From: Acidobacteriota bacterium | Lineage (GTDB): Bacteria; Acidobacteriota; UBA4820; DSQY01 | DNA: 64,000 nucleotides | Reading direction: 5' to 3' | NCBI GenBank assembly: GCA_049967655.1 | Contig: JBMFSH010000011.1 | Location: 13,781-77,780 of the forward strand | Shown here: positions 1-64,000 of the stretch, piece by piece | Layout of the letters: every line of letters begins with the position of its first letter | How positions within the stretch are numbered: position 1 is the stretch's first letter | Made by a program: the position numbers and the translations under genes | The notes under the pieces: generated by a model | What the model was told of the DNA's origin: nothing | The model's input: only the letters and a program-made list of their open reading frames with translations | Databases searched by the model: none

Positions 1-1
1 C

Positions 2-424
2 GAGGAAGGTGCTCCCGTTGCTCACCTCGTAGCTGGCATTGGCGATCTTGTGCCAGATGATGGGGTTCAGGTTGTCGAAGCCGATCTTCCGGCAGAGCAC
101 CGCGATGTCGGCGTGCAGGGGCACGACCACGTGCCGCCCGAAGGTCCTGCGGGAGAGGCAGACGTCACCGACGACGCAGACGAGCCTCCCGCCGGGCACG
201 AGCACCCGGAACACCTCCCGCCAGACCTGGCGCAGGGCCTCCAGGAACTGTTCGTAGTCGGCCACGTGGCCGAGCTGCCCCTCCACCTCGTTGTAGCGCT
301 TCAGCGTCCAATACGGCGGTGAGGTCACCACGAGGTGGACCGACTCGTCGGCAAGGTAGGGCATGGCGCGCGCATCGCCCAGAATGAGCTGATGGCAGGA
401 GGGATCAAGAAGCTCGTCGGGCAT
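2..424 (-). CDS. Site-specific DNA methyltransferase (N4-C/N6-A, beta class), N-terminal part; runs off the window
   Basis: Manual translation from ATG 424: MPDELLDPSCHQLILGDARAMPYLADESVHLVVTSPPYW...RVLVPGGRL; catalytic motif IV SPPY near the N-terminus; directly downstream of the REase. Confidence 0.9.
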   Translation of the reverse strand, partial: MPDELLDPSCHQLILGDARAMPYLADESVHLVVTSPPYWTLKRYNEVEGQLGHVADYEQFLEALRQVWREVFRVLVPGGRLVCVVGDVCLSRRTFGRHVVVPLHADIAVLCRKIGFDNLNPIIWHKIANASYEVSNGSTFL

Positions 425-434
425 GATGGCCATC

Positions 435-1175
435 CTAGCTCGTCGCATGGACGGCGATCTGGGCCGCCAGCGAACGGGCAAACAGGGCGAAGGTGAGATC
501 CTCGGCGGGGCAGGCGTACCGCCCTTGCAGGCCACTCTCCGCGTCCGAGGTCAGAAAAGCCGCGGCGCTGTAGTGGCGCTCGCGCACGAGCTTGCGGCAG
601 AAAAGCTCGTAACGCCGTGCATAGGAGGCGCCCTTGAATTCGGGAAAGACCTGGAAGTGGGGCTCCTGGACGGAGACGGGCCGGCGGGAGCCCGCGCAGT
701 CCTCCAGCAGGAAGAGGTAACCCAGCCAGGGGCGGGCGGTCCGGCTGAAGGCGCCTTCGCGGTAGGCGGTCCACAGGTCCATGGCGCTCCCCACGGCCTC
801 CTCGGTGCGGTTATTGAAGTTGTTGCCGAAGGAGGGGCCGACCTGGGACTTGGCCTCGATGACCGCCACCAACTGGCCCTCTTTCACTACCAGAAGGTCC
901 CACTCCTTCGTGGGCCTGAAGAAGCCGGGCAGCTCGAGGGCCCTTTGATAGTGGATGTGCCTCGCCTCCAGGCCCGTGGCGAGGATCACCTCGGTCAGGA
1001 GCCCGATGAAACCATCCATCTGCGCGCCCCCCGTGACCGCGCTGCGGGCGCCCTGGTCTTTCTGCCCCGAAGCGCCCTGCCTGCGGGCCTGTCTCTCGCG
1101 CGTCCTCCAGAAGTGCCGCACCGCCTCTCCCACTCGAACGTCCAGATCGTGAAGGACCATGGAGAGATCAGGCAT
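435..1175 (-). CDS. PaeR7I/XhoI-family type II restriction endonuclease
   Basis: PD-(D/E)xK-like core KEWDLLV...IEAKSQ followed by GPSFGNNFNNRTEEA, characteristic of the family; adjacent to an MTase. Confidence 0.85.
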   Translation of the reverse strand: MPDLSMVLHDLDVRVGEAVRHFWRTRERQARRQGASGQKDQGARSAVTGGAQMDGFIGLLTEVILATGLEARHIHYQRALELPGFFRPTKEWDLLVVKEGQLVAVIEAKSQVGPSFGNNFNNRTEEAVGSAMDLWTAYREGAFSRTARPWLGYLFLLEDCAGSRRPVSVQEPHFQVFPEFKGASYARRYELFCRKLVRERHYSAAAFLTSDAESGLQGRYACPAEDLTFALFARSLAAQIAVHATS

Positions 1176-1957
1176 ACGCGGCTCCCCGAGCCGAACCCGT
1201 GTCCGCGCTGCCCGCGCCCACGCTTTCGTCCTGAACGTGCTCCCGCAGGATCACCAGCTTGTCCCCGAAAGACGGCCCGCTCCGCCTGTTCGTCCCCTTG
1301 CTCATGTCGGGAATCCCTCCGCGGGGCATTATAGCGCAGGGGCGGCAAAGACAAGCCTTCCTTCGACTGCTGCCGTCCCTTCGATTTTCGCTGCAAGAGA
1401 AAAGCGGCGTCCCGGTGACGGATGCGGAGGGAAGACAGAGTCTCATCAATGCGGCCGGCGCGGGCCGGCCGCCGCGCGGAAGGCGCGGCGCGATCGGCGG
1501 GGCAAGAACAGTGAGGAGTGCGGAGTATGGAGGTCTGCCTTCGAAGGGCCGGCGAAGGGCTTCGCCTCCCACGGCGGCGGCGGGCGCCAGCCGTCGAGTT
1601 GGCAGGACTCCTGGTCGTCGTGCGGGCGCCGCCCCCCACTATCAACCATCAGTAGGGCACCCTCCGAAAGATCGCGGCCGGAAGGCCGGTCCCGCGACGG
1701 CGGCCTGAGGGGAGAGGGCGCCAGCCGATGCGAGCATCGGCCGCTACGGCAGAATGCCTTGCCTTCGAAGGCCCTCCCGCGCCCTCCTCACTTCCTGACT
1801 TCCTCACCTCCTCACGGTGTCGCGCTCTGGAGAGCGCTCCTACAGGTTTTTCAATAGCGTGCCCTTCTCCGTGCTCTCCGCGCTCTCCGTGGTGAGGCTT
1901 CTCCCCTTCGCCTTTGGCGCTCCGGTTGCTACAATCCACCTGGAGGTTTCACCGCCC

Positions 1958-3640
<1,683 letters not shown>

Positions 3641-3759
3641 GGCGAGAAGCTAGGCGGGAAACGTGAGGCGCGAGGCCGAAGGATACAGGTGGAGACGAGG
3701 AACCCCGGCGCCCTGTTCGCTTCCTCGCCTCCTCACGATCTATCCGTAAGGAGGCACCC

Positions 3760-4479
3760 ATGAAGGTCCTTGGGAACCATCTGCTGACGGCCGTGCTGGC
3801 GGGAATTCTGCTGGTCGCGGGTACTTGCCCGGCACCCCGGACGCAGTTGGACAGGCTCCTGTCGCGGGGCGGAGGAGTGGACGAGAAGACAGCCGCGGCG
3901 GGGCTGAAGGAAGCGCTTCAGGTGGGGGCGGAGCGGGCCGTCCTCCAGACCTCCAAGGTGAACGGCTTCTTGGGCAACGCCCTCATCCGCATCGCCCTGC
4001 CGAAGGAAATCCGCCCCATGGCCGACGCGCTGCGCAAGATCGGCATGGGCAAGGAGGTGGACGAGCTGGAGGTGGCCATGAACCGGGCTGCGGAGAAGGC
4101 GGCCGGCGAGGCGAGGCCCATCTTCGCCGACGCCATCCACCAGATTACACTTAAGGACGCCCTCCACATCCTGAGCGGTGGTGACACGGCCGCCACCCAG
4201 TACTTCCGCGCCCATACCTCCGCCGCCCTGGACGCCAAGTTCCTCCCCATCGTGACGAAGAGCATGGAGAAGGTGGGCGCGGCCCAGCAGTACAACCGCC
4301 TGATCGAGCGCTACAACGAGCTGCCCTTCGTCACGAAGCCGGCGGTGAACCTCGACCAGTACGTCACCAACCGGACCCTCGCGGGTCTCTTCACCGTCCT
4401 GGGCCAGCAGGAGAAGCACATCCGGAAACACCCCGCGGCGAGGACCACCGATCTGCTCAAGGAGGTCTTCGGCCGGTAG
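3760..4479 (+). CDS. DUF4197 family exported protein
   Basis: Signal peptide; GLKEAL, MNRAAEKAA, ATQYF, IRKHPAARTTDLLKEVFG. Confidence 0.85.
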   Translation: MKVLGNHLLTAVLAGILLVAGTCPAPRTQLDRLLSRGGGVDEKTAAAGLKEALQVGAERAVLQTSKVNGFLGNALIRIALPKEIRPMADALRKIGMGKEVDELEVAMNRAAEKAAGEARPIFADAIHQITLKDALHILSGGDTAATQYFRAHTSAALDAKFLPIVTKSMEKVGAAQQYNRLIERYNELPFVTKPAVNLDQYVTNRTLAGLFTVLGQQEKHIRKHPAARTTDLLKEVFGR

Positions 4480-4562
4480 GCCGCGCCGGGACCACTCCCT
4501 CCGCCGGCCGGGCTAGCGCCCAGCCGGCCGGCGACCCACAATTTGGCCATCTTCATGGACTG

Positions 4563-4591
4563 AAAGGGCCGCCCGAGCGGGCGGCCCTTTT
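4563..4591. terminator. Probable bidirectional intrinsic terminator
   Basis: AAAGGGCCGCCC-gagc-GGGCGGCCCTTT hairpin between convergent genes. Confidence 0.8.
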
Positions 4592-4616
4592 CAGCCTCAA
4601 GTAGTAAGAAACCCGG

Positions 4617-7600
4617 TCACGGCCCCGGCGGGGGCAGGACGGGGTGGTAGTCGGGGTAGGGCGGCCGCTCGTAGTGGGGCGGGGGGTTCTCCTTGAGCTT
4701 CTCCATCAGGAGCTCCACCGTCTTTTCGAGCTGCGGATCGTGCCCCTCGCGCACGAGCTTGGGGTCCTGCCAGACCGTCACGTCCGGGGCAATGCCGTGG
4801 TTCTCCACGTCCCAGTGGCCGCTCAGGCCGTAGATGGCCCAGCGCGGCGCCGTGACCATGCCGCCGTCCATGAGGCGCGGGTAGCCGCCGATGCCCACGA
4901 GGCCGCCCCAGGTGCGCTCCCCCACGAGGGGGCCGATGTGGGCCTTGCGGAAGTACCAGGGCATGGCGTCCCCGCCCGACCCCGCGAACTGGTTGATGAT
5001 CATCGCCTTGGGGCCGTAGATGGCCTCCGTCGGCTCGGTGTAGGCCTCGCCCTCGCGCGTCATGACCCGGCTCATGGGGACGCGGCTCAGGGTGTCGATG
5101 ATGTAGTCGGCGAGCTGGCCGCCGTGGTTGTAGCGCTCGTCGAGCACCGCCCCCTCCTTGCCGACCTGGGCGAAGTAGTAGCGGTTGAAGCTGGTGAAGC
5201 CGCCGAACTGGGTATCGGGGAGGTAGACGTAGGCCAGCTTGCCGCCGCTCAGGGCGTCCACCTTCCGCCGGTTGGCCTCGACCCAATCCTCGTGGCGCAG
5301 TCCGAACTCGCTCTCCACGGGCACCACCGTGACGTCGCGGGCGCCCGTGCCGTCGGGGTTGGGCCCCACGCGGATCACGGTCTGCTGGCCCGCCGTTCCC
5401 TGGAAGAAGCTGAAGACGTTGTCGGAGGCGGTCAGGTTGCGGCCGTTCACGGCCAGCAGGTAGTCGCCCGCCTTCACGTCCATGCCGGGCTGGGTGAGAG
5501 GTGCCTGGAGCTTGGGGTTCCAGTTCTCTCCGCTGTAGATCTTGGCGAAGCGGTAGCGGCCGTGGTCGATGGCGTAGTCGGCTCCCAGCAGGCCCACGGA
5601 GACCTTGTGCTCCTTCGGCTCCGTCCCGCCGCGCACGAACATGTGACCCACGGACAGGTAGGAGAGCATCCGCCGGAAGAGGAAGGTGAGGTCGTCCCGG
5701 CTGGCGATGCCGGGGAGGTAGACCATGAAGGTCCTCTTCGCCGCGGCCAAATCGAGGCCGTGGAAGTGCGGGTCGTAGAAGAAGTCCCGCTCGATGCGCC
5801 ACACCTCGTCGTACATCTGGCGCCACTCCTCGCGAGGCACCACGTAGACCTTCATGGCGGCCGTGTCGATCTTGCCCTCGCCCGGCTTGGGCGGCGCGCC
5901 GGTCTTGGCGATGAACCAGTCTTTTCCCTTTTGGTAGAGCATCTTCTCGCCGTTGAAGGAGAGGACGAAGTTGTTCACCCCGTCGAGGAGAGGCTCGAGC
6001 TTGCGCTTCTCGAGATCGAAGTGCTTCACGGCCATGGCCGGCGGCTCGTCTCCGACCTCCACCACGGGCTCCTCCATCAGGAAGAGCTGGCCGGCCGTGC
6101 CCGCGGAGAGCCCCGTGTAGTTGGCGGCGGGAACGGGCAGGGCGAGGGTCCTCTGGAGCAGGCCGTCGAAGTCGATGCGCACCTCGGGCGGTTTCTCGCT
6201 CTCCTCCTTGGCCGCGCTCTTGGCCGGGGCGGCGCCCTCCTTCTTCTCGCCCTCCTTGGGCTTGGGGGCCTTCTCGTCGTCGCTTTGGGGCGCCAGCGGT
6301 GAGGGGAGCTCCTTGCGCAGGACGGCCACGTAGACGGAGCTCGTCACGGGCCGCGCCTCGCTCGTCATGTCCAGCCAACCGGCCGCCAGGCCCGTGTCGG
6401 TGCTCGCCGTAAAGAAGAGGTACTTGCCGCTCCGGTCGAAGACGGGGTAGAGGCAGTCGCTCATGCCGTCCGTGACCTGGGTCGCTTTACCCGTGGCAAG
6501 CGAGTAGACGAAGACGGCGTGGAGGTGGTTGGGGAGCTGCTTCGTGTAGGTCAGCCAGCGGCTGTCGGGCGACCATTCCTGGTCGAACTCGTGGGCGGGC
6601 GTGTCGTAGAGGTCCGTGTCCACCTTCACCGGGACGGGGTGATCGAGGTCCACGAACCATAGGTTCAGGCGTTTGTCGCTGTAGGCGATCTTCTTGCCGT
6701 CGGGCGACCAGACGGGATCGTAGAAGAACGAAGGCGGCTCGCCGAGGGAGATGTCGCGCACGGGCCCCAGGCCGGTTTGGCTTGCGATGTGGAGCGCGTA
6801 CTCGCCGGAGGCGTCGGAGAAGTAGGCGATGGACTGGCCGTCGGGCGACCAGGCGGGGTTGCGCTCCATGACCCCCGGCGTGGAGGTGATGTCACGCACG
6901 TCGCCCTTCTCGGCGGGTACCGTGAGGATGTCGCCGTGGGCCTCGAAGACGGCGCGGGCGCCGGTGGGCGAGAGGTCGGCGTTGGCGATCTGATTGGCGA
7001 CCTTCTCGAAGTGGGGCCGCACCTGCGGCATGTCGCCCGCGACCCTGATCGCGACGGGCGAGGTGGTGCGCGTGGCGAGGTCGTAGAGGAAGATTTCCCC
7101 CATCCGCGAGTAGACGATGGCGCCGGGGCCCGCCGAGGCGGAGTCGATGTTGTAGCCCTGGTTGTCGATGCACCGCGTGACGGTGCCGCTCTTGGTGTCG
7201 TAGGCGAAGAGGGTCTGGGGGCCGCTGCGGTCCGAGAGGAAGTAGACCGTGTCGCCCACCCACATGGGGTCGCGGTCGTTGGAGTTCTCCCGCGGGATCT
7301 TGACGACGCTCGAATCGGAGAGGCGCGCGATCCAGATGGGCGTGGTCTGGCCGCCCCGGTAGTCGCGCCAGTCGGGCTCCCACTGGAAGACGGGGCTGTA
7401 GGCGATGCGGCTGCCGTCGGGCGAAAAGGAGCCGTCCTCCGCCATGGGGAGGGGCAGGGGCGTGGGCAGGCCGCCCGTCAGCGGCACGAGAAAGAGCTGG
7501 TCCGAATCGTTCGTAGCGTCCCGGTGGGAGCGGAAGAGCACCTCCTTGCCGTCGGGGCTGAAACCCACGGCCACGTCGGGATCGGGATGCCAGGTGAGGC

Positions 7601-7901
7601 GGCGCGGCTCGCCCCCCGAGGCCGGCACGACGTAGACGTCCACGTTGCCGTCGTACTCGCCCGAGAAGGCCACCAGGGAGCCGTCGGGGGAGAAGATGGG
7701 GCGGCTCTCCAGGTCCATCCCCGTCACCAGGCGGTGGGCGTCGCCGCCGGAGCGGCTCGCGACCCAGATGTCACCGCCGTAGACGAAGGCGATCTGCGTC
7801 TTGGAGAGGGCGGGCTCCCGAAGGAGCAGGGGGGGAGCGGCGGCCGCCAGGCAGAGCGAGGCGGCCAGGAGGATGAGGGCTGCGAGCAGGGCTTTGCGCA
7901 T
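4617..7901 (-). CDS. Tricorn-like protease (S41; PD40 propellers, PDZ)
   Basis: 1094 aa, signal peptide, repeated FSPDG/WSPDG, DERYNHGG, AGSGGD, GERTWGG, VENHG. Confidence 0.93.
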   Translation of the reverse strand: MRKALLAALILLAASLCLAAAAPPLLLREPALSKTQIAFVYGGDIWVASRSGGDAHRLVTGMDLESRPIFSPDGSLVAFSGEYDGNVDVYVVPASGGEPRRLTWHPDPDVAVGFSPDGKEVLFRSHRDATNDSDQLFLVPLTGGLPTPLPLPMAEDGSFSPDGSRIAYSPVFQWEPDWRDYRGGQTTPIWIARLSDSSVVKIPRENSNDRDPMWVGDTVYFLSDRSGPQTLFAYDTKSGTVTRCIDNQGYNIDSASAGPGAIVYSRMGEIFLYDLATRTTSPVAIRVAGDMPQVRPHFEKVANQIANADLSPTGARAVFEAHGDILTVPAEKGDVRDITSTPGVMERNPAWSPDGQSIAYFSDASGEYALHIASQTGLGPVRDISLGEPPSFFYDPVWSPDGKKIAYSDKRLNLWFVDLDHPVPVKVDTDLYDTPAHEFDQEWSPDSRWLTYTKQLPNHLHAVFVYSLATGKATQVTDGMSDCLYPVFDRSGKYLFFTASTDTGLAAGWLDMTSEARPVTSSVYVAVLRKELPSPLAPQSDDEKAPKPKEGEKKEGAAPAKSAAKEESEKPPEVRIDFDGLLQRTLALPVPAANYTGLSAGTAGQLFLMEEPVVEVGDEPPAMAVKHFDLEKRKLEPLLDGVNNFVLSFNGEKMLYQKGKDWFIAKTGAPPKPGEGKIDTAAMKVYVVPREEWRQMYDEVWRIERDFFYDPHFHGLDLAAAKRTFMVYLPGIASRDDLTFLFRRMLSYLSVGHMFVRGGTEPKEHKVSVGLLGADYAIDHGRYRFAKIYSGENWNPKLQAPLTQPGMDVKAGDYLLAVNGRNLTASDNVFSFFQGTAGQQTVIRVGPNPDGTGARDVTVVPVESEFGLRHEDWVEANRRKVDALSGGKLAYVYLPDTQFGGFTSFNRYYFAQVGKEGAVLDERYNHGGQLADYIIDTLSRVPMSRVMTREGEAYTEPTEAIYGPKAMIINQFAGSGGDAMPWYFRKAHIGPLVGERTWGGLVGIGGYPRLMDGGMVTAPRWAIYGLSGHWDVENHGIAPDVTVWQDPKLVREGHDPQLEKTVELLMEKLKENPPPHYERPPYPDYHPVLPPPGP

Positions 7902-8000
7902 GAAGCCTCCTTATCGCGATGCGAGAAACAGGGATACGGAGCCACAAGTCTCCTGAGACGGGCCGTCCGGGGCCGAAGTTTCAGCACCCCCTTATTCTCT

Positions 8001-8144
8001 AACCACAGAGACACAGAGACACTGAGAAGAGCCATTCAGGACCCAAGAGAAGCGCAAGTCGCGACCCGTTGCCCTTCCTCCTCGAAGGCCCTCTTGGTCC
8101 TCACTCAAGAGCGCTTCCCTCTGCGGCTCTGCGCCTCTGTGGTT
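8001..8144. repeat. Inverted pair of AAC(CACAGAGR)3 repeats (REP/MITE-like), copy 1
   Basis: aaccacagagacacagagacactgag 8001-8026 and ctctgcggctctgcgcctctgtggtt 8119-8144. Confidence 0.75.
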
Positions 8145-8167
8145 CATTTCTTTCGAAGATAACGCCC

Positions 8168-8749
8168 TCAGCCGCCTAGGGCGGAGACCACGGCCTGGGT
8201 GTCTCGCACGCGTCCCATGCGCGGGAAGATGCGCGTGAGGCAGTGCTCGTGGGCCGAGGCGCTGAGCGCGCCCATGGCGTCCGAGACGAAGAGCTGCTCG
8301 AAGCCGCGCTCGAAGGCGTCTCGCGCCGTGCTCTCCACGCCGTACTCCGTGGCGATGCCGCAGAGCACCAGGGTCGTCAGCCCCCGGCGCCGGAGCTGGA
8401 GCTCCAGGTCGGTGCCGTAGAAGGCTCCCCACTGGCGCTTGAGGATGACGAGGTCGCCGGGCGACCGTTCGAGCTCGGGGATCAGCTCGGACCAGTCGGG
8501 CGGCAGGGGGCCGGAGGCCCGCATGGGCTCGTCGGCCGCGGGGTTCAGGCGGTCCCGGCCGTCGGGGGAGCCGCCCACGTGGACGAGGATGGGCGTCGCG
8601 CCGGCGCGTCGGGCCGCGCGCAGGAGGCGCACCGTGTTGGCCACCACGGTGGCCGCCGGGTGCGGCGCCGTCGCGCGGCCCACGATGCCCTTTTGCAGAT
8701 CGATGACGACAACGGCGGTGGTGGCGGGATTCAGAATCGGGTCGGCCAT
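8168..8749 (-). CDS. Isochorismatase-family hydrolase (YecD-like)
   Basis: VVIDLQKG, KRQWGAFYGTDL, GIATEYGVESTARDA; AAGGAG RBS. Confidence 0.88.
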   Translation of the reverse strand: MADPILNPATTAVVVIDLQKGIVGRATAPHPAATVVANTVRLLRAARRAGATPILVHVGGSPDGRDRLNPAADEPMRASGPLPPDWSELIPELERSPGDLVILKRQWGAFYGTDLELQLRRRGLTTLVLCGIATEYGVESTARDAFERGFEQLFVSDAMGALSASAHEHCLTRIFPRMGRVRDTQAVVSALGG

Positions 8750-8884
8750 GGCCATCTCCTTCGGGAAGCCGTCCCCCTTCCTCCGGCCAGGATAAACCAC
8801 GGCGCCTTGGATGGGGATAGCCTCCGCTTGATCCCCGGAGGGGCTCGTCCCATGATGGAGGCCGGGCACGTCAGGGAGGTGGCC

Positions 8885-9193
8885 ATGGTCGTCGTCCTCG
8901 TTCACTACGTGAAGCCGCTGGAGGAGGTGGACCGGCTCGTCCCCTCTCACAAGGCCTTCCTCGCCGAATACTATCGGCGGGGGCTCCTGCTCCTCTCCGG
9001 TCCGCGCACCCCGCGCACCGAGGGCGGGCTCATCCTCGCCCGCTCTGGGAGCGTCGAGGAGCTGCGGGCCCTCTTCGCCAAGGACCCCTTCGCCGTGGCG
9101 GGGGTGGCCGAGTACGAGTTTCTGGCCTTCGAACCCACCATGCGCGCCGGGGGGACCGAGCCCTTCCTGGCCGCGCCGGCCGCCGCGGAGTGA
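8885..9193 (+). CDS. YciI family protein
   Basis: YVKPLEEVD, H..FL, SGPRTPR.GG, DPF; GGGAGG RBS. Confidence 0.85.
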   Translation: MVVVLVHYVKPLEEVDRLVPSHKAFLAEYYRRGLLLLSGPRTPRTEGGLILARSGSVEELRALFAKDPFAVAGVAEYEFLAFEPTMRAGGTEPFLAAPAAAE

Positions 9194-9197
9194 ACCG

Positions 9198-9686
9198 GTG
9201 TCCCGCCCGGAGGCGCCCGTCACCCCGGCCACCCGGCTGTTGAGGGCAAGAGGGGTTCCCTTCGCGCCCCACCTCTACCCCTTCCAGGCCCGCGACGTGG
9301 CGCGCCACGCGGCCCACGCCCTGGGGGTGGACGAACACGCCGTGGTCAAGACCCTCGTCATGGCGGCCGACCCGAAACGCCCCTTCCTGGTGCTCATGCA
9401 CGGGGATTGCGAAGTCTCCACGAAGGCGCTGGCCCGGCTGCTTGACGTCAAGGAGGTGGCCCCGCTAGGCCGGGAGGAGGCCGAGCGCGCCACCGGCTAC
9501 CAGGTGGGCGGCATCAGCCCCCTGGGCACCCGCCGGCCCATGCTCGTCTACGCCGAAGCCACGCTCTTCGACCTGCCCCTGATCTACCTGAACGGAGGCA
9601 AGCGGGGCTTTCTCGTGGCGCTCGATCCGGCGGCCCTTCGGGCCCTTCTCGCCCCCGTCGAGGTGCGCGTAGCCCAGACCGGGTAG
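9198..9686 (+). CDS. ybaK: YbaK/EbsC aminoacyl-tRNA deacylase
   Basis: [24 protein letters not shown]. Confidence 0.88.
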
Positions 9687-9739
9687 GCGGCTTGCGCCGC
9701 GGCGCGCCGAGGCGGTACAGTGCAGGGCGTGGAGCACCC

Positions 9740-10420
9740 ATGGAGATCCTTCTGACCCCCGAAGAGACGCGCGTCCTGGGATGCCTCGTGGAGAAGGCGG
9801 TCACCACGCCGGAGTACTACCCCCTCAGCCTGAACGCCGTGCGCAACGCCTGCAACCAGAAGTCGGGGCGCGACCCCGTGGTGGCCTACGACGACGCCAC
9901 CGTGCAGGCGGCCCTCGACGGCCTGCGGGACAAGCACCTGCTCTGGGTGGTCAGCCCCGCCGAGGCGCGCGTCCCCAAGTACCAGCACCGCTTCCCCGAG
10001 GCCCTCGACCTCTCGCCGCCCGAGGTGGCGATCCTCTCGCTCCTCATGCTGAGGGGCCCCCAGACCCCAGGCGAGCTGCGGGGCCGGAGCGAGCGGCTCT
10101 ACCGCTTCTCCGGGCTGGAGGAGGTGGAGGCCGTCCTGCGCGGGCTCGCCGAACGCCCCGGCGGGCCGTTGGCCGTGCGCCTGCCGCGCCAGCCCGGCCG
10201 GAAGGAGCACCGCTACGCCCACGCCCTCGAGGGGATTCCAGCCGAGGAGCCCGGCTCCGAGGCGCCGCCCGCCTTCGAGACCCAGCCGCTTCGGGTGACC
10301 CATCGCCTGGCCGAGCAGGAAGAGGCGCTCTCCGTGCTCCGCGAGGAGCTCCAGCGGCTGCGCGAGGAGCTGGCCGAGCTGAGGAGCGAGTTCGAGGCCT
10401 TCCGCCAGGAGTTTCAGTGA
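9740..10420 (+). CDS. YceH/DUF480 family protein
   Basis: [41 protein letters not shown]-terminal coiled coil. Confidence 0.9.
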
Positions 10421-10998
10421 AGCGCCTCTGCGTCTTCTGCGGTTCGAGCGTGGGCGACGACCCCGCCTTCGCCGAGGCCGCCGAGGCCGTGGGCGGGGCC
10501 CTGGCCGAGCGCCGGATCACGCTGGTGTACGGCGGCGGCAACGTGGGGCTCATGGGCGTCCTGGCCGACGCCGCGCTTCGGGCCGGAGGCGAGGTCATCG
10601 GCGTCATCCCCAAGGCGCTCATGGAGTGGGAGGTGGGCCACCTGGGGCTTTCAGACCTGCGCGTGGTGGACTCTATGCACGAGCGCAAGGCCCTCATGGC
10701 CGAGCTCTCCGACGGTTTCGCGGCCCTGCCCGGAGGCATCGGCACCCTCGAAGAGTTCTTCGAGATCTGGACGTGGGCCCAGCTCGGGGTCCACCACAAA
10801 CCCTGCGGCCTGCTCAACGCGAAGGGCTACTACGACCCGCTCGTGGTCTTCCTGGACGCCATGGTGGAGCGAGGATTCCTCAAGCCCCGCCACCGGAGCA
10901 TGGCCATCGTGGAGCGCGAGGTCGGCCCCCTCCTCGCCGCCCTGGAGGTCTATCGCCCGCCCGAGGGGGAGCCCCGCCTGAACGGGCGGCGGACCTGA
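10417..10998 (+). CDS. LOG family nucleotide phosphoribohydrolase (TIGR00730-like)
   Basis: [34 protein letters not shown] overlaps the upstream stop. Confidence 0.92.
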
Positions 10999-11007
10999 GG
11001 GCCCCTT

Positions 11008-11580
11008 ATGACGGCCAAGATCAAAACGCCCCTGCTGACGACCGAGCGGCTCCACCTCCTGGTTCCGGGGCCCAGGGACGCCCGGCGCATGCTCTGGTAC
11101 GTGCTGGAGAACCGTGACCACCTGGCGCCCTGGGAGCCGGTGCGGTTCCAGGCCTACTTCACGGAGGAGTTCTGGCGCCAGGAGCTGGCCGCGGCCCAGC
11201 GGGAGTACTTGGAGGGCCTCTCGCTCAGGCTCGCCCTCGTGGAGAGCGGCGATCCGGGCGGCCCCATCGTCGGCACCGCGAACTTCCGCAACATCGTCCG
11301 GGGCGTCTTCCAGGCCTGCCACCTGGGCTACAGCCTGGACCACCGCCTCCAGGGTCGGGGCCTCATGCAGGAGGCCCTGACGGCGGCCATCGCCCACGTC
11401 TTCGAGGAGCTGGGCCTCCACCGGGTCATGGCCAACTACATGCCCCACAACGAGCGAAGCGCCAGGCTGCTTCAACGCCTGGGATTCACAGTGGAGGGCC
11501 AGGCCAAGAGCTACCTCTTCCTCGACGGGGCCTGGCGCGACCACGTCCTGACCTCCCTCGTCAATCCGAAGGAGGTCTGA
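11008..11580 (+). CDS. rimJ: RimJ-like GNAT N-acetyltransferase
   Basis: NRDHLAPWEP, GVFQACHLGYSL, LHRVMANYMPHNERS, GAWRDHVLTSL. Confidence 0.85.
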   Translation: MTAKIKTPLLTTERLHLLVPGPRDARRMLWYVLENRDHLAPWEPVRFQAYFTEEFWRQELAAAQREYLEGLSLRLALVESGDPGGPIVGTANFRNIVRGVFQACHLGYSLDHRLQGRGLMQEALTAAIAHVFEELGLHRVMANYMPHNERSARLLQRLGFTVEGQAKSYLFLDGAWRDHVLTSLVNPKEV

Positions 11581-11582
11581 GC

Positions 11583-11924
11583 GTGACCTTCCTCCTGGTG
11601 ACGGACAACCTCTTGACGAGGTCGAGGCTGGAAACGGCCGCCCGGGCGGCCGGAGCCGAGGTGCTGGCCAGAGGGTCGGAGCGCGCGCCCAACCTGGTGG
11701 CCGTGGATCTCACGGCCCGGGGCGCGCTGGAGGCCATCGCCTCCTGGAGGGCCGGCCATCCCTCCGCCCTCATCCTGGCCTTCGGGCCGCACGTTCAGAC
11801 GGCACTTCTGGCCGCGGCCGGCGAGGCGGGCGCCACGGAGGTGGTCCCGCGAGGGGCCGCCGAGCGGAGGCTGGTGGCGCTGCTCCGCCGGCCGAAACCG
11901 GGAAGCGCCCAACCGGGGGGCTGA
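11583..11924 (+). CDS. Atypical receiver (CheY)-like protein
   Basis: Alternating beta/alpha pattern: LLVTDNL, LVAVDL, ILAFGPHV, AGATEVVPR. Confidence 0.55.
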   Translation: MTFLLVTDNLLTRSRLETAARAAGAEVLARGSERAPNLVAVDLTARGALEAIASWRAGHPSALILAFGPHVQTALLAAAGEAGATEVVPRGAAERRLVALLRRPKPGSAQPGG

Positions 11925-11943
11925 GCCCCCGAGGGAGGAGGCC

Positions 11944-12312
11944 GTGTTCGAGCACCGGAGAGAACCGCTGCTGCCGCGCAGCGCCTTCCTGCGACGCGTG
12001 GCGGCGAGCGCCGCGGCGGCCTTCGGCCTGGTGGCCTTTTCGCTGGCCACCGGGGTCCTTGGCTACCACTTCCTGGAGGGCCAAGCCTGGATCGACGCCC
12101 TGGTGAACGCCTCCATGCTGCTGGGCGGCATGGGCCCCGTGGGCGACCTGCACACCACCGCGGGCAAGCTCTTCGCCAGCTTCTACGCGCTCTACTGCGG
12201 CCTGGTGCTCATCGTGGCCGTGGGGATCGTCTTCGCGCCCCTCTTCCACCGCTTCCTCCACCGCTTCCACCTCGAGGTGGAGGAGGGGGCGCCCGAACAA
12301 CCCGAAGAGTAG
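11944..12312 (+). CDS. Small two-TM membrane protein, K+-channel pore-like
   Basis: TM-WIDALVNASMLLGGMGP-T.AGKLFAS-TM; GGAGGAGG RBS. Confidence 0.65.
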   Translation: MFEHRREPLLPRSAFLRRVAASAAAAFGLVAFSLATGVLGYHFLEGQAWIDALVNASMLLGGMGPVGDLHTTAGKLFASFYALYCGLVLIVAVGIVFAPLFHRFLHRFHLEVEEGAPEQPEE

Positions 12313-12319
12313 CGGCGCC

Positions 12320-13450
12320 TCAGGTCACGCTCTCGCGGAAGACCACCCCCCGCTTGGCCAGCTCCTGCATGACGAAGAGGTAGCAACCCGGTTCCCGGCC
12401 CAGAAACTCGGGCGGGGAGATGCCGGGGCGGCGGTAGAGCCCCCGCGCCACGGCGCGAACCCCCGCCGTGCAGGTGTAGCCCGTGGCGCGTGCCATGGAG
12501 GTGATGCCCGAGGCGGGGTCGTAGCGGTCCAGCAGGTCGAAGACGTGACGGACCCTCCGCCCCTCCTTCTCCCCCTCCACGGTGACGCGCATCACCGTGA
12601 TGTCCTCCTCCCCCTCCCCGAGCCGCCACTCGTGGAAGAGCAGTTTGGCGGTGAGCTCCAGGGGGCTGACGCGCCCTCCCGGCAGATCCACGGGCTCCTT
12701 GCGGAAAAAGCCGGTCTCCCGGAGCATCCTCATCTTCTCGATGTGGCCCGGGTAACGGAGGGTCCGTTCCTTCATGAAGGGAGCCTTGACCGTCGTGATG
12801 AGGGAGCGCAGGCCGTCCGTGTTGAAGGCTTCGAGGGTGCCGACGCCGGGGAAGTCGATGAGCTCGGGTTCGGACAGGGCCGGCATGGAGACCACCCGGC
12901 CGTGCGAGACGTAGCGCGCCGGCCGCGTGTACTCCTCGATCACGTCCGCCGGAGAGAAGACCGCCTTGTACTCGTAGGGCCAGGTCCGCACCACGGGAAG
13001 TCCGCCCACGAGGCACTCGAAGCTGTGCAGGCGCTCCAGGACCGTCTCCAGATAGCCGAGGATGATGTTGCCGCAGCCGGGGGCGATGCCGCAGTCCACC
13101 ACCGCCGTGACCCCCTTCTGCCTGGCCAGATCGTCCAGGAGGAAGGGGTCCTCCTCGAAGAAGGAGATGTCCACGATGGGCTTGCCGCACTCGATGGCCC
13201 GCTTCACGGTGGTAAAGCCCATGGAGCCCGGCACGGCCCCCACCACCAGGTCCGCCGGCTGCACGGCGGCGGCCACCTCGCCCGGGTCACCCAGGTCCGT
13301 CCTGCGGGTGGCGATGCCTGCCACCTCCGCCAAGCGGTCGAGGGCCCCCTGGGAGAGATCCGCCGCAGCCACCTCGAACTCGCCTTCGGCCGCCAGGTCC
13401 CGGGCGATGGCGCTGCCCACCCGCCCGGCGCCCAACACCACGATCTTCAT
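12320..13450 (-). CDS. Saccharopine dehydrogenase / lysine 6-dehydrogenase family
   Basis: GAGRVG Rossmann motif, DCGIAPG, VGGLP, LEAFNTDGLRSL, TLRYPGH, SMARATGY. Confidence 0.9.
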   Translation of the reverse strand: MKIVVLGAGRVGSAIARDLAAEGEFEVAAADLSQGALDRLAEVAGIATRRTDLGDPGEVAAAVQPADLVVGAVPGSMGFTTVKRAIECGKPIVDISFFEEDPFLLDDLARQKGVTAVVDCGIAPGCGNIILGYLETVLERLHSFECLVGGLPVVRTWPYEYKAVFSPADVIEEYTRPARYVSHGRVVSMPALSEPELIDFPGVGTLEAFNTDGLRSLITTVKAPFMKERTLRYPGHIEKMRMLRETGFFRKEPVDLPGGRVSPLELTAKLLFHEWRLGEGEEDITVMRVTVEGEKEGRRVRHVFDLLDRYDPASGITSMARATGYTCTAGVRAVARGLYRRPGISPPEFLGREPGCYLFVMQELAKRGVVFRESVT

Positions 13451-13705
13451 GACCGCCTCCTTCTCCCTATCCGCACCGGGGATTCCGAGCCCTCCGCGTT
13501 TTTTCAGTATAGCTTAGTCCTTGCTCCTCCCGTCCTCATTCCTTCAAGGTCCGTCGGGGAGGAATAAACCGGGCCATCGAATCGGTTTCAAGGGCAGGAA
13601 CCCTACGAAAAATCCAGGCCCCGGGACTGACCGGCTTCAGTTCAGTCCGGGGATGACGCGGAAACGTCCTGCTCTATTCCACCTACATCGGCGGCGCCGG
13701 GACCC

Positions 13706-15358
13706 GTGGGCCCGGCCAGCCCCCGCACAACCGCCGCCGTCAATACGCAGTACGCCCGCCTTCCGCTGGCGTTCGAGGAGAACCGGGAGCAGACGGATGG
13801 TCACGTGCAGTTTCTCGCCAGGGGGGGGAACTACCTCCTCTTTCTCACGTCCGGCAAGGCGGTTCTTAAATTGGCCAGGCCGGAGGGCGGCGGGCCCTCC
13901 GACGGAAAGCCCGGTTGGGTTCCGGTGCCGCCGAAGATCGAGGTGCTGAAGATCGGCCTCTCGGGCGCCAACCCGAGGGCGAAGATCACGGGCGTCGGTG
14001 AGCTTCCTGGACGCACCGCCAGCTTCATCGGAAACGATCCCAGCAAGTGGCGGAGGGACATCCCCTCTTACGGCCGGGTCGTTTACGAAGATCTCTATCC
14101 CGGCATTGACCTGGCCTTCTATGGGAAGCAAGGGCAGATGGAGTTCGACTTCATCCTCAAGCCCGGCGCGAAGCCCGAGGCGGTGTCGCTGGACATTTCG
14201 GGGGCCGGCGGGCTCTCGATCGGCCCGGCGGGCGACTTGATCCTAAAGACTTCGGGTGGGACGCTCCAGTGGACGAGGCCGGCGGTCTACCAGGAGCTGG
14301 ACGGCCGGCGGACACCCGTGGAGGGGCGCTTCGTCCTGAAGGGAACGCGCGTGGGCATCGCCCTTGGCCCCTATGACCCCGCGAGGCCCGTCGTGGTGGA
14401 CCCGGTGCTGGCCTACTCCACCTACCTGGGGGGGAGCGGGAGCGACAGGACCTACAGCATCGCCCTGGATTCGACCGGAGCCATGTACGTGTGCGGGGTG
14501 ACCTCCTCCACCAACTTCCCCACGGCCTTCCCTCTGCAACCTAACAACCACGGCGCGCAGGACGCCTTCCTAGCCAAGCTCAGCGCCGTCCCGACCCTGA
14601 CGGCCACCGCATCGGCCACCCCCACGTCGGGGCAGGCGCCACTGGCCGTCAGCTTCACCGGCTCCGCCTCGGGAGGGACGGCGCCCTACACCTACGCATG
14701 GTCCTTTGGGGACAGCATCACCGGATCAGGCGCCGCCACCACCCACACCTATTCGTCGGCCGGCGTCTACCCCGTCACCCTCACGGTGACCGACTCCGCT
14801 TCCCTGGCCGTCACCGACAGCCACCTCGTGATTACGGTGGCGGCTCCCGCGGCGCTCACCGTGAACGCGACCGTCACGCCGCTCTCGGGCAATGCGCCGC
14901 TGGCCGTCACTTTCGCGGGTACGGCCTCGGGTGGGGTGCCGCCGTACGCCTACGCGTGGACCTTCGGAGACAGCACCAGCGGGGCGGGCGCCAGCATCAG
15001 CCACACCTACACGGCGAGCGGGACCTTTACCGTTCGCGCCACGGTAACCGATTCGGCCAGCGTGACGGCCTCGGCCGCCACCACCGTCCAGGCCATCAAC
15101 CCGCCCGCCATCAGCAGCGTCTCCAAGGCGGGCAACCCCTTCCGGCTTAAGATCTACGGCAGTAATTTTCACAGCAACTGCACGGTCAAGGTCAACGGGG
15201 CGTCCGTCCCCCTCTCCCAGTACAAGAGCCCCAGCCTGGTGATCGCCAAGAAGGGCGCCGCCCTCAAGGCGATGGTGCTCAAGGGGGTGACCGTCCAGAT
15301 CACCGTCACCAACAACGAGGATGGAGGCGTCTCCGCACCCTTCAGCTTCACCTGGTAG
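13706..15358 (+). CDS. SBBP-repeat/PKD-domain surface protein; N-terminus uncertain, possibly truncated
   Basis: LPLAFEEN, Y.DLYPGIDL, DPVLAYSTYLGGSG, one SBBP repeat, two PKD repeats (YAWSFGD, YAWTFGD), C-terminal Ig/TIG-like domain; no signal peptide visible. Confidence 0.75.
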   Translation: MGPASPRTTAAVNTQYARLPLAFEENREQTDGHVQFLARGGNYLLFLTSGKAVLKLARPEGGGPSDGKPGWVPVPPKIEVLKIGLSGANPRAKITGVGELPGRTASFIGNDPSKWRRDIPSYGRVVYEDLYPGIDLAFYGKQGQMEFDFILKPGAKPEAVSLDISGAGGLSIGPAGDLILKTSGGTLQWTRPAVYQELDGRRTPVEGRFVLKGTRVGIALGPYDPARPVVVDPVLAYSTYLGGSGSDRTYSIALDSTGAMYVCGVTSSTNFPTAFPLQPNNHGAQDAFLAKLSAVPTLTATASATPTSGQAPLAVSFTGSASGGTAPYTYAWSFGDSITGSGAATTHTYSSAGVYPVTLTVTDSASLAVTDSHLVITVAAPAALTVNATVTPLSGNAPLAVTFAGTASGGVPPYAYAWTFGDSTSGAGASISHTYTASGTFTVRATVTDSASVTASAATTVQAINPPAISSVSKAGNPFRLKIYGSNFHSNCTVKVNGASVPLSQYKSPSLVIAKKGAALKAMVLKGVTVQITVTNNEDGGVSAPFSFTW

Positions 15359-15383
15359 CGGCTCGCGTCTGAACAGGGCGCAA

Positions 15384-15416
15384 ACGAAAGGGCGGGCAGC
15401 CAGCCCGCCCTTTCGT
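15384..15416 (+). terminator. Intrinsic terminator
   Basis: ACGAAAGGGCGGGC-agcca-GCCCGCCCTTTCGT hairpin after the stop. Confidence 0.75.
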
Positions 15417-15552
15417 GCTTCTCCTCTTCTTCTGCCCTCAGGGGACGCTACTTCCTGCCGCCGGAGCCGCGGAAGGGGATGAGATCGCGGCTGGGGCGGC
15501 GGTGCTCCCACGGCGTGATGTGCGAGGAGGGGCGGCATCCGCTCCTCCCCCT

Positions 15553-15581
15553 TTGACATGGAAGCGCGGGGGCCTTATGGT
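15553..15581 (+). promoter_or_regulatory. Sigma70-type promoter of the PilZ gene
   Basis: TTGACA-17 nt-TATGGT. Confidence 0.6.
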
Positions 15582-15615
15582 TGTTCTGTAAGTCAACTTC
15601 TCATTGGAGCCGGTC

Positions 15616-16065
15616 ATGCCAGAGCGTAGGGCGGCGTTGCGCATCAAGCCCGAGAAGCCCATCCGGGCCAAGGTGAAGGCCTACATTCCCGTCCGGGTGA
15701 TGGACATCTCTCCCCGCGGGGCTCTGCTGGAGATCACCCAGCCCCTGCCGCCCAAGACGAAGTGTGACCTCAGGGTCCAGGAAAACGGGGACGAACTGGT
15801 GCTCCAGGCCACGGTGAGGCGGTGCTGCGTCTGGGGATACGGGACCAACGACCGGCTGGAGCGCGTGGTGGTCTACCGGGCCGGGCTGCAGTTCCGCGAC
15901 CTCTCGGGGGAGCAGGAGGAGCGGCTCTCCACCCGGGTCATGCAGCCGGTCGGTGCGGACCTGAGCTCCGGCGGTCGGGACGGGGCCGACTCGGACTCGC
16001 CGATCCTCGTGGGCATCGACCCGTCCGACCTCCGGAAGGAGCCCGGCGGCTCGCCGGAATCCTGA
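15616..16065 (+). CDS. PilZ domain (c-di-GMP-binding) protein
   Basis: ERRAALR (RxxxR) and DISPRG (DxSxxG), C-terminal GLQF. Confidence 0.8.
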   Translation: MPERRAALRIKPEKPIRAKVKAYIPVRVMDISPRGALLEITQPLPPKTKCDLRVQENGDELVLQATVRRCCVWGYGTNDRLERVVVYRAGLQFRDLSGEQEERLSTRVMQPVGADLSSGGRDGADSDSPILVGIDPSDLRKEPGGSPES

Positions 16066-16110
16066 GGTCGCCGCCGGCCGAGGGCTCGGCGTCCAGGCGA
16101 GGCGGCTCTT

Positions 16111-17259
16111 CTACCAGCCGCCGATCCTGCGCCATTCTCCGCAAACGGCCCCCTCTCTCAACACCACATACCGATCGAAGCAGGCCGCCGCCAGACACGA
16201 GTGGTTGGGCACGACGCGCAGGCAGCTCCCCACGGGCAGGCTCGCGTAGTCTATGGGCGCCAGGCCTCGGACCAGCCCGTGCTCCTGGGAGAGGGACCAC
16301 AGCCGAAGGTGCCGCAGGGGGAGGCCTTGTGCCGTGTACAGCCCGCCGAACCCGCTGTCCGGGGCCACGTGGACGGGACCCGGGTCCTTGGAGAGGGCGA
16401 GCGCCCCGGCGTTGAGGAGCAGCTCGTTGCGGCCTGGGTAGTGTCCGATCACGGTGGCCAGGACCGAGAAGGCCAGGGCGTCCTCGGCTTCGCAGCTCCC
16501 GATGGCCGCCTGGAACGCGTCGAAGAAGACGTAGTTGCCCGGCCTGATCTCCGTGACGCCCGCCCACCCCTCCGCCGCGCAGCAGGTGGGCGTCGAGCCC
16601 ACGCTCACGGACTCAACGCGGACGCCCGATTCACGTAGCCGCCGCGCGAACAGGTCCATGACGGCGCGCTCCTGCTCGGCCACCGTCTTGGCCTCGTCGC
16701 GGGACCGGCAGGCATAGCTCTGGCCGGCGTGCGTGAGGATGCCCAGAAACTCCACGCCCGGTGAGTCCTGAAGGCGCCTGGCGAGGGCCAGGGCGCGGTC
16801 GGACCGCGGGTCCACGCCGGCTCGGTGATAGCCGCAGTCGACCTTGAGGAAGACGCGGAACCGAGCCCCCTGCGCCTCGGCGAAGGCCTCCATCGCGGCT
16901 AACGTCGCCTCGTTGTCCAGGAGCAGGTTGAGCCGGATGCGGCGCCCCAGCTCCGCTGCGTCGGGCAGGACAGGGAGGGGAAGGGGCACGGCGTAGGTGA
17001 CGTCCCGGAAGCCTGCCTCCGCGAAGCCCCTCGCCTCCGCCAGCGTGGAGACGGTGACGGGGGCCGGGCTGCCGCCCGACTGGATGAGCCCGATCTCCAC
17101 GCACTTGTGCGTCTTCACGTGGGGGCGCAGGGCCACCCCGAGGCGGGATGCCTTCCGGGCCATGCGCGCCGTGTTGGCCTCCAGCCGGCGCAGGTCCACG
17201 AGGGCGGCGGGAGTTCGGAGGCCCTGAATTCGCACGGGAAAATTCTCGGGGACGATCAC
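16111..17259 (-). CDS. PLP-dependent D-serine dehydratase / D-threonine aldolase family (alanine racemase fold)
   Basis: LRPHVKTHK, HRAGV, THAGQSY, VGSTPT, EIRPGNY, SQEHG, PNHSC. Confidence 0.88.
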   Translation of the reverse strand: MIVPENFPVRIQGLRTPAALVDLRRLEANTARMARKASRLGVALRPHVKTHKCVEIGLIQSGGSPAPVTVSTLAEARGFAEAGFRDVTYAVPLPLPVLPDAAELGRRIRLNLLLDNEATLAAMEAFAEAQGARFRVFLKVDCGYHRAGVDPRSDRALALARRLQDSPGVEFLGILTHAGQSYACRSRDEAKTVAEQERAVMDLFARRLRESGVRVESVSVGSTPTCCAAEGWAGVTEIRPGNYVFFDAFQAAIGSCEAEDALAFSVLATVIGHYPGRNELLLNAGALALSKDPGPVHVAPDSGFGGLYTAQGLPLRHLRLWSLSQEHGLVRGLAPIDYASLPVGSCLRVVPNHSCLAAACFDRYVVLREGAVCGEWRRIGGW

Positions 17260-17271
17260 TCGACCACTCGA

Positions 17272-17625
17272 TCACCGGTGGGGTTCAAACAGGCCGATCA
17301 CGTTTCCGTCCGGGTCCTTGACGCGTGAAAACCACCCCACGCCGGGGATCTCGGCCTTCGGCGTCACCACTGCCCCGCCGAGCTCCTCGGCCTGCTCGCT
17401 GCTGGTGGCGACGGAGGGGACTTGGACGTAGACGGTCGGAGAATCCCCCGGCCTCACTTCGGCCATCCGCTGGACGCCCACATCCGGGCCCTCGGGCGCG
17501 GTGAAGAGGAGGTAGTCCTCCCCGAAGGGCTCGAACTCCCACCCGAAGAGCCCCCAGAGGAAGGCCTTGGTCCGCTCGAGATCGGTGCAGGACCATTCCA
17601 CGCGGCAGACGCCGTGAAGAGCCAT
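17272..17625 (-). CDS. VOC/glyoxalase family protein
   Basis: LFGWEF, VYVQV, ELGG, IPGVGWF..VKDPDGNVIGL. Confidence 0.88.
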   Translation of the reverse strand: MALHGVCRVEWSCTDLERTKAFLWGLFGWEFEPFGEDYLLFTAPEGPDVGVQRMAEVRPGDSPTVYVQVPSVATSSEQAEELGGAVVTPKAEIPGVGWFSRVKDPDGNVIGLFEPHR

Positions 17626-17756
17626 GTCCACCTCTCCTTCCGGCCCCTCTTCCCGGCCGGCGCCCGGGGGCACAGCGCAAGGGGAGGAGCCCGTTCTGAA
17701 ATGGGGCGGCCGTCCCCAATCGGACGGCCGCCCAGGGATCGCTCGCCTGAATCCCC

Positions 17757-17939
17757 CTATTTGGGGGCCGGCGGTGGAATCTTGTGGACCTGCGGCGGCT
17801 GGCTCGGGGTCTCCGTGCGGCTCTGGGTCCGCTCCCGGCCCACGCGCGAAGCCTGCCCCGGCACGGCGGCGTGCTCCTCCGGCCACGGTCCACGGTAGCT
17901 TCTGTGTTGGATGGTCTTCCCGTGTTTCTTTCCGGGCAT
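17757..17939 (-). CDS. Putative 60-aa basic small protein
   Basis: GGAGGT 5 nt before ATG; 12-bp hairpin at 17704-17733 just downstream; no homology recognised. Confidence 0.45.
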   Translation of the reverse strand: MPGKKHGKTIQHRSYRGPWPEEHAAVPGQASRVGRERTQSRTETPSQPPQVHKIPPPAPK

Positions 17940-18023
17940 AATGCACCTCCCGGCACGCGAGTCAATGGATAAGGGTGCCTGTCCTCAATTTAGGGCCCGG
18001 CGCCCCCCGGCGCAAACGGTTCC

Positions 18024-19493
18024 TCACACTCGCTGCAGCGCCCGCACAAAGGCTTCCGCGTAAGACCCTCCCGGGAAAAGGCTCTCCAGAAGTGCGGGGG
18101 CAAGGTGGAGGGTCTCCTCCCGCGTCAGGCAGAAGCGCATGGTGCTGAAGCGCGCGCGGTACTCCGCCACCTCCTCGCCCACCGGCCTCCGTCGCACGAC
18201 CACGTGGGCGATCAGGCGCGCCAAGTGCTCGAAGTCCGCCTCCTCCATGCCGAACCGGGTCATCTCCTGGACGCCCAGCCTCAGGCCGCTGGGGTGGTAG
18301 AAGCTCTCGTCGTCGGGCAGGGCCTGGAAATTCACGATGAGGTTGTTCCGCTCCAGGCTGCTCGCGATCTCCTTCGCGTCGCCGAAGGGGGCCACCCGCA
18401 GGACCACCTGGTGGGTGTGGGTGAAGCCCTCGGCTTCGCCGCCCTCCACCGGGATGCCGGCATCGGCGCAGAAACGGGCGAAGGCCCTGGCGTTGGCCAG
18501 GACCTGGCTCTGGTAGGCGTCCCGAAAGTGGTTCATCTCAAGGGTCGCCGCCAGCATGGCGAGCTGGGTGCCCAGGTGGTGGTTGCTCGTGGAGCCCGGG
18601 AAGGCCCGGCCGACGATCTCCATCCAGAGCTTGCGAGCCGACGTCCCCTTGGCCAGGTTGGAGGCGATGATCCCCCGCTGGGGGCCGAAGAAGGTCTTGT
18701 GGGTCGAGCCGGTGACGATGTCGGCGCCCTCCGCCATGGGGTCCTGGAAGCGGGGACCGAGAAGGCCCAGGACGTGGGCTCCGTCGTACATGACCACCGG
18801 CCGGGGCCCGGAGGTCCCGCCGAGGCGCTCCCGCAGGGCCCGCACGGGCTCCGGGTGGAGGAAGAGGCTCTTGCCGAAGACCACCAGCGCCGGGCGGTGC
18901 CGCTCTACCAGCTCCAGCATGCGGGGAACGTCGATCCGGTAGGGGTTGTGGGATTCCACGGGGAAGTGCACCACCTCCCCCTCGACGAAGTTGAAGAGGG
19001 CGCCGAAGGGCTGCGCCGAGAGGTGGCCGCCCGCGTTCAGGTCGTTGTTCATCACACTGGACAGCCGGCCCGTGGGGCCCAGGGCCTGAAAACCCTCGGG
19101 GGCACCGGCCAGGAACTTCACCACCCCCTTGAAGACAATCTCGTTGGCCATCTGGCCGCTGACGGGCCTCGTCTCCACCTCGCTGCCGCCGATGTAGGCC
19201 GCAAATTCCCGCTTGAGGCGCTCCTCCACCTCGTAGATGAAGTCCGTTCCCTGGTAGTAGTAGACCTGGTCCCCTTTGAGGGCGCCCGATCCCTGGAGGG
19301 ACTCCAGCTCCCGCTTAAGGGCCGTCTTGTGCTCGGCGTAGCGACCGGCGGGATCGCTGATCTCGCACAGCTTCACCAGGAGCGATGGCGTGTTCTCCGA
19401 CGGGATCAGGTTGAAGCACCGCCGCTGCCGCCAGAGGTTGTTCTCCACCACCTTGCCGACGAGTTCGCGCAGGCTCTCTTCCAACGGTCTCAT
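18024..19493 (-). CDS. Serine hydroxymethyltransferase-like PLP enzyme (divergent)
   Basis: LIPSEN, RYAEH, SGQMAN, AGGHLS, YDGAH, GSTHKTFFGPQRG, SGLRLG. Confidence 0.85.
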   Translation of the reverse strand: MRPLEESLRELVGKVVENNLWRQRRCFNLIPSENTPSLLVKLCEISDPAGRYAEHKTALKRELESLQGSGALKGDQVYYYQGTDFIYEVEERLKREFAAYIGGSEVETRPVSGQMANEIVFKGVVKFLAGAPEGFQALGPTGRLSSVMNNDLNAGGHLSAQPFGALFNFVEGEVVHFPVESHNPYRIDVPRMLELVERHRPALVVFGKSLFLHPEPVRALRERLGGTSGPRPVVMYDGAHVLGLLGPRFQDPMAEGADIVTGSTHKTFFGPQRGIIASNLAKGTSARKLWMEIVGRAFPGSTSNHHLGTQLAMLAATLEMNHFRDAYQSQVLANARAFARFCADAGIPVEGGEAEGFTHTHQVVLRVAPFGDAKEIASSLERNNLIVNFQALPDDESFYHPSGLRLGVQEMTRFGMEEADFEHLARLIAHVVVRRRPVGEEVAEYRARFSTMRFCLTREETLHLAPALLESLFPGGSYAEAFVRALQRV

Positions 19494-19646
19494 GTCGTCC
19501 CCCTCAGCGTCGGGAACAGTATATCGCCACCGCGGCGGCCCAAAACCATTCGCGCCCCCTGCTGGACTGCCCGTCTTGGGGGAGCGAGGCCGAGGAGGGC
19601 GAACTACGGCGCCCCGGTGGGGCCAGCCGGCGGGCCGGCCACCGCC

Positions 19647-19877
19647 CTAGCCGTTCCCGCTGGCCTTCTGGTCCACCTTCTGCTGGATCTTCTGCCCGCC
19701 GCGTTCGATGGCCGAACCGGTCTTTTCCAGGGCCGTGCCGACGGCGTCGGCCGTCTTGTTGGCCGCGTGGTCGACGGCTTGGCCGGCCCTCTCCATGGGG
19801 CCGTGGTGTTCGGCGCAGCCGGCAAGGGCGCCCAGGGCCAAGGCGAGGGTGAGTACGATGATGACTTTCCGGCACAT
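19647..19877 (-). CDS. Small lipoprotein
   Basis: Signal peptide with lipobox LAGC; GPMERAGQAVD; GAGGAGG RBS. Confidence 0.8.
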   Translation of the reverse strand: MCRKVIIVLTLALALGALAGCAEHHGPMERAGQAVDHAANKTADAVGTALEKTGSAIERGGQKIQQKVDQKASGNG

Positions 19878-20010
19878 GGTCAATCCTCCTCGCTCCCTCC
19901 CTTGCAAGAAACAGACCGGCAGACGCCTTTCATTCCCCCGAGGCGGGGCGGTAAGGCCTCCGGGCGGACCGGGGAAAACTTCCCTATATTTTCACTTGGA
20001 GGTGGAGTTC

Positions 20011-20679
20011 ATGTGCGGGCGGTTCACCGTTCGGCTTCCGACGCCCGATCTTGCCGCGGCCTTCGGCGTCGCAGCGAGGGCGAGAGAGACGGCCCCCAGC
20101 TTCAACGTGGCACCCGGCCGGGAGGTCCCCGTGGTCGTGGACGAGGGGGAGGGGCGTCGGCTCGATGCCTTCCGGTGGGGCCTCATCCCTCGTTGGGCCA
20201 AGGATCCCTCCATCGGAGAGCGGCTGATCAACGCCAGGGCCGAGACGGTAGCCGAAAAGCCCGCCTTCCGCCAGGCCTTTCTGCACCGGCGCTGCCTCAT
20301 TTTGGCGGACGGGTTCTATGAGTGGAAGGCAGAGGGGACACGAAAGACGCCTTACTTCATCTCCGTCGAGGGAGTTCCCGTCTTTGCCTTCGCCGGCCTA
20401 TGGGAGCGGTGGGCTCCTCCGGACGGCGAGCCCGTCTTGAGCTGTGCCATTTTGACCGTGGAGGCCAACGCCTTCATGCGGTCCATCCACCACCGGATGC
20501 CCGTCATATTGCCGCCCGAGGCCCATGGAGCCTGGCTCGATCCCCATAACGGGGACCGCCAGGCCCTGCTCGCCCTACTCAGGCCCTTTCCTTCGGAAGG
20601 GATGCGGGCCCATCCCGTCTCCACCTTCGTCAACGCGGCGAGGCACGACTCCATCCAGTGCGTCCTGCCGCTGGAGTGA
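20011..20679 (+). CDS. SOS response-associated peptidase (SRAP/YedK family)
   Basis: N-terminal MCGRF, WGLIP.W, INARAET, RCLI.ADGFYEW, HHRMP. Confidence 0.95.
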   Translation: MCGRFTVRLPTPDLAAAFGVAARARETAPSFNVAPGREVPVVVDEGEGRRLDAFRWGLIPRWAKDPSIGERLINARAETVAEKPAFRQAFLHRRCLILADGFYEWKAEGTRKTPYFISVEGVPVFAFAGLWERWAPPDGEPVLSCAILTVEANAFMRSIHHRMPVILPPEAHGAWLDPHNGDRQALLALLRPFPSEGMRAHPVSTFVNAARHDSIQCVLPLE

Positions 20680-20874
20680 TGGCCCACCCAAATCAGTGGT
20701 TGTGACACCCTTTTCCATTGTACGTGATCTGTCGCGCCTTCCAAGGCCATTCCCCTCCTCCATCGCGGGATTGGGGCCCCCGCGTCCCGAGGACAGCCCT
20801 AGGGGCCTCTGGTATGCTGGTGGCGCGACGGTCCGCCCGCCCCGAAGGGGCCCCGCAGGCCAGAGGAGGTAACC

Positions 20875-21570
20875 ATGAGCGAGACCTTGAAGCCGCCCTA
20901 CCTGGAAAGGGACGAGACCCGAGGCGACATCCAGGTGTGGATCGTGGACGGCCCCTACATCCGGGGCCGACTGGACGAGGAATTCACGAACTTCGGCCAG
21001 CACTACCGCTTCCCCTACATCCCCGAGAAGGAGTTCTGGATCGATCGCGAGGCCGAGCACGACGAGCGGCGCTTCTTCATCGACCACCTCCTCGTGGAGC
21101 ACCGGTTGATGGCCGCGGGCATGCCCTACGAAAAGGCCATCGTGCTGGCCGACCAGGCGGAACGAAAGGAGCGCCGGAGGGCCGGCGACGTGCGCAAGCT
21201 GACCCACGCCGGAACACAGCTTCCCGAGGGAAAAGAGGTCCACGAGCGCCTCTGGAAACGCCTTGAGAGCGGCGTCTCGGTCTGGATCGTCAACGGAAGG
21301 CTGGTGCGCAGCGCCTTCGACATTGACTACACCGAGGGCGGTCACGACTACGTCTACGAGTTCGTGCCCCAGAACGAGGTCTGGATCGACGACGCCATCG
21401 AGGAGGCGGAGCGCCCCTTCGTCCTCCTCCACGAGCTCCACGAGCGCAACCGGATGGCCTCGGGCTGGCCCTACAGCAAGGCCCACGCGGAATCGAGCCG
21501 GGTGGAATTCCACTGCCGACACCACCCCGATGAGCTCCACGACGCCCTCGCCGCTGAGGGTTGGGCGTAG
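20875..21570 (+). CDS. Hypothetical protein made of two tandem homologous domains, the second with HExxE
   Basis: VWIVDG..IR...E.WID...ERRFFIDH..E..LM..G.PY.KA repeated as VWIVNG..VR...E.WID...ERPFVLLHELHE..RM..G.PY.KAH; GGAGGT RBS. Confidence 0.8.
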   Translation: MSETLKPPYLERDETRGDIQVWIVDGPYIRGRLDEEFTNFGQHYRFPYIPEKEFWIDREAEHDERRFFIDHLLVEHRLMAAGMPYEKAIVLADQAERKERRRAGDVRKLTHAGTQLPEGKEVHERLWKRLESGVSVWIVNGRLVRSAFDIDYTEGGHDYVYEFVPQNEVWIDDAIEEAERPFVLLHELHERNRMASGWPYSKAHAESSRVEFHCRHHPDELHDALAAEGWA

Positions 21571-21676
21571 TTGAAGTGGAACCACAGAGGCACCGAGACA
21601 CAGAGGATAACTTTTGGCCTGATGGCCAAAAGACATTAAAGAAGATCGTCCACAGGTTGAGACCCTGTTTCCCCCT

Positions 21677-22498
21677 TGTCAACACTCTTTAGAAATGTCC
21701 CCTTGTGTGATCAGTGGCAGGGGCTGTGGGAGGTGTGGGAAACCTGAGGGGCGACGCCCCGAAGGTTTTCCAAGACCTGTGGGAAAGCCGCAGGCTTTTC
21801 CATGGGGCGGCACCTTCTCGAACCGCCGGTTGAGATCCTCCAGATACCCCGAGAGGAGAAAGGCGTTGGCCGCCTCGATCGTTTGGATCCCCCTCAGCTT
21901 CATCTCCTTCACCAGCCTGCCCTGGTAGACCCCGTGCTTGCGCCCCACCCGGCCCTTGGCCTGCGGCGAGGAGGCGGGGATGATCTGGATCCCCAGCCTA
22001 TGGCACGCCTTCCCGAAGGCCGTGAGCGGCGGTAGACCCTGCTCCGCCTCCTCCCTCGTGGGCTCCTTCCGGTCCGTGACGTAGATCGTGTGGTGGTCCG
22101 TGTACAACGCGCACGGAATCCCGTACCGCTCGATCCACCCCCTCAGCACCCGCATGGCCGCCTCCGTCGTCTCGTGCGGGAAGAACAGCGCAAAGCTCCG
22201 GCCCGTCGCGTCATCCGCCAGGTTCATCAGGCAGCACTTCTCTCCCGTTCCGAACCAGTCGCGCGGGCTCCCGTCCAGCTGCACCAGCTCCCCGAAGTGC
22301 TCCTTGGGCTCCCTCCAAGCTTCGCCTGCGCGTCTCTCAGCGATTGCTTTGCCTCCACCACCTGCCGCAACCCCACCAATCAAGTCCGCTCTCTCTCGCT
22401 CATTCGAAGCATCTCCTCCACGGTGGCTCCTTCCACCACCAGTCTGAGGGGACATTTCTATCGAGTCCAAGAGGGGACATTATCAGAGAGTCACGACA
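21677..22498 (-). mobile_element. Internally deleted IS1202-family (ex-ISNCY) insertion sequence
   Basis: 27-bp IRs starting TGTC (TGTCAACACTCTTTAGAAATGTCCCCT vs TGTCGTGACTCTCTGATAATGTCCCCT, 20/27); extra internal site 22447-22460; 17-bp flanking direct repeats 21660-21676 and 22499-22515 (15/17). Confidence 0.85.
21679..22403 (-). pseudogene. DDE (rve) transposase pseudogene
   Basis: N-terminus MSERERT*LVGLRQVV...AKLG has an in-frame stop and is joined out of frame to the core GELVQLDGS..DW, DDAT, ALYTD, SPQAKGRV; C-terminus missing. Confidence 0.85.
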
Positions 22499-22669
22499 AG
22501 ACACCGTTTCCCCCTTTGACTTAGGACCCGCCCAGGAATAACTTAACGTTTTCGCATCCCCTCTTCGCGCGATCTGGGCACGAATTCCGTTAACCTATTC
22601 CTGTTCCTGCGCGGGTCCTTGATCCTTTTCCTCGGTGCCTCTGTGTCTCTGTGGTTTATGCCAAGTCGT

Positions 22670-23419
22670 TCATTCTTTGCCATCCGGCCCGGGAATGCGC
22701 TGGCGGATTTTCTGCCAGGTCTCCCGTTCGAGGAAGCTGCCCGTCACCCGGTCCTCCATGGCCAGGAAGAGCGGCCAGGGCACGGTGAAGGTCAGCAGGT
22801 CGGGATCCAGATAGGGGCGAGCCGAAATGTCCATGCCGCCCAGCACGGCACGGGGCTTTCGCTTCTTGGACTCGGCGTAGGGGAGGAGGCAGATGGACTG
22901 GCAGCCCGAGGCGAAAGGGGCGATGACGCCGTCCCCCTTGGGGCGGTCGTAGTTGGCCAGGACCCACAGGGCGCTGGCCTGGTCGGCGTTGGGCAGGAGG
23001 ACCACGAGCCGGGGCTCCTCCCGTTCGGGATCGACCTTCCGCAGGGGCTTGAGCACCACGTAGCTCTCCGAGATGTCGGTGTAGGGAATGCCTTCAAGGT
23101 AGGCCCGCGCCACCTCGGGGCTCTCAAGGTAGCCGAGCCCCTCTCGGCCATCGTCCCTGGGGCCCGAGGAGAGGAAGCGGGCCATGTCCCGCCCCTGGTA
23201 GCCGTTGCCGAAGCAGAGGCCCACCTGGCCGCCCACGCAGCCCGTTGTCTTCCGGTCAAAGAGGGCCGTGAAGCCCCGGGCGGAGGCGGCGAGCATGGAC
23301 ATGACGCAGCCCCAGCGATGCTCCTTGAACCGGGCCGCCCCCTCCGGTTTCTCATCGGTGAAGAGGATGGCCACCGGCTGGTGGCGGAGCTTGAGCTCCT
23401 CGGCTATCAGGCTCTCCAT
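22670..23419 (-). CDS. DUF169 domain protein
   Basis: L...PVAI, WGCVM, GCVGG..GL, NADQASAL..LANY, PFASGC, GGMDISAR. Confidence 0.75.
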   Translation of the reverse strand: MESLIAEELKLRHQPVAILFTDEKPEGAARFKEHRWGCVMSMLAASARGFTALFDRKTTGCVGGQVGLCFGNGYQGRDMARFLSSGPRDDGREGLGYLESPEVARAYLEGIPYTDISESYVVLKPLRKVDPEREEPRLVVLLPNADQASALWVLANYDRPKGDGVIAPFASGCQSICLLPYAESKKRKPRAVLGGMDISARPYLDPDLLTFTVPWPLFLAMEDRVTGSFLERETWQKIRQRIPGPDGKE

Positions 23420-23499
23420 GGCCTCGCTCCTGCGCAAGGCTAAACCATAGGGCCCCGACCCTCCCCGCGCAAACCGGCGCTCCGCCCGGGCCGTACGCG

Positions 23500-24273
23500 C
23501 TAATCGGCACCGCCCGGCAGCCACCGGGAGGCCCAGGCGGCGATGCAGCGGCCCGCGTACCGGGAATCCTCCTCCCGGAGGAGCAGGTGGTCGGCGCCAT
23601 CGAGGGGTATGAAGGCCTTGGGGTGCGGCGCGGTCGCGAAGAGGCGCTCGGCGTTGGCGAAGGGCACCACCTCGTCCGCCGGGGCGTGGAGCACCAGGAG
23701 GGCGCAGGGCAGCGTGCCGACCGCATCTTCCCGGGACTGCCGGTCCAGATCCTCGAAAAACTGGCGCTTCAGGGTGAAGGGCCGGCCCGACACGAGCACC
23801 CTCGCCTCCCCCCGCCGCTCGATCTCCTCCAGGGAGCTCTCGAAGTGGCGCCTTAGTTCCAGCGGCTCGCTGGGCGCGGCCAGCGTCACCACCCCTCTCA
23901 CCGAGGGGAGACGGTGCGCGGCTCTCAGCGCCGCCTGTCCGCCCAGCGAGTGGCCCATCACCAGGCGCGCGGGCTCGTGGTTCTTCTCCAGGTACTCGGC
24001 CGCCAGGCAAAAATCCTCCACGTTGGAGCCGAGGTTTGTCTCGGCGAAGTCCCCGCCGCTCTCCCCCAGCCCCGTGAAGTCGAAGCGGAGCACCCCCCAC
24101 CCCTTCTCCGTCAAGGTCCGGTTGATGTGGAAGACGGACTTGTAGTCCTTGGTGCAGGTGAAGCAGTGGGCGAACAGGGCGTAGGCGCGCGCGCCACCTT
24201 CGTCGGGGCCGTCGAGCAGTCCCGTCAGCATCTGACCCTTCGAGCCTTCGAACCGGACCTTCTGGGAACGCAC
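23500..24273 (-). CDS. Alpha/beta hydrolase (type usually fused to OsmC)
   Basis: AHCFTC.KD, RFDFTGLGES, GHSLGG, HAPADEVV, GADHLL. Confidence 0.9.
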   Translation of the reverse strand: MRSQKVRFEGSKGQMLTGLLDGPDEGGARAYALFAHCFTCTKDYKSVFHINRTLTEKGWGVLRFDFTGLGESGGDFAETNLGSNVEDFCLAAEYLEKNHEPARLVMGHSLGGQAALRAAHRLPSVRGVVTLAAPSEPLELRRHFESSLEEIERRGEARVLVSGRPFTLKRQFFEDLDRQSREDAVGTLPCALLVLHAPADEVVPFANAERLFATAPHPKAFIPLDGADHLLLREEDSRYAGRCIAAWASRWLPGGAD

Positions 24274-24342
24274 GCTGCGTCTCCTCGCCCCAAGCCCCGG
24301 TCAGTATAACGCCGGGGCGGGCCGGCCCTTTCAGAGATCGGT

Positions 24343-24840
24343 TCACCGACGGCGGGGCGGGGGTTGGCGAGGATTTGGCGGGAGGGGAAACTCCAGAAGG
24401 TCGGGGGAGACGACGGCCCTGAGCAGCGCCGTCCAGCCATCCCGCGACGGACGGCTCTGGAACCACCAGATGGCGCCCTTTTTGATGCCCAAAGGCGCCT
24501 CGCGTCCGGTGAGCAGGAAGGACGCGGCCAGGCCCAGGTCCGGCTGGTGCCCCACCACCACCGCGGCCCCGTTCGCTCCGGGCCAGCCGGCCGCGGCCAG
24601 GATGACCCGGACCGAGGCGCCCGGGGAGAGCGAAGGGAGAACTTCGGCGCGCGGGGAGAGCGCCGCGGCCGTCCCCACGGCCCTGGCCGCGGGACTGGTC
24701 AGCAGCCGGGCCCCCTCGATTTTCGGCGCCAGCCACGCGGCCATTCGCTCCGCCTGCCTCATGCCTTTCGGGGTGAGCACGCGGGCCTCATCCGGGAAGC
24801 CGTCCTGTGCCTCCGCATGGCGCCACAGAATTAAGTCCAC
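24343..24840 (-). CDS. sixA: SixA-like histidine phosphatase
   Basis: LILWRHAEA, LT.KG..QA, SPA.RA..TA, VGHQPDLG. Confidence 0.85.
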   Translation of the reverse strand: MDLILWRHAEAQDGFPDEARVLTPKGMRQAERMAAWLAPKIEGARLLTSPAARAVGTAAALSPRAEVLPSLSPGASVRVILAAAGWPGANGAAVVVGHQPDLGLAASFLLTGREAPLGIKKGAIWWFQSRPSRDGWTALLRAVVSPDLLEFPLPPNPRQPPPRRR

Positions 24841-24973
24841 GGTGACCTCCGCTCCGGTCAAAGCGCGACGACAGGGCTTGCGCTGCCGGTCCAGGATACC
24901 ACGGCCGCCCCTGCGGAGACACAACGGGCGGGGCCCGCGGCCCCGCCCGAAGGGGGTTCGGGTCATCGAGCCG

Positions 24974-25558
24974 CTATTTCGTGGCCGGGTGCGCCGCTGG
25001 CGCCGGGGTGGCCGGGGCCTGCGCGTTGAAGCGGGCCAGGACCACGGCGGTCTGGTCCACGGCATCCGAGGCCCAGATGACGTCCTGCTGGCCCTTGTTC
25101 AGGACCACGTCCCAGCCCTTTTCCTTAGCCAGGCTGTCCATCACGGGGCCGAAGGCGGCTTGCATGCGCTCGCCCGCGGCCTGCTGGCGCTGCTGGTACT
25201 CCTGCTGCGCCCTACTCTGCATCTGCTGGAGCTCTCCACGCAGGGTGTCTAGCTCCTCGTTGCGCTTCGCCTTGTCCGCGGCGGACAGTTTCGCTTCGTC
25301 CTTCTTGAAGGCGGCCTCCTTCTCCTGATAGGCCTTTATCTTGGGCTCCATCTGGGCCCGCATGCTCTCGCCCCAGCTTTGCAGTTCGGCCTGGATCTGC
25401 TTGGACAGGTTTGATTCGCGGACGATCTGGCCCATGTCCACGACCACCACCACGGGATTCTTCTTGGTGGGTTTCTCGGAGCCGGCTTTCTCCGCGTAGA
25501 CGGTCGCGGCGACCAGCGCGAGAAGGACAACCAGGGCGGCAATCCACAGCTTCTTCAT
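24974..25558 (-). CDS. skp: OmpH/Skp periplasmic chaperone
   Basis: Signal peptide, VVVDM, long coiled coil, AKEKGWDVVL, D.T..V. Confidence 0.85.
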   Translation of the reverse strand: MKKLWIAALVVLLALVAATVYAEKAGSEKPTKKNPVVVVVDMGQIVRESNLSKQIQAELQSWGESMRAQMEPKIKAYQEKEAAFKKDEAKLSAADKAKRNEELDTLRGELQQMQSRAQQEYQQRQQAAGERMQAAFGPVMDSLAKEKGWDVVLNKGQQDVIWASDAVDQTAVVLARFNAQAPATPAPAAHPATK

Positions 25559-25914
25559 TTCCACTCTCCACAGGGTCTCGGGGGTTTGAGGGACGGCTTT
25601 GCCGCCCCGGGGGAACGGGGTTGATGAAAACGCGGGAGGACGGCCCCTCCTCTCCTCGGACCGAGCTTCCACACCCGCATTACCGGCCTCCGGCCCGGCG
25701 AGGCCGGCGGCCCAAACTCCTATGGTGGACCCCGGGAGGCGGGCTGTCAACACGCGGGGCGAGACGTGAGCCGGGACAGGAGTGAGAGGGAATTCCGGAC
25801 GGCAGATCGGGGATGGCCGCCACGGCGCCTACCCCCGACCGAGCCGCCCTCTTTCCTCCCTCAGCCATCATCCATCATCGTTCATCCGATCCGGCCTTTT
25901 GCGGACATAATAGG

Positions 25915-25943
25915 TTGACTCATAAGCCCTTCCGGGGCATAAT
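25915..25943 (+). promoter_or_regulatory. Sigma70-type promoter of yajC-secDF
   Basis: TTGACT-17 nt-CATAAT about 170 nt upstream of yajC. Confidence 0.65.
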
Positions 25944-26111
25944 GCGGCGTTGGGACTTCCGGGCTCTCCGGAAGTCTTCTTCTGCGACCCCCCTGCGGTC
26001 CAGAACCCCCGGGATAACGGGGGCGGAGGGGAACCACGGCAGGCGGGCCGGAGGCACCGCGCCTCCCGAGCGGGGCACGGTAGGGTGGAGGTTCCCAGAA
26101 GGAGGAGTGCA

Positions 26112-26417
26112 ATGCCCTGGTTTCTCTTGATGGCTCAGCCGGCCGGGGGGGGCAGCCAAAACCCGCTGGCCGCCTTCATCCCGATCATCCTCATCATTGT
26201 GGTCTTCTATTTCCTGCTCATCCGGCCCCAGCAGAAGCGGGCGAAGTCCCACCGGATGATGCTGGATGCCCTCAAAACGGGGGACCAGGTGGTGACCATC
26301 GGCGGGATCCGGGGCAGCGTCACGGCCGTGGATCAGGACACCGTGGTCCTCCGCGTGGCCGAAAACGTGAAGCTCACCTTCAACAAGTCGGCCATCGCCG
26401 GACTCATCAAGGAATAA
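26112..26417 (+). CDS. yajC: Preprotein translocase subunit YajC
   Basis: FYFLLIRPQQKR, LKTGDQVVTIGGI. Confidence 0.95.
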   Translation: MPWFLLMAQPAGGGSQNPLAAFIPIILIIVVFYFLLIRPQQKRAKSHRMMLDALKTGDQVVTIGGIRGSVTAVDQDTVVLRVAENVKLTFNKSAIAGLIKE

Positions 26418-26427
26418 GGGGGCATCC

Positions 26428-29196
26428 ATGCGCGACAGCATCAAGTGGCGGCTCCTCCTGACCCTCGCCGTCATCGCGTTGAGCGTCTTTTTCTTCTTCC
26501 ACAACGGCCTCAAGGAGGGCCTCGACCTGAAGGGCGGCGTCCACCTGGTCCTGCTGATGGACACCGACGTCTCCGTGTACAACCGGGTCCAAACCGACAT
26601 CCGGACGGTCGAAGATACGCTCAAGAATAAAAACATTCCCTATTCCCAGGTTTACTCCAACAAGCCGGACATCAACACCATCGTGGTGGAGGGGAGCGAC
26701 CCGAACCTGGGGCTCGCCGTCCGAAACCTGGCCGACGGCTCGCTGAACAACTACAGCTTCGCCTCCCAGGGTATCGGCCACTACACACTGACGCTCAAGA
26801 ATGCCTTCGAACAGAAGCTGAGGGACCAGGCCGTCCAGCAGTCGGTGGAGGTGATCCGGAACCGCATCGACAAGTATGGCGTTTCCGAACCCTCCATCCA
26901 CAGGGAGCTCGGCTCCAACAAGATCGTGGTCGAGTTGCCTGGGGTGCAGGACTCCACCGAGATCAAGGCCCTCATCGGCAAGGCCGCCCAGCTCGAGTGG
27001 CACCTGGGGGTCAAGCCCACCCAGGGAGCCGCCTCCAAGGAGGAGATCCTTAAGGATTACGGCGGCACGCTGCCGCCCGACGTGGAGATCCTGCCTGGCA
27101 GCAAGGAGAAGTTTGGCGGGCAGGTCTACTTCGCCGTGAAGAGCGTGGCCCCCATTACGGGCGCCGACATCGAGGAGGTCCGCGTGGAATCGGGCCAGTT
27201 TGGTGAACCGGTCGTGGGCTTCCAGCTCTCCGCGTCGGCTGGCGAACGCTTCCGGCAGTTCACCCGGGCTCACCTCCACGAGCCGCTGGACATCATCCTG
27301 GATGGCGTGGTCATCTCCACGCCCACCATCAACGCCGAGATCGGCGACCGCGGGGTCATCGAGGGCCGCTTCACGCCGCAGGAGGCCCAGGATCTCGTCT
27401 TCCAGCTCAAATCCGGGGCCCTGCCCGCCATTCCAAAATTCGCAGAGGAGCGCACCGTCGGCCCCAGCCTGGGCATGGACTCCATCCGCAAGGGAACCAT
27501 CTCGGGCCTCGTGGGCCTCATCGCCATCTTGATCTTCATGTTGGGCTACTACCGGCTTGCCGGCCTCAACGCCAACATCTGCCTCATGCTGAACCTCGTG
27601 ATCCTGACCGGGGTCATGTGCATCTTCGGCTTCACCCTTACCGTGCCCGGCATCGCCGGTGTCATCCTCACGCTGGGCATGGCCATCGACGCCAACGTCC
27701 TGGTCTTCGAGCGGATGAAGGACGAGATCATCGAGAAGAAGTCCGTTCTCACGGCCATCGCCAACGGCTTCTCGAAGGCCTTCATCACGATCTTCGACAC
27801 CCACGTGACGGACTGGGTGTCGGCTCTGTTCCTCCTGCAGTTCGGCACCGGCCCCGTGCGTGGTTTCGCCGTGACCTTGACGGTGGGCCTGCTGGCTAAC
27901 ATGTTCACCGCCGTCTTCGTCTCCCGCCTCATGTTCGACATCGAGACCCACTTCCGCACGGGCGGCGGGAAGAAGGCCGCCACCATCTCCATCGGCCCCA
28001 TCCACTCCTTCCGCGGCACCAAGATCCCCTTCATGAAGTACAAGGTCCACTTCATCGTGGCCTCCTTCATCCTCATCGGCATCGGCATGTGGAGCGTGGT
28101 GACGCGGGGAATGAATTGGGGCATCGACTTCCGAGGCGGCCAGGAGATCCAGGTGCGCTTCATTCACCCGGTCAACGCCCGCGCCGTGGAGGCCGCCCTC
28201 GCCAAGAGCGTGAAGGGTACGGTCACGGTGGTGCGCTTCGGCAAGCCCGAGGACAACACCATCCTCATCCGGATGGACGCCCGAGACGACAAGGGTGCCC
28301 TCCTGTCCGAGGACGCCATCGCCAAGCGGAGCCAGCAGATCCTTGCCGGGCTGAGGACGCCGCAGGACGACGCCGAGCTGGCCGCCCATCAGCTCGACCT
28401 CAACACCGCCAACACCAAGGACGTGGAAGATCTGATCTCCACCGCCATCACGAGCGGCGCCATTTCCGGGACGCAGGAGCAACCAGCGGAGGTGGCCCAG
28501 GCCATCTACAACGCCCGGCGCGACCAGGGCGGTGTGCTGCCCAGCCTGGATGCCATCCGAAGCGTAAAGGGGATGACCGAACCCCTCTTCGCCTACCTGA
28601 AGGCCCACGCCTTCGCCGGGAGTTACGGCATCCAAAGCATCGACATGGTGGGCCCCACCGTGGGACGGGAGCTCAAGACCAAGGCCATCGAGGCCGTTAT
28701 CGGCTCGCTCATCGGCATTTTGCTCTACGCCTGGTTCCGATTCCAGTTCCGCTTCAGCGTGGGCGCCATCCTCTCCCTGGTGCACGATACGGCCATGGCC
28801 ATCGGCGCCCTCTCCCTCTTCCGGGTAGAGGTGAACCTGCCCACCATCGCCGCGCTACTCACCCTGCTCGGGTACTCCATCAACGACACCATCGTGGTCT
28901 TCGACCGCATCCGTGAGCACATGAAGCTCACGCGCAAACAGGAGGACGACGAGCTCTTCGACAAGGCCATCAACGAGACCCTCTCCCGGACGCTCATCAC
29001 CTCCATGCTCACCTTCTTCGTTGTGGTCGCCATGCTGCTCTTCGGCGGCGAGGTGCTCTACTCCTTCTCCTTCGTCATGACCGTGGGCATCATCGTGGGC
29101 ACCTACTCCTCCATCTTCGTGGCGAGCCCCTACGTGCTCTGGTGGAACAAGCTCGGCCTCCAGAAGTACTTCACCAAGAAGAAGCGCCGCCGCTAG
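26428..29196 (+). CDS. secDF: Fused protein translocase subunit SecDF
   Basis: GLDLKGG, RIDKYGVSEP, VGPSLG, GMAIDANVL, GIDFRGG, GYSINDTIVVFDRIRE, TLSRT, GTYSS. Confidence 0.95.
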   Translation: MRDSIKWRLLLTLAVIALSVFFFFHNGLKEGLDLKGGVHLVLLMDTDVSVYNRVQTDIRTVEDTLKNKNIPYSQVYSNKPDINTIVVEGSDPNLGLAVRNLADGSLNNYSFASQGIGHYTLTLKNAFEQKLRDQAVQQSVEVIRNRIDKYGVSEPSIHRELGSNKIVVELPGVQDSTEIKALIGKAAQLEWHLGVKPTQGAASKEEILKDYGGTLPPDVEILPGSKEKFGGQVYFAVKSVAPITGADIEEVRVESGQFGEPVVGFQLSASAGERFRQFTRAHLHEPLDIILDGVVISTPTINAEIGDRGVIEGRFTPQEAQDLVFQLKSGALPAIPKFAEERTVGPSLGMDSIRKGTISGLVGLIAILIFMLGYYRLAGLNANICLMLNLVILTGVMCIFGFTLTVPGIAGVILTLGMAIDANVLVFERMKDEIIEKKSVLTAIANGFSKAFITIFDTHVTDWVSALFLLQFGTGPVRGFAVTLTVGLLANMFTAVFVSRLMFDIETHFRTGGGKKAATISIGPIHSFRGTKIPFMKYKVHFIVASFILIGIGMWSVVTRGMNWGIDFRGGQEIQVRFIHPVNARAVEAALAKSVKGTVTVVRFGKPEDNTILIRMDARDDKGALLSEDAIAKRSQQILAGLRTPQDDAELAAHQLDLNTANTKDVEDLISTAITSGAISGTQEQPAEVAQAIYNARRDQGGVLPSLDAIRSVKGMTEPLFAYLKAHAFAGSYGIQSIDMVGPTVGRELKTKAIEAVIGSLIGILLYAWFRFQFRFSVGAILSLVHDTAMAIGALSLFRVEVNLPTIAALLTLLGYSINDTIVVFDRIREHMKLTRKQEDDELFDKAINETLSRTLITSMLTFFVVVAMLLFGGEVLYSFSFVMTVGIIVGTYSSIFVASPYVLWWNKLGLQKYFTKKKRRR

Positions 29197-29281
29197 GCGG
29201 TGGAGGGTGGAGGGTGGAGAGGGCGAGCCAGCTTCCACCTGCCGGATGGGTATTAGGTAGCCATAGCACCCGATAAGCGAG

Positions 29282-29316
29282 AAGGCCCGGGGCAAAACCC
29301 CGGGCCTTTTTCTTTC
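29282..29316. terminator. Intrinsic terminator between convergent secDF and transaldolase
   Basis: AAGGCCCGGGG-caaaa-CCCCGGGCCTT followed by a T-rich tail. Confidence 0.8.
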
Positions 29317-29342
29317 TTCCCCGTTTCCCTGTCTTGCTGTCT

Positions 29343-29981
29343 CTATCTCTTCTCCCAGTCTCTCAGGAAGCGCTCGATGCCGATGTCCGTGAGGGGGTGT
29401 TTCAGGCACTGCTCCAGCACCTTGTAGGGGACCGTGGCGATGTCCGAGCCGGCCAAAGCCGCATCGATCACGTGGAGGGGGCTGCGGACGGAGGCGGTGA
29501 TGATCTCGCACTCGGGGTCGTAATTGTCGAAGATGGCCCTCACCTGCTCCACCAGCTCCATGCCCACGTGGCCCACGTCGTCCAGCCGGCCCACGAAGGG
29601 CGAGATGAAGGAGGCTCCGGCCTTGGCGGCCAGGAGCGCCTGGGCGGGCGAGAAGATGAGGGTGACGTTGGTGCGGATACCCTGCCCCTTGAGGGCGTGG
29701 ACCGCCTTCAGCCCCTCGGCCGTCATGGGCACTTTGATGACCACGTTCTTGTGGATGGCCGCCAGCGGCTTGGCCTCGGCCACCATGGCCTCGGCGGTCG
29801 TGGCGGTCACCTCCGCCGAGACGGGGCCGTCCACGATGGAGCAGATCTCCGCCACGACCTCCTCGAACTTGCGTCCGCTCTGGGCGATGAGGCTCGGGTT
29901 GGTGGTGACCCCGTCCACCACGCCCCAGGCGTGGGCGGCGCGGATCTCCTCGACGATGGCCGTGTCCAGAAAAATTTTCAT
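29343..29981 (-). CDS. tal: Transaldolase / fructose-6-phosphate aldolase family
   Basis: [40 protein letters not shown]. Confidence 0.92.
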
Positions 29982-30011
29982 GCGTTCCCTCCTCGCCGGC
30001 GGCGCCCCGCC

Positions 30012-32528
<2,517 letters not shown>

Positions 32529-32659
32529 GGGTTGCCCTCTGGAAAACGTCCTTCGCTAGAGAATCCGAGGACAGGGGACGGGAGGCCGAGATTCCTTTTT
32601 CCCCGACACTACTCCGACCTCACCTCTTCTGGTCCCTTGTCCCATGTCCCCTATCCCTA

Positions 32660-35104
<2,445 letters not shown>

Positions 35105-36178
35105 TTACGTCGCCGGCGGGAACTCTTCCAACACCCTTCCCGATTCCACGCGAAAAATCGTCGAGGGTTTGAGGGAGGGCAGGTCGGGCCTCGTGGCCGT
35201 GACCACGAGCTGGGCTCTTCCCTGCGTCAGGTCCATCAGCTGCCCGATGCGCTCCCTGTCCAGCTCCGCCTCCACGTCGTCCAGCAAGAAAAGGGGGGGC
35301 CTCTCGCCCCGTTCGGAGAGGACCTGCACTCGTGATAATTTCAGCATCCACAAGGCCGACCGAATCTGTCCCGATGAGCCGTAGCTCCCGATGGGCCTTC
35401 CATCCAGGAGAATCTGGACCTGGTCCCGCTGAGGCCCCGCCAGGGAGACGCCGCGGCGGATCTCCTGGGCCCGGGCTTCCCGCATTGCCCTTTCCAAATC
35501 CTCGCCCCCGCTGGGTTCGTACACCAACTCGATGTGCTCGTCAAAATTCAACCTCTGCCGGAGGGATTTCAGGGCGCCGTTGATCGTCTCGGCGGCCGCC
35601 TTTCGCTCCAGTCTGATCGGGGAGGCCAGTCGGCGGAATGTATCGCTCCAGGCATCCAGCTCCCGAGCCCTTCGGGGCGAGTAGTCCCGCAGAACCTGAT
35701 TCCGCTGATCCTTGCACCGGCCGAAGGCCAGAAGCGTATCGAGGTGGGCGGGGCGTCTCCAGACCGCCGTGGCATCAAGAAAGTTCCTCCGATGCCGCGG
35801 GGACCCTTCCACCAAACCGCGGTCCTCCACGCTCAAGACTACCACAGGCAAGCCCTGAACGTAAGTCGCCAGGGGGACGGACTGCCCGTCGCGGCGGTAC
35901 TGCCTCCCCCGCCGGCTCAGGTGAAGGGTGAGGAGGTGGCGGACCTTTTCCCCCTCCACGGAGGCCTCCAGCGTGGCCGACTCCTGCCCGTGGGCGATCA
36001 GGACTTCGGACCGGCTTTCGCGGAAGGAGCGCGTCGTCGCTATCAGGTAGAGGGCTTCAAGAAGGTTGGTCTTTCCCTGCGCGTTGGCCCCGTAAAACAG
36101 GGTAACGGGCCCGCGGAAGTCGATCCGCGAGCCCGCCAGATTGCGAAAGCCCTTCACGCTCAGCGAGTGGAGCCTCAA
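35105..36178 (-). CDS. recF: DNA replication/repair protein RecF
   Basis: FRNL, GANAQGKTNLLEA, GP.RD, GSSGQ, LLDDV..ELD. Confidence 0.93.
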   Translation of the reverse strand: MRLHSLSVKGFRNLAGSRIDFRGPVTLFYGANAQGKTNLLEALYLIATTRSFRESRSEVLIAHGQESATLEASVEGEKVRHLLTLHLSRRGRQYRRDGQSVPLATYVQGLPVVVLSVEDRGLVEGSPRHRRNFLDATAVWRRPAHLDTLLAFGRCKDQRNQVLRDYSPRRARELDAWSDTFRRLASPIRLERKAAAETINGALKSLRQRLNFDEHIELVYEPSGGEDLERAMREARAQEIRRGVSLAGPQRDQVQILLDGRPIGSYGSSGQIRSALWMLKLSRVQVLSERGERPPLFLLDDVEAELDRERIGQLMDLTQGRAQLVVTATRPDLPSLKPSTIFRVESGRVLEEFPPAT

Positions 36179-37302
36179 TCAAACCTCAGGGGCATGACGA
36201 CGTACTTGTGGATCAACTCCCCCTCTCCACGCAGAGGCTGAAAGAGAACCTGGTAGTAAGGATCTCTCATGGCCATGACGATCTTCTCGGCATCACTCAC
36301 CGTGAGGAAGTCAATCAGATAATCCACGTTGAAGACGATGCCAATGGCCTCCCCCTCATAGCTCTCGCTGGTGAGGTATTCGCGACCCTCGTCGCCCGTC
36401 TCCTGATTGCGGACCATCACCTCCAAAGTCCCAGCAGGATCGAAGGCCACACTGACCGCCCTGGTCTTGCTCTCGGCCACCATGGAGACCCTCTTGAGCC
36501 TTTCCAGGAAAGCCGTCCGTGAGAGGATCGCCTTCTTGTCGGATTCGGCGGGCAGGACCTTCTCGTAAGCAGGGAAGGTCGTGTCCATGAGCCTGCTGTA
36601 GAGGAAGCGCCGGCCCATCTCCAGAAAAACGTGGTTGTCCCTGAAGGCGAGGGTGACGCCGTCGGCGTCCTCCAGCTTCAGAAACTCCGTCAGGGTCTTC
36701 CTAGGGATGAGCACGCGCAGAGGCTTCTCCACAGCCAGAGGGCCGTTCCACTGGGAATAGGTCAACCGGTGGGAGTCGGTGGAGACCATGGTGAGCTGAT
36801 CCGGTTCCAGGATCAGCAGGCCGCCCCGTACCGAGAAGCGGTTGTCCTCCACGCCGACAGAAACCAGAACCTCTGAAATGCAGCGCTTGAACACCGAGGT
36901 GGGAATCTTCAGTTGCTGGGTCTCTCCCGAGCCCAGAAGGGTGGGGTAGTCTTCCTCGGGAAGGGTCTGGAGGTGATACTCCTGCCTGCCTCCCACGGGC
37001 TGAAGAAAGAGTTTTCCTTCGGCCGTCGTCTTGAGGGATAGGGGTGCGTCGGAGGTGGCGAAGGCCCGCACGATGGAGCCGAATTTACGCGCTGGAACGG
37101 TGATTCCACCCGGGGAGACCACCTCGGCTGGGCACTGCGTTCGCAAGGTGACCTCCAGATCGGTGGCCGCCAGTTCCACGTGGTCCCCTTCCGCCTTCAG
37201 CAGCAGATTGGACAGGATGGGGATGGTGGCCTTGCTTTCGATGACGCCGAGCGCGAGGTTCAACTCGGACTGCAGGGCCCGCGCATCAACTCTGATGTCC
37301 AT
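36175..37302 (-). CDS. dnaN: DNA polymerase III beta clamp
   Basis: TIPILSN, ATDLE, STDSHRL, FPAYEKV, FN..YL.D, VVMPLR. Confidence 0.96.
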   Translation of the reverse strand: MDIRVDARALQSELNLALGVIESKATIPILSNLLLKAEGDHVELAATDLEVTLRTQCPAEVVSPGGITVPARKFGSIVRAFATSDAPLSLKTTAEGKLFLQPVGGRQEYHLQTLPEEDYPTLLGSGETQQLKIPTSVFKRCISEVLVSVGVEDNRFSVRGGLLILEPDQLTMVSTDSHRLTYSQWNGPLAVEKPLRVLIPRKTLTEFLKLEDADGVTLAFRDNHVFLEMGRRFLYSRLMDTTFPAYEKVLPAESDKKAILSRTAFLERLKRVSMVAESKTRAVSVAFDPAGTLEVMVRNQETGDEGREYLTSESYEGEAIGIVFNVDYLIDFLTVSDAEKIVMAMRDPYYQVLFQPLRGEGELIHKYVVMPLRFD

Positions 37303-37509
37303 AGGTATCCCTCCTAATCAGCAAAGAAGAAGTAGTAGGACCTGTGGATCCGTGAAAAAATGGCGTAACTGCTTGCGAAGTAGAGAAAAATCCTCTACTG
37401 GAAATTGTGGATAATACCGGCGGGACACCTGCAAAAACGACCTTACCTTCCCCCATAGCGTTTTTCCACATCCCTTCGACAGCCTGTTTTGCACAGCCGC
37501 CCCCTATCT
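37303..37509. promoter_or_regulatory. oriC: oriC (dnaA-dnaN intergenic region) with DnaA boxes and DnaA-trios
   Basis: Perfect TGTGGATAA 37406-37414; TTTTCCACA 37462-37470; TTTTGCACA 37487-37495; AAG AAG AAG TAG TAG GACC TGTGGATCC 37324-37351; locally AT-richer. Confidence 0.85.
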
Positions 37510-38853
37510 TCAGTGTAATGCCTGGATAAAATTGTGGATCTGCTGTTGAATTCCTGGGTCCTTGGCCATTCGCTCCTCCACCTTCCGAATGGAGTGAAGC
37601 ACCGTTGTATGATGCTTGCCGCCGAACTTGCGGCCGATCTCGGGAAGGGAGGCGTCGGTGAGTTCCTTGCATAGGTACATGGCCAGCTGCCGCGGCACGA
37701 CCACGTCGGCCTTATTGGTCTTGGCCTTCAGGTCCGCCAGCTTCATCTTGAAGGCGGCCGCCACGTGCTTCTGAATGGCCTCCACGGTGAGGGCGTGACC
37801 GTCCTCGTGAAAGAGGCTCTGAAAGGTCTCACGGGCGAGATCGAGGGTGATCGGCTTGCCCTTGAAGTTGGAGAAGGCAATCAGCCTGAGCAGGCACCCT
37901 TCCAACTCGCGGATGTTGCTCTTGATTCTGCTGGCGATGAAGAGGGCCACCTCCTCGGGGATGGCAATCTTGTGGGCCTCCGCCTTCTTGTACAGGATGG
38001 CCACCTTGGTTTCCAGCTCCGGGGGCTGGATGTCGGCGATCAGGCCCCATTCGAAGCGGGAGCGCAGCCGCTCCTCGATGCTCTGCAGGTCTCGCGGCGG
38101 GCAGTCGCTGGAGAGGACGATCTGCTTCTGCGCCTCGTGGAGAGCGTTGAACGTATGAAAGAGCTCCTCCTGGGTCCCGGCCTTGCCGGCCAGGAACTGC
38201 ACGTCATCCAACAGAAGGACGTCCACCTGCCGGTATCGTTCACGGAACTCCGGCTGCTGCCGGTGCGCGATGGAGCTGATCATCTCGTTCATGAACCGCT
38301 CGGTGGAGAGGTAGGAGATTCGGAGAGAGGGAAAGTGGGTGAGCAGCTCCTGGCCGATGGACTGCATGAGGTGGGTCTTGCCGAGCCCCACACCGCCGTA
38401 GATGTAAAGCGGATTGTAGGACTTGGAGGGAGTCTGGGCCACGGCCTGGCATGCGGCGAAGGCGAATCGGTTGGAGGGGCCGACGACGAAGGAGTCGAAC
38501 CTGTAGTTCGAATTGAGGCTGAACGGACGCCCCGCCGGGGCGCCGGTCTTGGGCCGCGTCTCGGACGGGAGAACGACTGGCGCGGAAAGAACCAGGTCCT
38601 GGGAGGGATCATCGGAGAGGTCCACCAGCTCCACGGTCACCTCTCCTAGCCCCAGCTCCTGGGCCACCTCAGAAAACAAACTGGAGTAGTGATTCTCGAT
38701 CCACTCCCTGAACAGGGGGTTGGGCACTTGGACGTACAGTCTGTGTCCGTCCATACGAAGGCACTTGAGGGGCTTGAACCAAGTGCTGAAGTTGGTCTCG
38801 GAAACCCTGCCTTTGACGCCGTTCAGCAGTTTGGTCCACGTGTTGGAGGACAT
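37510..38853 (-). CDS. dnaA: Chromosomal replication initiator DnaA
   Basis: FDSFVVG.SN, YNPLYIYGGVGLGKTHL, LLDDVQF, RLRSRFEWGL, NIRELEG, HTTV. Confidence 0.98.
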   Translation of the reverse strand: MSSNTWTKLLNGVKGRVSETNFSTWFKPLKCLRMDGHRLYVQVPNPLFREWIENHYSSLFSEVAQELGLGEVTVELVDLSDDPSQDLVLSAPVVLPSETRPKTGAPAGRPFSLNSNYRFDSFVVGPSNRFAFAACQAVAQTPSKSYNPLYIYGGVGLGKTHLMQSIGQELLTHFPSLRISYLSTERFMNEMISSIAHRQQPEFRERYRQVDVLLLDDVQFLAGKAGTQEELFHTFNALHEAQKQIVLSSDCPPRDLQSIEERLRSRFEWGLIADIQPPELETKVAILYKKAEAHKIAIPEEVALFIASRIKSNIRELEGCLLRLIAFSNFKGKPITLDLARETFQSLFHEDGHALTVEAIQKHVAAAFKMKLADLKAKTNKADVVVPRQLAMYLCKELTDASLPEIGRKFGGKHHTTVLHSIRKVEERMAKDPGIQQQIHNFIQALH

Positions 38854-38885
38854 GTTTTCACAGCCTTATGCACAGATGTGGAAAA
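38854..38885. promoter_or_regulatory. DnaA-box cluster abutting the dnaA start codon
   Basis: GTTTTCACA 38854-38862, TTATGCACA 38866-38874, TGTGGAAAA 38877-38885. Confidence 0.7.
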
Positions 38886-39135
38886 CTCCGCCGTGCTCTC
38901 TCCCGGGTCCCGAAGCGGGCGCGAAATCAGAACTCCCGTCCCGGGCCTGGTGCAAACCGGCCGTGAAGAGAGAGTTTTGCCCCTGGGATCGCGGCTGCGT
39001 TCGGAGCACTCCCTTCCCTGGACCCGGACGACCAGTACCATTTCTAGTATGCCCCCGGACCTCCCTCGAAGGGAAGTCCCCCTCCACCGTCGGGGGCGCC
39101 CCCTAAGCTTGGCTCTTTCGACAAGAAGACTTACG

Positions 39136-40803
39136 ATGAAAGCAGGGGCAGGGGAGAAGGCGGGGCCGTTCGCGGAAAGGCGGTGGTTCGTGGGGACGAA
39201 GCAGCAGGTGGGGAACAGCAAGGCCAGCAAGAGCGCAGCCGGAGGGAAGGCCCGGCCGGCTCCCGCCTTCCCGCTCCGCTGCGCGGCCGTGGATGTGGGC
39301 ACCAACGCCCTGCGGTACCTGGCCGTCGAATTCAGCGCCCCGGGTCAGTTTCGCGTCTTGGAGAATCTCCGTAACGCGGTGAGGCTGGGCCACGGAGTTT
39401 TCCTGAGCGGACGACTCGCGGAGGAGCAGGCGGCCGAGGCCTTGGAGGTCCTCAAAAGCTATCGAGAGCGCATGGATGCCCTATCCATCTCGCGCTACAG
39501 GGCCGTGGCCACCAGCGCCGTGAGAGAGAGCGCAAACGGAGCAGCCTTCCTAGCTCAGGTGAGGCAGGTCGCCAAGATCGACCTCGAGACCATCCACGGC
39601 TCCGAGGAGGCGAGGCTGGTTCACCGGGCCGTGAAGAGCCGAATCGACCTCGGGACCGCCTACTGGATGCTGGTGGACCTGGGCGGCGGCAGCGTGGAGG
39701 TCTCCCTCGTCGACGCCAGCGGCCTTCAGTGGAGCGAATCCCACACCATGGGCTCGGTTCGCTTGCTGGAGGAGCTCACGGGGAGCGCCCGGGACCGAGG
39801 GCGATTCCTGCGACTGCTCACGGAGTACGCGGGAACCCTGCGGGTGCGCTCCGGGCTGGAAGAGGTGCGGCCCTCGGGCTACATCGCCACAGGGGGGAAT
39901 ATCGAGACGCTTGCGGAGATGGCCACGGCGGTGCCGGACGCCGCCGGCGTCAGCCGACTCCCCGTGGAAGACCTGGCGAGGCTCATTCAGCGGCTCTCCT
40001 CCCTGAGCTACCGCGAGCGCGTGGAGAAGCTGGGCCTGCGAGAGGACCGGGCCGACGTGATCCTCCCCGCCGCCATCATCTACGAGCGCCTAGCTACCCT
40101 GGCTCAGGCCAGGGAGATCCTCGTGCCCTACGTGGGCGTCAAGGAGGGCATCGTGCTGGATCTTGCGGACGGGGCGTCGCCGCTCGGGGCGGGGCAGGTG
40201 CGGCAGGCGGAGCAGCAGGTGGCGAGGACCGCCGTGGCCCTCGGGCGCAAGTACCACTTCGACGAGCCCCACGCCCTCCACGTGGCGTCGCTCGCCCTCT
40301 CGCTCTTCGACCAGACGCTCGCGGTGCATGGCATGGGCGAGGAGGAGCGGCGGATCCTGCACGCCGCGGCGCTCCTGCACGACATCGGCTCCTTTGTCAG
40401 CTACACGCGGCACCACAAGCACTCGCTCTACCTGATCGCCCACTCCAACCTGGCCGGCTTCACGCCGAGGGAGACGCTCATGGCGGCCAACGTGGCCCGC
40501 TACCACCGGCGGAGCTTTCCCAAGCCCCAGCACGAGCCCTTCACGGCGCTGCAGAAGGACGACCGGGACAAGGTCTCGGCTCTGGCCGCCCTGCTGCGCC
40601 TGGCGGACGCCATGGACCGGGAACACCGGCAGAGGGTGGAGCGGATCAAGGTCAGCGTGAGCCGATGGGCCCTGAAGGTGGGGCTGGAGGGCCAGGGAGA
40701 CCTCCTGCTGGAGGCCTGGGCGCTGAAGAGGAAATCGGACCTGCTCCAGAAGGTCTTCGGGAGGCCCGTCGAGGTGGCGCGCCTTGAGAAGGGGGGGAAA
40801 TGA
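39136..40803 (+). CDS. ppx: Ppx/GppA exopolyphosphatase with HD domain (start uncertain)
   Basis: AVDVGTN, VRLG, ATSAVRE, GSEEARL, DLGGGSVE, RADVI, LLHDIG, HHKHS. Confidence 0.92.
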   Translation: MKAGAGEKAGPFAERRWFVGTKQQVGNSKASKSAAGGKARPAPAFPLRCAAVDVGTNALRYLAVEFSAPGQFRVLENLRNAVRLGHGVFLSGRLAEEQAAEALEVLKSYRERMDALSISRYRAVATSAVRESANGAAFLAQVRQVAKIDLETIHGSEEARLVHRAVKSRIDLGTAYWMLVDLGGGSVEVSLVDASGLQWSESHTMGSVRLLEELTGSARDRGRFLRLLTEYAGTLRVRSGLEEVRPSGYIATGGNIETLAEMATAVPDAAGVSRLPVEDLARLIQRLSSLSYRERVEKLGLREDRADVILPAAIIYERLATLAQAREILVPYVGVKEGIVLDLADGASPLGAGQVRQAEQQVARTAVALGRKYHFDEPHALHVASLALSLFDQTLAVHGMGEEERRILHAAALLHDIGSFVSYTRHHKHSLYLIAHSNLAGFTPRETLMAANVARYHRRSFPKPQHEPFTALQKDDRDKVSALAALLRLADAMDREHRQRVERIKVSVSRWALKVGLEGQGDLLLEAWALKRKSDLLQKVFGRPVEVARLEKGGK

Positions 40804-41486
40804 TGGACAGGGCGGGTGAACACCTCCCCGGCAAGCTCGTCGCCGTGGAGGGGCTGGACGGCTCGGGGAAATCCACGCAGGTCTACCTGCTCTTCCGCTG
40901 GCTTCAGAGCCGCGGCTGCCGGGTCTTTTTCACGGAGTGGAACTCCTCGCTGCTCGTGCGGGAGGCCACCCGCAAGGGGAAGCGGCGGCAACTTTTGACC
41001 CCCACGACCTTCAGTCTGATCCACGCCACCGATTTCGCCGACCGGTACGAGCGCCAGATCCTCCCCCTCCTGAGGGCGGGCTACATCGTGCTCTGCGACC
41101 GCTACATGTTCACCTCCTTCGCCAGGGATGCGGTGAGGGGGTGCGACCCCGCGTGGCTGCGGCGGATGTACGGCTTCGCCAGGGTTCCGGACATCACCTT
41201 CTTCTTCAGGCTCCCCCTCGAGGTGGCCCTGGGCCGCATCCTGGAGGGGCGGCCCAAGCTGAAGTACTTCGAGGCGGGCATGGACCTGGGCCTGAGCCCA
41301 GACATCACGGAGAGCTTCCGCCTCTTTCAGGGGCGGGTCCTCGAGCAGTACCTCGCCATGGCCGAGGAGTTCGGGTTCACCGTCCTGGACGCCACCCGGC
41401 CGGTCCACAGCCAGCAGCAGGTCGTGCGCCAGATCGTGAACCAGAAGCTGGACCTGGCCACCTTCCACAAGAGGTTCGTGCAATGA
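40800..41486 (+). CDS. Thymidylate-kinase-like protein A
   Basis: P-loop VEGLDGSGKST, VLCDRY, PDITF; overlaps the ppx stop. Confidence 0.88.
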   Translation: MMDRAGEHLPGKLVAVEGLDGSGKSTQVYLLFRWLQSRGCRVFFTEWNSSLLVREATRKGKRRQLLTPTTFSLIHATDFADRYERQILPLLRAGYIVLCDRYMFTSFARDAVRGCDPAWLRRMYGFARVPDITFFFRLPLEVALGRILEGRPKLKYFEAGMDLGLSPDITESFRLFQGRVLEQYLAMAEEFGFTVLDATRPVHSQQQVVRQIVNQKLDLATFHKRFVQ

Positions 41487-42196
41487 GCGCCAAACGGTGC
41501 TTCGGCAATGCCCCGGCGGGGGTGGACGTCTCCAAGCTCTCGGGCTCCCTGATCGTCATCGAGGGGCCCGACAGCTCGGGCCGTTCCACCCAGATCGCCC
41601 TCCTGACCGAGTGGCTGGAGCAGCAGGGCTACGCCGTGGAGCAGGTGGGCCTCAAGCGCTCCACGCTCGTGGGGCCGGAGCTGGAGCAGGCCAAGCAGGG
41701 CAACGTCCTGAGCCCCCGGACCCTCTCGCTCTTCTACGCCACCGATTTCTTCGACCAGCTCGAGAACCGCATCGTGCCCGCCCTGAGAGCCGGCTTCGTG
41801 GTGCTGGCGGACCGCTACATCTACACCCTGATGGCGAGGGACATCGCGCGAGGGGCCGAGCCCGAATGGGTCTCCTCCATCTACTCGCTCGCCCTGGTGC
41901 CGGACGCGGTCTTCTACCTCATGGTCTCGCTGCGCACGCTCGTGGAGCGGACCTTCCAGTCGCACGCCGACCTGGACTACTGGGAATCCGGGATGGACTG
42001 CGGCCTTTCGAGGGACTGGTTTCAGAGCTTCGTGAAGTACCAGCGCCGCATGCGCACGGAGTTCATCCGCATGCAGAAGCAGTACGGATTCGTGCCCATC
42101 AACGCCAACCGCAGCGTGATCACCGTTCAGAAGGACCTGAAGGCCCACATCCAGGAGGTTCTGGACAAGTTCGAAAAGCCCGTGTACCATGGGTGA
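41483..42196 (+). CDS. Thymidylate-kinase-like protein B (variant P-loop)
   Basis: IEGPDSSGRST, VLADRY, PDAVF; paralogue of the upstream gene; ATGA overlap. Confidence 0.88.
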   Translation: MSAKRCFGNAPAGVDVSKLSGSLIVIEGPDSSGRSTQIALLTEWLEQQGYAVEQVGLKRSTLVGPELEQAKQGNVLSPRTLSLFYATDFFDQLENRIVPALRAGFVVLADRYIYTLMARDIARGAEPEWVSSIYSLALVPDAVFYLMVSLRTLVERTFQSHADLDYWESGMDCGLSRDWFQSFVKYQRRMRTEFIRMQKQYGFVPINANRSVITVQKDLKAHIQEVLDKFEKPVYHG

Positions 42197-42626
42197 CATG
42201 ACTGAACCCGTCAGAGAATCCAAGCTGGGGAGCCGACCCGCTCCCGGGAAAAGCAAGGCCGCCGAGCCCGTCCCGAAGGGGAAGGCCAAGGCGGCGGGCG
42301 CGGCGCGCGTCTCGGCCGATGGCCGGCGAAAGAAGCTGGGCCTTGCCGTGGCCGAAGAGCTCCAGGCCACGAGGGGGATCCTGCGCGAGGCGGGCGAGGC
42401 CGTGCTGGTCCGCCTGGACGCCGAGCTGGCCGCCATGGCCTCCTACCTGAGGGGCGAGGAGCTGGAGGGGGAGCACCCCCGGCTTCCCTCGCCGCGCACG
42501 CTCGCCGCCATGGTGGAGGAGTGCCGGGCGCTCAAGGTGAAGCCCAAGAAGGGGCGCGTGAAGGACCTGGCCCGCATTGAGGCCCTGCTGAAGGCCCTCT
42601 CGGCCATGATGCCGCCCGAAGCCTGA
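42189..42626 (+). CDS. Hypothetical basic helical protein
   Basis: In-operon ORF overlapping the upstream stop; C-terminal LKVKPKKGRVKDLARIE. Confidence 0.7.
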   Translation: MGDMTEPVRESKLGSRPAPGKSKAAEPVPKGKAKAAGAARVSADGRRKKLGLAVAEELQATRGILREAGEAVLVRLDAELAAMASYLRGEELEGEHPRLPSPRTLAAMVEECRALKVKPKKGRVKDLARIEALLKALSAMMPPEA

Positions 42627-42654
42627 TGAGCCCGTCCGGCGGGAGGAGTGCGCC

Positions 42655-43380
42655 GTGAGGGTCGCTTTTCTCTCCGACGTCCACGCCAACCTGCCCGCCC
42701 TCTGCCGCGCACTGGAGTCCGCCCGGCGGAACGGCGCCGAGTTCCTCTTCTGCGCCGGCGACCTCGTGGGCGGAGGGCCCCATCCCACCGAGGTGGTCCG
42801 CCTCCTCATGGAGCGCGAGATCCCCTGCATCCTGGGCAACGTGGACCGCAAGGTGCTCTCCCTGGGGCGGGATCCCAAGCGGCTCCGCAGACGAATCCGC
42901 GAGGGCAAGGGGGCCGTGGCGGCCTGGGCGGCCCTCTCCCTCGGCGAGGCGGAGTGCGCCTGGCTTACCTCCCGGCCCGCGGAGCTGAGGCTGACCCTCG
43001 GCGGGACCGACGCGTGGATCGTCCACGGCAGCCCCCTATCGGATGAGGACTATCTCTATCCCAGCCTCACGACCAGGGCCCTGGGGCCGAGGCTCAAGGG
43101 TGAGCGGCCCGGCCTGCTCGTCTGCGGCCACACGCACATCCCCTTCGCTCGGGCCGTGGGGGCGGTACGCGTCGTCAATTGCGGATCCGTGGGGCGCCCC
43201 ATCGACGGCGACCCCAGGGGCTCCTACGCCCTCTGCGATTTCGGGGGTGGAAGACGGCTGCAGAGCCGCATCGTTCGCTTCACCTATCCCGTGGAGGCGC
43301 TCGTGGCCGACCTGGAGTCCCGGGACGTGCCCAAGAGCCACCCGGCTTTCTACCGGACGGGGAGGGGCCACGCCCTCTGA
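42655..43380 (+). CDS. Calcineurin-like metallophosphoesterase
   Basis: SDVHAN, GDLVG, GNVD, VHGSP, GHTH, NCGSVG.P. Confidence 0.9.
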   Translation: MRVAFLSDVHANLPALCRALESARRNGAEFLFCAGDLVGGGPHPTEVVRLLMEREIPCILGNVDRKVLSLGRDPKRLRRRIREGKGAVAAWAALSLGEAECAWLTSRPAELRLTLGGTDAWIVHGSPLSDEDYLYPSLTTRALGPRLKGERPGLLVCGHTHIPFARAVGAVRVVNCGSVGRPIDGDPRGSYALCDFGGGRRLQSRIVRFTYPVEALVADLESRDVPKSHPAFYRTGRGHAL

Positions 43381-43419
43381 CGGGCCTCGGCGCCGGGAGG
43401 GCGGGAAGGGAGGCGAGAG

Positions 43420-45030
43420 GTGGAGGGATCGGGGCGCTCCATTTCATTCCGCCTACCCGCCGCGCGGAGCCTGGCGGGGCTGTTGCGCGCCCTCAAGGGC
43501 GTGGGGTACGTCGCAGGCCCGGTGGGCCGGACCGCCTACCGCACCCTCTTCTTCGAAACCCAGGACGGGCGGCTCTTCCGTGCGGGGCTTCGCCTCGGCC
43601 TCGGCCTCCGGAAGGGGCGGCCCGTCTGGCGCCAGGAGGGGACGGGCGCCCCCTTGGAGACCCCGGCGCCGACGGCCCTCACCGCCGCGCTGGAGGGACG
43701 CGCCTGGCTGGAAGCCTCGGCGGCCGGATGCCCCGAGGCCGCGGCTTCGGCGGCGGGACCGCGTAGGCTTCTTCCCCTGGTGCGCTTGGCGGGCCGGCGC
43801 TCCGAGGCGGACCTGGCCTCGCCATCGGGGGCCGGGCTGGATGTGAGCCTGGACGTCTTCTGGGCGGCCTCTCCGGGCGAAGCACCGCGTCGGGAGGGGC
43901 CTCCCCTGCGCCTCCTGACCGTGCGCCTGTCGGAGGGGGAGCCGGCGGCGCTCCAACACGCGGCGGCCTTCCTCCGGGACCTGCTCCGCCTGGAGCCTTA
44001 CGAGGGGGACGCCTGCTCGGCGGGGCTTTTAGCCGTCGACCTCTCCCAGCCGGGGGCGCCGCTTCCGGCCCGGCTGGCGGTCCTTCCCACGGACCGCATG
44101 GCCGAGGCGGCGCGCAAGGTCGTGGAGCGGCAGGCGCTCTTGATGGAGAGGAATTCGGCCGGCACCCGTCTGGACCTGGATCCCGAGTACCTGCACGACC
44201 TTCGCGTGGCCACGCGGCGGCTGCGGGCGGCCCTCCGCCTCTTCGGCGCCGTGCTCGGCGTGCGCCGGGCCGAGGCCCTGCGCTGCGAGCTGCGATGGAT
44301 CGGCGGTCTTCTTGGGGGAGTGCGGGATCTGGATGTGCAGCTCCGCGACCTGGAGCCCTTCGGGGAGCGGCTGGGAGAGGCCGAGCGGGTGCTGGCCGTG
44401 CTCCGGACTGAGCTCCTGGTGCGGAGAGGCCCCGCGCTGGAGGCCCTCCGGTCGGCCCTGGCGAGCCGGCGCTACGCCTCGCTCCTACGGCGCCTGCTCG
44501 CCCTGGGGAGCTCGCCTGTCCCCAAGCGCCTCCCGGCCGGGGGTGCGCTTCCCGTCCTCGCGGCCGCCCCGCCCCTGATTCAACGGGCCGCCCGGCGCGT
44601 CTTTCGGGTGGGCCGCGCCGTGACGCCCCAGAGCCCGCCTCCGGAGCTACACCGGCTGCGCATCCTCTTCAAGCGCCTGCGCTACACCTGCGAGTTCTTC
44701 CGGGAGGCCTTCCCCGAGGTCCTGCCGGAGCTCATCGAGTCCATGGTCCGGTTCCAGGACTGCCTGGGGGAGCACCAGGACGCGGTGGTGGCCATGGCCC
44801 GCATCCAGGACTTGGCCCGCCAACTGGTGGCCCGGGGCCGCATGGCGCCGGAGGAGCTTCTGGACCTGGGCGGACTCATCCAGGTGCACCGCGAGGTGGC
44901 CCGCGACCGCAGGGCTCGCCTGGCGGGGCTCTGGAAGGGTTTCGACCGGCCCTCCGTGCGCCGGGCCCTGGCCGGCCTGGGCGCGCCGGCGCCGGAGGGC
45001 CGTGAAACAACCGGCCGCCCGATGGCGTAG
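43420..45030 (+). CDS. CHAD domain protein with degenerate CYTH-like N-terminus
   Basis: FFETQDGRL...GLRL; LHDLRVATRRLR, LGGVRDLDV, LHRLRI..KRLRY..E, QDCLGEHQD. Confidence 0.9.
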   Translation: MEGSGRSISFRLPAARSLAGLLRALKGVGYVAGPVGRTAYRTLFFETQDGRLFRAGLRLGLGLRKGRPVWRQEGTGAPLETPAPTALTAALEGRAWLEASAAGCPEAAASAAGPRRLLPLVRLAGRRSEADLASPSGAGLDVSLDVFWAASPGEAPRREGPPLRLLTVRLSEGEPAALQHAAAFLRDLLRLEPYEGDACSAGLLAVDLSQPGAPLPARLAVLPTDRMAEAARKVVERQALLMERNSAGTRLDLDPEYLHDLRVATRRLRAALRLFGAVLGVRRAEALRCELRWIGGLLGGVRDLDVQLRDLEPFGERLGEAERVLAVLRTELLVRRGPALEALRSALASRRYASLLRRLLALGSSPVPKRLPAGGALPVLAAAPPLIQRAARRVFRVGRAVTPQSPPPELHRLRILFKRLRYTCEFFREAFPEVLPELIESMVRFQDCLGEHQDAVVAMARIQDLARQLVARGRMAPEELLDLGGLIQVHREVARDRRARLAGLWKGFDRPSVRRALAGLGAPAPEGRETTGRPMA

Positions 45031-45039
45031 AATGGGCTC

Positions 45040-45975
45040 ATGAGCGTGGTCCTCTCGGTCCGGGACATCCGCGTCAGCTACGGCCCCACCCAGGCCCTGA
45101 GGGGCGTCACCTTCGAAGTCCCCGGAGGCGCCGTGGGGCTTCTGGGCCCCAACGGCGCGGGCAAGTCCACCCTCATCAAGGCCATCCTCAACCTCGTCCC
45201 CCTCTCGGGGGGGCGCATCACGCTCATGGGCCAGGACAGCGGCGCCCTGGGGCCCGCTCTCCGCGACCGCGTGGGCTACGTGCCGGAGCGCGAGGGCCTG
45301 CGGCCGGGCATGAGCGGGGTGGGCTGGGTGGCCCTCCTGGGCGAGCTCTCGGGGCTGCCGCGCCGCTCCGCCGTGGAGCGCGCCCACGAGGTGCTCCAGT
45401 ACGTGGGCCTCGAGGAGAGCCGCTACCGCAACGTGGAGACCTTCTCCACGGGCATGCGCCAGCGCCTTAAGCTCGCGGCATCCCTGGTGCACGATCCGGC
45501 GCTGGTGCTCCTGGACGAGCCCACCTCGGGCATGGATCCCGTGGGCCGGGAGGAGATGCTGGAGCTCTGCCGGGACCTCGTGAAGCAGGGCAAGACGCTC
45601 CTTCTCTCCACGCACATCCTGAAGGACGTGGAGGCCCTCTGCAGTCAGGTGGTGATCCTGCACGAGGGGCAGGTGCTCGCCGGCGTGACGGTGGAGGACT
45701 GGACCCGGAGCGAGGCGCAGCACTTCCTGGTGCAGTGGGAGGGTCAGGGCCGGGCCTTCGAGAAGGCTTGTAGGGGCAGGGGCTGGACGGTGGAACCGAG
45801 GCGGGACGGCCTCATCAAGCTGGTCCTGCCCGTCGGCGAAGGCCCCCGCTCGGTCTTCCAGGCGGCCCGCGAGGCGGGCGGCGGGCTCAACCGGTTCGTG
45901 CGGGAGGAGACCTCCCTGGAGGAGCTCTTCCTCTCGGCGCTCAATCGCAACGGAGCCGACCATGCCGGTCTATGA
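45040..45975 (+). CDS. ABC transporter ATP-binding protein
   Basis: GPNGAGKST, FSTGMRQR, LLDEPTSGMDP. Confidence 0.92.
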   Translation: MSVVLSVRDIRVSYGPTQALRGVTFEVPGGAVGLLGPNGAGKSTLIKAILNLVPLSGGRITLMGQDSGALGPALRDRVGYVPEREGLRPGMSGVGWVALLGELSGLPRRSAVERAHEVLQYVGLEESRYRNVETFSTGMRQRLKLAASLVHDPALVLLDEPTSGMDPVGREEMLELCRDLVKQGKTLLLSTHILKDVEALCSQVVILHEGQVLAGVTVEDWTRSEAQHFLVQWEGQGRAFEKACRGRGWTVEPRRDGLIKLVLPVGEGPRSVFQAAREAGGGLNRFVREETSLEELFLSALNRNGADHAGL

Positions 45976-46837
45976 ACAGGGCTACGAGGCCTACGCGGGG
46001 GCGAGAAGGCCCCTCGGGCGCCGCTGGCTTCCCCTCTTCCGGGATGAGCTGCTGCCCTACTTCAGGAAGCGCCGTTTCGTCTTCCTGCTCCTGCTGGCCA
46101 TGATTCCCTGGCTCTACGGCATCGCCCTCACCTTTCTGCACACCCAGCTCGGCGACGCGCAGTGGGCGAAGGAGCTGGTGGGCCAGCTGCCGAAGGTGGA
46201 CGAGGCCCTGGTGGCCAAGCTCATGGCCAACGGATTCGACCTCTTCCTCCTGCTCGTGGTCTGCATCTGGGTGGGCTCGGGGCTCGTGGCCAGGGACCGC
46301 AGGGACAGGACCCTCGAGGTCTTTCTGGGCCGCGGCCTCGGGGCGGGCCAGTACCTCTGGGCCAAGGGGGCGGCGCTGGGACTCTTCCTCCTGCTCTTCT
46401 CGCTGCTGCCCACCCTGGTGCTCGTGGTCTTCCAGGTGGGGCTGACGGGCGATGCGGGCTGGATCTTCGTCCATTCCCGGGTGCTGTGGGGCAGCCTGCT
46501 CTACACCGTCCTCGGGCTGGGCTCGCTGACCGCGTTCGTCCTCGCCCTCTCTTCGCTGGGGCGCTCGCCCAGGGTGGTGGGGCTCGTGCTCGTCGGGATC
46601 GTCTTTTTCGGCGACGTGGCCTGCGGCATCCTCTACGGGATCACCCGGAATCCGGCCATTTGGTTCTTCTCCGTGGCCAAGGAGCTGGAGGTCCTGGCCT
46701 GCCGCTGCCTCGGCGCCCCTCCCCCGCACTTCATCTCCCTTCCGCTCTGGCTGAGCGTGCTCTTCTTCGCCGGCCTGGCGGCCCTCAGCGCGGGAGTGCT
46801 CTTCCTGCGCTTCGCGCGCAGGGGGGTGCTGCAATGA
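45962..46837 (+). CDS. ABC-2 type permease
   Basis: About 6 TM segments; between two ATPase genes with overlapping starts and stops. Confidence 0.85.
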   Translation: MPVYEQGYEAYAGARRPLGRRWLPLFRDELLPYFRKRRFVFLLLLAMIPWLYGIALTFLHTQLGDAQWAKELVGQLPKVDEALVAKLMANGFDLFLLLVVCIWVGSGLVARDRRDRTLEVFLGRGLGAGQYLWAKGAALGLFLLLFSLLPTLVLVVFQVGLTGDAGWIFVHSRVLWGSLLYTVLGLGSLTAFVLALSSLGRSPRVVGLVLVGIVFFGDVACGILYGITRNPAIWFFSVAKELEVLACRCLGAPPPHFISLPLWLSVLFFAGLAALSAGVLFLRFARRGVLQ

Positions 46838-47748
46838 TCCGGGTCGAGAACGTCTCCAAGTGGTACGGCATGGTGGTGGGAGTGAACCGCATCTCCCTGG
46901 AGCTGGAGCCCGGCGTCACGGGCCTCCTGGGCGTGAACGGCGCGGGCAAGAGCACGCTCCTCAACCTCATGGCGGGCCTTCTGCGCCCCTCTTCGGGCAC
47001 GGTGGCCCTGGACGGCCAGCCCACCTTCGCCAACCCGGCCGCCCTACGGCACATCGGCACCTGTCCCAGCCCGGACCACCTCTACGAGGAGCTGACCGGA
47101 CTCCAGTTCGTGGAGCTCATGGGGCGGCTCTCGGGCCTCCCGGCGGCCGAGGCCAGGGCCCGCGCCCGGGCCTCCTGCGACGCCGTGGCCATGGGCGAGG
47201 AGGCGGGCAAGCGCATCCGCTCCATGAGCAAGGGGATGCGGCAGAAGGTGAAGATGGCCCAGGCCCTGGTCCACGAGCCCAAGGTCCTGCTGCTGGACGA
47301 GCCGCTCAACGGCATGGACCCGCCCAGCCGGGCCCAGACCATCGAGGCCATCCGCCGCTGGGGCGAGGAGGGGCGCTACGTCCTGGTCTCCTCCCACATG
47401 CTGCACGAGGTGGAGGCCATGACCTCGCGCATCCTGCTCCTGCACCACGGCAAGCTCCTGGCCTCCGGGGAGGTGCCCCAGGTGCGCCAGGCCATCGCCT
47501 CGCGGCCCATGCGCGTCTTCGTGCGGTGCGCCCAGGCCCGCCTCCTCGCCTCCGAGATGATCGGGTGGGACTGCCTGGCCTCGCTCTCCTTCGGCTCCGA
47601 CGGCCGGTCGCTCACGGCCGAGGTGAGCGACACGGGGGCCTTCCGGACCCGCCTGTCGGAGCTGATGGCCGAGCGGGACCTGGGCCTCGAGATCCTGAAC
47701 CCCCTGGACGACAATCTGGCGGCTGTCTTCTCCTACCTGGTGGCCTGA
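46834..47748 (+). CDS. ABC transporter ATP-binding protein
   Basis: GVNGAGKST, MSKGMRQK, LLDEPLNGMDP, SSH. Confidence 0.92.
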   Translation: MIRVENVSKWYGMVVGVNRISLELEPGVTGLLGVNGAGKSTLLNLMAGLLRPSSGTVALDGQPTFANPAALRHIGTCPSPDHLYEELTGLQFVELMGRLSGLPAAEARARARASCDAVAMGEEAGKRIRSMSKGMRQKVKMAQALVHEPKVLLLDEPLNGMDPPSRAQTIEAIRRWGEEGRYVLVSSHMLHEVEAMTSRILLLHHGKLLASGEVPQVRQAIASRPMRVFVRCAQARLLASEMIGWDCLASLSFGSDGRSLTAEVSDTGAFRTRLSELMAERDLGLEILNPLDDNLAAVFSYLVA

Positions 47749-47749
47749 G

Positions 47750-48538
47750 ATGGATTCGGCGACGCTCACCCTCTTCTCCTTCACGGCCCGGCAGATGACG
47801 CGCTCGGTCAAGGCCTGGCTCTTCGGCCTCATGGTGGCCGTGCCCTGGGGCGTGGTCCTGCTACTGAGGCTTCTCATCGCCCAGGGGGTGCCCGTGCCGA
47901 TGGGTGGAGTCACGCTCTACGGCATGCTCGTGCTCGGGTACGTGCTCGGCTTTTTCGTGCCGCTCTCGACGCTCTTTTTCGGGACGGCCCTCATCGCCGA
48001 CGAGGTGGAGGGCGGAACCCTGCCCTACCTCTTCGGCCGGCCCATCCGGCGCGAGAAGCTTTTCCTCGTCCGGTACGCGGCCATGACGGCCATCCTGCTG
48101 GCGGGAACGTGGGCCAGCGTCCTGGGCACCTACGTCCTGGCCATGACGAGCGGATCGCCCGCGGGAGAGCTGGGGACCTTGGGCGGCGACCTCTTCACCG
48201 TAGGCCTCGCCGTGGCGGTCTACGGGGCCCTCTTCTCCTTCCTCGGCATGGCCCTAAAGAAGCCCCTCTTCTGGGGGCTCCTCATCGGCTTCGGCTGGGA
48301 GAACCTGGTGGCGTGGCTGCCGGGCTTCCTCAAGCGCCTCACCCTGCTCTTCCACCTCCACACCCTGCTCCCCCACGCCTCGGGGCCCCAGGGCCTCCTC
48401 CAGCAGCTCCTGGCCTCCAGCGAGAGCCGCCTGGCGGCCCTGCTCTTCCTGCTCGTCTACGAGGCCCTCTTCCTGGCCCTAGGCTGCCTCCTCATCCGCC
48501 GCATGGAGGCCTCCGTTGGCGAGAGGGAAGAAGGGTAG
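47750..48538 (+). CDS. ABC-2 type permease
   Basis: About 6 TM segments, DEVEGGTLPYLFGRPI.R. Confidence 0.88.
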   Translation: MDSATLTLFSFTARQMTRSVKAWLFGLMVAVPWGVVLLLRLLIAQGVPVPMGGVTLYGMLVLGYVLGFFVPLSTLFFGTALIADEVEGGTLPYLFGRPIRREKLFLVRYAAMTAILLAGTWASVLGTYVLAMTSGSPAGELGTLGGDLFTVGLAVAVYGALFSFLGMALKKPLFWGLLIGFGWENLVAWLPGFLKRLTLLFHLHTLLPHASGPQGLLQQLLASSESRLAALLFLLVYEALFLALGCLLIRRMEASVGEREEG

Positions 48539-48539
48539 G
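48405..48539 (+). repeat. 135-bp direct repeat, left copy (attL-like; 3' end of permease)
   Basis: Matches 53265-53399 (offset 4860); 85-bp identical core 48431-48515. Confidence 0.95.
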
Positions 48540-48689
48540 GCCGGAGGAGGAAAAGAGCCGTCCGGCCCCGGGGCCCCGTCCGCCAGCTGGCTTCGGAAGA
48601 TACAATAGACATGGCTGGACATGCCTTTTCGGGAAAAGCCAAGAAAGACGGCCTCCCTTCCTTGCGGTTGTGGGTTTGCGGGCTGCCCC

Positions 48690-48720
48690 TTGAAAAAAAA
48701 AGGGGGGGGGGGCATATATT
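48690..48720 (+). promoter_or_regulatory. Sigma70-type promoter with homopolymer (A9-G11) spacer
   Basis: TTGAAA 48690-48695, 19-nt spacer containing G11 (48702-48712), TATATT 48715-48720. Confidence 0.65.
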
Positions 48721-48766
48721 TGCGCTAACCCCAGCGGGAAGGGCAGGAAAGAAAGGAGGGTGCTTC

Positions 48767-48973
48767 ATGAAAAAGCTGTTCACGGTTAGTGCTATTTTGG
48801 GAGCGTTGCTGTTGGTGACAGTTTTGGTCTTCGGTAGCCAGGCTCCCCCGCCCCCTATTATCTTGCCCCCGGGAGGCAATTGCGGGCCGGTTTATGGCTG
48901 CACTTTCAGTCGTGTGACCGGCTACTGCGAGGGTACCTCGGGGGCCTGCCAATGCATGGACTGTTACCCTTGA
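48767..48973 (+). CDS. Secreted 68-aa peptide with a 6-Cys C-terminal domain
   Basis: AAAGGAGG RBS; MKK-hydrophobic signal, Pro-rich linker, NCGPVYGCTFSRVTGYCEGTSGACQCMDCYP. Confidence 0.8.
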   Translation: MKKLFTVSAILGALLLVTVLVFGSQAPPPPIILPPGGNCGPVYGCTFSRVTGYCEGTSGACQCMDCYP

Positions 48974-49026
48974 TGTGAAGGATACCCCTGTCCCGCCGGC
49001 GGTTGATATGCGTGAGGAGGTGAGCG

Positions 49027-50100
49027 ATGAGAGGAAGGGGGCGGCACGGCGGTTTGGTGCTGCTTCGCTCGGTGACAATTCTCTGTTTAGGGCTCTTTGG
49101 TGGATCGCTGCCCATCGCGTCTGCTGCACCAAGGCTCCTTTCGGTTGAACCCCTTGTCCTACCCGGCCTGCCGAAGGCCGTGGAGGGGCTCTGCGCGGGC
49201 CCTCAAGGGCGCCTCTTCGTGCTGGACAGGGTGAACGGAGAGGTGCTCGTTTTCGATAAAGAGGGCCGAAAGATAGGCTCCTTCGGCAAGGGAAGGATAG
49301 TAGGCCCACGCTCCATCACGGCTGCCGGCTCAGAAGTCGCGGTTGTGGAGGGGAGAGGGTCCCTCCTTTTTTTCAATGGGCGAACCCTCTCTTACGAGAA
49401 GACGACAACCGGCCTCACCCGTTACTGCCCTGGCTTGGGGGCCGCGCTCACACCCAAAAGGATCGTCTATGGCGGCATGGGCTACGAAGGGGAGCGGCCC
49501 GAACGGGGGGAGACCTTCGACGCCCTGGTGCTCTTTTCGACCGACTGGGAGGGCCGGGATCTTCGCGTGTGCGCGCGCAGGAAGGTTTTGTGGGAGGAGG
49601 AGAAGGGCTTTCAAATCCTTGCAGGAAGTCATTTCTTTCCTTTACAGGGAGGGGGGATTGCGGTGGCTCGGGTCTTTCCACCCAAGATCTGGTTGCTCGA
49701 TTCGGAGGGCCGGGTGGTGAGGCAATCGCAGGGGGGAAACGAACCTCTGCCACGCGCTCCCTCGGAAGGGCGCCTTCCTCCCGATCAGGAGTGGGATGCC
49801 ATCTATTTCGGAACACCGCACGTGGAGGGTCTTTTCGCCGCCGGAGACCGCTTCGCTCTCATCGTCCGGGAACACACCCAAATGGGGCACGTGCTCTACC
49901 TTTCTTGGTATGACAAGGATCTTCGGCCTTACCAAAGAGAACCCCTCCGGCTCCCGGTCGTCCTGGGGAGTGACGATTTTGTACGCGGGACGGTTTCCTG
50001 GGGGAGCAACGAGATTCTTCTTCTCCTCGTTCGCCGGCAAGAAAGGCCCTGGGGCATCGGGATCTCACGGGTGTTTCGGCTCAAGTTCTCGCACGGATAG
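49027..50100 (+). CDS. Exported beta-propeller (NHL/6-bladed-like) protein
   Basis: GAGGAGGT RBS; signal peptide; GRLFVLDRVNGEVLVFDKEGRKIGSFG NHL-like blade, later IWLLDSEGRVV and WYDKDL. Confidence 0.7.
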   Translation: MRGRGRHGGLVLLRSVTILCLGLFGGSLPIASAAPRLLSVEPLVLPGLPKAVEGLCAGPQGRLFVLDRVNGEVLVFDKEGRKIGSFGKGRIVGPRSITAAGSEVAVVEGRGSLLFFNGRTLSYEKTTTGLTRYCPGLGAALTPKRIVYGGMGYEGERPERGETFDALVLFSTDWEGRDLRVCARRKVLWEEEKGFQILAGSHFFPLQGGGIAVARVFPPKIWLLDSEGRVVRQSQGGNEPLPRAPSEGRLPPDQEWDAIYFGTPHVEGLFAAGDRFALIVREHTQMGHVLYLSWYDKDLRPYQREPLRLPVVLGSDDFVRGTVSWGSNEILLLLVRRQERPWGIGISRVFRLKFSHG

Positions 50101-50114
50101 GGCTCGCAAAGACG

Positions 50115-50615
50115 ATGCGCCGAAACGGTCAATCGTTTTTCCTCGCCTTAGCGCTGGTCGTTTTTTGGGCTGGCTGCCGGGCGCCCTCCCCGGAGAACGC
50201 CTGGACGCGGTTGCAAAAGACGACACGCGACTCCAACTACCGCTACCTCGCGCTTCTGTTTGTCCCTGAAAAGGGGTGTACCTGCACCTACCTGGAAGCC
50301 TTCGCCGCCGCCCAAAAGGCCATCACGCAAAAGGGGATCTCATGCCGGTTAGTGCTGGTCATCCCGCCGGGTGGGCCGGCCGAAGCCCTGGCGGGGGAGG
50401 GCGTGCCAAGGGAAGCTCTCTATGAAGACCAGGGGCGAGCCGTGGCCGACGCCATCGGCGTGGATTCCGGCGATCTTCCCTACTTCGTCGTTCTGCCGGT
50501 TTCCAGCCCGGCTCGGCGGGTGATTGCCTACCGGCTCGCCGGGCCGGCTGGCGTCCAAAGCCAAACAGAGAACCTTCTAGACGTTCTCTTGTTCTTACCG
50601 GGAGGTCGAGTATGA
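50115..50615 (+). CDS. Lipoprotein, thioredoxin-fold-like
   Basis: Lipobox WAGC; LLFVPEKGCTC; YEDQGRAVADAIGV...LPYFVVL. Confidence 0.6.
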   Translation: MRRNGQSFFLALALVVFWAGCRAPSPENAWTRLQKTTRDSNYRYLALLFVPEKGCTCTYLEAFAAAQKAITQKGISCRLVLVIPPGGPAEALAGEGVPREALYEDQGRAVADAIGVDSGDLPYFVVLPVSSPARRVIAYRLAGPAGVQSQTENLLDVLLFLPGGRV

Positions 50616-53266
50616 GGCGGGCTTCGATGGTGCTGCTCGTGGCCGGATGGATAGGGTGGAGTTTGGTCTGGGCCCAGGAGGGGCGCACTTGGCGGCTCGG
50701 GTTCGAACCGGCCGCCGAACCGGTGGCTGTGCAATTGAAGGATCTCGCGGGCAAGATCAGCGATGCGCCGTGCCTTCTGTGGCAGGAGGGAGGCGCACCC
50801 GTGAAGGTCGAAAAAGGGACGCCGTATCCTGCCCGGCTTCCGGAGGGGCGGCCTCTTCGGGTTGAGGCCTTGACCCCCGAGGGCAAGCGTGTGCCCGGGA
50901 TCCACCTCAGCTGGCGCGTCGAGGGTTGGCCCCTCTTGCCAGCCCCTGCTGGGGAGCAAGCCACGGACGCCAAGGGCCGCCTCACCTTCTCTTTGCCGGC
51001 AGGCCTTCCCGTCACGCTGTGGGCCAACGAGGAGCCGTGGGCCGCGAGCCCCGTGGCCGTCGCCGGCGACACTCCGGAGGCTTCCGTAATAGTGGTTCCG
51101 GCGCCGCCCGGGGAGATCCGCATTCTCGATTCCTCGGGCCGCTGCGTTGCTGGTGCGAGGCTGGTGACGGCGCAGCAGGCATTGTTGCGCGATCCAATCG
51201 CCACGACCCGCCTTCCTTCCTTCGGTCTGAAGGAGGAGATTTCGAACCCATTCGGCCGGGTGGTCTTCGCTTCGCCCCCAGGGGCCCTGTCGGGATGGGT
51301 TCTGGCCGAGGGATACCGCCTGCACGAATGGGCTGGAGCCGCGGAACGAACCGTGCGCCTGGAGCCGGCCGGCCCCGTGCGCCTCGCGATTCATTTGGAG
51401 AAGGGAGCGCCTTCTCCGGACCACGTCACCATTCGCCTGACGGCCAACCTCCCCCCTATACCCTGGGTGCCGCTCGTTCTCGAAAAGGAGACCTCGTCCC
51501 TGGATCTGCCGGTATTTCCCTTCACCGATTCATGCGCGCTGGAGGTGGTAGCGGAGGGCTTCGAAGCGGCATGGATCTCCCCCGCCGAACTCTCCGGAAA
51601 GGCAAAGGTGGAGGTCATGCTGAAACGGGGGCTTCGCCTTGGGGGGGTGGTCCTTTCTCCAAGCGGGGCACCCGTGGAGAGGGCTATCGTGCTCGTGGAT
51701 GGGCTTGCCAGGCCGGCCCCTGGTCGAGCCAGAACCGACAAAAGGGGGCGTTTTCTGTTGGCGTCCCTGCCCCGTGGCCGTTGGAGCCTCCACGTTCAGG
51801 CCGCGAACTATAAGGAGGCGAACTTCGGCCCCTTTTCATCCATGGACCGGAACGACTTGAAGTTGGTGCTCAAGAGGGGCGCCCTTATCCGGGGGTTCAT
51901 CTCCGGCTACGGACCACAGCCGGGCGGCGAGGACTGCCGCGTTCTCCTGAAAAAGGCCTCATCAAGCACACCGGGGCCCACCCAGCAGGAGGTTCCCCTC
52001 TCCGAAGACGGCTCCTTCGAAATAGGAGGCTTGGAACCAGGGGCCTACCACCTGCTGGCCTGGAGTCCTGGGAGAGGGCGCGCTTCGGAGGAGTTCACCC
52101 TCCAGGAGAACGAGGAGCGCGATCTTGGTGTAATCCGCTTCGACACCTCGCCTCATGTGAGCGGCCGTCTGGAGAGGGCCAGCGGTGAGACATGGGAAGG
52201 GGGCGGGGAGGTTGTTCTTGAACGAATGCTCCATGCCGCGGATGCCACCACCTCCTATCCGCCGAGGAACCTAGTCGCCTCCGCTGACGATGACGGCACC
52301 TTCGCCTTCACCGGTGTTCCGGAGGGAAGCTACGTTCTGAAGGCACGATGCGGCGGCCTTTCCAGTAGACCCAAGAGGGTCCAGGTAGAGGATCGGGACG
52401 CAGACGCCGGCGTCCTCATTCTGGAGCGCAGCGGTAACGTCTCCGGGCGCCTCCTTTCGAGGAGGGGCACTCATTTCGCTGGGTGGAGGCTTTTTCTGAA
52501 GATCCAGAGCTATGAACCCACGGCTCCTCTGGCGGTCGCGGATGCCGATGGCACCTTCGCCTTTGGAGCGGTGGCGCCGGGGCCGTACCGGCTGGAGGCC
52601 TATGGACCTACCGATCTCTCACCCCGCTGTAGCCGCTCCCTGGATGTGGAGGAGGGCCAGCAGGTAGATCTCCAATGGCCTATCGAAGGGGTTTCGGTGC
52701 GGGTTTTTCTCCAGGTTGGTGGACGACCGGCGGCGAGAGCGGTGGTAGTGCTCGATCCCGCCTCTTCAGGTTTTGAGGAAGGAGGATTGCTTCAGATCTC
52801 TGGCGGAGGGGGGTCGCAGCTTTTTGGTCTGCCCGCACAGCCCAGTCGCGGCCAAGCCGACGACGCCGGATTTGCAGCCATTGAAAATGCGGTGCCAGGG
52901 CTGGCTCAAGCCAGCCTCTATTGGGAGGGAGGCGAATACCACGCCTCCGTTGCGGTTCCTGACGACGAAGGGGTCGTACCCACGTGGAATTTTATGGGTG
53001 TCCCTGTCCAAGGCTGGGTTCTTGATCACACAAGCGCTCCTGTGCCCGGGGCCCTTGTCACCTATGGGTACGCCGAGCTCGGAACGAACCCCGCCAACAG
53101 TGTGGTGGCTGATTCCACGGGGGCCTTTCTTCTGCCGAGAATGGGCGCTGGCTCCCTCGTCCTCGTCGCACGCGACGCGGCGGGACATCAAGGCAAAACG
53201 GCGCTGCAGGTCGCGGATCAACCGCTCAGCGGGGTGAAAATCGTCCTCGCTGCCGGCACACCCTAG
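50612..53266 (+). CDS. Large exported protein with carboxypeptidase-regulatory-like beta-sandwich repeats
   Basis: Signal peptide; repeated G.V....G.PV..A.V...TD..G.F....L.PG.Y.L; GGAGGT RBS. Confidence 0.8.
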   Translation: MRRASMVLLVAGWIGWSLVWAQEGRTWRLGFEPAAEPVAVQLKDLAGKISDAPCLLWQEGGAPVKVEKGTPYPARLPEGRPLRVEALTPEGKRVPGIHLSWRVEGWPLLPAPAGEQATDAKGRLTFSLPAGLPVTLWANEEPWAASPVAVAGDTPEASVIVVPAPPGEIRILDSSGRCVAGARLVTAQQALLRDPIATTRLPSFGLKEEISNPFGRVVFASPPGALSGWVLAEGYRLHEWAGAAERTVRLEPAGPVRLAIHLEKGAPSPDHVTIRLTANLPPIPWVPLVLEKETSSLDLPVFPFTDSCALEVVAEGFEAAWISPAELSGKAKVEVMLKRGLRLGGVVLSPSGAPVERAIVLVDGLARPAPGRARTDKRGRFLLASLPRGRWSLHVQAANYKEANFGPFSSMDRNDLKLVLKRGALIRGFISGYGPQPGGEDCRVLLKKASSSTPGPTQQEVPLSEDGSFEIGGLEPGAYHLLAWSPGRGRASEEFTLQENEERDLGVIRFDTSPHVSGRLERASGETWEGGGEVVLERMLHAADATTSYPPRNLVASADDDGTFAFTGVPEGSYVLKARCGGLSSRPKRVQVEDRDADAGVLILERSGNVSGRLLSRRGTHFAGWRLFLKIQSYEPTAPLAVADADGTFAFGAVAPGPYRLEAYGPTDLSPRCSRSLDVEEGQQVDLQWPIEGVSVRVFLQVGGRPAARAVVVLDPASSGFEEGGLLQISGGGGSQLFGLPAQPSRGQADDAGFAAIENAVPGLAQASLYWEGGEYHASVAVPDDEGVVPTWNFMGVPVQGWVLDHTSAPVPGALVTYGYAELGTNPANSVVADSTGAFLLPRMGAGSLVLVARDAAGHQGKTALQVADQPLSGVKIVLAAGTP

Positions 53267-53399
53267 CTCCTGGCCTCCAGCGAAAGTCGGCTGGCGGCCC
53301 TGCTCTTCCTGCTCGTCTACGAGGCCCTCTTCCTGGCCCTAGGCTGCCTCCTCATCCGCCGCATGGAGGCCTCCGCCGCCGAGCGCGAGGAGGGGTAGG
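53265..53399 (+). repeat. 135-bp direct repeat, right copy (attR-like; orphan permease tail)
   Basis: Encodes LLASSESRLAALLFLLVYEALFLALGCLLIRRMEASAAEREEG* with no upstream gene body. Confidence 0.95.
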
Positions 53400-53421
53400 C
53401 CCGCCTGCTCTCCCCCATAGC

Positions 53422-53449
53422 GAGGGGGCGGGCTGAAGCCCGCCCCCTC
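53422..53449. terminator. Hairpin terminator
   Basis: GAGGGGGCGGGCT-ga-AGCCCGCCCCCTC between convergent units. Confidence 0.7.
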
Positions 53450-53535
53450 CTGCCGCCGGCTGTGCCGGTCCGCGGCAGTCCCCTCCGGGACCCGCGTCCG
53501 TCATCGCGAAATCGCTCGCCGTCTCTCCGAGCCCG

Positions 53536-54153
53536 TCAGAACCGCGCCGCCATTTTGCGGGCCTTGCCCTCCTCGTAGCGGGCGGCCAGCGCCGGCCAGT
53601 TCACGTTCTCGAAGAAGGCCTTGATGTAGTCGGGCCGTCCGCCGGCGCCCCAGTCCACCATGTAGGCGTGCTCGAAGACGTCCATGATGAAAACGGGGAT
53701 GAAGCCTGCGATGTTGCCGTCCTCGTGGAGCTGGATGAAGTGGTTGGTGAGCCCGCCGGTGGCGGGGTCCAGGTAGCAGATGGCCCAGCCCACGGAGCGG
53801 CTGGCGCCGCACTTGACGAAGTCCTCCTTCCAGGCCTCGAAGGAGCCGTACTGCTCGGCCAGGGCCTTGCGCAGGGGCGAATCGGCGGGGAGCTCGGGGG
53901 CGCCCGCCTTCAGGTTGCCGAAGTAGTACTCGTGCAGGACCATGCCGTTGACCTCAAAGCCAAAGCGGCGGCGGCGGTCGGCGTAGAGGGCGGTGCCCCC
54001 CTTGCCCTCCTTCCGCATCGCCTCCAGCTCGGAGAGCAGGGCGTTGGTGTTGGCCACGTAGCCCTCGTAGAGCTTCCAGTGCTGGGCGATCTGGTTCTCC
54101 GAGATCCCCTTGAGGTTGGCCGGTTTTAGGTGGACTTTCACGTCGTATGTCAT
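53536..54153 (-). CDS. Fe/Mn superoxide dismutase family protein
   Basis: H..LY.GYV, LHEYYF, YGSFEAWK, GWA, MDVFEHAYMVD, NVNW. Confidence 0.9.
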   Translation of the reverse strand: MTYDVKVHLKPANLKGISENQIAQHWKLYEGYVANTNALLSELEAMRKEGKGGTALYADRRRRFGFEVNGMVLHEYYFGNLKAGAPELPADSPLRKALAEQYGSFEAWKEDFVKCGASRSVGWAICYLDPATGGLTNHFIQLHEDGNIAGFIPVFIMDVFEHAYMVDWGAGGRPDYIKAFFENVNWPALAARYEEGKARKMAARF

Positions 54154-54229
54154 GGTACCCCCTTTCGGCGAAGAGTGGATCGATTGGTGTCGATTTCTCT
54201 TTCCAGTATAAGGGCTGCCGACCCCTTCA

Positions 54230-55654
54230 TCAAGGGAGGGAGCGGACCTGGGGAGGGCGGCGGTGGGGCGGCCGCCGGCCGGTCCAGAGGCGGAACTGGA
54301 GCCGGGCCTGGGGCACCAGCATGGCCTCGCCGGGGATGGCCTGTAGGCCCAGGGCAAGGGCGCGGCGCACGAGGGGCGTTCCCCCCGCCCGCACCACCAT
54401 GTCGAAGACCCAGCTTCCCGGCAGGGCACCCGCCGGCAGGGGAGTCTCCTCGCCCTCCTGGCCCAGCGGCGTGGCATTCACGAGGAGGTCCCAGGAGGCC
54501 GCACCTCGCTCCTCCCAGGCCAGCGCCTCCAGGCCGAAGCGGCGGGCGAAGGCCCTCGTGCGGGCAAGGTCCCGGCCCGCCACGGCCGTGGGGCCGATGC
54601 GCCTCAGGGCAAGGGCCGCCGCCGCCGCCGCGCCGCCCGCCCCCAACAGGAGGCAGCGGCTGCCCCTGGGCACGGCGCGCAGGGCGCGCCGGACGCCAAA
54701 GACGTCCGTGTTGGCGCCGCCCCAGCCCTCTTCTCCGCGGACCAGGGTGTTGCAGGCCCCGAGAAGGCGCACCAGGCGGGAGGTGGAGGTCAGATAGGCC
54801 AGAACCGCCTCCTTGTGCGGGATGGTCACGGCCATCCCCGCGAAGTTCCCCTCCCAGCGGGAGAGGAGGGGCGCCAGGTCGGAGGTGGGCAGGGGCAGGT
54901 AGCGTCCGGGCAGGCCCGCCATGCCCAGCCAGGCGTTGAAGAGGGCCGGAGAGCGCGTGGAGCGCAGGGGCCAGCCCGCGAGCAGGTAGAGCGGTTCTTC
55001 GGGGCGCAGCTCGGCGGGCCGGTAGACGCCCAGCAGCTCTCCCAGCGGGATCTGTCCGGGGGCGCCCGGCGGGCATCCCGGCGCCGAGGCGTAGACCGCC
55101 GCCGAGCCCCGGGCCAGCGCCAGGATGCGGGTGGGCAGGCCGGGGGTGCCCATGGCGAAGGCGCAGAGGTCCCCGCTGGAGCCCTCCCGGGCCAGCAGGT
55201 CCAGAACGGCGGCGGCGTCGGGGAAGTCCCGCGCCGTGGGCACCAGCTTGTAGACGGCGGCCGGCCGCCGGCGCATCCGGAGGAGGATCTCCCGGAGGTC
55301 GGAGGGTGTCCCCTCCCCATCGTGCCAGGAGAGCACCAGCCGCTCCGGCAGAAGGCCGTACAGCCCCTCCGGCACCTGGGGCGAAAAGGGCACGTCCACC
55401 CACGCACCGGCGGCCTGGGCCCTCCGCAGGAGGGGGATCTCCTCGGGGCGCACGGCGTCGCGGGCGCCGGAGAAGAGCAGCGGCCTTTCCTCGGCCAGCT
55501 CCACGAGCGGGCCGATCTCTTCGCCGGGGGCCAGGCCGTCCAGCCGCACCTCCACCCGGTCGGCCCCGGCGGCGAAGGCGGCCCGCGCGCTCTCCAGCAG
55601 GCCAGAGGTGGTGGGGAGCAGGGCGGTGGCGATGACCGGTCCCAGGCGTATCAT
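54230..55654 (-). CDS. aroDE: Bifunctional type I 3-dehydroquinate dehydratase / shikimate dehydrogenase
   Basis: VEVRLD, LSWHD, YKLV, FAMG, APGQ; then SP..FN, VTIPHK, GACNT, NTD, GAGGAA, NATPLG. Confidence 0.88.
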
Positions 55655-55723
55655 GGACTCAGTATACTGAGCGTTAGCCCGCGGAGAAACTTCCTGCCGC
55701 GGCCGCGCGAAGGAGAAAAGGCC

Positions 55724-56305
55724 ATGGACCCATGGACGGCGCTCGAGAGAGAACTCACTTCGATCCGCGAAAACCTGGCCCTCCAGGAGCGGCAACTCGA
55801 CCTCCTGGGGCACAGGGCGCTCCAGGCCGCGGAGAGGATCCGCTCCTCCCTGGCCGGCGGGGGCAAGGTGCTCCTCTTCGGCAACGGGGGCAGCGCCGCC
55901 GACGCCCAGCACTGGGCCGCCGAACTGACGGGGCGGTACCTGAGGGAGCGCCCGGGCCTCGCCGCCATCGCCCTCACCACCGACACCTCGGCCCTCACGG
56001 CCATCGCCAACGACTACGGCTACGAACGGGTCTTCGCCCGGCAGGTGGAGGCCTTGGCCCGGCCGGGCGACGTGGCCGTGGGGATCTCCACCTCGGGCCA
56101 TTCTCCCAACGTCCGCCTCGGCCTCCAGGAGGCCAGGCGCCGGGGCTGCTTCACCCTCGCCGTCCTCGGGCGCGACGGCGGGGCCTTGGCCGGGGAGGCC
56201 GACCTGGCCCTGGTTTATCCCGCCGAGGCGACGCCCCGCATCCAGGAGATGCACGCGGTCCTCGGCCACCTGCTCTGCGCCCTCGTCGAGGGAGGAACGG
56301 AATGA
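55724..56305 (+). CDS. gmhA: D-sedoheptulose-7-phosphate isomerase
   Basis: [31 protein letters not shown]. Confidence 0.95.
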
Positions 56306-57864
56306 GGAAGGAGAGCCGCACGCGGACGCGAATCTGGGCGAGGGCCCTGGGGCTCTGCCTGGCGGCGGCCCTTCCGCTCCTCGCCGCCCCCCCCGAGGCC
56401 CCGCCGCCGAAGGGGCCGGCCCCTATCACGGTCAGGATCCACGGGGAGACGCTCAAGCTGCCCAACGGAATGACCTTCGTTTTGGTGGAGCGGCCCGGTG
56501 CCCCCACCTTCGCGGGCTACATCGGCTTCAGGGTGGGGGGGGTGGATTCGGTGCCGGGGGACACGGGGCTCGCGCACATGTTCGAGCACATGGCCTTCAA
56601 GGGGACCCAGCACATCGGCACCACCGACTGGGCCAAGGAGAAGCCCATCTACGAGGCCCTCGAAAAGGCAGGTGACGAGCTGACCCTGATGAAGGCCGAG
56701 GGCAAGGGGACGCCGGAGCAGCGGGCGGCCCTCGCCGAGAGGGTGAAGGAGCTCTCCGAGGAGGAGCACCGGTACATCAAGAAGGACGAGTTCGACACCT
56801 GGTACACCCTGGCCGGGGAGCGCGGCGAGAACGCGAGCACGGACGAGGATCTGACCCAGTACTTCGTCATGCTCCCCTCTAACTCCCTCGAACTCTGGAT
56901 GCTCATGGAGTCCCAGCGGATCCGGGAGCCCGTGCTGCGGGAGTTCTACTCCGAGCGCGACGTCATCGAGCAGGAGCGGCTCATGCGCACGGACAACGAC
57001 CCCATGGGCAAGCTCTACGAGCAGTTCGAGGCCACGGCCTTCATGGCGCACCCCTACCGCCTGCCCACCATCGGCTGGGCTAGCGACGTGCGGGCCCTCA
57101 CCATGGCCAAGGCCCAGGCCTTCTTCCACGAGTACTACTCCCCCAGCAACGCGGTGGGCGTGCTGGTGGGCCACTTCGACGCGGCTCAGGCCAAGCGCTG
57201 GATCGAGGAGTTCTTCGGCACCATCCCGCGCCGCGGCGACCCGGCCCCCATCGTGACGAAGGAGCCGAAGCAGGAGGAGGAGCGCCGCATCAAGGTGGCC
57301 TTCGACGCCAATCCACTGATGCTCATGGGCTGGCACAAGCCCACCTGGCCCAGCCCCGACGACACCCGCATGGACATCGTCTCCAACCTCCTGACGGACG
57401 GCGTCACCTCGCGCCTCTACAGGCGGCTGGTGGAAAAGGACCACCTGGTGCTGGAGGTGCAGAGCTGGAACGACGACCCCGGCGCCCGCTACGACAACCT
57501 CTTCGTGATCCAGGCCTCGCCCAACGAGGGCGTGCCGTACGAGAAGGTGGAGAGAGCCATCACCGAGGAGATCGACCGACTCAAGACCGAGCCCGTCCCC
57601 GCCGCCGAGCTGGAGAAGGCCAAGACGCGTATCCTGGCCTCCTACCTGCGCCGACTCGATTCCGCCCTCTCCACCGCCCAGCTGGTGGGGACGACCCAGC
57701 TCATCACGGGCGACTGGCGCAACATCGAGAGCTACCTCCAGCAGGTGCAGGCGGTGACCCCGCAGGAAATCCAAAAGACGGCGGCGACCTACCTCACCAC
57801 GGGCAACCGGACGGTGGCCACCCTCGTCAAGCCCCCCCGTGCCGGGAAGGAGGCCCAGCGATGA
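56302..57864 (+). CDS. M16 family zinc peptidase, catalytic subunit
   Basis: [13 protein letters not shown] (HxxEH), NAST..D.T.Y, HPY..PTIG, SRLY. Confidence 0.92.
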
Positions 57865-59303
57865 AACGGCTGGCCTGCACCCTCGCGCTCCTCGCGGCCG
57901 CATCCCTCTCGATCTCCGCGCAGCAGGGACCGCTGCCCGTCCGCCCCGAGCAGCTGCCGAAGGCGGCCCCCTTGGCCTTTACCCCTCCCACGCTCCTTAG
58001 GGAAAGCCTGCCCAACGGCATGAGCCTGATCCTGCTCCCCGACCATTCGCTCCCCCTCGTGAAGCTCTACGCCATCGTGAAGGTGGGAGGCATCTACGAG
58101 CCGGCCGGCAAGACGGGGCTGGCCGAACTCACGGGTGCCGCCCTCAAGGCGGGTGGCACCGCGAAGTATCCCGCCGACGCCATGGAGCAGACCCTCGAAT
58201 CCATCGCCGCCGAGCTCTCCACCTCCATCGGGGAGGAGTACGGCGAGGTCCGCCTCAACCTGCTCTCCAGGGACCTGGGAACGGCCCTGCCCATCTTCGC
58301 CGACGTGCTCATGGAGCCCGCCTTCGCCCAGGACAAGCTGGAGATCGAAAAGTCGCGGATGGAGGAGGAGATCAGGCGGCAGAACGAGGATCCGTGGGAG
58401 GTGGCCTTCCGCGAGATGAAGAAGGCCCTGTACGGGGACCAGAGTCCCTGGGCGCGGACCCCCACCATCCAAAGCGTGGAGGGGCTCACGAGGGAAGACT
58501 GCGTGGCCTTCCACCGGCGCTATTTCCACCCCAACGACACCATCCTGGCGGTGGCTGGGGACTTCGACCCCAAGGCCATGGCGGTCGATCTTCAAAGGCT
58601 CTTCGAGGGCTGGAAGCCCGAGAGGGTGGAGTATCCGCCCGTAGCCCCGGCGCCCGAGAGGCCGGCCCCGGGCGTCCTCCTCATGGACAAGCCTGACCTC
58701 ACCCAGACCACCGTCCTCGCGGGCGAGCTCACGGGGCGGCGCGGCCGCGGCGTTGCGTTCAACCGGGACGTCTACGCCATGGATGTCATGAACTTCATCC
58801 TGGGCGGGGGAGGCTTCACCTCCACCCTCACGAGGGAGATCCGCAGCAGCCGTGGACTGGCCTACACCGCCGGTTCCATGAACAGCTTCGATACGGACCG
58901 GGGTTTTTTTGTCGCCTACTGTCAGACGGGCGTTAAGACCACCGCGGAGGCGTGCGGCCTGATCCGGAAGGCGGTCGCGGAGGCCACCGAGGCGCCGCCC
59001 TCGGCCCAGGAGCTGGAGATAGCCAAGAGCAGCCTGCTCAACAAGTTCGTCTTCAACTACCAGAACTCCGGCCAGATCGTCTACCGGGCCGCCCTGCAGG
59101 ACTTCTTCGGGTACCCGGAGGACTACATGGCCACCTACGGCCCGAGGATCCGGGCCGTGACCGCGCGGGACTGCCTGGCCGTGGCGAGGAAGTACCTCCA
59201 TCCCGGCGACTTCACCTACTTCGTTCTGGGGCCTGCCAAGGAGCTGGAGCCCTCGCTCAAGCCCTTCGGCGCCATCACCGTGAAGCCCCTGCCCGAGCCG
59301 TAG
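57861..59303 (+). CDS. M16 family peptidase, non-catalytic partner subunit
   Basis: LPNGM, no HxxEH, ILGGGGFTS.L..EIR..RGLAY. Confidence 0.9.
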   Translation: MKRLACTLALLAAASLSISAQQGPLPVRPEQLPKAAPLAFTPPTLLRESLPNGMSLILLPDHSLPLVKLYAIVKVGGIYEPAGKTGLAELTGAALKAGGTAKYPADAMEQTLESIAAELSTSIGEEYGEVRLNLLSRDLGTALPIFADVLMEPAFAQDKLEIEKSRMEEEIRRQNEDPWEVAFREMKKALYGDQSPWARTPTIQSVEGLTREDCVAFHRRYFHPNDTILAVAGDFDPKAMAVDLQRLFEGWKPERVEYPPVAPAPERPAPGVLLMDKPDLTQTTVLAGELTGRRGRGVAFNRDVYAMDVMNFILGGGGFTSTLTREIRSSRGLAYTAGSMNSFDTDRGFFVAYCQTGVKTTAEACGLIRKAVAEATEAPPSAQELEIAKSSLLNKFVFNYQNSGQIVYRAALQDFFGYPEDYMATYGPRIRAVTARDCLAVARKYLHPGDFTYFVLGPAKELEPSLKPFGAITVKPLPEP

Positions 59304-59333
59304 GTAAACACGGCCGCGGCGACCGCAGACGAA

Positions 59334-59370
59334 AGGCCCGGCCTCGGAAGGGGCCGGGCTTCTTCATTTT
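59334..59370. terminator. Intrinsic terminator
   Basis: GGCCCGGCCT...GGGCCGGGCT hairpin with T-rich tail between convergent genes. Confidence 0.65.
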
Positions 59371-59379
59371 TCGAGGGAG

Positions 59380-59718
59380 CTACTCCTCGCGCTTCGGCGG
59401 GGTAAGGGTGGCGTCCAGGATCCAGGCCTGCACCTTGTCCTCCGCCCGCGTGATGGGTACGCAAAGGACCTCGGGCAGCTCGTAGGAGTGGAGGCTGCGG
59501 ATGGTGTCCCGCACGGCCTCGAAGAGGCTCTCGCGGGTCTTGATTACCAGGAGGAACTCCTCGTCGTCCCAGATCTCGCCCTTCCACCGGTAGATGGAGC
59601 GGATCCGCTTGATGATGTTCACGCAGGCCGCATGACCCTTCTCGACCAGGGTCTCGGCGATCTGAATCCCCTGATCTTCGGATCCTACCGTTGTCAGGAC
59701 CAGGACGATGGGCTCCAT
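59380..59718 (-). CDS. cutA: Divalent-cation tolerance protein CutA
   Basis: AACVNI, SIYRWKG, E.LLVIKT, HSYELPE. Confidence 0.93.
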   Translation of the reverse strand: MEPIVLVLTTVGSEDQGIQIAETLVEKGHAACVNIIKRIRSIYRWKGEIWDDEEFLLVIKTRESLFEAVRDTIRSLHSYELPEVLCVPITRAEDKVQAWILDATLTPPKREE

Positions 59719-59736
59719 GGTGCACCTCCCCGCGAC

Positions 59737-59765
59737 AGGATAGGAGCCCCCCCGGGGAGTGTCAA
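59737..59765 (-). promoter_or_regulatory. Sigma70-type promoter of cutA
   Basis: Minus strand TTGACA-17 nt-TATCCT. Confidence 0.6.
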
Positions 59766-59867
59766 GCCGGTGGCGGGGGCGGTGGCAAGCCCCGCCGGAG
59801 GCCGTGAGGGCGGTCATGGGGCTCCGACACCTTTCCCGCGAGTGAGCTCCCGCGCTACAGTGAAGCG

Positions 59868-62786
59868 ATGGATTCCTCCATGGCGCTAGGCGACCTTCGC
59901 GACCAGCTTCCGCCCGCCCTGAGCCGACTGCTCCAGGGGCACCTACCCCGCCTTCCGCTGCCGGAGCAGGCGGAGGCCCTGATGGCGCGGTGGGTGGAGA
60001 GGCATGGCGCCGGCCTGCCGGAATCTTCCTTCCTCAACCTCCTCTACCTCGCCGCATCGAGCGAGGCCCTCTTCCTCGGCCTCATGCGACACCCGGAGCA
60101 GCTTCCGGTCATTAGCGCCCAGGTCCGGGCCGGCGCCATGGGTAGGGAGGATCTGGAGGCCGGGCTCGCCAGGCTGCTGCTCACTCGGCGGTGGGACTCG
60201 CCGGCCGAGGCGCTGGCCGCCTTCAGGACGCTCCAGACCGCCAGGATCCTCCTCCAGGACATGCTGGGCGTCCTCGATTTCGAAGAGGTCACGGCGGAGC
60301 TGACGGTGCTGGCCGACGTCTTGATCGGCAAGGCCTTCGCCCTCACCTACCAGCCGCTCCGCGAGGAGCTGGGGCTCCCGCTCTGGGTGACGGAGGACGG
60401 TCGGGTGCTGCCCTGCGACCTCACGGTCTTCGCCCTGGGCAAGCTGGGCGCCGGCGAGCTCAACTACGTCTCCGACGTGGACCTCGTCTTCTTCTACCGT
60501 GCCGAGGGGACCACCGACCGCGGCCATCCCAACGCCTCCTTCTTCGGCGCCTGGGCGCAGGCGGCCACGGCCCTGCTCAGCAGGTCCACAACCGACGGCC
60601 CCTGCCTCAAGGTGGATACGGCCCTGCGCCCCCGCGGCCGCGACGGGGAGCTGACCCTCTCCTACGACGCGGCCCTCGCCTACTACCGGGAGTGGGCCGA
60701 CCTCTGGGAGCGGCAGGCCTGGATCCGCGGCCGGCCCTGCGCGGGAGACGTGGAGGGCGGGGCCATCTTCCTCGCGCAGATGTGGCCGATCGTCTACCAG
60801 CCCTACTCCTTCTCCGGCATCGCCGAGCAGAACCTCCGGATGCGGGAGAGGTCGCTGGCCCGCCTGCGTCGCCTCGGCGAGCTGGAGCGAGACGTGAAGG
60901 AGGGGCCCGGCGGAATCAGGGACGCGGAGTTCGCGGTCCAGGCCCTCCAGATGGCCCACGGACAGACCGACCGCTGGGTGCGGGAGGGCCACACCCTGCT
61001 GGCGATCAGCAAGCTCCGCCAGAAGGGCATCCTCAGCACGCGCAAGGCGGCGGCGCTCGCCTCGGGGTATGTTTTCCTGCGCCGGGCCGAACACTGGGCC
61101 CAGCTCCAGCACATGCGCCAGACCCACCGGCTTCCCCGCGGGGAGGAGGAGTGGACGGCCCTGGCGCGATTCCTCCACGAGACCTCCGCGGAGGAGGCGA
61201 GGGGCCGGGTGGCGGCCCACCGTCAGGCGCTCGGGACCCTCTTCCGCAGAACCCTGGAGGAGCTGGGAGAGGCGGACGGCGGGCCGAGCGGCATCGCCCA
61301 GCTCACGAGCGCCGAGGGTATGCTGGAGGTGCTCCGGCAGGCCCGCATGCCCGATCCCGATCGGGCCCTGCCCCACCTCGCCTCTGTCTACCAGTCGCTG
61401 GCCCCGATGCTGGACCGCCCCGCGCGCCGCCAGCACTTCCGCCGCATCCACTACTCCCTGGCCCGGGAGTTCGAGTCCGCTCCCGAACCCTACGAGGGCC
61501 TCTGCGCCCTCCAGAACCTGGTGGCCTCCCTGGCGGCGGAGAGCGGGGCGGTGGCGGCCCTCCTGGACCGCCCCCGGCTCCCGCGCCTGATCTTCCGCCT
61601 CGTGAGCCTGAGCGCGCCCCTCCTGCTGGATCTCCAGAGGTGGCCCTTCCTGCTGGATCTGGTGCGCTACGAAGCCATGCGGGAGCTGGAGAGGAGGCTG
61701 GAGCCTCCGGGCGGCGACAGGGCCTCGGGCGACGACCTGCGGCGCTGGCAGAAGGAGCTCCTCTTCCTGGCGGGGAGCCGGGAGATCGTCATGGGCGAGA
61801 GCCTGGCCTTTTCGCACGGAGTCTACACGCGGCTCGCCGAGCGGGTCTGCGACGCGGTCTTCGCCGGCGCGGCCCTGGAGGTGGAGGAGGCGGAAGGATT
61901 GCCCCGCGGGCTCCTCTCGCGGGAGCTCGCCCTCGTCGCCCTCGGGCGGCTCGGCTTCGGCGAGATGCACCCCCGCTCGGACCTCGACCTGGCCTGCTTC
62001 AAGCGCCGCCGCTGGGTGGTGCCCGAGGAGCCGGAGCGATCGGCGCGCGTGGAGGCCCGCTTCATCCGGACGCTGGCCGGCGCCTTCACCTCGGTGACCC
62101 GCCACGGCGCGCTCTACGACGTGGATTTCCGCCTGAGACCCTATGGGGAAAGCAGCCCCCACGTCCAGTCCCGGGAGGCCGTCCTGGACTACTTCGCGGG
62201 GCCGGCCCAGCTCTGGGAGCGGCTGGCCTACCTCAAGGCCAGGCCGCTGGCCGGCGAGAGGGAGCTGGGCGCCGAGATCCTGCGAGGGGTCTGGTCCGCC
62301 ACCTACGAGCGGGGCGTGAGCGCGGCGGACCTCGCCCAGGTGGAACAGCTCTCCTCCAGGCTCGGCGCGGGGGCGCGGGACCTGGAGGCGGCCCTCAAGT
62401 TCTGGCCGGGTGGGCTCCTGCACCTGGACATCCTCCTGCTGGTGCTGCAGGTGAAGAGCCGGCTCGCGCCGGGCCCGGGCGGCACGGCCGCCCTGCTCTC
62501 CCGCCTGGAGTCTGCGGGCGCCGTGGCCCCGGAGCAGAGGCTGGAGCTCTTCCGGGCGCGCCAGGTCCAGGAGGCCATCCTCCACCGGAGCCGGCTGCAC
62601 CTGGAGCGGCCGCCCGCCCTGAGCCGCCTCGACAGGGAGCTGGCGCGGCTGGAGGCCGCGTGGGCCGCCTCCGCGCGCCGCATCGACGAGGAGGTGCGCC
62701 CCAAGGGGCTGGGGGCCCAGTGGAAGGCGAGCCGGCAGGCCGTGCGGGAGATCGCCGGCCGGTTGCTGGGGCAGGTCGCGTTGTAG
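59868..62786 (+). CDS. glnE: GlnE-like glutamine synthetase adenylyltransferase/deadenylase
   Basis: Two nucleotidyltransferase domains: GKLGAGELNYVSDVDL..D..LRP.G..WERQA and GRLG..E...SDLDL..VDFRLRPYG..WER.A..KAR. Confidence 0.88.
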   Translation: MDSSMALGDLRDQLPPALSRLLQGHLPRLPLPEQAEALMARWVERHGAGLPESSFLNLLYLAASSEALFLGLMRHPEQLPVISAQVRAGAMGREDLEAGLARLLLTRRWDSPAEALAAFRTLQTARILLQDMLGVLDFEEVTAELTVLADVLIGKAFALTYQPLREELGLPLWVTEDGRVLPCDLTVFALGKLGAGELNYVSDVDLVFFYRAEGTTDRGHPNASFFGAWAQAATALLSRSTTDGPCLKVDTALRPRGRDGELTLSYDAALAYYREWADLWERQAWIRGRPCAGDVEGGAIFLAQMWPIVYQPYSFSGIAEQNLRMRERSLARLRRLGELERDVKEGPGGIRDAEFAVQALQMAHGQTDRWVREGHTLLAISKLRQKGILSTRKAAALASGYVFLRRAEHWAQLQHMRQTHRLPRGEEEWTALARFLHETSAEEARGRVAAHRQALGTLFRRTLEELGEADGGPSGIAQLTSAEGMLEVLRQARMPDPDRALPHLASVYQSLAPMLDRPARRQHFRRIHYSLAREFESAPEPYEGLCALQNLVASLAAESGAVAALLDRPRLPRLIFRLVSLSAPLLLDLQRWPFLLDLVRYEAMRELERRLEPPGGDRASGDDLRRWQKELLFLAGSREIVMGESLAFSHGVYTRLAERVCDAVFAGAALEVEEAEGLPRGLLSRELALVALGRLGFGEMHPRSDLDLACFKRRRWVVPEEPERSARVEARFIRTLAGAFTSVTRHGALYDVDFRLRPYGESSPHVQSREAVLDYFAGPAQLWERLAYLKARPLAGERELGAEILRGVWSATYERGVSAADLAQVEQLSSRLGAGARDLEAALKFWPGGLLHLDILLLVLQVKSRLAPGPGGTAALLSRLESAGAVAPEQRLELFRARQVQEAILHRSRLHLERPPALSRLDRELARLEAAWAASARRIDEEVRPKGLGAQWKASRQAVREIAGRLLGQVAL

Positions 62787-62789
62787 TCG

Positions 62790-62906
62790 AACCACAGAGA
62801 CACAGAGGCACAGAGAAAAACAAGGTTGCGGGCATTGCCTCTTCTTCGGGGCGATTCTGTCCACCCCAGAAATGGTATCCCTCCGTGTCTCGGTGCCTCT
62901 GTGGTT
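62790..62906. repeat. Inverted pair of AAC(CACAGAGR)3 repeats, copy 3
   Basis: aaccacagagacacagaggcacagag 62790-62815 and ctccgtgtctcggtgcctctgtggtt 62881-62906. Confidence 0.8.
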
Positions 62907-62928
62907 TTTCCCCGCGCCGAAAGGGGGA

Positions 62929-63729
62929 TCACTCGCGGTAGAGATCGGGCAGGGCGGCGAGGGCCCGGCCCACCTCGGACCGGAGGGCACTCAGGACGGA
63001 GGCCCCTCCACCGCGAACCGGGCAGCGCGCCAAAAAGAGGCACGCCGCGAGGCGGCGCCTCAAAAAGCCCGGGGCCTCCACGAGCCACAGGCCGGCCATA
63101 GGCGCCAAGGCCAGCCCGGCGAGGGCCGCCGAGATCCCGCCCCACGAGAAGAGCGCCCAGGCGAGCAGGGCATAGCAGAGGGGCGCGAGCGCCAGGTTCG
63201 CCAGGAGGAACGCCCAGGCCCGCGAGGGCCGCGAGCGAGGCCGCGGCGCCGAGCCCCGCCCGGAGGCCCTGCGGATAGCCTCCAGGGCGGTCTCCGCGTG
63301 GCCCTCCTCCCCGCCGCCTCGGCCCACGAAGAGGACGGCCAGGCCCCCGCTCACGAGCTCGTGTTCGAGGGTCCGCAGCCCCTCCTCGTTGCGGGCGCGC
63401 ACCCCGGGATCGGCGCCCACGCCCAGGGGGATGCCGCCCAGGGCGCGGACCAGGGAGGAGCGAAGGCGCCCCCGCGACTGCCGGAGGCGCGCCGCGAAGC
63501 GCGCCGGCCGCCGCAGGATCGCCAGCGTGAGCAGGAGGCTGACGGCGGAGGTCTCCCCCGAGACCAGGAGGACGGCGGGGCCACGATCCGGAATCCGGCG
63601 GAGCCCCAGGGCCTCGATCCGGCTGGCGAAGAAGAGCGCCGCCAGACGGAGGGGCCAGCCGGCCAGGGTGCGAAGGGGCCGGGGCCGGTTCTCTCCCCCC
63701 GAGGTCGTACCGAGCCAGGGCTCTGCCAT
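62929..63729 (-). CDS. Degenerate PlsC-like acyltransferase membrane protein (start uncertain)
   Basis: IEALGLRRIPDRGPAVLL, RPARFAA, ALGGIPL, GGLAVLF; C-terminal TM helices; HxxxxD motif absent. Confidence 0.55.
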   Translation of the reverse strand: MAEPWLGTTSGGENRPRPLRTLAGWPLRLAALFFASRIEALGLRRIPDRGPAVLLVSGETSAVSLLLTLAILRRPARFAARLRQSRGRLRSSLVRALGGIPLGVGADPGVRARNEEGLRTLEHELVSGGLAVLFVGRGGGEEGHAETALEAIRRASGRGSAPRPRSRPSRAWAFLLANLALAPLCYALLAWALFSWGGISAALAGLALAPMAGLWLVEAPGFLRRRLAACLFLARCPVRGGGASVLSALRSEVGRALAALPDLYRE

Positions 63730-64000
63730 GGGGCCAGTATGCCAGCCCCACCGGGCGGCGGAAAGCGAAACCACCTTCAACCCCGCATCCGGTTGTGCAA
63801 GGAATCCATACTCACGCCCGTCCAAGATAGACCGCATCACCGGCTCTTACCCCCGGCCGGGCCTCGGCCGCGCCTTTGGCGCGGCGCTGGGGCCTGGTCC
63901 GGGCGCGTCCACGCCAGCGTGGCCGCGCTCCGTCCACAGTCCCCCGGCCGCCCTTCGGGCGCCGGGCCCGGCCTTGTCGTGTGTGGACCGTTCCCCCCAC

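Follow-up and report, generated by a model that had tools for sequence, protein, structure and literature searches.

The window analyzed here, a stretch of 64,000 nucleotides, comes from an Acidobacteriota genome assembled in 147 contigs (3.14 Mb). Within it, a four-gene cassette stands between an intact ABC-2 type permease gene, the final gene of an ABC operon with two ATPases and two permeases, and an orphan copy of the last 135 bases of that same gene. The features of the locus, in window coordinates, are the following.

47750-48538, + strand: ABC-2 type permease, 262 aa (Pfam ABC2_membrane_4/2), the intact target
48405-48538, + strand: left repeat copy, the working permease tail; host-type at 48424 and 48427, foreign-type at 48516-48532
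48431-48515, + strand: identical 85-bp core, the presumed crossover or conversion tract
48690-48720, + strand: putative promoter read from the sequence (TTGAAA, A9, G11, TATATT, at 19-nt spacing)
48767-48973, + strand: 68-aa precursor with a hydrophobic signal-like N-terminus, a proline-rich linker and a six-cysteine core
49027-50100, + strand: exported beta-propeller, NHL-like, 357 aa (model pLDDT 88.9)
50115-50615, + strand: predicted lipoprotein with a thioredoxin-like fold, 166 aa (model pLDDT 87.4)
50612-53266, + strand: exported 884-aa protein with CarboxypepD_reg beta-sandwich repeats (Pfam PF13620, E 4e-41, five stretches)
53265-53398, + strand: right repeat copy, the orphan permease tail; foreign-type GAA AGT at 53284 and 53287
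53422-53449, no strand: GC-rich hairpin of the host; in empty alleles it comes after the permease stop
53536-54153, - strand: Fe/Mn superoxide dismutase (SOD; Pfam Sod_Fe_C)

The direct repeat bracketing the cassette spans 48405-48543 and 53265-53403 (139 nt, 92% identity, spacing 4860). Counted to the stop codon it measures 135 bp, and its copies differ at 10 sites, three of them (48424, 48427 and 48430) to the left of the identical 85-bp core (48431-48515 and 53291-53375) and seven to its right (48516-48532). A first-pass annotation of this DNA had described the repeat and its core, and repeat comparison recovered both, with exactly the codons that it had written at either copy. Its reading of the TAG of the 884-aa gene (53264-53266) as occupying the position of a permease CAG also holds, this stop codon overlapping the start of the right copy, as does its claim that the insertion left the permease intact: the protein has its 262 residues and ends in SVGEREEG, not SAAEREEG. 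The last eight codons and stop of the right copy are host-type. Other two-copy repeat families within 44-58 kb reach at most 53 nt, at less than 80% identity. Self-comparison of the genome yielded 55 same-contig direct repeats (at least 40 bp and 82%); 14 others were annotated, of which those listed are intergenic dispersed repeats and not gene-tail copies, and no genome-wide pattern of gene-tail scars emerged among the repeats inspected.

None of the four cassette genes matches an integrase, resolvase or transposase in Pfam, NCBIfam or PHROGs, in agreement with the original description of the cassette as integrase-less. The 68-aa peptide has no match of any kind in these three collections; its homologue in a genome of another genus (G017) is 58% identical and keeps all six cysteines, a second homologue (P0157) is 96% identical, and a match in the ESM Atlas (score 0.78; the query, like that for Pfam, was made without the first methionine) serves as a lead only. 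The propeller matches Pfam NHL and DUF5128 weakly, both below cut-off, and its best Foldseek match is the Brat NHL domain (E 3e-11, 13% identity). In the lipoprotein, a CxC motif (C55, C57) and Pro122 are invariant across an alignment of 12 homologues; Foldseek relates the model to peroxiredoxin and ResA (E 6e-4 to 1e-3, TM about 0.5), and the closest ESM Atlas clusters are unnamed (0.92-0.93), an AhpC/TSA cluster scoring 0.90. The 884-aa protein is complete, its C-terminal register being the same as in the G017 orthologue.

In the putative promoter, an A9 run (48693-48701) and a G11 run (48702-48712) come after TTG, in the stretch between the -35 and -10 elements. Across the 3.14 Mb genome, G runs of at least 11 occur six times and A runs of at least nine four times, and homopolymer runs of at least seven were read by eye in 8 of 12 peptide leaders. 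A scan of 48500-49050 for the sigma-70 consensus at 16-18 nt spacing returned no site. We predict that this promoter, with its homopolymer spacer, is probably phase-variable. The mature peptide would comprise about residues 27-68. There is about an even chance that it is exported, that the CxC lipoprotein folds it oxidatively, that the propeller and the repeat protein bind or display it, and that slippage in the A and G runs switches its expression. This is how a peptide serving in antagonism or signalling would be expected to behave.

Base composition and empty alleles together support the view that the cassette is an insertion. The GC3 comparison across its boundaries suggested at first pass gave 0.65 for the peptide gene, 0.68 for the propeller and 0.71 for both the lipoprotein and the repeat protein, against 0.92-0.97 in the four adjoining ABC genes and 0.94 in the SOD gene. 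Permease orthologues are present in 22 of 24 other genomes of the family, and the SOD gene is their usual downstream neighbour, lying within 1.5 kb at 16 of the 22 loci. The empty alleles for which the first-pass annotation had proposed a search exist in relatives (G001, G002 and L113), where the permease ends in SAAEREEG and the hairpin follows, and contigs linking 48544 to 53422 were obtained from two of four mine-drainage runs (X1 and X4, at depths of 20 and 12). These alleles belong to other species or strains, those of other species being about 95% identical. Excision through the core would yield the same empty sequence, so that a site that never had the cassette and one that lost it look alike. 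In a further run (X5) the flanks are covered and the cassette is almost uncovered.

Near-identical cassettes (92-98%) occur in runs X1-X4, and proteins P0002 and P0157 are 96% identical to cassette proteins; the cassette is therefore not unique to this strain. To judge from these sequences, it may be old in the genus. G017 holds an orthologous cassette upstream of the same SOD gene, free of any orphan tail, with cassette identities of 41-61% against 67% for the permease, and the two cassettes form one clade (support 100/100); since this orthologue sits at the permease site, donors with the cassette in that position exist. A different cassette at the site, which the first-pass annotation had thought might be found, did not appear among the loci compared, which were empty or, in G017, carried the orthologue; one set of 19 loci contained no cassette homologue, and the locus L130 has a gap of 3.1 kb. 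None of the 22 family loci has a permease ending in VGEREEG as a donor would, and a metagenome pattern admitting both permease tails gave a single match, of the host type. No circle junction, and no contig across either cassette junction, was listed in five runs from related organisms, a comparison in which contigs cannot show absence.

At the end of the left copy, seven differences fall within 27 bp, against a background of 3.9% (binomial P about 6e-5), and to the right of the core the orphan is identical to the empty alleles. This distribution supports a foreign replacement of the last eight codons of the permease, brought by the insertion. The reciprocal mosaic described at first pass fits all seven sites to the right of the core and two of the three to its left, a matching donor allele not having been found. 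The exception is the Arg codon at 48430, where the right copy, and not the left, agrees with the empty alleles. With GAG AGC CGG in all three full-length empty alleles, the label of host-like that had been given to GAG AGC CGC in the left copy is two-thirds right, applying to GAG and AGC but not to CGC, and a separate host change has to be assumed at one of the three sites left of the core. The adjacent synonymous changes GAA and AGT in the orphan use codons that host genes seldom employ (GAA, 21 of 233 Glu codons; AGT, 2 of 169 Ser codons) and that the cassette employs more often (33 of 93 and 9 of 93, respectively), and their presence fits a circle that would have carried its own tail. The donor share of the orphan depends on these two bases.

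Related cassettes provide a wider context for these observations. Ten of 25 genomes of one family carry this type of cassette, and a propeller profile (E<=1e-22, five candidates scored per genome) identified 10 of 401 genomes of the phylum, all in that family. Pattern matches to the propeller in metagenome contigs (148) and to the 884-aa protein in genome contigs (79) gave no confirmed relative, and a 50%-cluster search with the propeller returned mostly multi-repeat NHL proteins together with a few dozen single-domain matches. Among the 12 related cassettes with both flanks, four have a tail copy and eight have no repeat. At the 3' end of uvrB, all three genomes with both flanks assembled have orphan tails of that gene (525 bp at 98.7%, in G017; 70 bp at 88.6%; 53 bp at 86.8%), which begin at three different places, with no fixed crossover point common to the insertions. 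The G017 orphan is identical over its first 157 bases or so, and another genome (G021) has an empty uvrB site with a tail resembling the orphan of its sister G009. A clean reciprocal mosaic at the uvrB of G013 was considered and rejected, G013 and G005 being sisters. The 11 cassettes at neither uvrB nor the permease share no neighbours at E<1e-15, and not every cassette clade is therefore tied to one site. A second cassette of the present genome (C6) replaces a spacer of 60-70 bp; the gene ends on its two sides are changed, and nothing is duplicated. No mobility gene adjoins the related cassettes whose ORFs were listed, and no conserved motif was seen at cassette junctions.

We consider it probable that a fragment of a relative, comprising the permease tail and the cassette, circularized and entered the host tail by one homologous crossover. 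The donor would be a close relative already holding the cassette behind this permease, and the fragment would begin 135 bp ahead of the permease stop and run through the 884-aa gene to its stop codon, the two ends being joined at a 2-bp overlap (AG); a RecA crossover within the 85-bp core would complete the integration, and the same repeats would allow the cassette to loop out again. The genome encodes recA, comEC and dprA. All five of its tyrosine recombinases (PF00589, above the Pfam cut-off) are encoded away from the contig of the cassette, and it gave no match to the PF00239 resolvase family. In E. coli, trimmed and recircularized one-sided donors produced duplications of 109-950 bp of the lacZ target by single crossover in 56 of 60 clones (PMC3240628). 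The Campbell-type integration envisaged at first pass is retained in part (insertion, foreign last eight codons, intact permease, GAA and AGT), the Arg codon being the part that does not fit. The further suggestion of an element mobile in its own right, or moved by a recombinase acting in trans, finds neither a conserved junction motif nor a repeat at eight of the 12 cassettes. Since the tail copy accompanies only four of 12 cassettes and no circle junction was seen, the locus is likely an insertion-duplication scar and not a dedicated mobile element.

Entry without a free circle is unlikely, whether a linear donor recombined by homology at one end while its other end was joined illegitimately (HFIR), or a donor already containing the duplication recombined through two crossovers. 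HFIR is a described route, yet in E. coli it accounted for only 4 of 60 events, with deletions (PMC3240628). Under HFIR the orphan would be wholly host, with GAA AGT as later changes or a short donor patch. Transformation does leave clustered short donor patches (PMC13344027), and the identical start of the G017 uvrB orphan needs no donor share; two chance synonymous changes 3 bp apart, with none elsewhere in 135 bp, would however be improbable (about 1%, by our own estimate). With two crossovers the product would be that of the circle, and the duplication would simply have arisen one step earlier.

Less probable still is a remnant of a site-specific island, its integrase lost or supplied in trans by the host. 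The outward layout is that of icd-e14-icdC (PMC13626634), five tyrosine recombinases are available elsewhere in the genome, and the integrase-less microcin H47 island excises independently of RecA between imperfect repeats of 148 and 144 bp (PMC5426353). Against this, the cassette has no recombinase, phage remnant or cognate integrase at its ends, nor do its listed relatives adjoin a mobility gene; the exchange point falls mid-repeat instead of at the 5' edge of the repeat, orphans at a single gene vary in start point and length (53-525 bp), and most related cassettes have no repeat at all.

Slightly less credible again is a cassette ancestral at the site and lost in relatives, its repeat arising by in-place duplication, gene conversion and drift. 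The G017 orthologue and the close copies in other populations would suit it, but drift is expected to damage the dead copy first, and here the host hairpin and the identity to empty alleles beyond the core belong to the orphan, the odd end to the working gene; 16 of the 22 family loci, moreover, run from permease to SOD with no cassette. An assembly artefact merging an empty chromosome with a circle, or two strains, through the core is the least probable of all, for although the assembly has 147 contigs and related samples mix empty and cassette-bearing populations, the core is shorter than the usual short read, the same layout recurs at uvrB in three other assemblies, and a merged circle, if real, would mean that the tail-bearing circle itself exists.

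Among known systems, the circle reading most resembles the E. coli lacZ insertion-duplications, which likewise involve no integrase and leave part of the target gene duplicated beside the insert; the duplications there measured 109-950 bp, compared to 135 bp here and 525 bp at the G017 uvrB (PMC3240628). The present event differs in being natural and in a diverged donor tail that would have left the copies mosaic. Like our cassette, the microcin H47 island of E. coli is small and integrase-less, carries a peptide cargo between imperfect repeats of about 145 bp and has its site empty in other strains; its repeats differ in being 77% identical, with perfect blocks of at most 20 bp and RecA-free recombination, its cargo is unrelated, and the account in PMC5426353 does not present the repeats as a gene tail. 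Unconventional circularizable structures likewise have long direct repeats around cargo and no recombinase, but those of PMC8401462 are defined by a detected circle, carry resistance genes in streptococci and have longer repeats.

Neisseria minimal mobile elements exchange by flanking homology, and e14 carries an integrase. The former resemble the present case in placing accessory cassettes between conserved genes, at sites that are fixed (PMC1797815), and differ from it in that the permease site showed no cassette of another kind and a duplication is present; the C6 cassette, unlike the present one, fits such an exchange through both flanks. In e14, as here, the insert supplies the working end of the gene and leaves the original on its far side (icd and the icdC pseudogene), but e14 is a prophage that integrates site-specifically by itself (PMC13626634), and the present locus contains nothing phage-like.

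The rearrangement process is known, whereas the peptide cassette family appears undescribed in the openly searchable literature. In that literature, which leaves subscription journals and supplements outside, we found no integrase-less island with a gene 3' end duplicated by single crossover, and no carboxypeptidase-regulatory, beta-propeller and cysteine-rich peptide gene cluster in Acidobacteria; the titles and abstract openings of the papers listed gave no module joining a propeller to a peptide (NVEALA). The locus offers a clean natural example of accessory-gene entry independent of a mobility gene, which integrase-based island finders miss; it comes with empty alleles, and a second locus, uvrB, shows the event repeated at different ages. 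A broader reading, which we regard as rather doubtful, is that each module, once bracketed by a gene tail, travels between species as a circle that needs no recombinase and is bound to the end of a single housekeeping gene, its cargo an undescribed, family-wide, phase-variable secreted disulfide peptide system whose types strains swap or stack at fixed sites (permease and uvrB). The roles in such a system would be those of a peptide, a propeller receptor or immunity protein, a CxC oxidase and a surface scaffold. The cargo may matter more than the rearrangement: this uncultured Acidobacteriota family would offer a new source of secreted disulfide peptides, in a conserved module whose cysteine-rich cores vary strongly and whose promoters are spaced by homopolymers, and the size of the 68-aa precursor permits synthesis and assay.

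The 3.14-Mb genome (G000) is assembled into 147 contigs, of which C11 carries the cassette. Comparison of repeats in the window yields a direct repeat of 139 nt (92% identity, spacing 4860), and alignment confirms the 85-bp identical core described in the first-pass annotation. Read 5′ to 3′, the two copies present three differing sites, 85 identical bases and seven differing sites, in the following context:

47750-48538, + strand: ABC-2 permease, 262-aa; its 3′ end is the left repeat copy
53265-53398, + strand: orphan permease tail (right repeat copy), starting inside the stop codon of the 884-aa repeat-protein gene and followed by a hairpin and then the superoxide dismutase (SOD) gene

GC3 is 0.92-0.97 in the ABC genes, drops to 0.65-0.71 across the four inner genes and is back at 0.94 in SOD, confirming a compositional break that had been proposed as a check on the insertion. 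The joint between the 884-aa gene and the orphan has two bases in common with the permease. At its end, the 884-aa gene is in register with the orthologue in G017, another genome of the family, and the cassette is therefore complete. A polyphosphate-type cluster (Ppx-like, two kinase-like genes, phosphoesterase, CHAD; 38689-45030) lies immediately upstream of the ABC operon.

A search of 24 other genomes of the family recovered the permease in 22, and at 16 of these 22 loci it lies less than 1.5 kb from SOD. Empty alleles, whose existence the first-pass annotation had anticipated, were found in both congeners having the permease (G001 and G002), where it ends in SAAEREEG with the hairpin and SOD directly after, and on a metagenome contig (L113). 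DNA searches of congeners G001-G003 found both flanks and no part of the cassette; G003 (98% complete) matched neither the permease nor the region around it. Among 19 permease loci retrieved with longer flanks, a set that shares members with the above genomes and is not independent of them, none contains a cassette homologue or a tail copy above 34 bp. At a locus from another genus (L130), 3.1 kb without any cassette homologue separate permease and SOD, possibly a different insert at this site. In four mine-drainage runs from one study, two contigs (depth 20 and 12) link 48544 to 53422, and cassette pieces 92-98% identical, not linked to these joined contigs, occur at depth 2-6. Empty and cassette-bearing states thus both exist among related organisms of these runs.

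The first-pass annotation read the two copies as a reciprocal mosaic of donor and host sequence, a pattern that fits nine of the ten differing sites. To the right of the core, the orphan is identical to the empty alleles at all seven sites and the working gene differs at 7/27 bases, against 25/645 over the body of the gene (P about 6e-5); the working permease 3′ end is foreign. Left of the core, the orphan carries GAA and AGT, codons that host genes seldom use and that are more frequent in the cassette, where the working copy and all empty alleles have GAG and AGC. The third site, an Arg codon, runs the opposite way, the empty alleles matching the orphan (CGG), and the donor share of the orphan rests on two bases. 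At the overall divergence of the repeat, 85 bp of unbroken identity has P about 1e-3, an indication that a crossover or conversion tract lies within the core rather than at the repeat's edge.

Experiments in E. coli, reportedly by Amarir-Bouhram, used linear DNA homologous to the target at one end. Most of this DNA was trimmed, recircularised and inserted through a RecA-dependent single crossover, leaving duplications of 109-950 bp (PMC3240628). By the same route, donor DNA would have been trimmed and recircularised, and one RecA-dependent crossover in the permease tail would have produced the flanking duplication, a scheme that accounts for every feature shown without a special enzyme. recA, comEC and dprA are present in G000, as they are widely (10-14 of 14 control genomes). 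The closest rival, though much less likely, is HFIR-type linear entry of donor DNA with homology at one end and an illegitimate joint at the other. Still less likely rivals are an e14/icd-type integrase island that has since decayed, an ancestral cassette followed by in-place duplication, and misassembly. The microcin H47 island (PMC5426353) and unconventional circularizable structures (PMC8401462) are described cases that combine long repeats, imperfect in the former, with the lack of an integrase. The feature is real, and the rearrangement belongs to an already known kind. The single crossover first proposed is largely right; a dedicated mobile element or recombinase is unproven.

Two further cassettes occur in G000, on contigs C6 and C27. 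The propeller profile recovers modules in 10 of the family's 25 genomes; at E<=1e-22, with up to five candidates scored per genome, it finds none in 376 other genomes of the phylum. Among 12 cassettes with both flanks assembled, four show a flanking repeat that exceeds shuffled controls, namely the permease cassette and three at the uvrB 3′ end.

Orphan uvrB tails, by genome
G017: 525 bp, 98.7% identity
G013: 70 bp, 88.6% identity
G009: 53 bp, 86.8% identity

In G005 the uvrB cassette reaches the contig end; G021 has no cassette there, and its uvrB tail is closer to the G009 orphan than to the working G009 tail. A tree of 17 repeat proteins groups the four uvrB cassettes in a single clade (support 100/100) and pairs the permease-site cassette with a G017 cassette (100/100). 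This G017 cassette stops 69 bp short of the same SOD, has no orphan and, we infer across contig gaps, adjoins the G017 permease. The C6 cassette (L076:7087-12033) replaces a 60-70 bp spacer that is empty of it in G001-G003, altering both flanking gene ends without duplication, as would be expected of a two-flank exchange; its neighbours are convergent genes that we take, from sequence, to be TonB-C-like and heme-synthase-like. A third cassette clade lies beside different genes in different genomes. Taken together, these layouts suggest that peptide modules travel by homology with neighbouring genes, the orphan tail being one outcome among several.

Between the two copies of the 525-bp uvrB tail in G017 (L091:2577-10059, contig C60), two peptide-propeller-lipoprotein modules are stacked, with a 168-bp internal repeat (83%) and an apparently disrupted first lipoprotein. 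At loci L085, L086, L088 and L091 the repeat-protein gene and uvrB are convergent, their stop codons overlapping by 4-10 bases. At G000 C31:5600-19300 and C64:4200-8400, low-GC genes are surrounded by clusters of short direct repeats spaced about 2 kb from one another.

The 68-aa precursor begins with a hydrophobic stretch, followed by a proline linker and six cysteines, every one of which is conserved in a homologue at 58% identity; peptides of other modules have unrelated cores with at least two cysteines and are mostly proline-terminated. The 357-aa protein has an NHL-like propeller fold (structure model and structural match). The 166-aa protein, absent from some modules, has a lipoprotein-type cysteine in 11/12 homologues, an invariant CxC and, with modest scores in model and structural matches, a thioredoxin-like fold; the 884-aa protein consists of CarboxypepD_reg domains in series. 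Upstream of the peptide gene, A9 and G11 runs lie between TTGAAA and TATATT (spacing 19 nt). Runs of this kind are uncommon in G000; three of its six long G runs fall within spacers of this type, the other two of these three before short peptide genes. Read by eye, 8 of 12 peptide leaders have runs of at least 7. From these features we infer a putative phase-variable system that would export and fold a disulfide peptide, antagonism or signalling being its most likely role. No description of this module family was found in the open-access articles searched.

Cassette contigs at L051, L077, L079, L085 and L089 start or stop near the peptide promoter, as if homopolymer runs broke assemblies. Elsewhere in G000, a TTGACA-G16-TAATCT promoter precedes a 74-aa precursor (C47:11934 onward; KKLVLSKETI leader, double glycine, six-cysteine core), presumably a phase-variable RiPP precursor, and a TTGACA-G15 promoter (C2:131630 onward) is followed by a ribosome-binding site and then a hydrophobic ORF of 25 codons.

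Follow-up and report, generated by a model that had tools for sequence, protein, structure and literature searches.

An inserted four-gene cassette encoding an exported cysteine peptide, an NHL-like propeller and a large repeat protein in uncultured Acidobacteriota, with a possibly switchable promoter

Four co-oriented genes in the window (the whole 64,000-nt stretch of Acidobacteriota DNA that was analysed) very probably form a genuine, co-functioning cassette, in which a small exported Cys peptide is encoded ahead of a propeller, a lipoprotein and a large transthyretin-repeat protein. As read from the sequence, the cassette has been inserted at the end of an ABC permease gene, of which a 139-nt stretch is duplicated on either side, and it is preceded by a putative promoter with a homopolymeric tract in its spacer. 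The insertion nature of the cassette and the promoter-spacer tracts are new. Our best reading, with a probability of roughly 40%, is a switchable envelope module in which an exchangeable peptide-propeller head would sit on a shared scaffold.

Gene order and export

The preliminary description placed four closely spaced + strand genes here, with export signals on all products, and we agree on both points. The ORFs (48767-53266) encode 68, 357, 166 and 884 aa, with 53 nt between the peptide and propeller genes, 14 nt between the propeller and lipoprotein genes and a 4-nt overlap between the lipoprotein and large genes; the export signals were assessed by eye and with a simple charge/hydrophobicity rule. 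These four genes are the only content of the insertion. No lanthi-, sacti/ranthi-, YcaO/TOMM or lasso modifying enzyme was found in the four proteins with Pfam and NCBIfam, so the earlier statement that the cassette represents no recognisable RiPP class holds. A literature search, mostly outside subscription journals and excluding supplements, yielded no description of the four-gene set as a characterised system. The preliminary description left the promoter tract unmentioned and merely hinted at the insertion.

The peptide gene and its recurrence

The first gene (48767-48973, + strand) follows the ribosome-binding site AAGGAGG (48753-48759, + strand) and encodes a signal peptide with a hydrophobic N-terminus, a Pro-rich linker and a six-Cys core (C-x5-C-x8-C-x6-C-x-C-x2-C) with a terminal Pro. 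The ribosome-binding site, N-terminus, linker and Cys spacing are all as first described. The peptide contains no Trp, and neither Pfam nor NCBIfam assigned it to a family at cut-off. Between its mature part and the orthologue in genome G017, pN was 0.19 and pS 0.94, with all six Cys kept; in two pairs of orthologous cassettes, each of the four genes had a dN/dS within 0.21-0.30. An ORF for a signal peptide and Cys residues precedes the propeller homologues at 15 of 24 loci in intact form and at another 5 as a damaged remnant, compared with 8 of 1223 control genes. These counts leave out L093, which duplicates G008, and L095, which lacks a propeller, as well as the second piece of a split propeller in G017 and two weak NHL-type matches outside the family. 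Purifying selection together with recurrence upstream of homologous propellers indicates that the small ORF is more than a chance ORF, and the earlier proposal of an extracytoplasmic module centred on the peptide is thereby strengthened.

Six Cys residues are not a hallmark of the family, since its peptides contain 2-6, of which two are conserved. The term hypervariable, used earlier, applies between cassette lineages and fails within one, where the mature peptide is 73% conserved versus 59% and 47% for its partners. Neither Trp nor His nor an acidic ligand is conserved across the cassette peptides.

Among 25 genomes of the family, the propeller was found in 10 and the large protein in 12, and the two co-occur. 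Tandem arrays of two peptide-propeller units with one large gene are present at L096 and L074. Outside this one uncultured family, no cassette was found among the best 5-8 candidates from each of 401 phylum genomes. Word-based homologue searches returned 3 propellers, 1 peptide and 9 lipoproteins, and a search with an 8-sequence alignment returned 6 loci from metagenomes and 8 from genomes, none of the genome loci being new, which limits the reach of the search beyond the family.

The propeller and its pairing with the peptide

The second gene (49027-50100, + strand) encodes an exported six-bladed NHL-like beta-propeller of 357 aa, the candidate cognate partner of the peptide. The NHL-like assignment made earlier is supported by folding: the model has a pLDDT of 89, with six blades by reading of the strand list, and NHL domains take the top six places among its structural matches (Z 19.2-21.1), the best, at Z 21.1, having an rmsd of 3.6 across 249 residues. 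The Pfam matches lie below cut-off (NHL, E 0.0078; DUF5128, PF17170, E 0.014 and 15 bits against a cut-off of 22.9). Only weak DUF5128 matches occurred in 3 of 19 homologues (best E 6.1e-8), and PF17170 was absent at E 1e-8 from 16 family genomes. The nearest Atlas clusters carry NHL/DUF5128, and long NHL-repeat proteins dominated a library-wide profile search.

Large proteins that are 85% identical are paired with propellers that are 25% and 28% identical; by such sequence comparisons, one large protein can be common to unrelated peptide-propeller pairs, which travel together. In the swap pair with comparable peptides, the peptide goes with the propeller (23%, against 89%). Across 20 cassettes, the partial correlation was 0.56 for peptide and propeller and 0.11 for peptide and large protein, the pairs being non-independent. 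The rank correlations gave no separation (0.24 for both), and the nearest neighbours of peptide and propeller agreed in just 9 of 20 cassettes. At the level of sequence, the peptide tracks the propeller rather than the large protein. Adjacency alone also predicts co-variation of peptide and propeller.

Structure prediction of the complex, proposed earlier as a check, gave a score of 0.34 against 0.00 for the best control, with a partner pLDDT of 42-48 and at least 35% of contacts agreeing between runs. The result stands above the controls and is weak, one of three runs having scored 0.06. The mark applied to this score was reached by 116 of 157 solved pairs and 2 of 215 mismatched pairs, and at scores up to 0.60 by just 18 solved pairs and both mismatched ones. 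On balance, we lean towards the peptide binding the propeller. In two related cassettes without any peptide gene, the propeller and the large gene are still selected (dN/dS 0.18 and 0.19), indicating that a propeller can be functional with no peptide encoded beside it.

The CxC lipoprotein and the large repeat protein

The third gene (50115-50615, + strand) encodes a 166-aa lipoprotein with C55-x-C57 and Pro122, an optional member of the cassette. C55, C57 and P122 are invariant in 14 of 14 lipoproteins, P122 being a candidate for the cis-Pro of a thioredoxin; the lipobox Cys is conserved and CxxC is absent. A profile search of 401 phylum genomes (best 5-8 candidates per genome) gave 12 matches, all inside cassettes. 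Eight members had no Pfam match, and no meaningful PDB sequence match was found for the lipoprotein. With hhalign, the lipoprotein aligned to AhpC-TSA proteins of G000 at a probability of 8% (E 0.004-0.005), the Cys motifs coinciding in the alignment, and its Atlas row lists AhpC-TSA at 0.90 (rank 28). Of the earlier phrase of a CxC in a thioredoxin-like context, the lipobox Cys and the CxC hold up, both being conserved; the thioredoxin fold is putative, if probable, and was left unconfirmed by the profile tests. The lipoprotein accompanies two-Cys peptides and is missing from eight cassettes, six with peptides of 3-6 Cys and two without a peptide, a distribution that poorly fits a dedicated isomerase for complex peptides.

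The fourth gene (50612-53266, + strand) encodes an exported protein of 884 aa without a C-terminal anchor, made of tandem transthyretin-like (CarboxypepD_reg) beta-sandwich domains and a candidate for the shared scaffold. The beta-sandwich repeats reported earlier were recovered by PF13620 (139.8 bits against a cut-off of 32.3, five stretches, E 3.7e-41). The model (pLDDT 86, pTM 0.75) matched a carboxypeptidase D transthyretin-like domain at Z 12.5, with residues 1-340 barely covered; Foldseek with the whole model returned low-TM matches only. The domains resemble pilin/CnaB and SusC N-terminal domains, and the length is constant among cassettes (880-900 aa). No outer-membrane export gene and no anchor lie inside the cassette, and surface placement of its products is putative.

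Insertion at the end of a permease gene

The left copy of the direct repeat (48405-48543, + strand) is the functional 3' end of an ABC-2 permease gene, and the right copy (53265-53403, + strand), which begins where the large gene ends, at its stop codon, is an orphan permease 3' end. The copies are 92% identical and share an 85-nt identical core at 48431-48515. The copies differ at eight sites 3' of the core, and at all eight the congeners of the window genome, which carry an empty site, agree with the right copy. The last codons of the left copy are therefore read, from sequence, as a variant version imported with the cassette. A simple target-site duplication is disfavoured because the functional left copy has the variant 3' codons and the orphan right copy the ancestral ones. 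Site 48430 is the single exception to the crossover pattern.

The permease gene was found in 17 of 18 family genomes searched, and none of the 17 neighbourhoods, some ending at contig edges, had cassette DNA at the permease. Other cassettes sit at uvrB, a UbiA-family gene, mntP and further sites, so that cassettes appear to enter as a unit at various host-gene ends. A link to the neighbouring ABC exporter, raised speculatively before, is rejected on account of the insertion at the permease end and the empty site in congeners: the adjacent ABC genes are host genes outside the insertion, and the permease is one of several insertion sites.

Direct repeats of 139, 70, 53 and 525 nt were found at two different host genes, and none at 17 of 20 other stretches. 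The 4.86-kb insertion contains no recombinase gene, and the repeats vary in length across the two host genes, arguing against an integrative element mobilised by its own integrase. A genome-wide tendency to duplicate gene ends was likewise rejected; the 33 spaced direct repeats in the genome are mostly intergenic or simple as judged by eye and not singly. Recombination in flanking host genes is the likely means by which the cassette moves horizontally between strains.

Homopolymeric tracts in the promoter spacer

Upstream of the peptide gene, a putative sigma-70 promoter (48690-48720, + strand) was assigned by consensus alone, with a -35 box TTGAAA at 48690-48695 and a -10 box TATATT at 48715-48720. 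Its 19-nt spacer contains an A tract and a G11 tract (48702-48712). A standard promoter scan, allowing spacers of 16-18 nt, found no promoter in 48400-53600. A poly-G or poly-A tract lies in the putative spacer at 12 of 24 loci, compared with 3 of 1223 control windows, the pattern having been defined after the promoters had been seen. None of the 11 tract loci with a -10 candidate has a spacer of 16-18 nt, and six tract-bearing promoters of ordinary G000 genes have spacers of 17-18 nt. The tract is missing at the other 12 loci, four of which have a seemingly complete upstream region (G000:C6, the first unit of L096, G008 and G017:C10). No change of tract length within a single strain was observed among the assembled contigs. 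Indirectly, one promoter in G010 was assembled twice across a gap, as G14 and G20, and an unrelated orthologous promoter has G15 in G000 and G13 in G001. Additionally, a G16 tract in a 22-nt spacer precedes a LanB/LanC/C39-ABC lanthipeptide cluster of the window genome.

The tracts at 12 of 24 loci, together with the lack of 16-18-nt spacers, suggest phase variation of the promoter by slipped-strand changes in the tract, which we consider fairly likely. In Neisseria, porA, opc and fetA are phase-variable through a homopolymer between -35 and -10. The likeness lies in the spacer homopolymer before exported products, with boxes here assigned by consensus; the cassettes differ in belonging to uncultured environmental Acidobacteriota, in having both poly-G and poly-A versions and in that switching is putative. 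The tracts suggest slipped-strand switches for exported products, the lanthipeptide cluster included, in these bacteria. If real, such switches would also account for silent clusters in expression surveys.

Proposed role and competing explanations

In the proposed mechanism, slippage of the tract to a spacer of about 17 nt would allow transcription of the operon in a subpopulation, and all products would be exported through Sec. The peptide would fold as a small hairpin that is closed by disulfides and ends in a strand, aided, where it is present, by the CxC lipoprotein, with the MauE of the genome as a possible oxidant. The folded peptide would bind its cognate propeller as an exchangeable recognition head, which the transthyretin-repeat scaffold would hold or present at the envelope. 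The outcome might be an identity that differs between strains, shown at the surface or in the periplasm and used in adhesion or in recognising partners or kin; it would be worth keeping OFF most of the time. That such display of a head on a scaffold is the purpose of the cassette is offered tentatively.

The main competitor, in itself rather unlikely, is antagonism, in which a switched-on minority would export a disulfide antibacterial peptide through Sec, with the cognate propeller as immunity or delivery and the large protein helping release or delivery. Lesions indeed cluster in the smallest gene: of 22 loci with enough upstream DNA, the peptide gene has no usable start at 5 and is absent at 2, compared with 1 of 24 propellers frameshifted and no internal stop in 20 large-protein matches. 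However, insertion-sequence strikes at the peptide start may just silence the entire operon, and one-base deletions could be assembly errors. The continued selection on partners in peptide-less cassettes, the lanthipeptide cluster with the same promoter design and the patchy spread (three unrelated cassette copies in G000, none found in three congeners) also fit antagonism. Against this, with a single promoter immunity would be shut off along with the peptide, and OFF cells would lack protection if there are no internal promoters; the mature cores are near neutral (net charge -2 to +1 in 11 peptides), unlike the positively charged cationic antimicrobial peptides; no outer-membrane crossing route is encoded; and the conserved 884-aa scaffold is left unexplained.

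Bacteroidetocins (class IIf) use a double-glycine leader of 15-16 aa and a C39-peptidase ABC exporter, together with a membrane protein (PMC6671954). They resemble the cassette in their four-gene locus, their Gram-negative host and the pairing of a small disulfide peptide with a thiol oxidoreductase, the last point again favouring antagonism, and differ from its Sec-type signal, propeller, scaffold and lack of a C39 exporter; the word propeller is absent from that paper (PMC6671954). No C39 domain was detected by Pfam in the adjacent ABC ATPases or ABC-2 permeases.

Methylamine dehydrogenase (MauA/MauB/MauD/MauE) combines a small disulfide-rich subunit, a propeller subunit and a thioredoxin-like MauD. 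The same types of parts occur here, with a small disulfide-rich exported protein, a propeller partner, a putative thioredoxin-like helper and MauE elsewhere in the genome, in which neither DsbB nor VKOR was matched. In methylamine dehydrogenase, the disulfides are formed with the help of MauD and MauE (10.64898/2026.03.05.709764). It is conceivable, if improbable, that the peptide forms the light subunit, held by disulfides or a metal, of a periplasmic propeller complex that works in catalysis or metal handling, and its greater conservation than its partners within a lineage would suit this. The cassettes differ in having no conserved Trp pair, no cofactor-forming gene in the insertion, unrelated peptide cores between cassettes, a six-bladed NHL-like propeller and CxC. 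Moreover, just two Cys are common to all lineages, no Trp, His or acidic ligand is conserved in the peptides or in the propellers, there is no heme or peroxidase gene, and head swapping with an OFF-set promoter would be expected of a contingency locus rather than of a metabolic enzyme.

Still less probable is a new RiPP class with the propeller as an extracytoplasmic enzyme (lyase, cyclase or ligase) modifying the peptide. The gene order puts the precursor first, and propeller enzymes occur among the structural neighbours (the amidating lyase PAL, Z 18.9; hetero-Diels-Alderase, Z 17.5). However, non-catalytic NHL domains score above them, a signal peptide takes the place of a recognisable leader, and an alignment of 41 propellers has zero invariant residues, its six near-invariant columns looking structural; the enzymatic maturation suggested earlier is thus disfavoured. 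PAL-type amidation would find no substrate, since the cores end in Pro in 18 of 20 cases and in Gly in just 1. Signalling, another earlier suggestion, with the peptide as pheromone and the propeller as its binding protein, is very improbable: cognate pairing, lineage-specific peptides and peptide-less "listener" cassettes would agree with it, but no kinase, regulator, sigma factor or membrane-spanning receptor was found in any cassette examined, and the flanking genes change from site to site.

Relation to peptide-propeller neighbourhoods of other bacteria

Small exported Cys peptides beside six-bladed propellers are found repeatedly in several phyla, and no function has been assigned to them. 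The cassettes of this family offer a compact test set for such pairs: about 20 natural cores, 30-45 residues long, each come with a propeller of their own, swaps in nature have parted peptide and propeller from the scaffold, and some cassettes are natural knock-outs of the peptide. We regard it as somewhat doubtful that the cassettes represent an undescribed class of recognition or antagonism system, in which a library of Sec-exported disulfide mini-proteins, each read or neutralised by a six-bladed propeller specific to it, would form exchangeable heads on a common transthyretin-repeat scaffold, spread by recombination at the ends of host genes and switched stochastically by a promoter homopolymer. 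If true, this would give a first functional handle on the widespread orphan peptide-propeller neighbourhoods in Bacteroidota and other Acidobacteriota.

In Bacteroidota, uncharacterised neighbourhoods of NVEALA (PF14055) and DUF5128 six-bladed propellers (PF17170) exist; a 2009 paper reportedly deals with NVEALA neighbourhoods, and our literature search, of the same scope as above, found no paper on those of NVEALA/DUF5128 propellers. Both systems have a small exported Cys peptide directly 5' of an exported six-bladed propeller, and a thioredoxin-like gene is often nearby in Bacteroidota. The cassettes differ in their peptides (no PF14055 match at E up to 1 in 11 of them), in a propeller below the DUF5128 cut-off, in CxC rather than CxxC, in the constant transthyretin-repeat protein of 880-900 aa, in the promoter tracts and in their occurrence, among the genomes searched, in one family only. 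A genome search for PF14055 gave no match anywhere, its controls included, and is therefore uninformative. In other Acidobacteriota, 2 of 27 DUF5128 loci are preceded by an exported Cys peptide, and at one of these two the genes that follow encode an AhpC-TSA family protein and ABC proteins.

The cassette and its predicted products

All four forward-strand ORFs of the preliminary description lie where it had placed them, encoding a peptide (48767-48973), a propeller (49027-50100), a lipoprotein (50115-50615) and a large 884-aa protein (50612-53266). Third-position GC was lower across this block (0.65-0.71) than in the adjoining ABC-2 permease gene (0.93). The propeller was predicted to have six blades (pLDDT 89.1, pTM 0.86), and the structures nearest to the model were NHL domains (Z 21.1, rmsd 3.6, 249 residues). 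In the lipoprotein, C55, C57 and P122 were kept in 14/14 sequences, among which no third conserved mature Cys was found; its order of strands and helices, as the alignment suggests, would be compatible with a thioredoxin fold, which profile comparisons did not confirm. The large protein contains at least five CarboxypepD_reg domains. Its predicted structure was all-beta and multidomain (pLDDT 85.9, pTM 0.75), with later domains matching transthyretin-like, SusC N-terminal and pilin CnaB domains. Beyond its stop, the frame of the large gene continues into an orphan permease end (53264-53398) encoding a hydrophobic helix, and read-through would append a membrane anchor. The orthologue in genome G017 stops at the identical position, so chance (1 in 3) would suffice to explain the shared frame.

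A peptide family upstream of the propellers

Between the window peptide and its G017 orthologue, pN was 0.19 and pS 0.94 in the mature part, and all six Cys were retained. Two paralogous peptides compared with metagenome orthologues gave dN/dS values of 0.28 and 0.23, similar to those of their partner genes (0.21-0.30). Judged from these sequences, the peptide is a genuine gene and a member of a family.

The propeller set comprised 24 loci, several of them related and hence not independent events: 19 from 10 of the 25 genomes of this uncultured Acidobacteriota family and five from metagenome contigs. The preliminary description had asked whether small Cys-rich ORFs recurrently precede propeller homologues, and they do. 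An intact ORF with a ribosome site, a signal peptide and at least two Cys lay upstream of 15/24 propeller genes, whereas 8 of 1223 long genes of the genome that holds the window (G000) passed this filter; so did 2/27 DUF5128 loci of other Acidobacteriota. Five further propeller genes were preceded by a core of the same type without a usable start and two by no peptide, and two had less than 200 nt of upstream DNA. The common core has two Cys, at a distance of some six or seven residues and invariant across 11 aligned peptides, and then a short hydrophobic strand. Among 20 cores, the number of Cys ranged from 2 to 6, and 18 had a C-terminal Pro.

Insertion sites

The window cassette lies between two directly repeated copies of the permease 3' end, each 139 nt long, which are 92% identical and 4860 nt apart. 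In the congeners G001 and G002, the permease is directly followed by superoxide dismutase. The two copies share a core of 85 nt without differences. With these congeners as the reference, the left copy has the ancestral state at 3/4 differing sites 5' of the core and the variant state at 8/8 beyond it; the right copy has the opposite pattern. A crossover in which the host gene recombined with a diverged copy travelling with the cassette would leave this pattern. No recombinase gene is encoded in the window insertion. In one genus of the family, a uvrB end is likewise repeated on both sides of three cassettes (70, 53 and 525 nt); no comparable flanking repeat was found in 17 of 20 stretches examined. 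Two further G000 cassettes (proteins 27-34% identical) occupy sites at which all three congeners lack an insertion, and the neighbouring genes have altered ends. In four related metagenome runs from one study, cassette pieces at a depth of about 3-5 were present together with the empty join, whose depth was 20 in one run. The G017 orthologous cassette likewise ends beside the dismutase gene, so this site has been used in two genera. The insertion signature, together with the empty and the other sites, argues that the ABC transporter is a landing site and not a cassette component; the link to an exporter considered earlier thus falls away. The window cassette is probably about 10 kb from the replication origin, since genes that we take from their translations to be gyrA, gyrB, dnaN and dnaA occupy window 30012-38634.

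Association of the modules

In every cassette on a long enough contig, the propeller was followed by the large gene, either directly or after an intervening lipoprotein gene. The 12 lipoprotein matches obtained from 401 genomes were all inside cassettes; the gene was missing from eight cassettes, independently of peptide Cys number. Large proteins 85% identical were found behind propellers only 25-28% identical, and two contigs (L096 and L074) carried two peptide-propeller units ahead of one large gene. The L096 tandem array (697-7372) includes a truncated large gene, whose signal peptide and initial residues are fused to the second peptide core through an 81-nt duplication. In L074 (4498-4974), a lipoprotein gene is joined at its Cys motif to the tgt 3' end, directly followed by the next peptide's promoter, which suggests that this unit formerly lay behind tgt.

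Peptide identity was more closely correlated with that of the propeller (partial r 0.56) than with that of the large protein (0.11), the pairs not being independent; rank correlations were equal for both partners (0.24), and nearest-neighbour agreement with the peptide was 9/20 against 5/20. Adjacency alone would predict part of this co-variation. Structure prediction of the peptide-propeller complex, a proposed check, scored above the best control (0.34 vs 0.00), with weak support: the runs gave 0.42, 0.06 and 0.34, partner pLDDT was 42-48, and at least 35% of contacts were common to the runs. The mark for this score was attained by 116/157 solved and 2/215 mismatched pairs; of these, no more than 18 of the solved pairs, and both of the mismatched ones, scored 0.60 or less. 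No column was invariant among 41 propellers, a result that favours a binding role over an enzymatic one.

Promoter tracts

The putative peptide promoter (48690-48720, forward strand) reads TTGAAA, A6, G11, two bases and TATATT, with a 19-nt spacer. In a pattern defined after the promoters had been inspected, a -35-like hexamer was closely followed by a run of at least seven G or six A in 12/24 cassette loci, compared with 3/1223 control windows and 12/1134 such hexamers genome-wide. A -10 candidate was present in 11/12 tract loci, with a 16-18 nt spacer in 0/11; in G000, six promoters with a tract ahead of ordinary genes had spacers of 17-18 nt. Promoter-spacer phase variation is a known mechanism. 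By analogy, the assembled majority state of the cassette promoter would be OFF or weak, and switching is a candidate property.

In G000, the two other longest tracts that follow a -35 hexamer lie ahead of a short ORF and a class I lanthipeptide cluster (L155 2160-11961, contig G000:C47, minus strand; G16, spacer 22 nt). This cluster encodes a precursor, an FtsX/MacB permease, LanC, LanB in two ORFs, C39-ABC and HlyD. A poly-G promoter (L156 1119-1260, contig G000:C2; L157) drives only a 25-codon hydrophobic ORF, with G15 in G000 and G13 in G001. Tract promoters in relatives are mostly ahead of other exported-protein genes. A second exported-protein cassette family (L174, L167, L162 and L172; proteins of about 330 aa and about 290 aa) occurs in G001, G017 and G036, where promoters with long poly-G tracts precede it. 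Its about 330-aa first protein had no Pfam match, and a relative of the about 290-aa gene was found downstream of the G008 cassette.

Possible function

We tentatively propose, with a probability of about 0.4, that the cassette is an envelope contingency module. In ON cells, Sec would export all four products, the peptide would be oxidised, possibly by MauE, and would bind its cognate propeller, and the scaffold would carry the pair as an exchangeable recognition head. G000 has a MauE match (contig G000:C2 44238-44609, minus strand, inside a 668-codon open frame) and no DsbB or VKOR match; DsbB is replaceable by MauE (10.64898/2026.03.05.709764).

The main rival, a toxin-immunity module, is rather unlikely. 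It would accommodate the concentration of lesions in the peptide gene (five damaged and two missing of 22, compared with 1/24 propellers damaged and no internal stops in 20 large-gene matches), the continued selection on peptide-less partner genes and the promoter design common to a lanthipeptide cluster. However, a single promoter would shut off immunity along with the toxin, and the peptide cores are not cationic. A small-subunit enzyme or metal complex (quite improbable), a new RiPP enzyme (very improbable) and signalling (the least probable) fit less well than the contingency module.

Comparison with known systems

Peptide-propeller gene neighbourhoods, uncharacterised, occur in Bacteroidota, and the cassette resembles them in how it would work; this kind of system is known only as a gene neighbourhood. 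The peptide is not a member of NVEALA. Pfam and NCBIfam searches of the four proteins agreed with the earlier view that the cassette matches no known RiPP class. It is also not of the bacteroidetocin type described in PMC6671954. No published description was found in a search that covered subscription journals and supplements poorly. This analysis adds a large scaffold that stays constant, a lipoprotein with a CxC motif, modules swapped in nature, the signature of an insertion and tracts in the promoters. Analogous pairs of a peptide and a DUF5128 propeller were found in other Acidobacteriota (L181 5265-8591 and L180 57-1527); L181 lacks the large scaffold but additionally encodes a CxxC protein of the AhpC-TSA family and has ABC genes.
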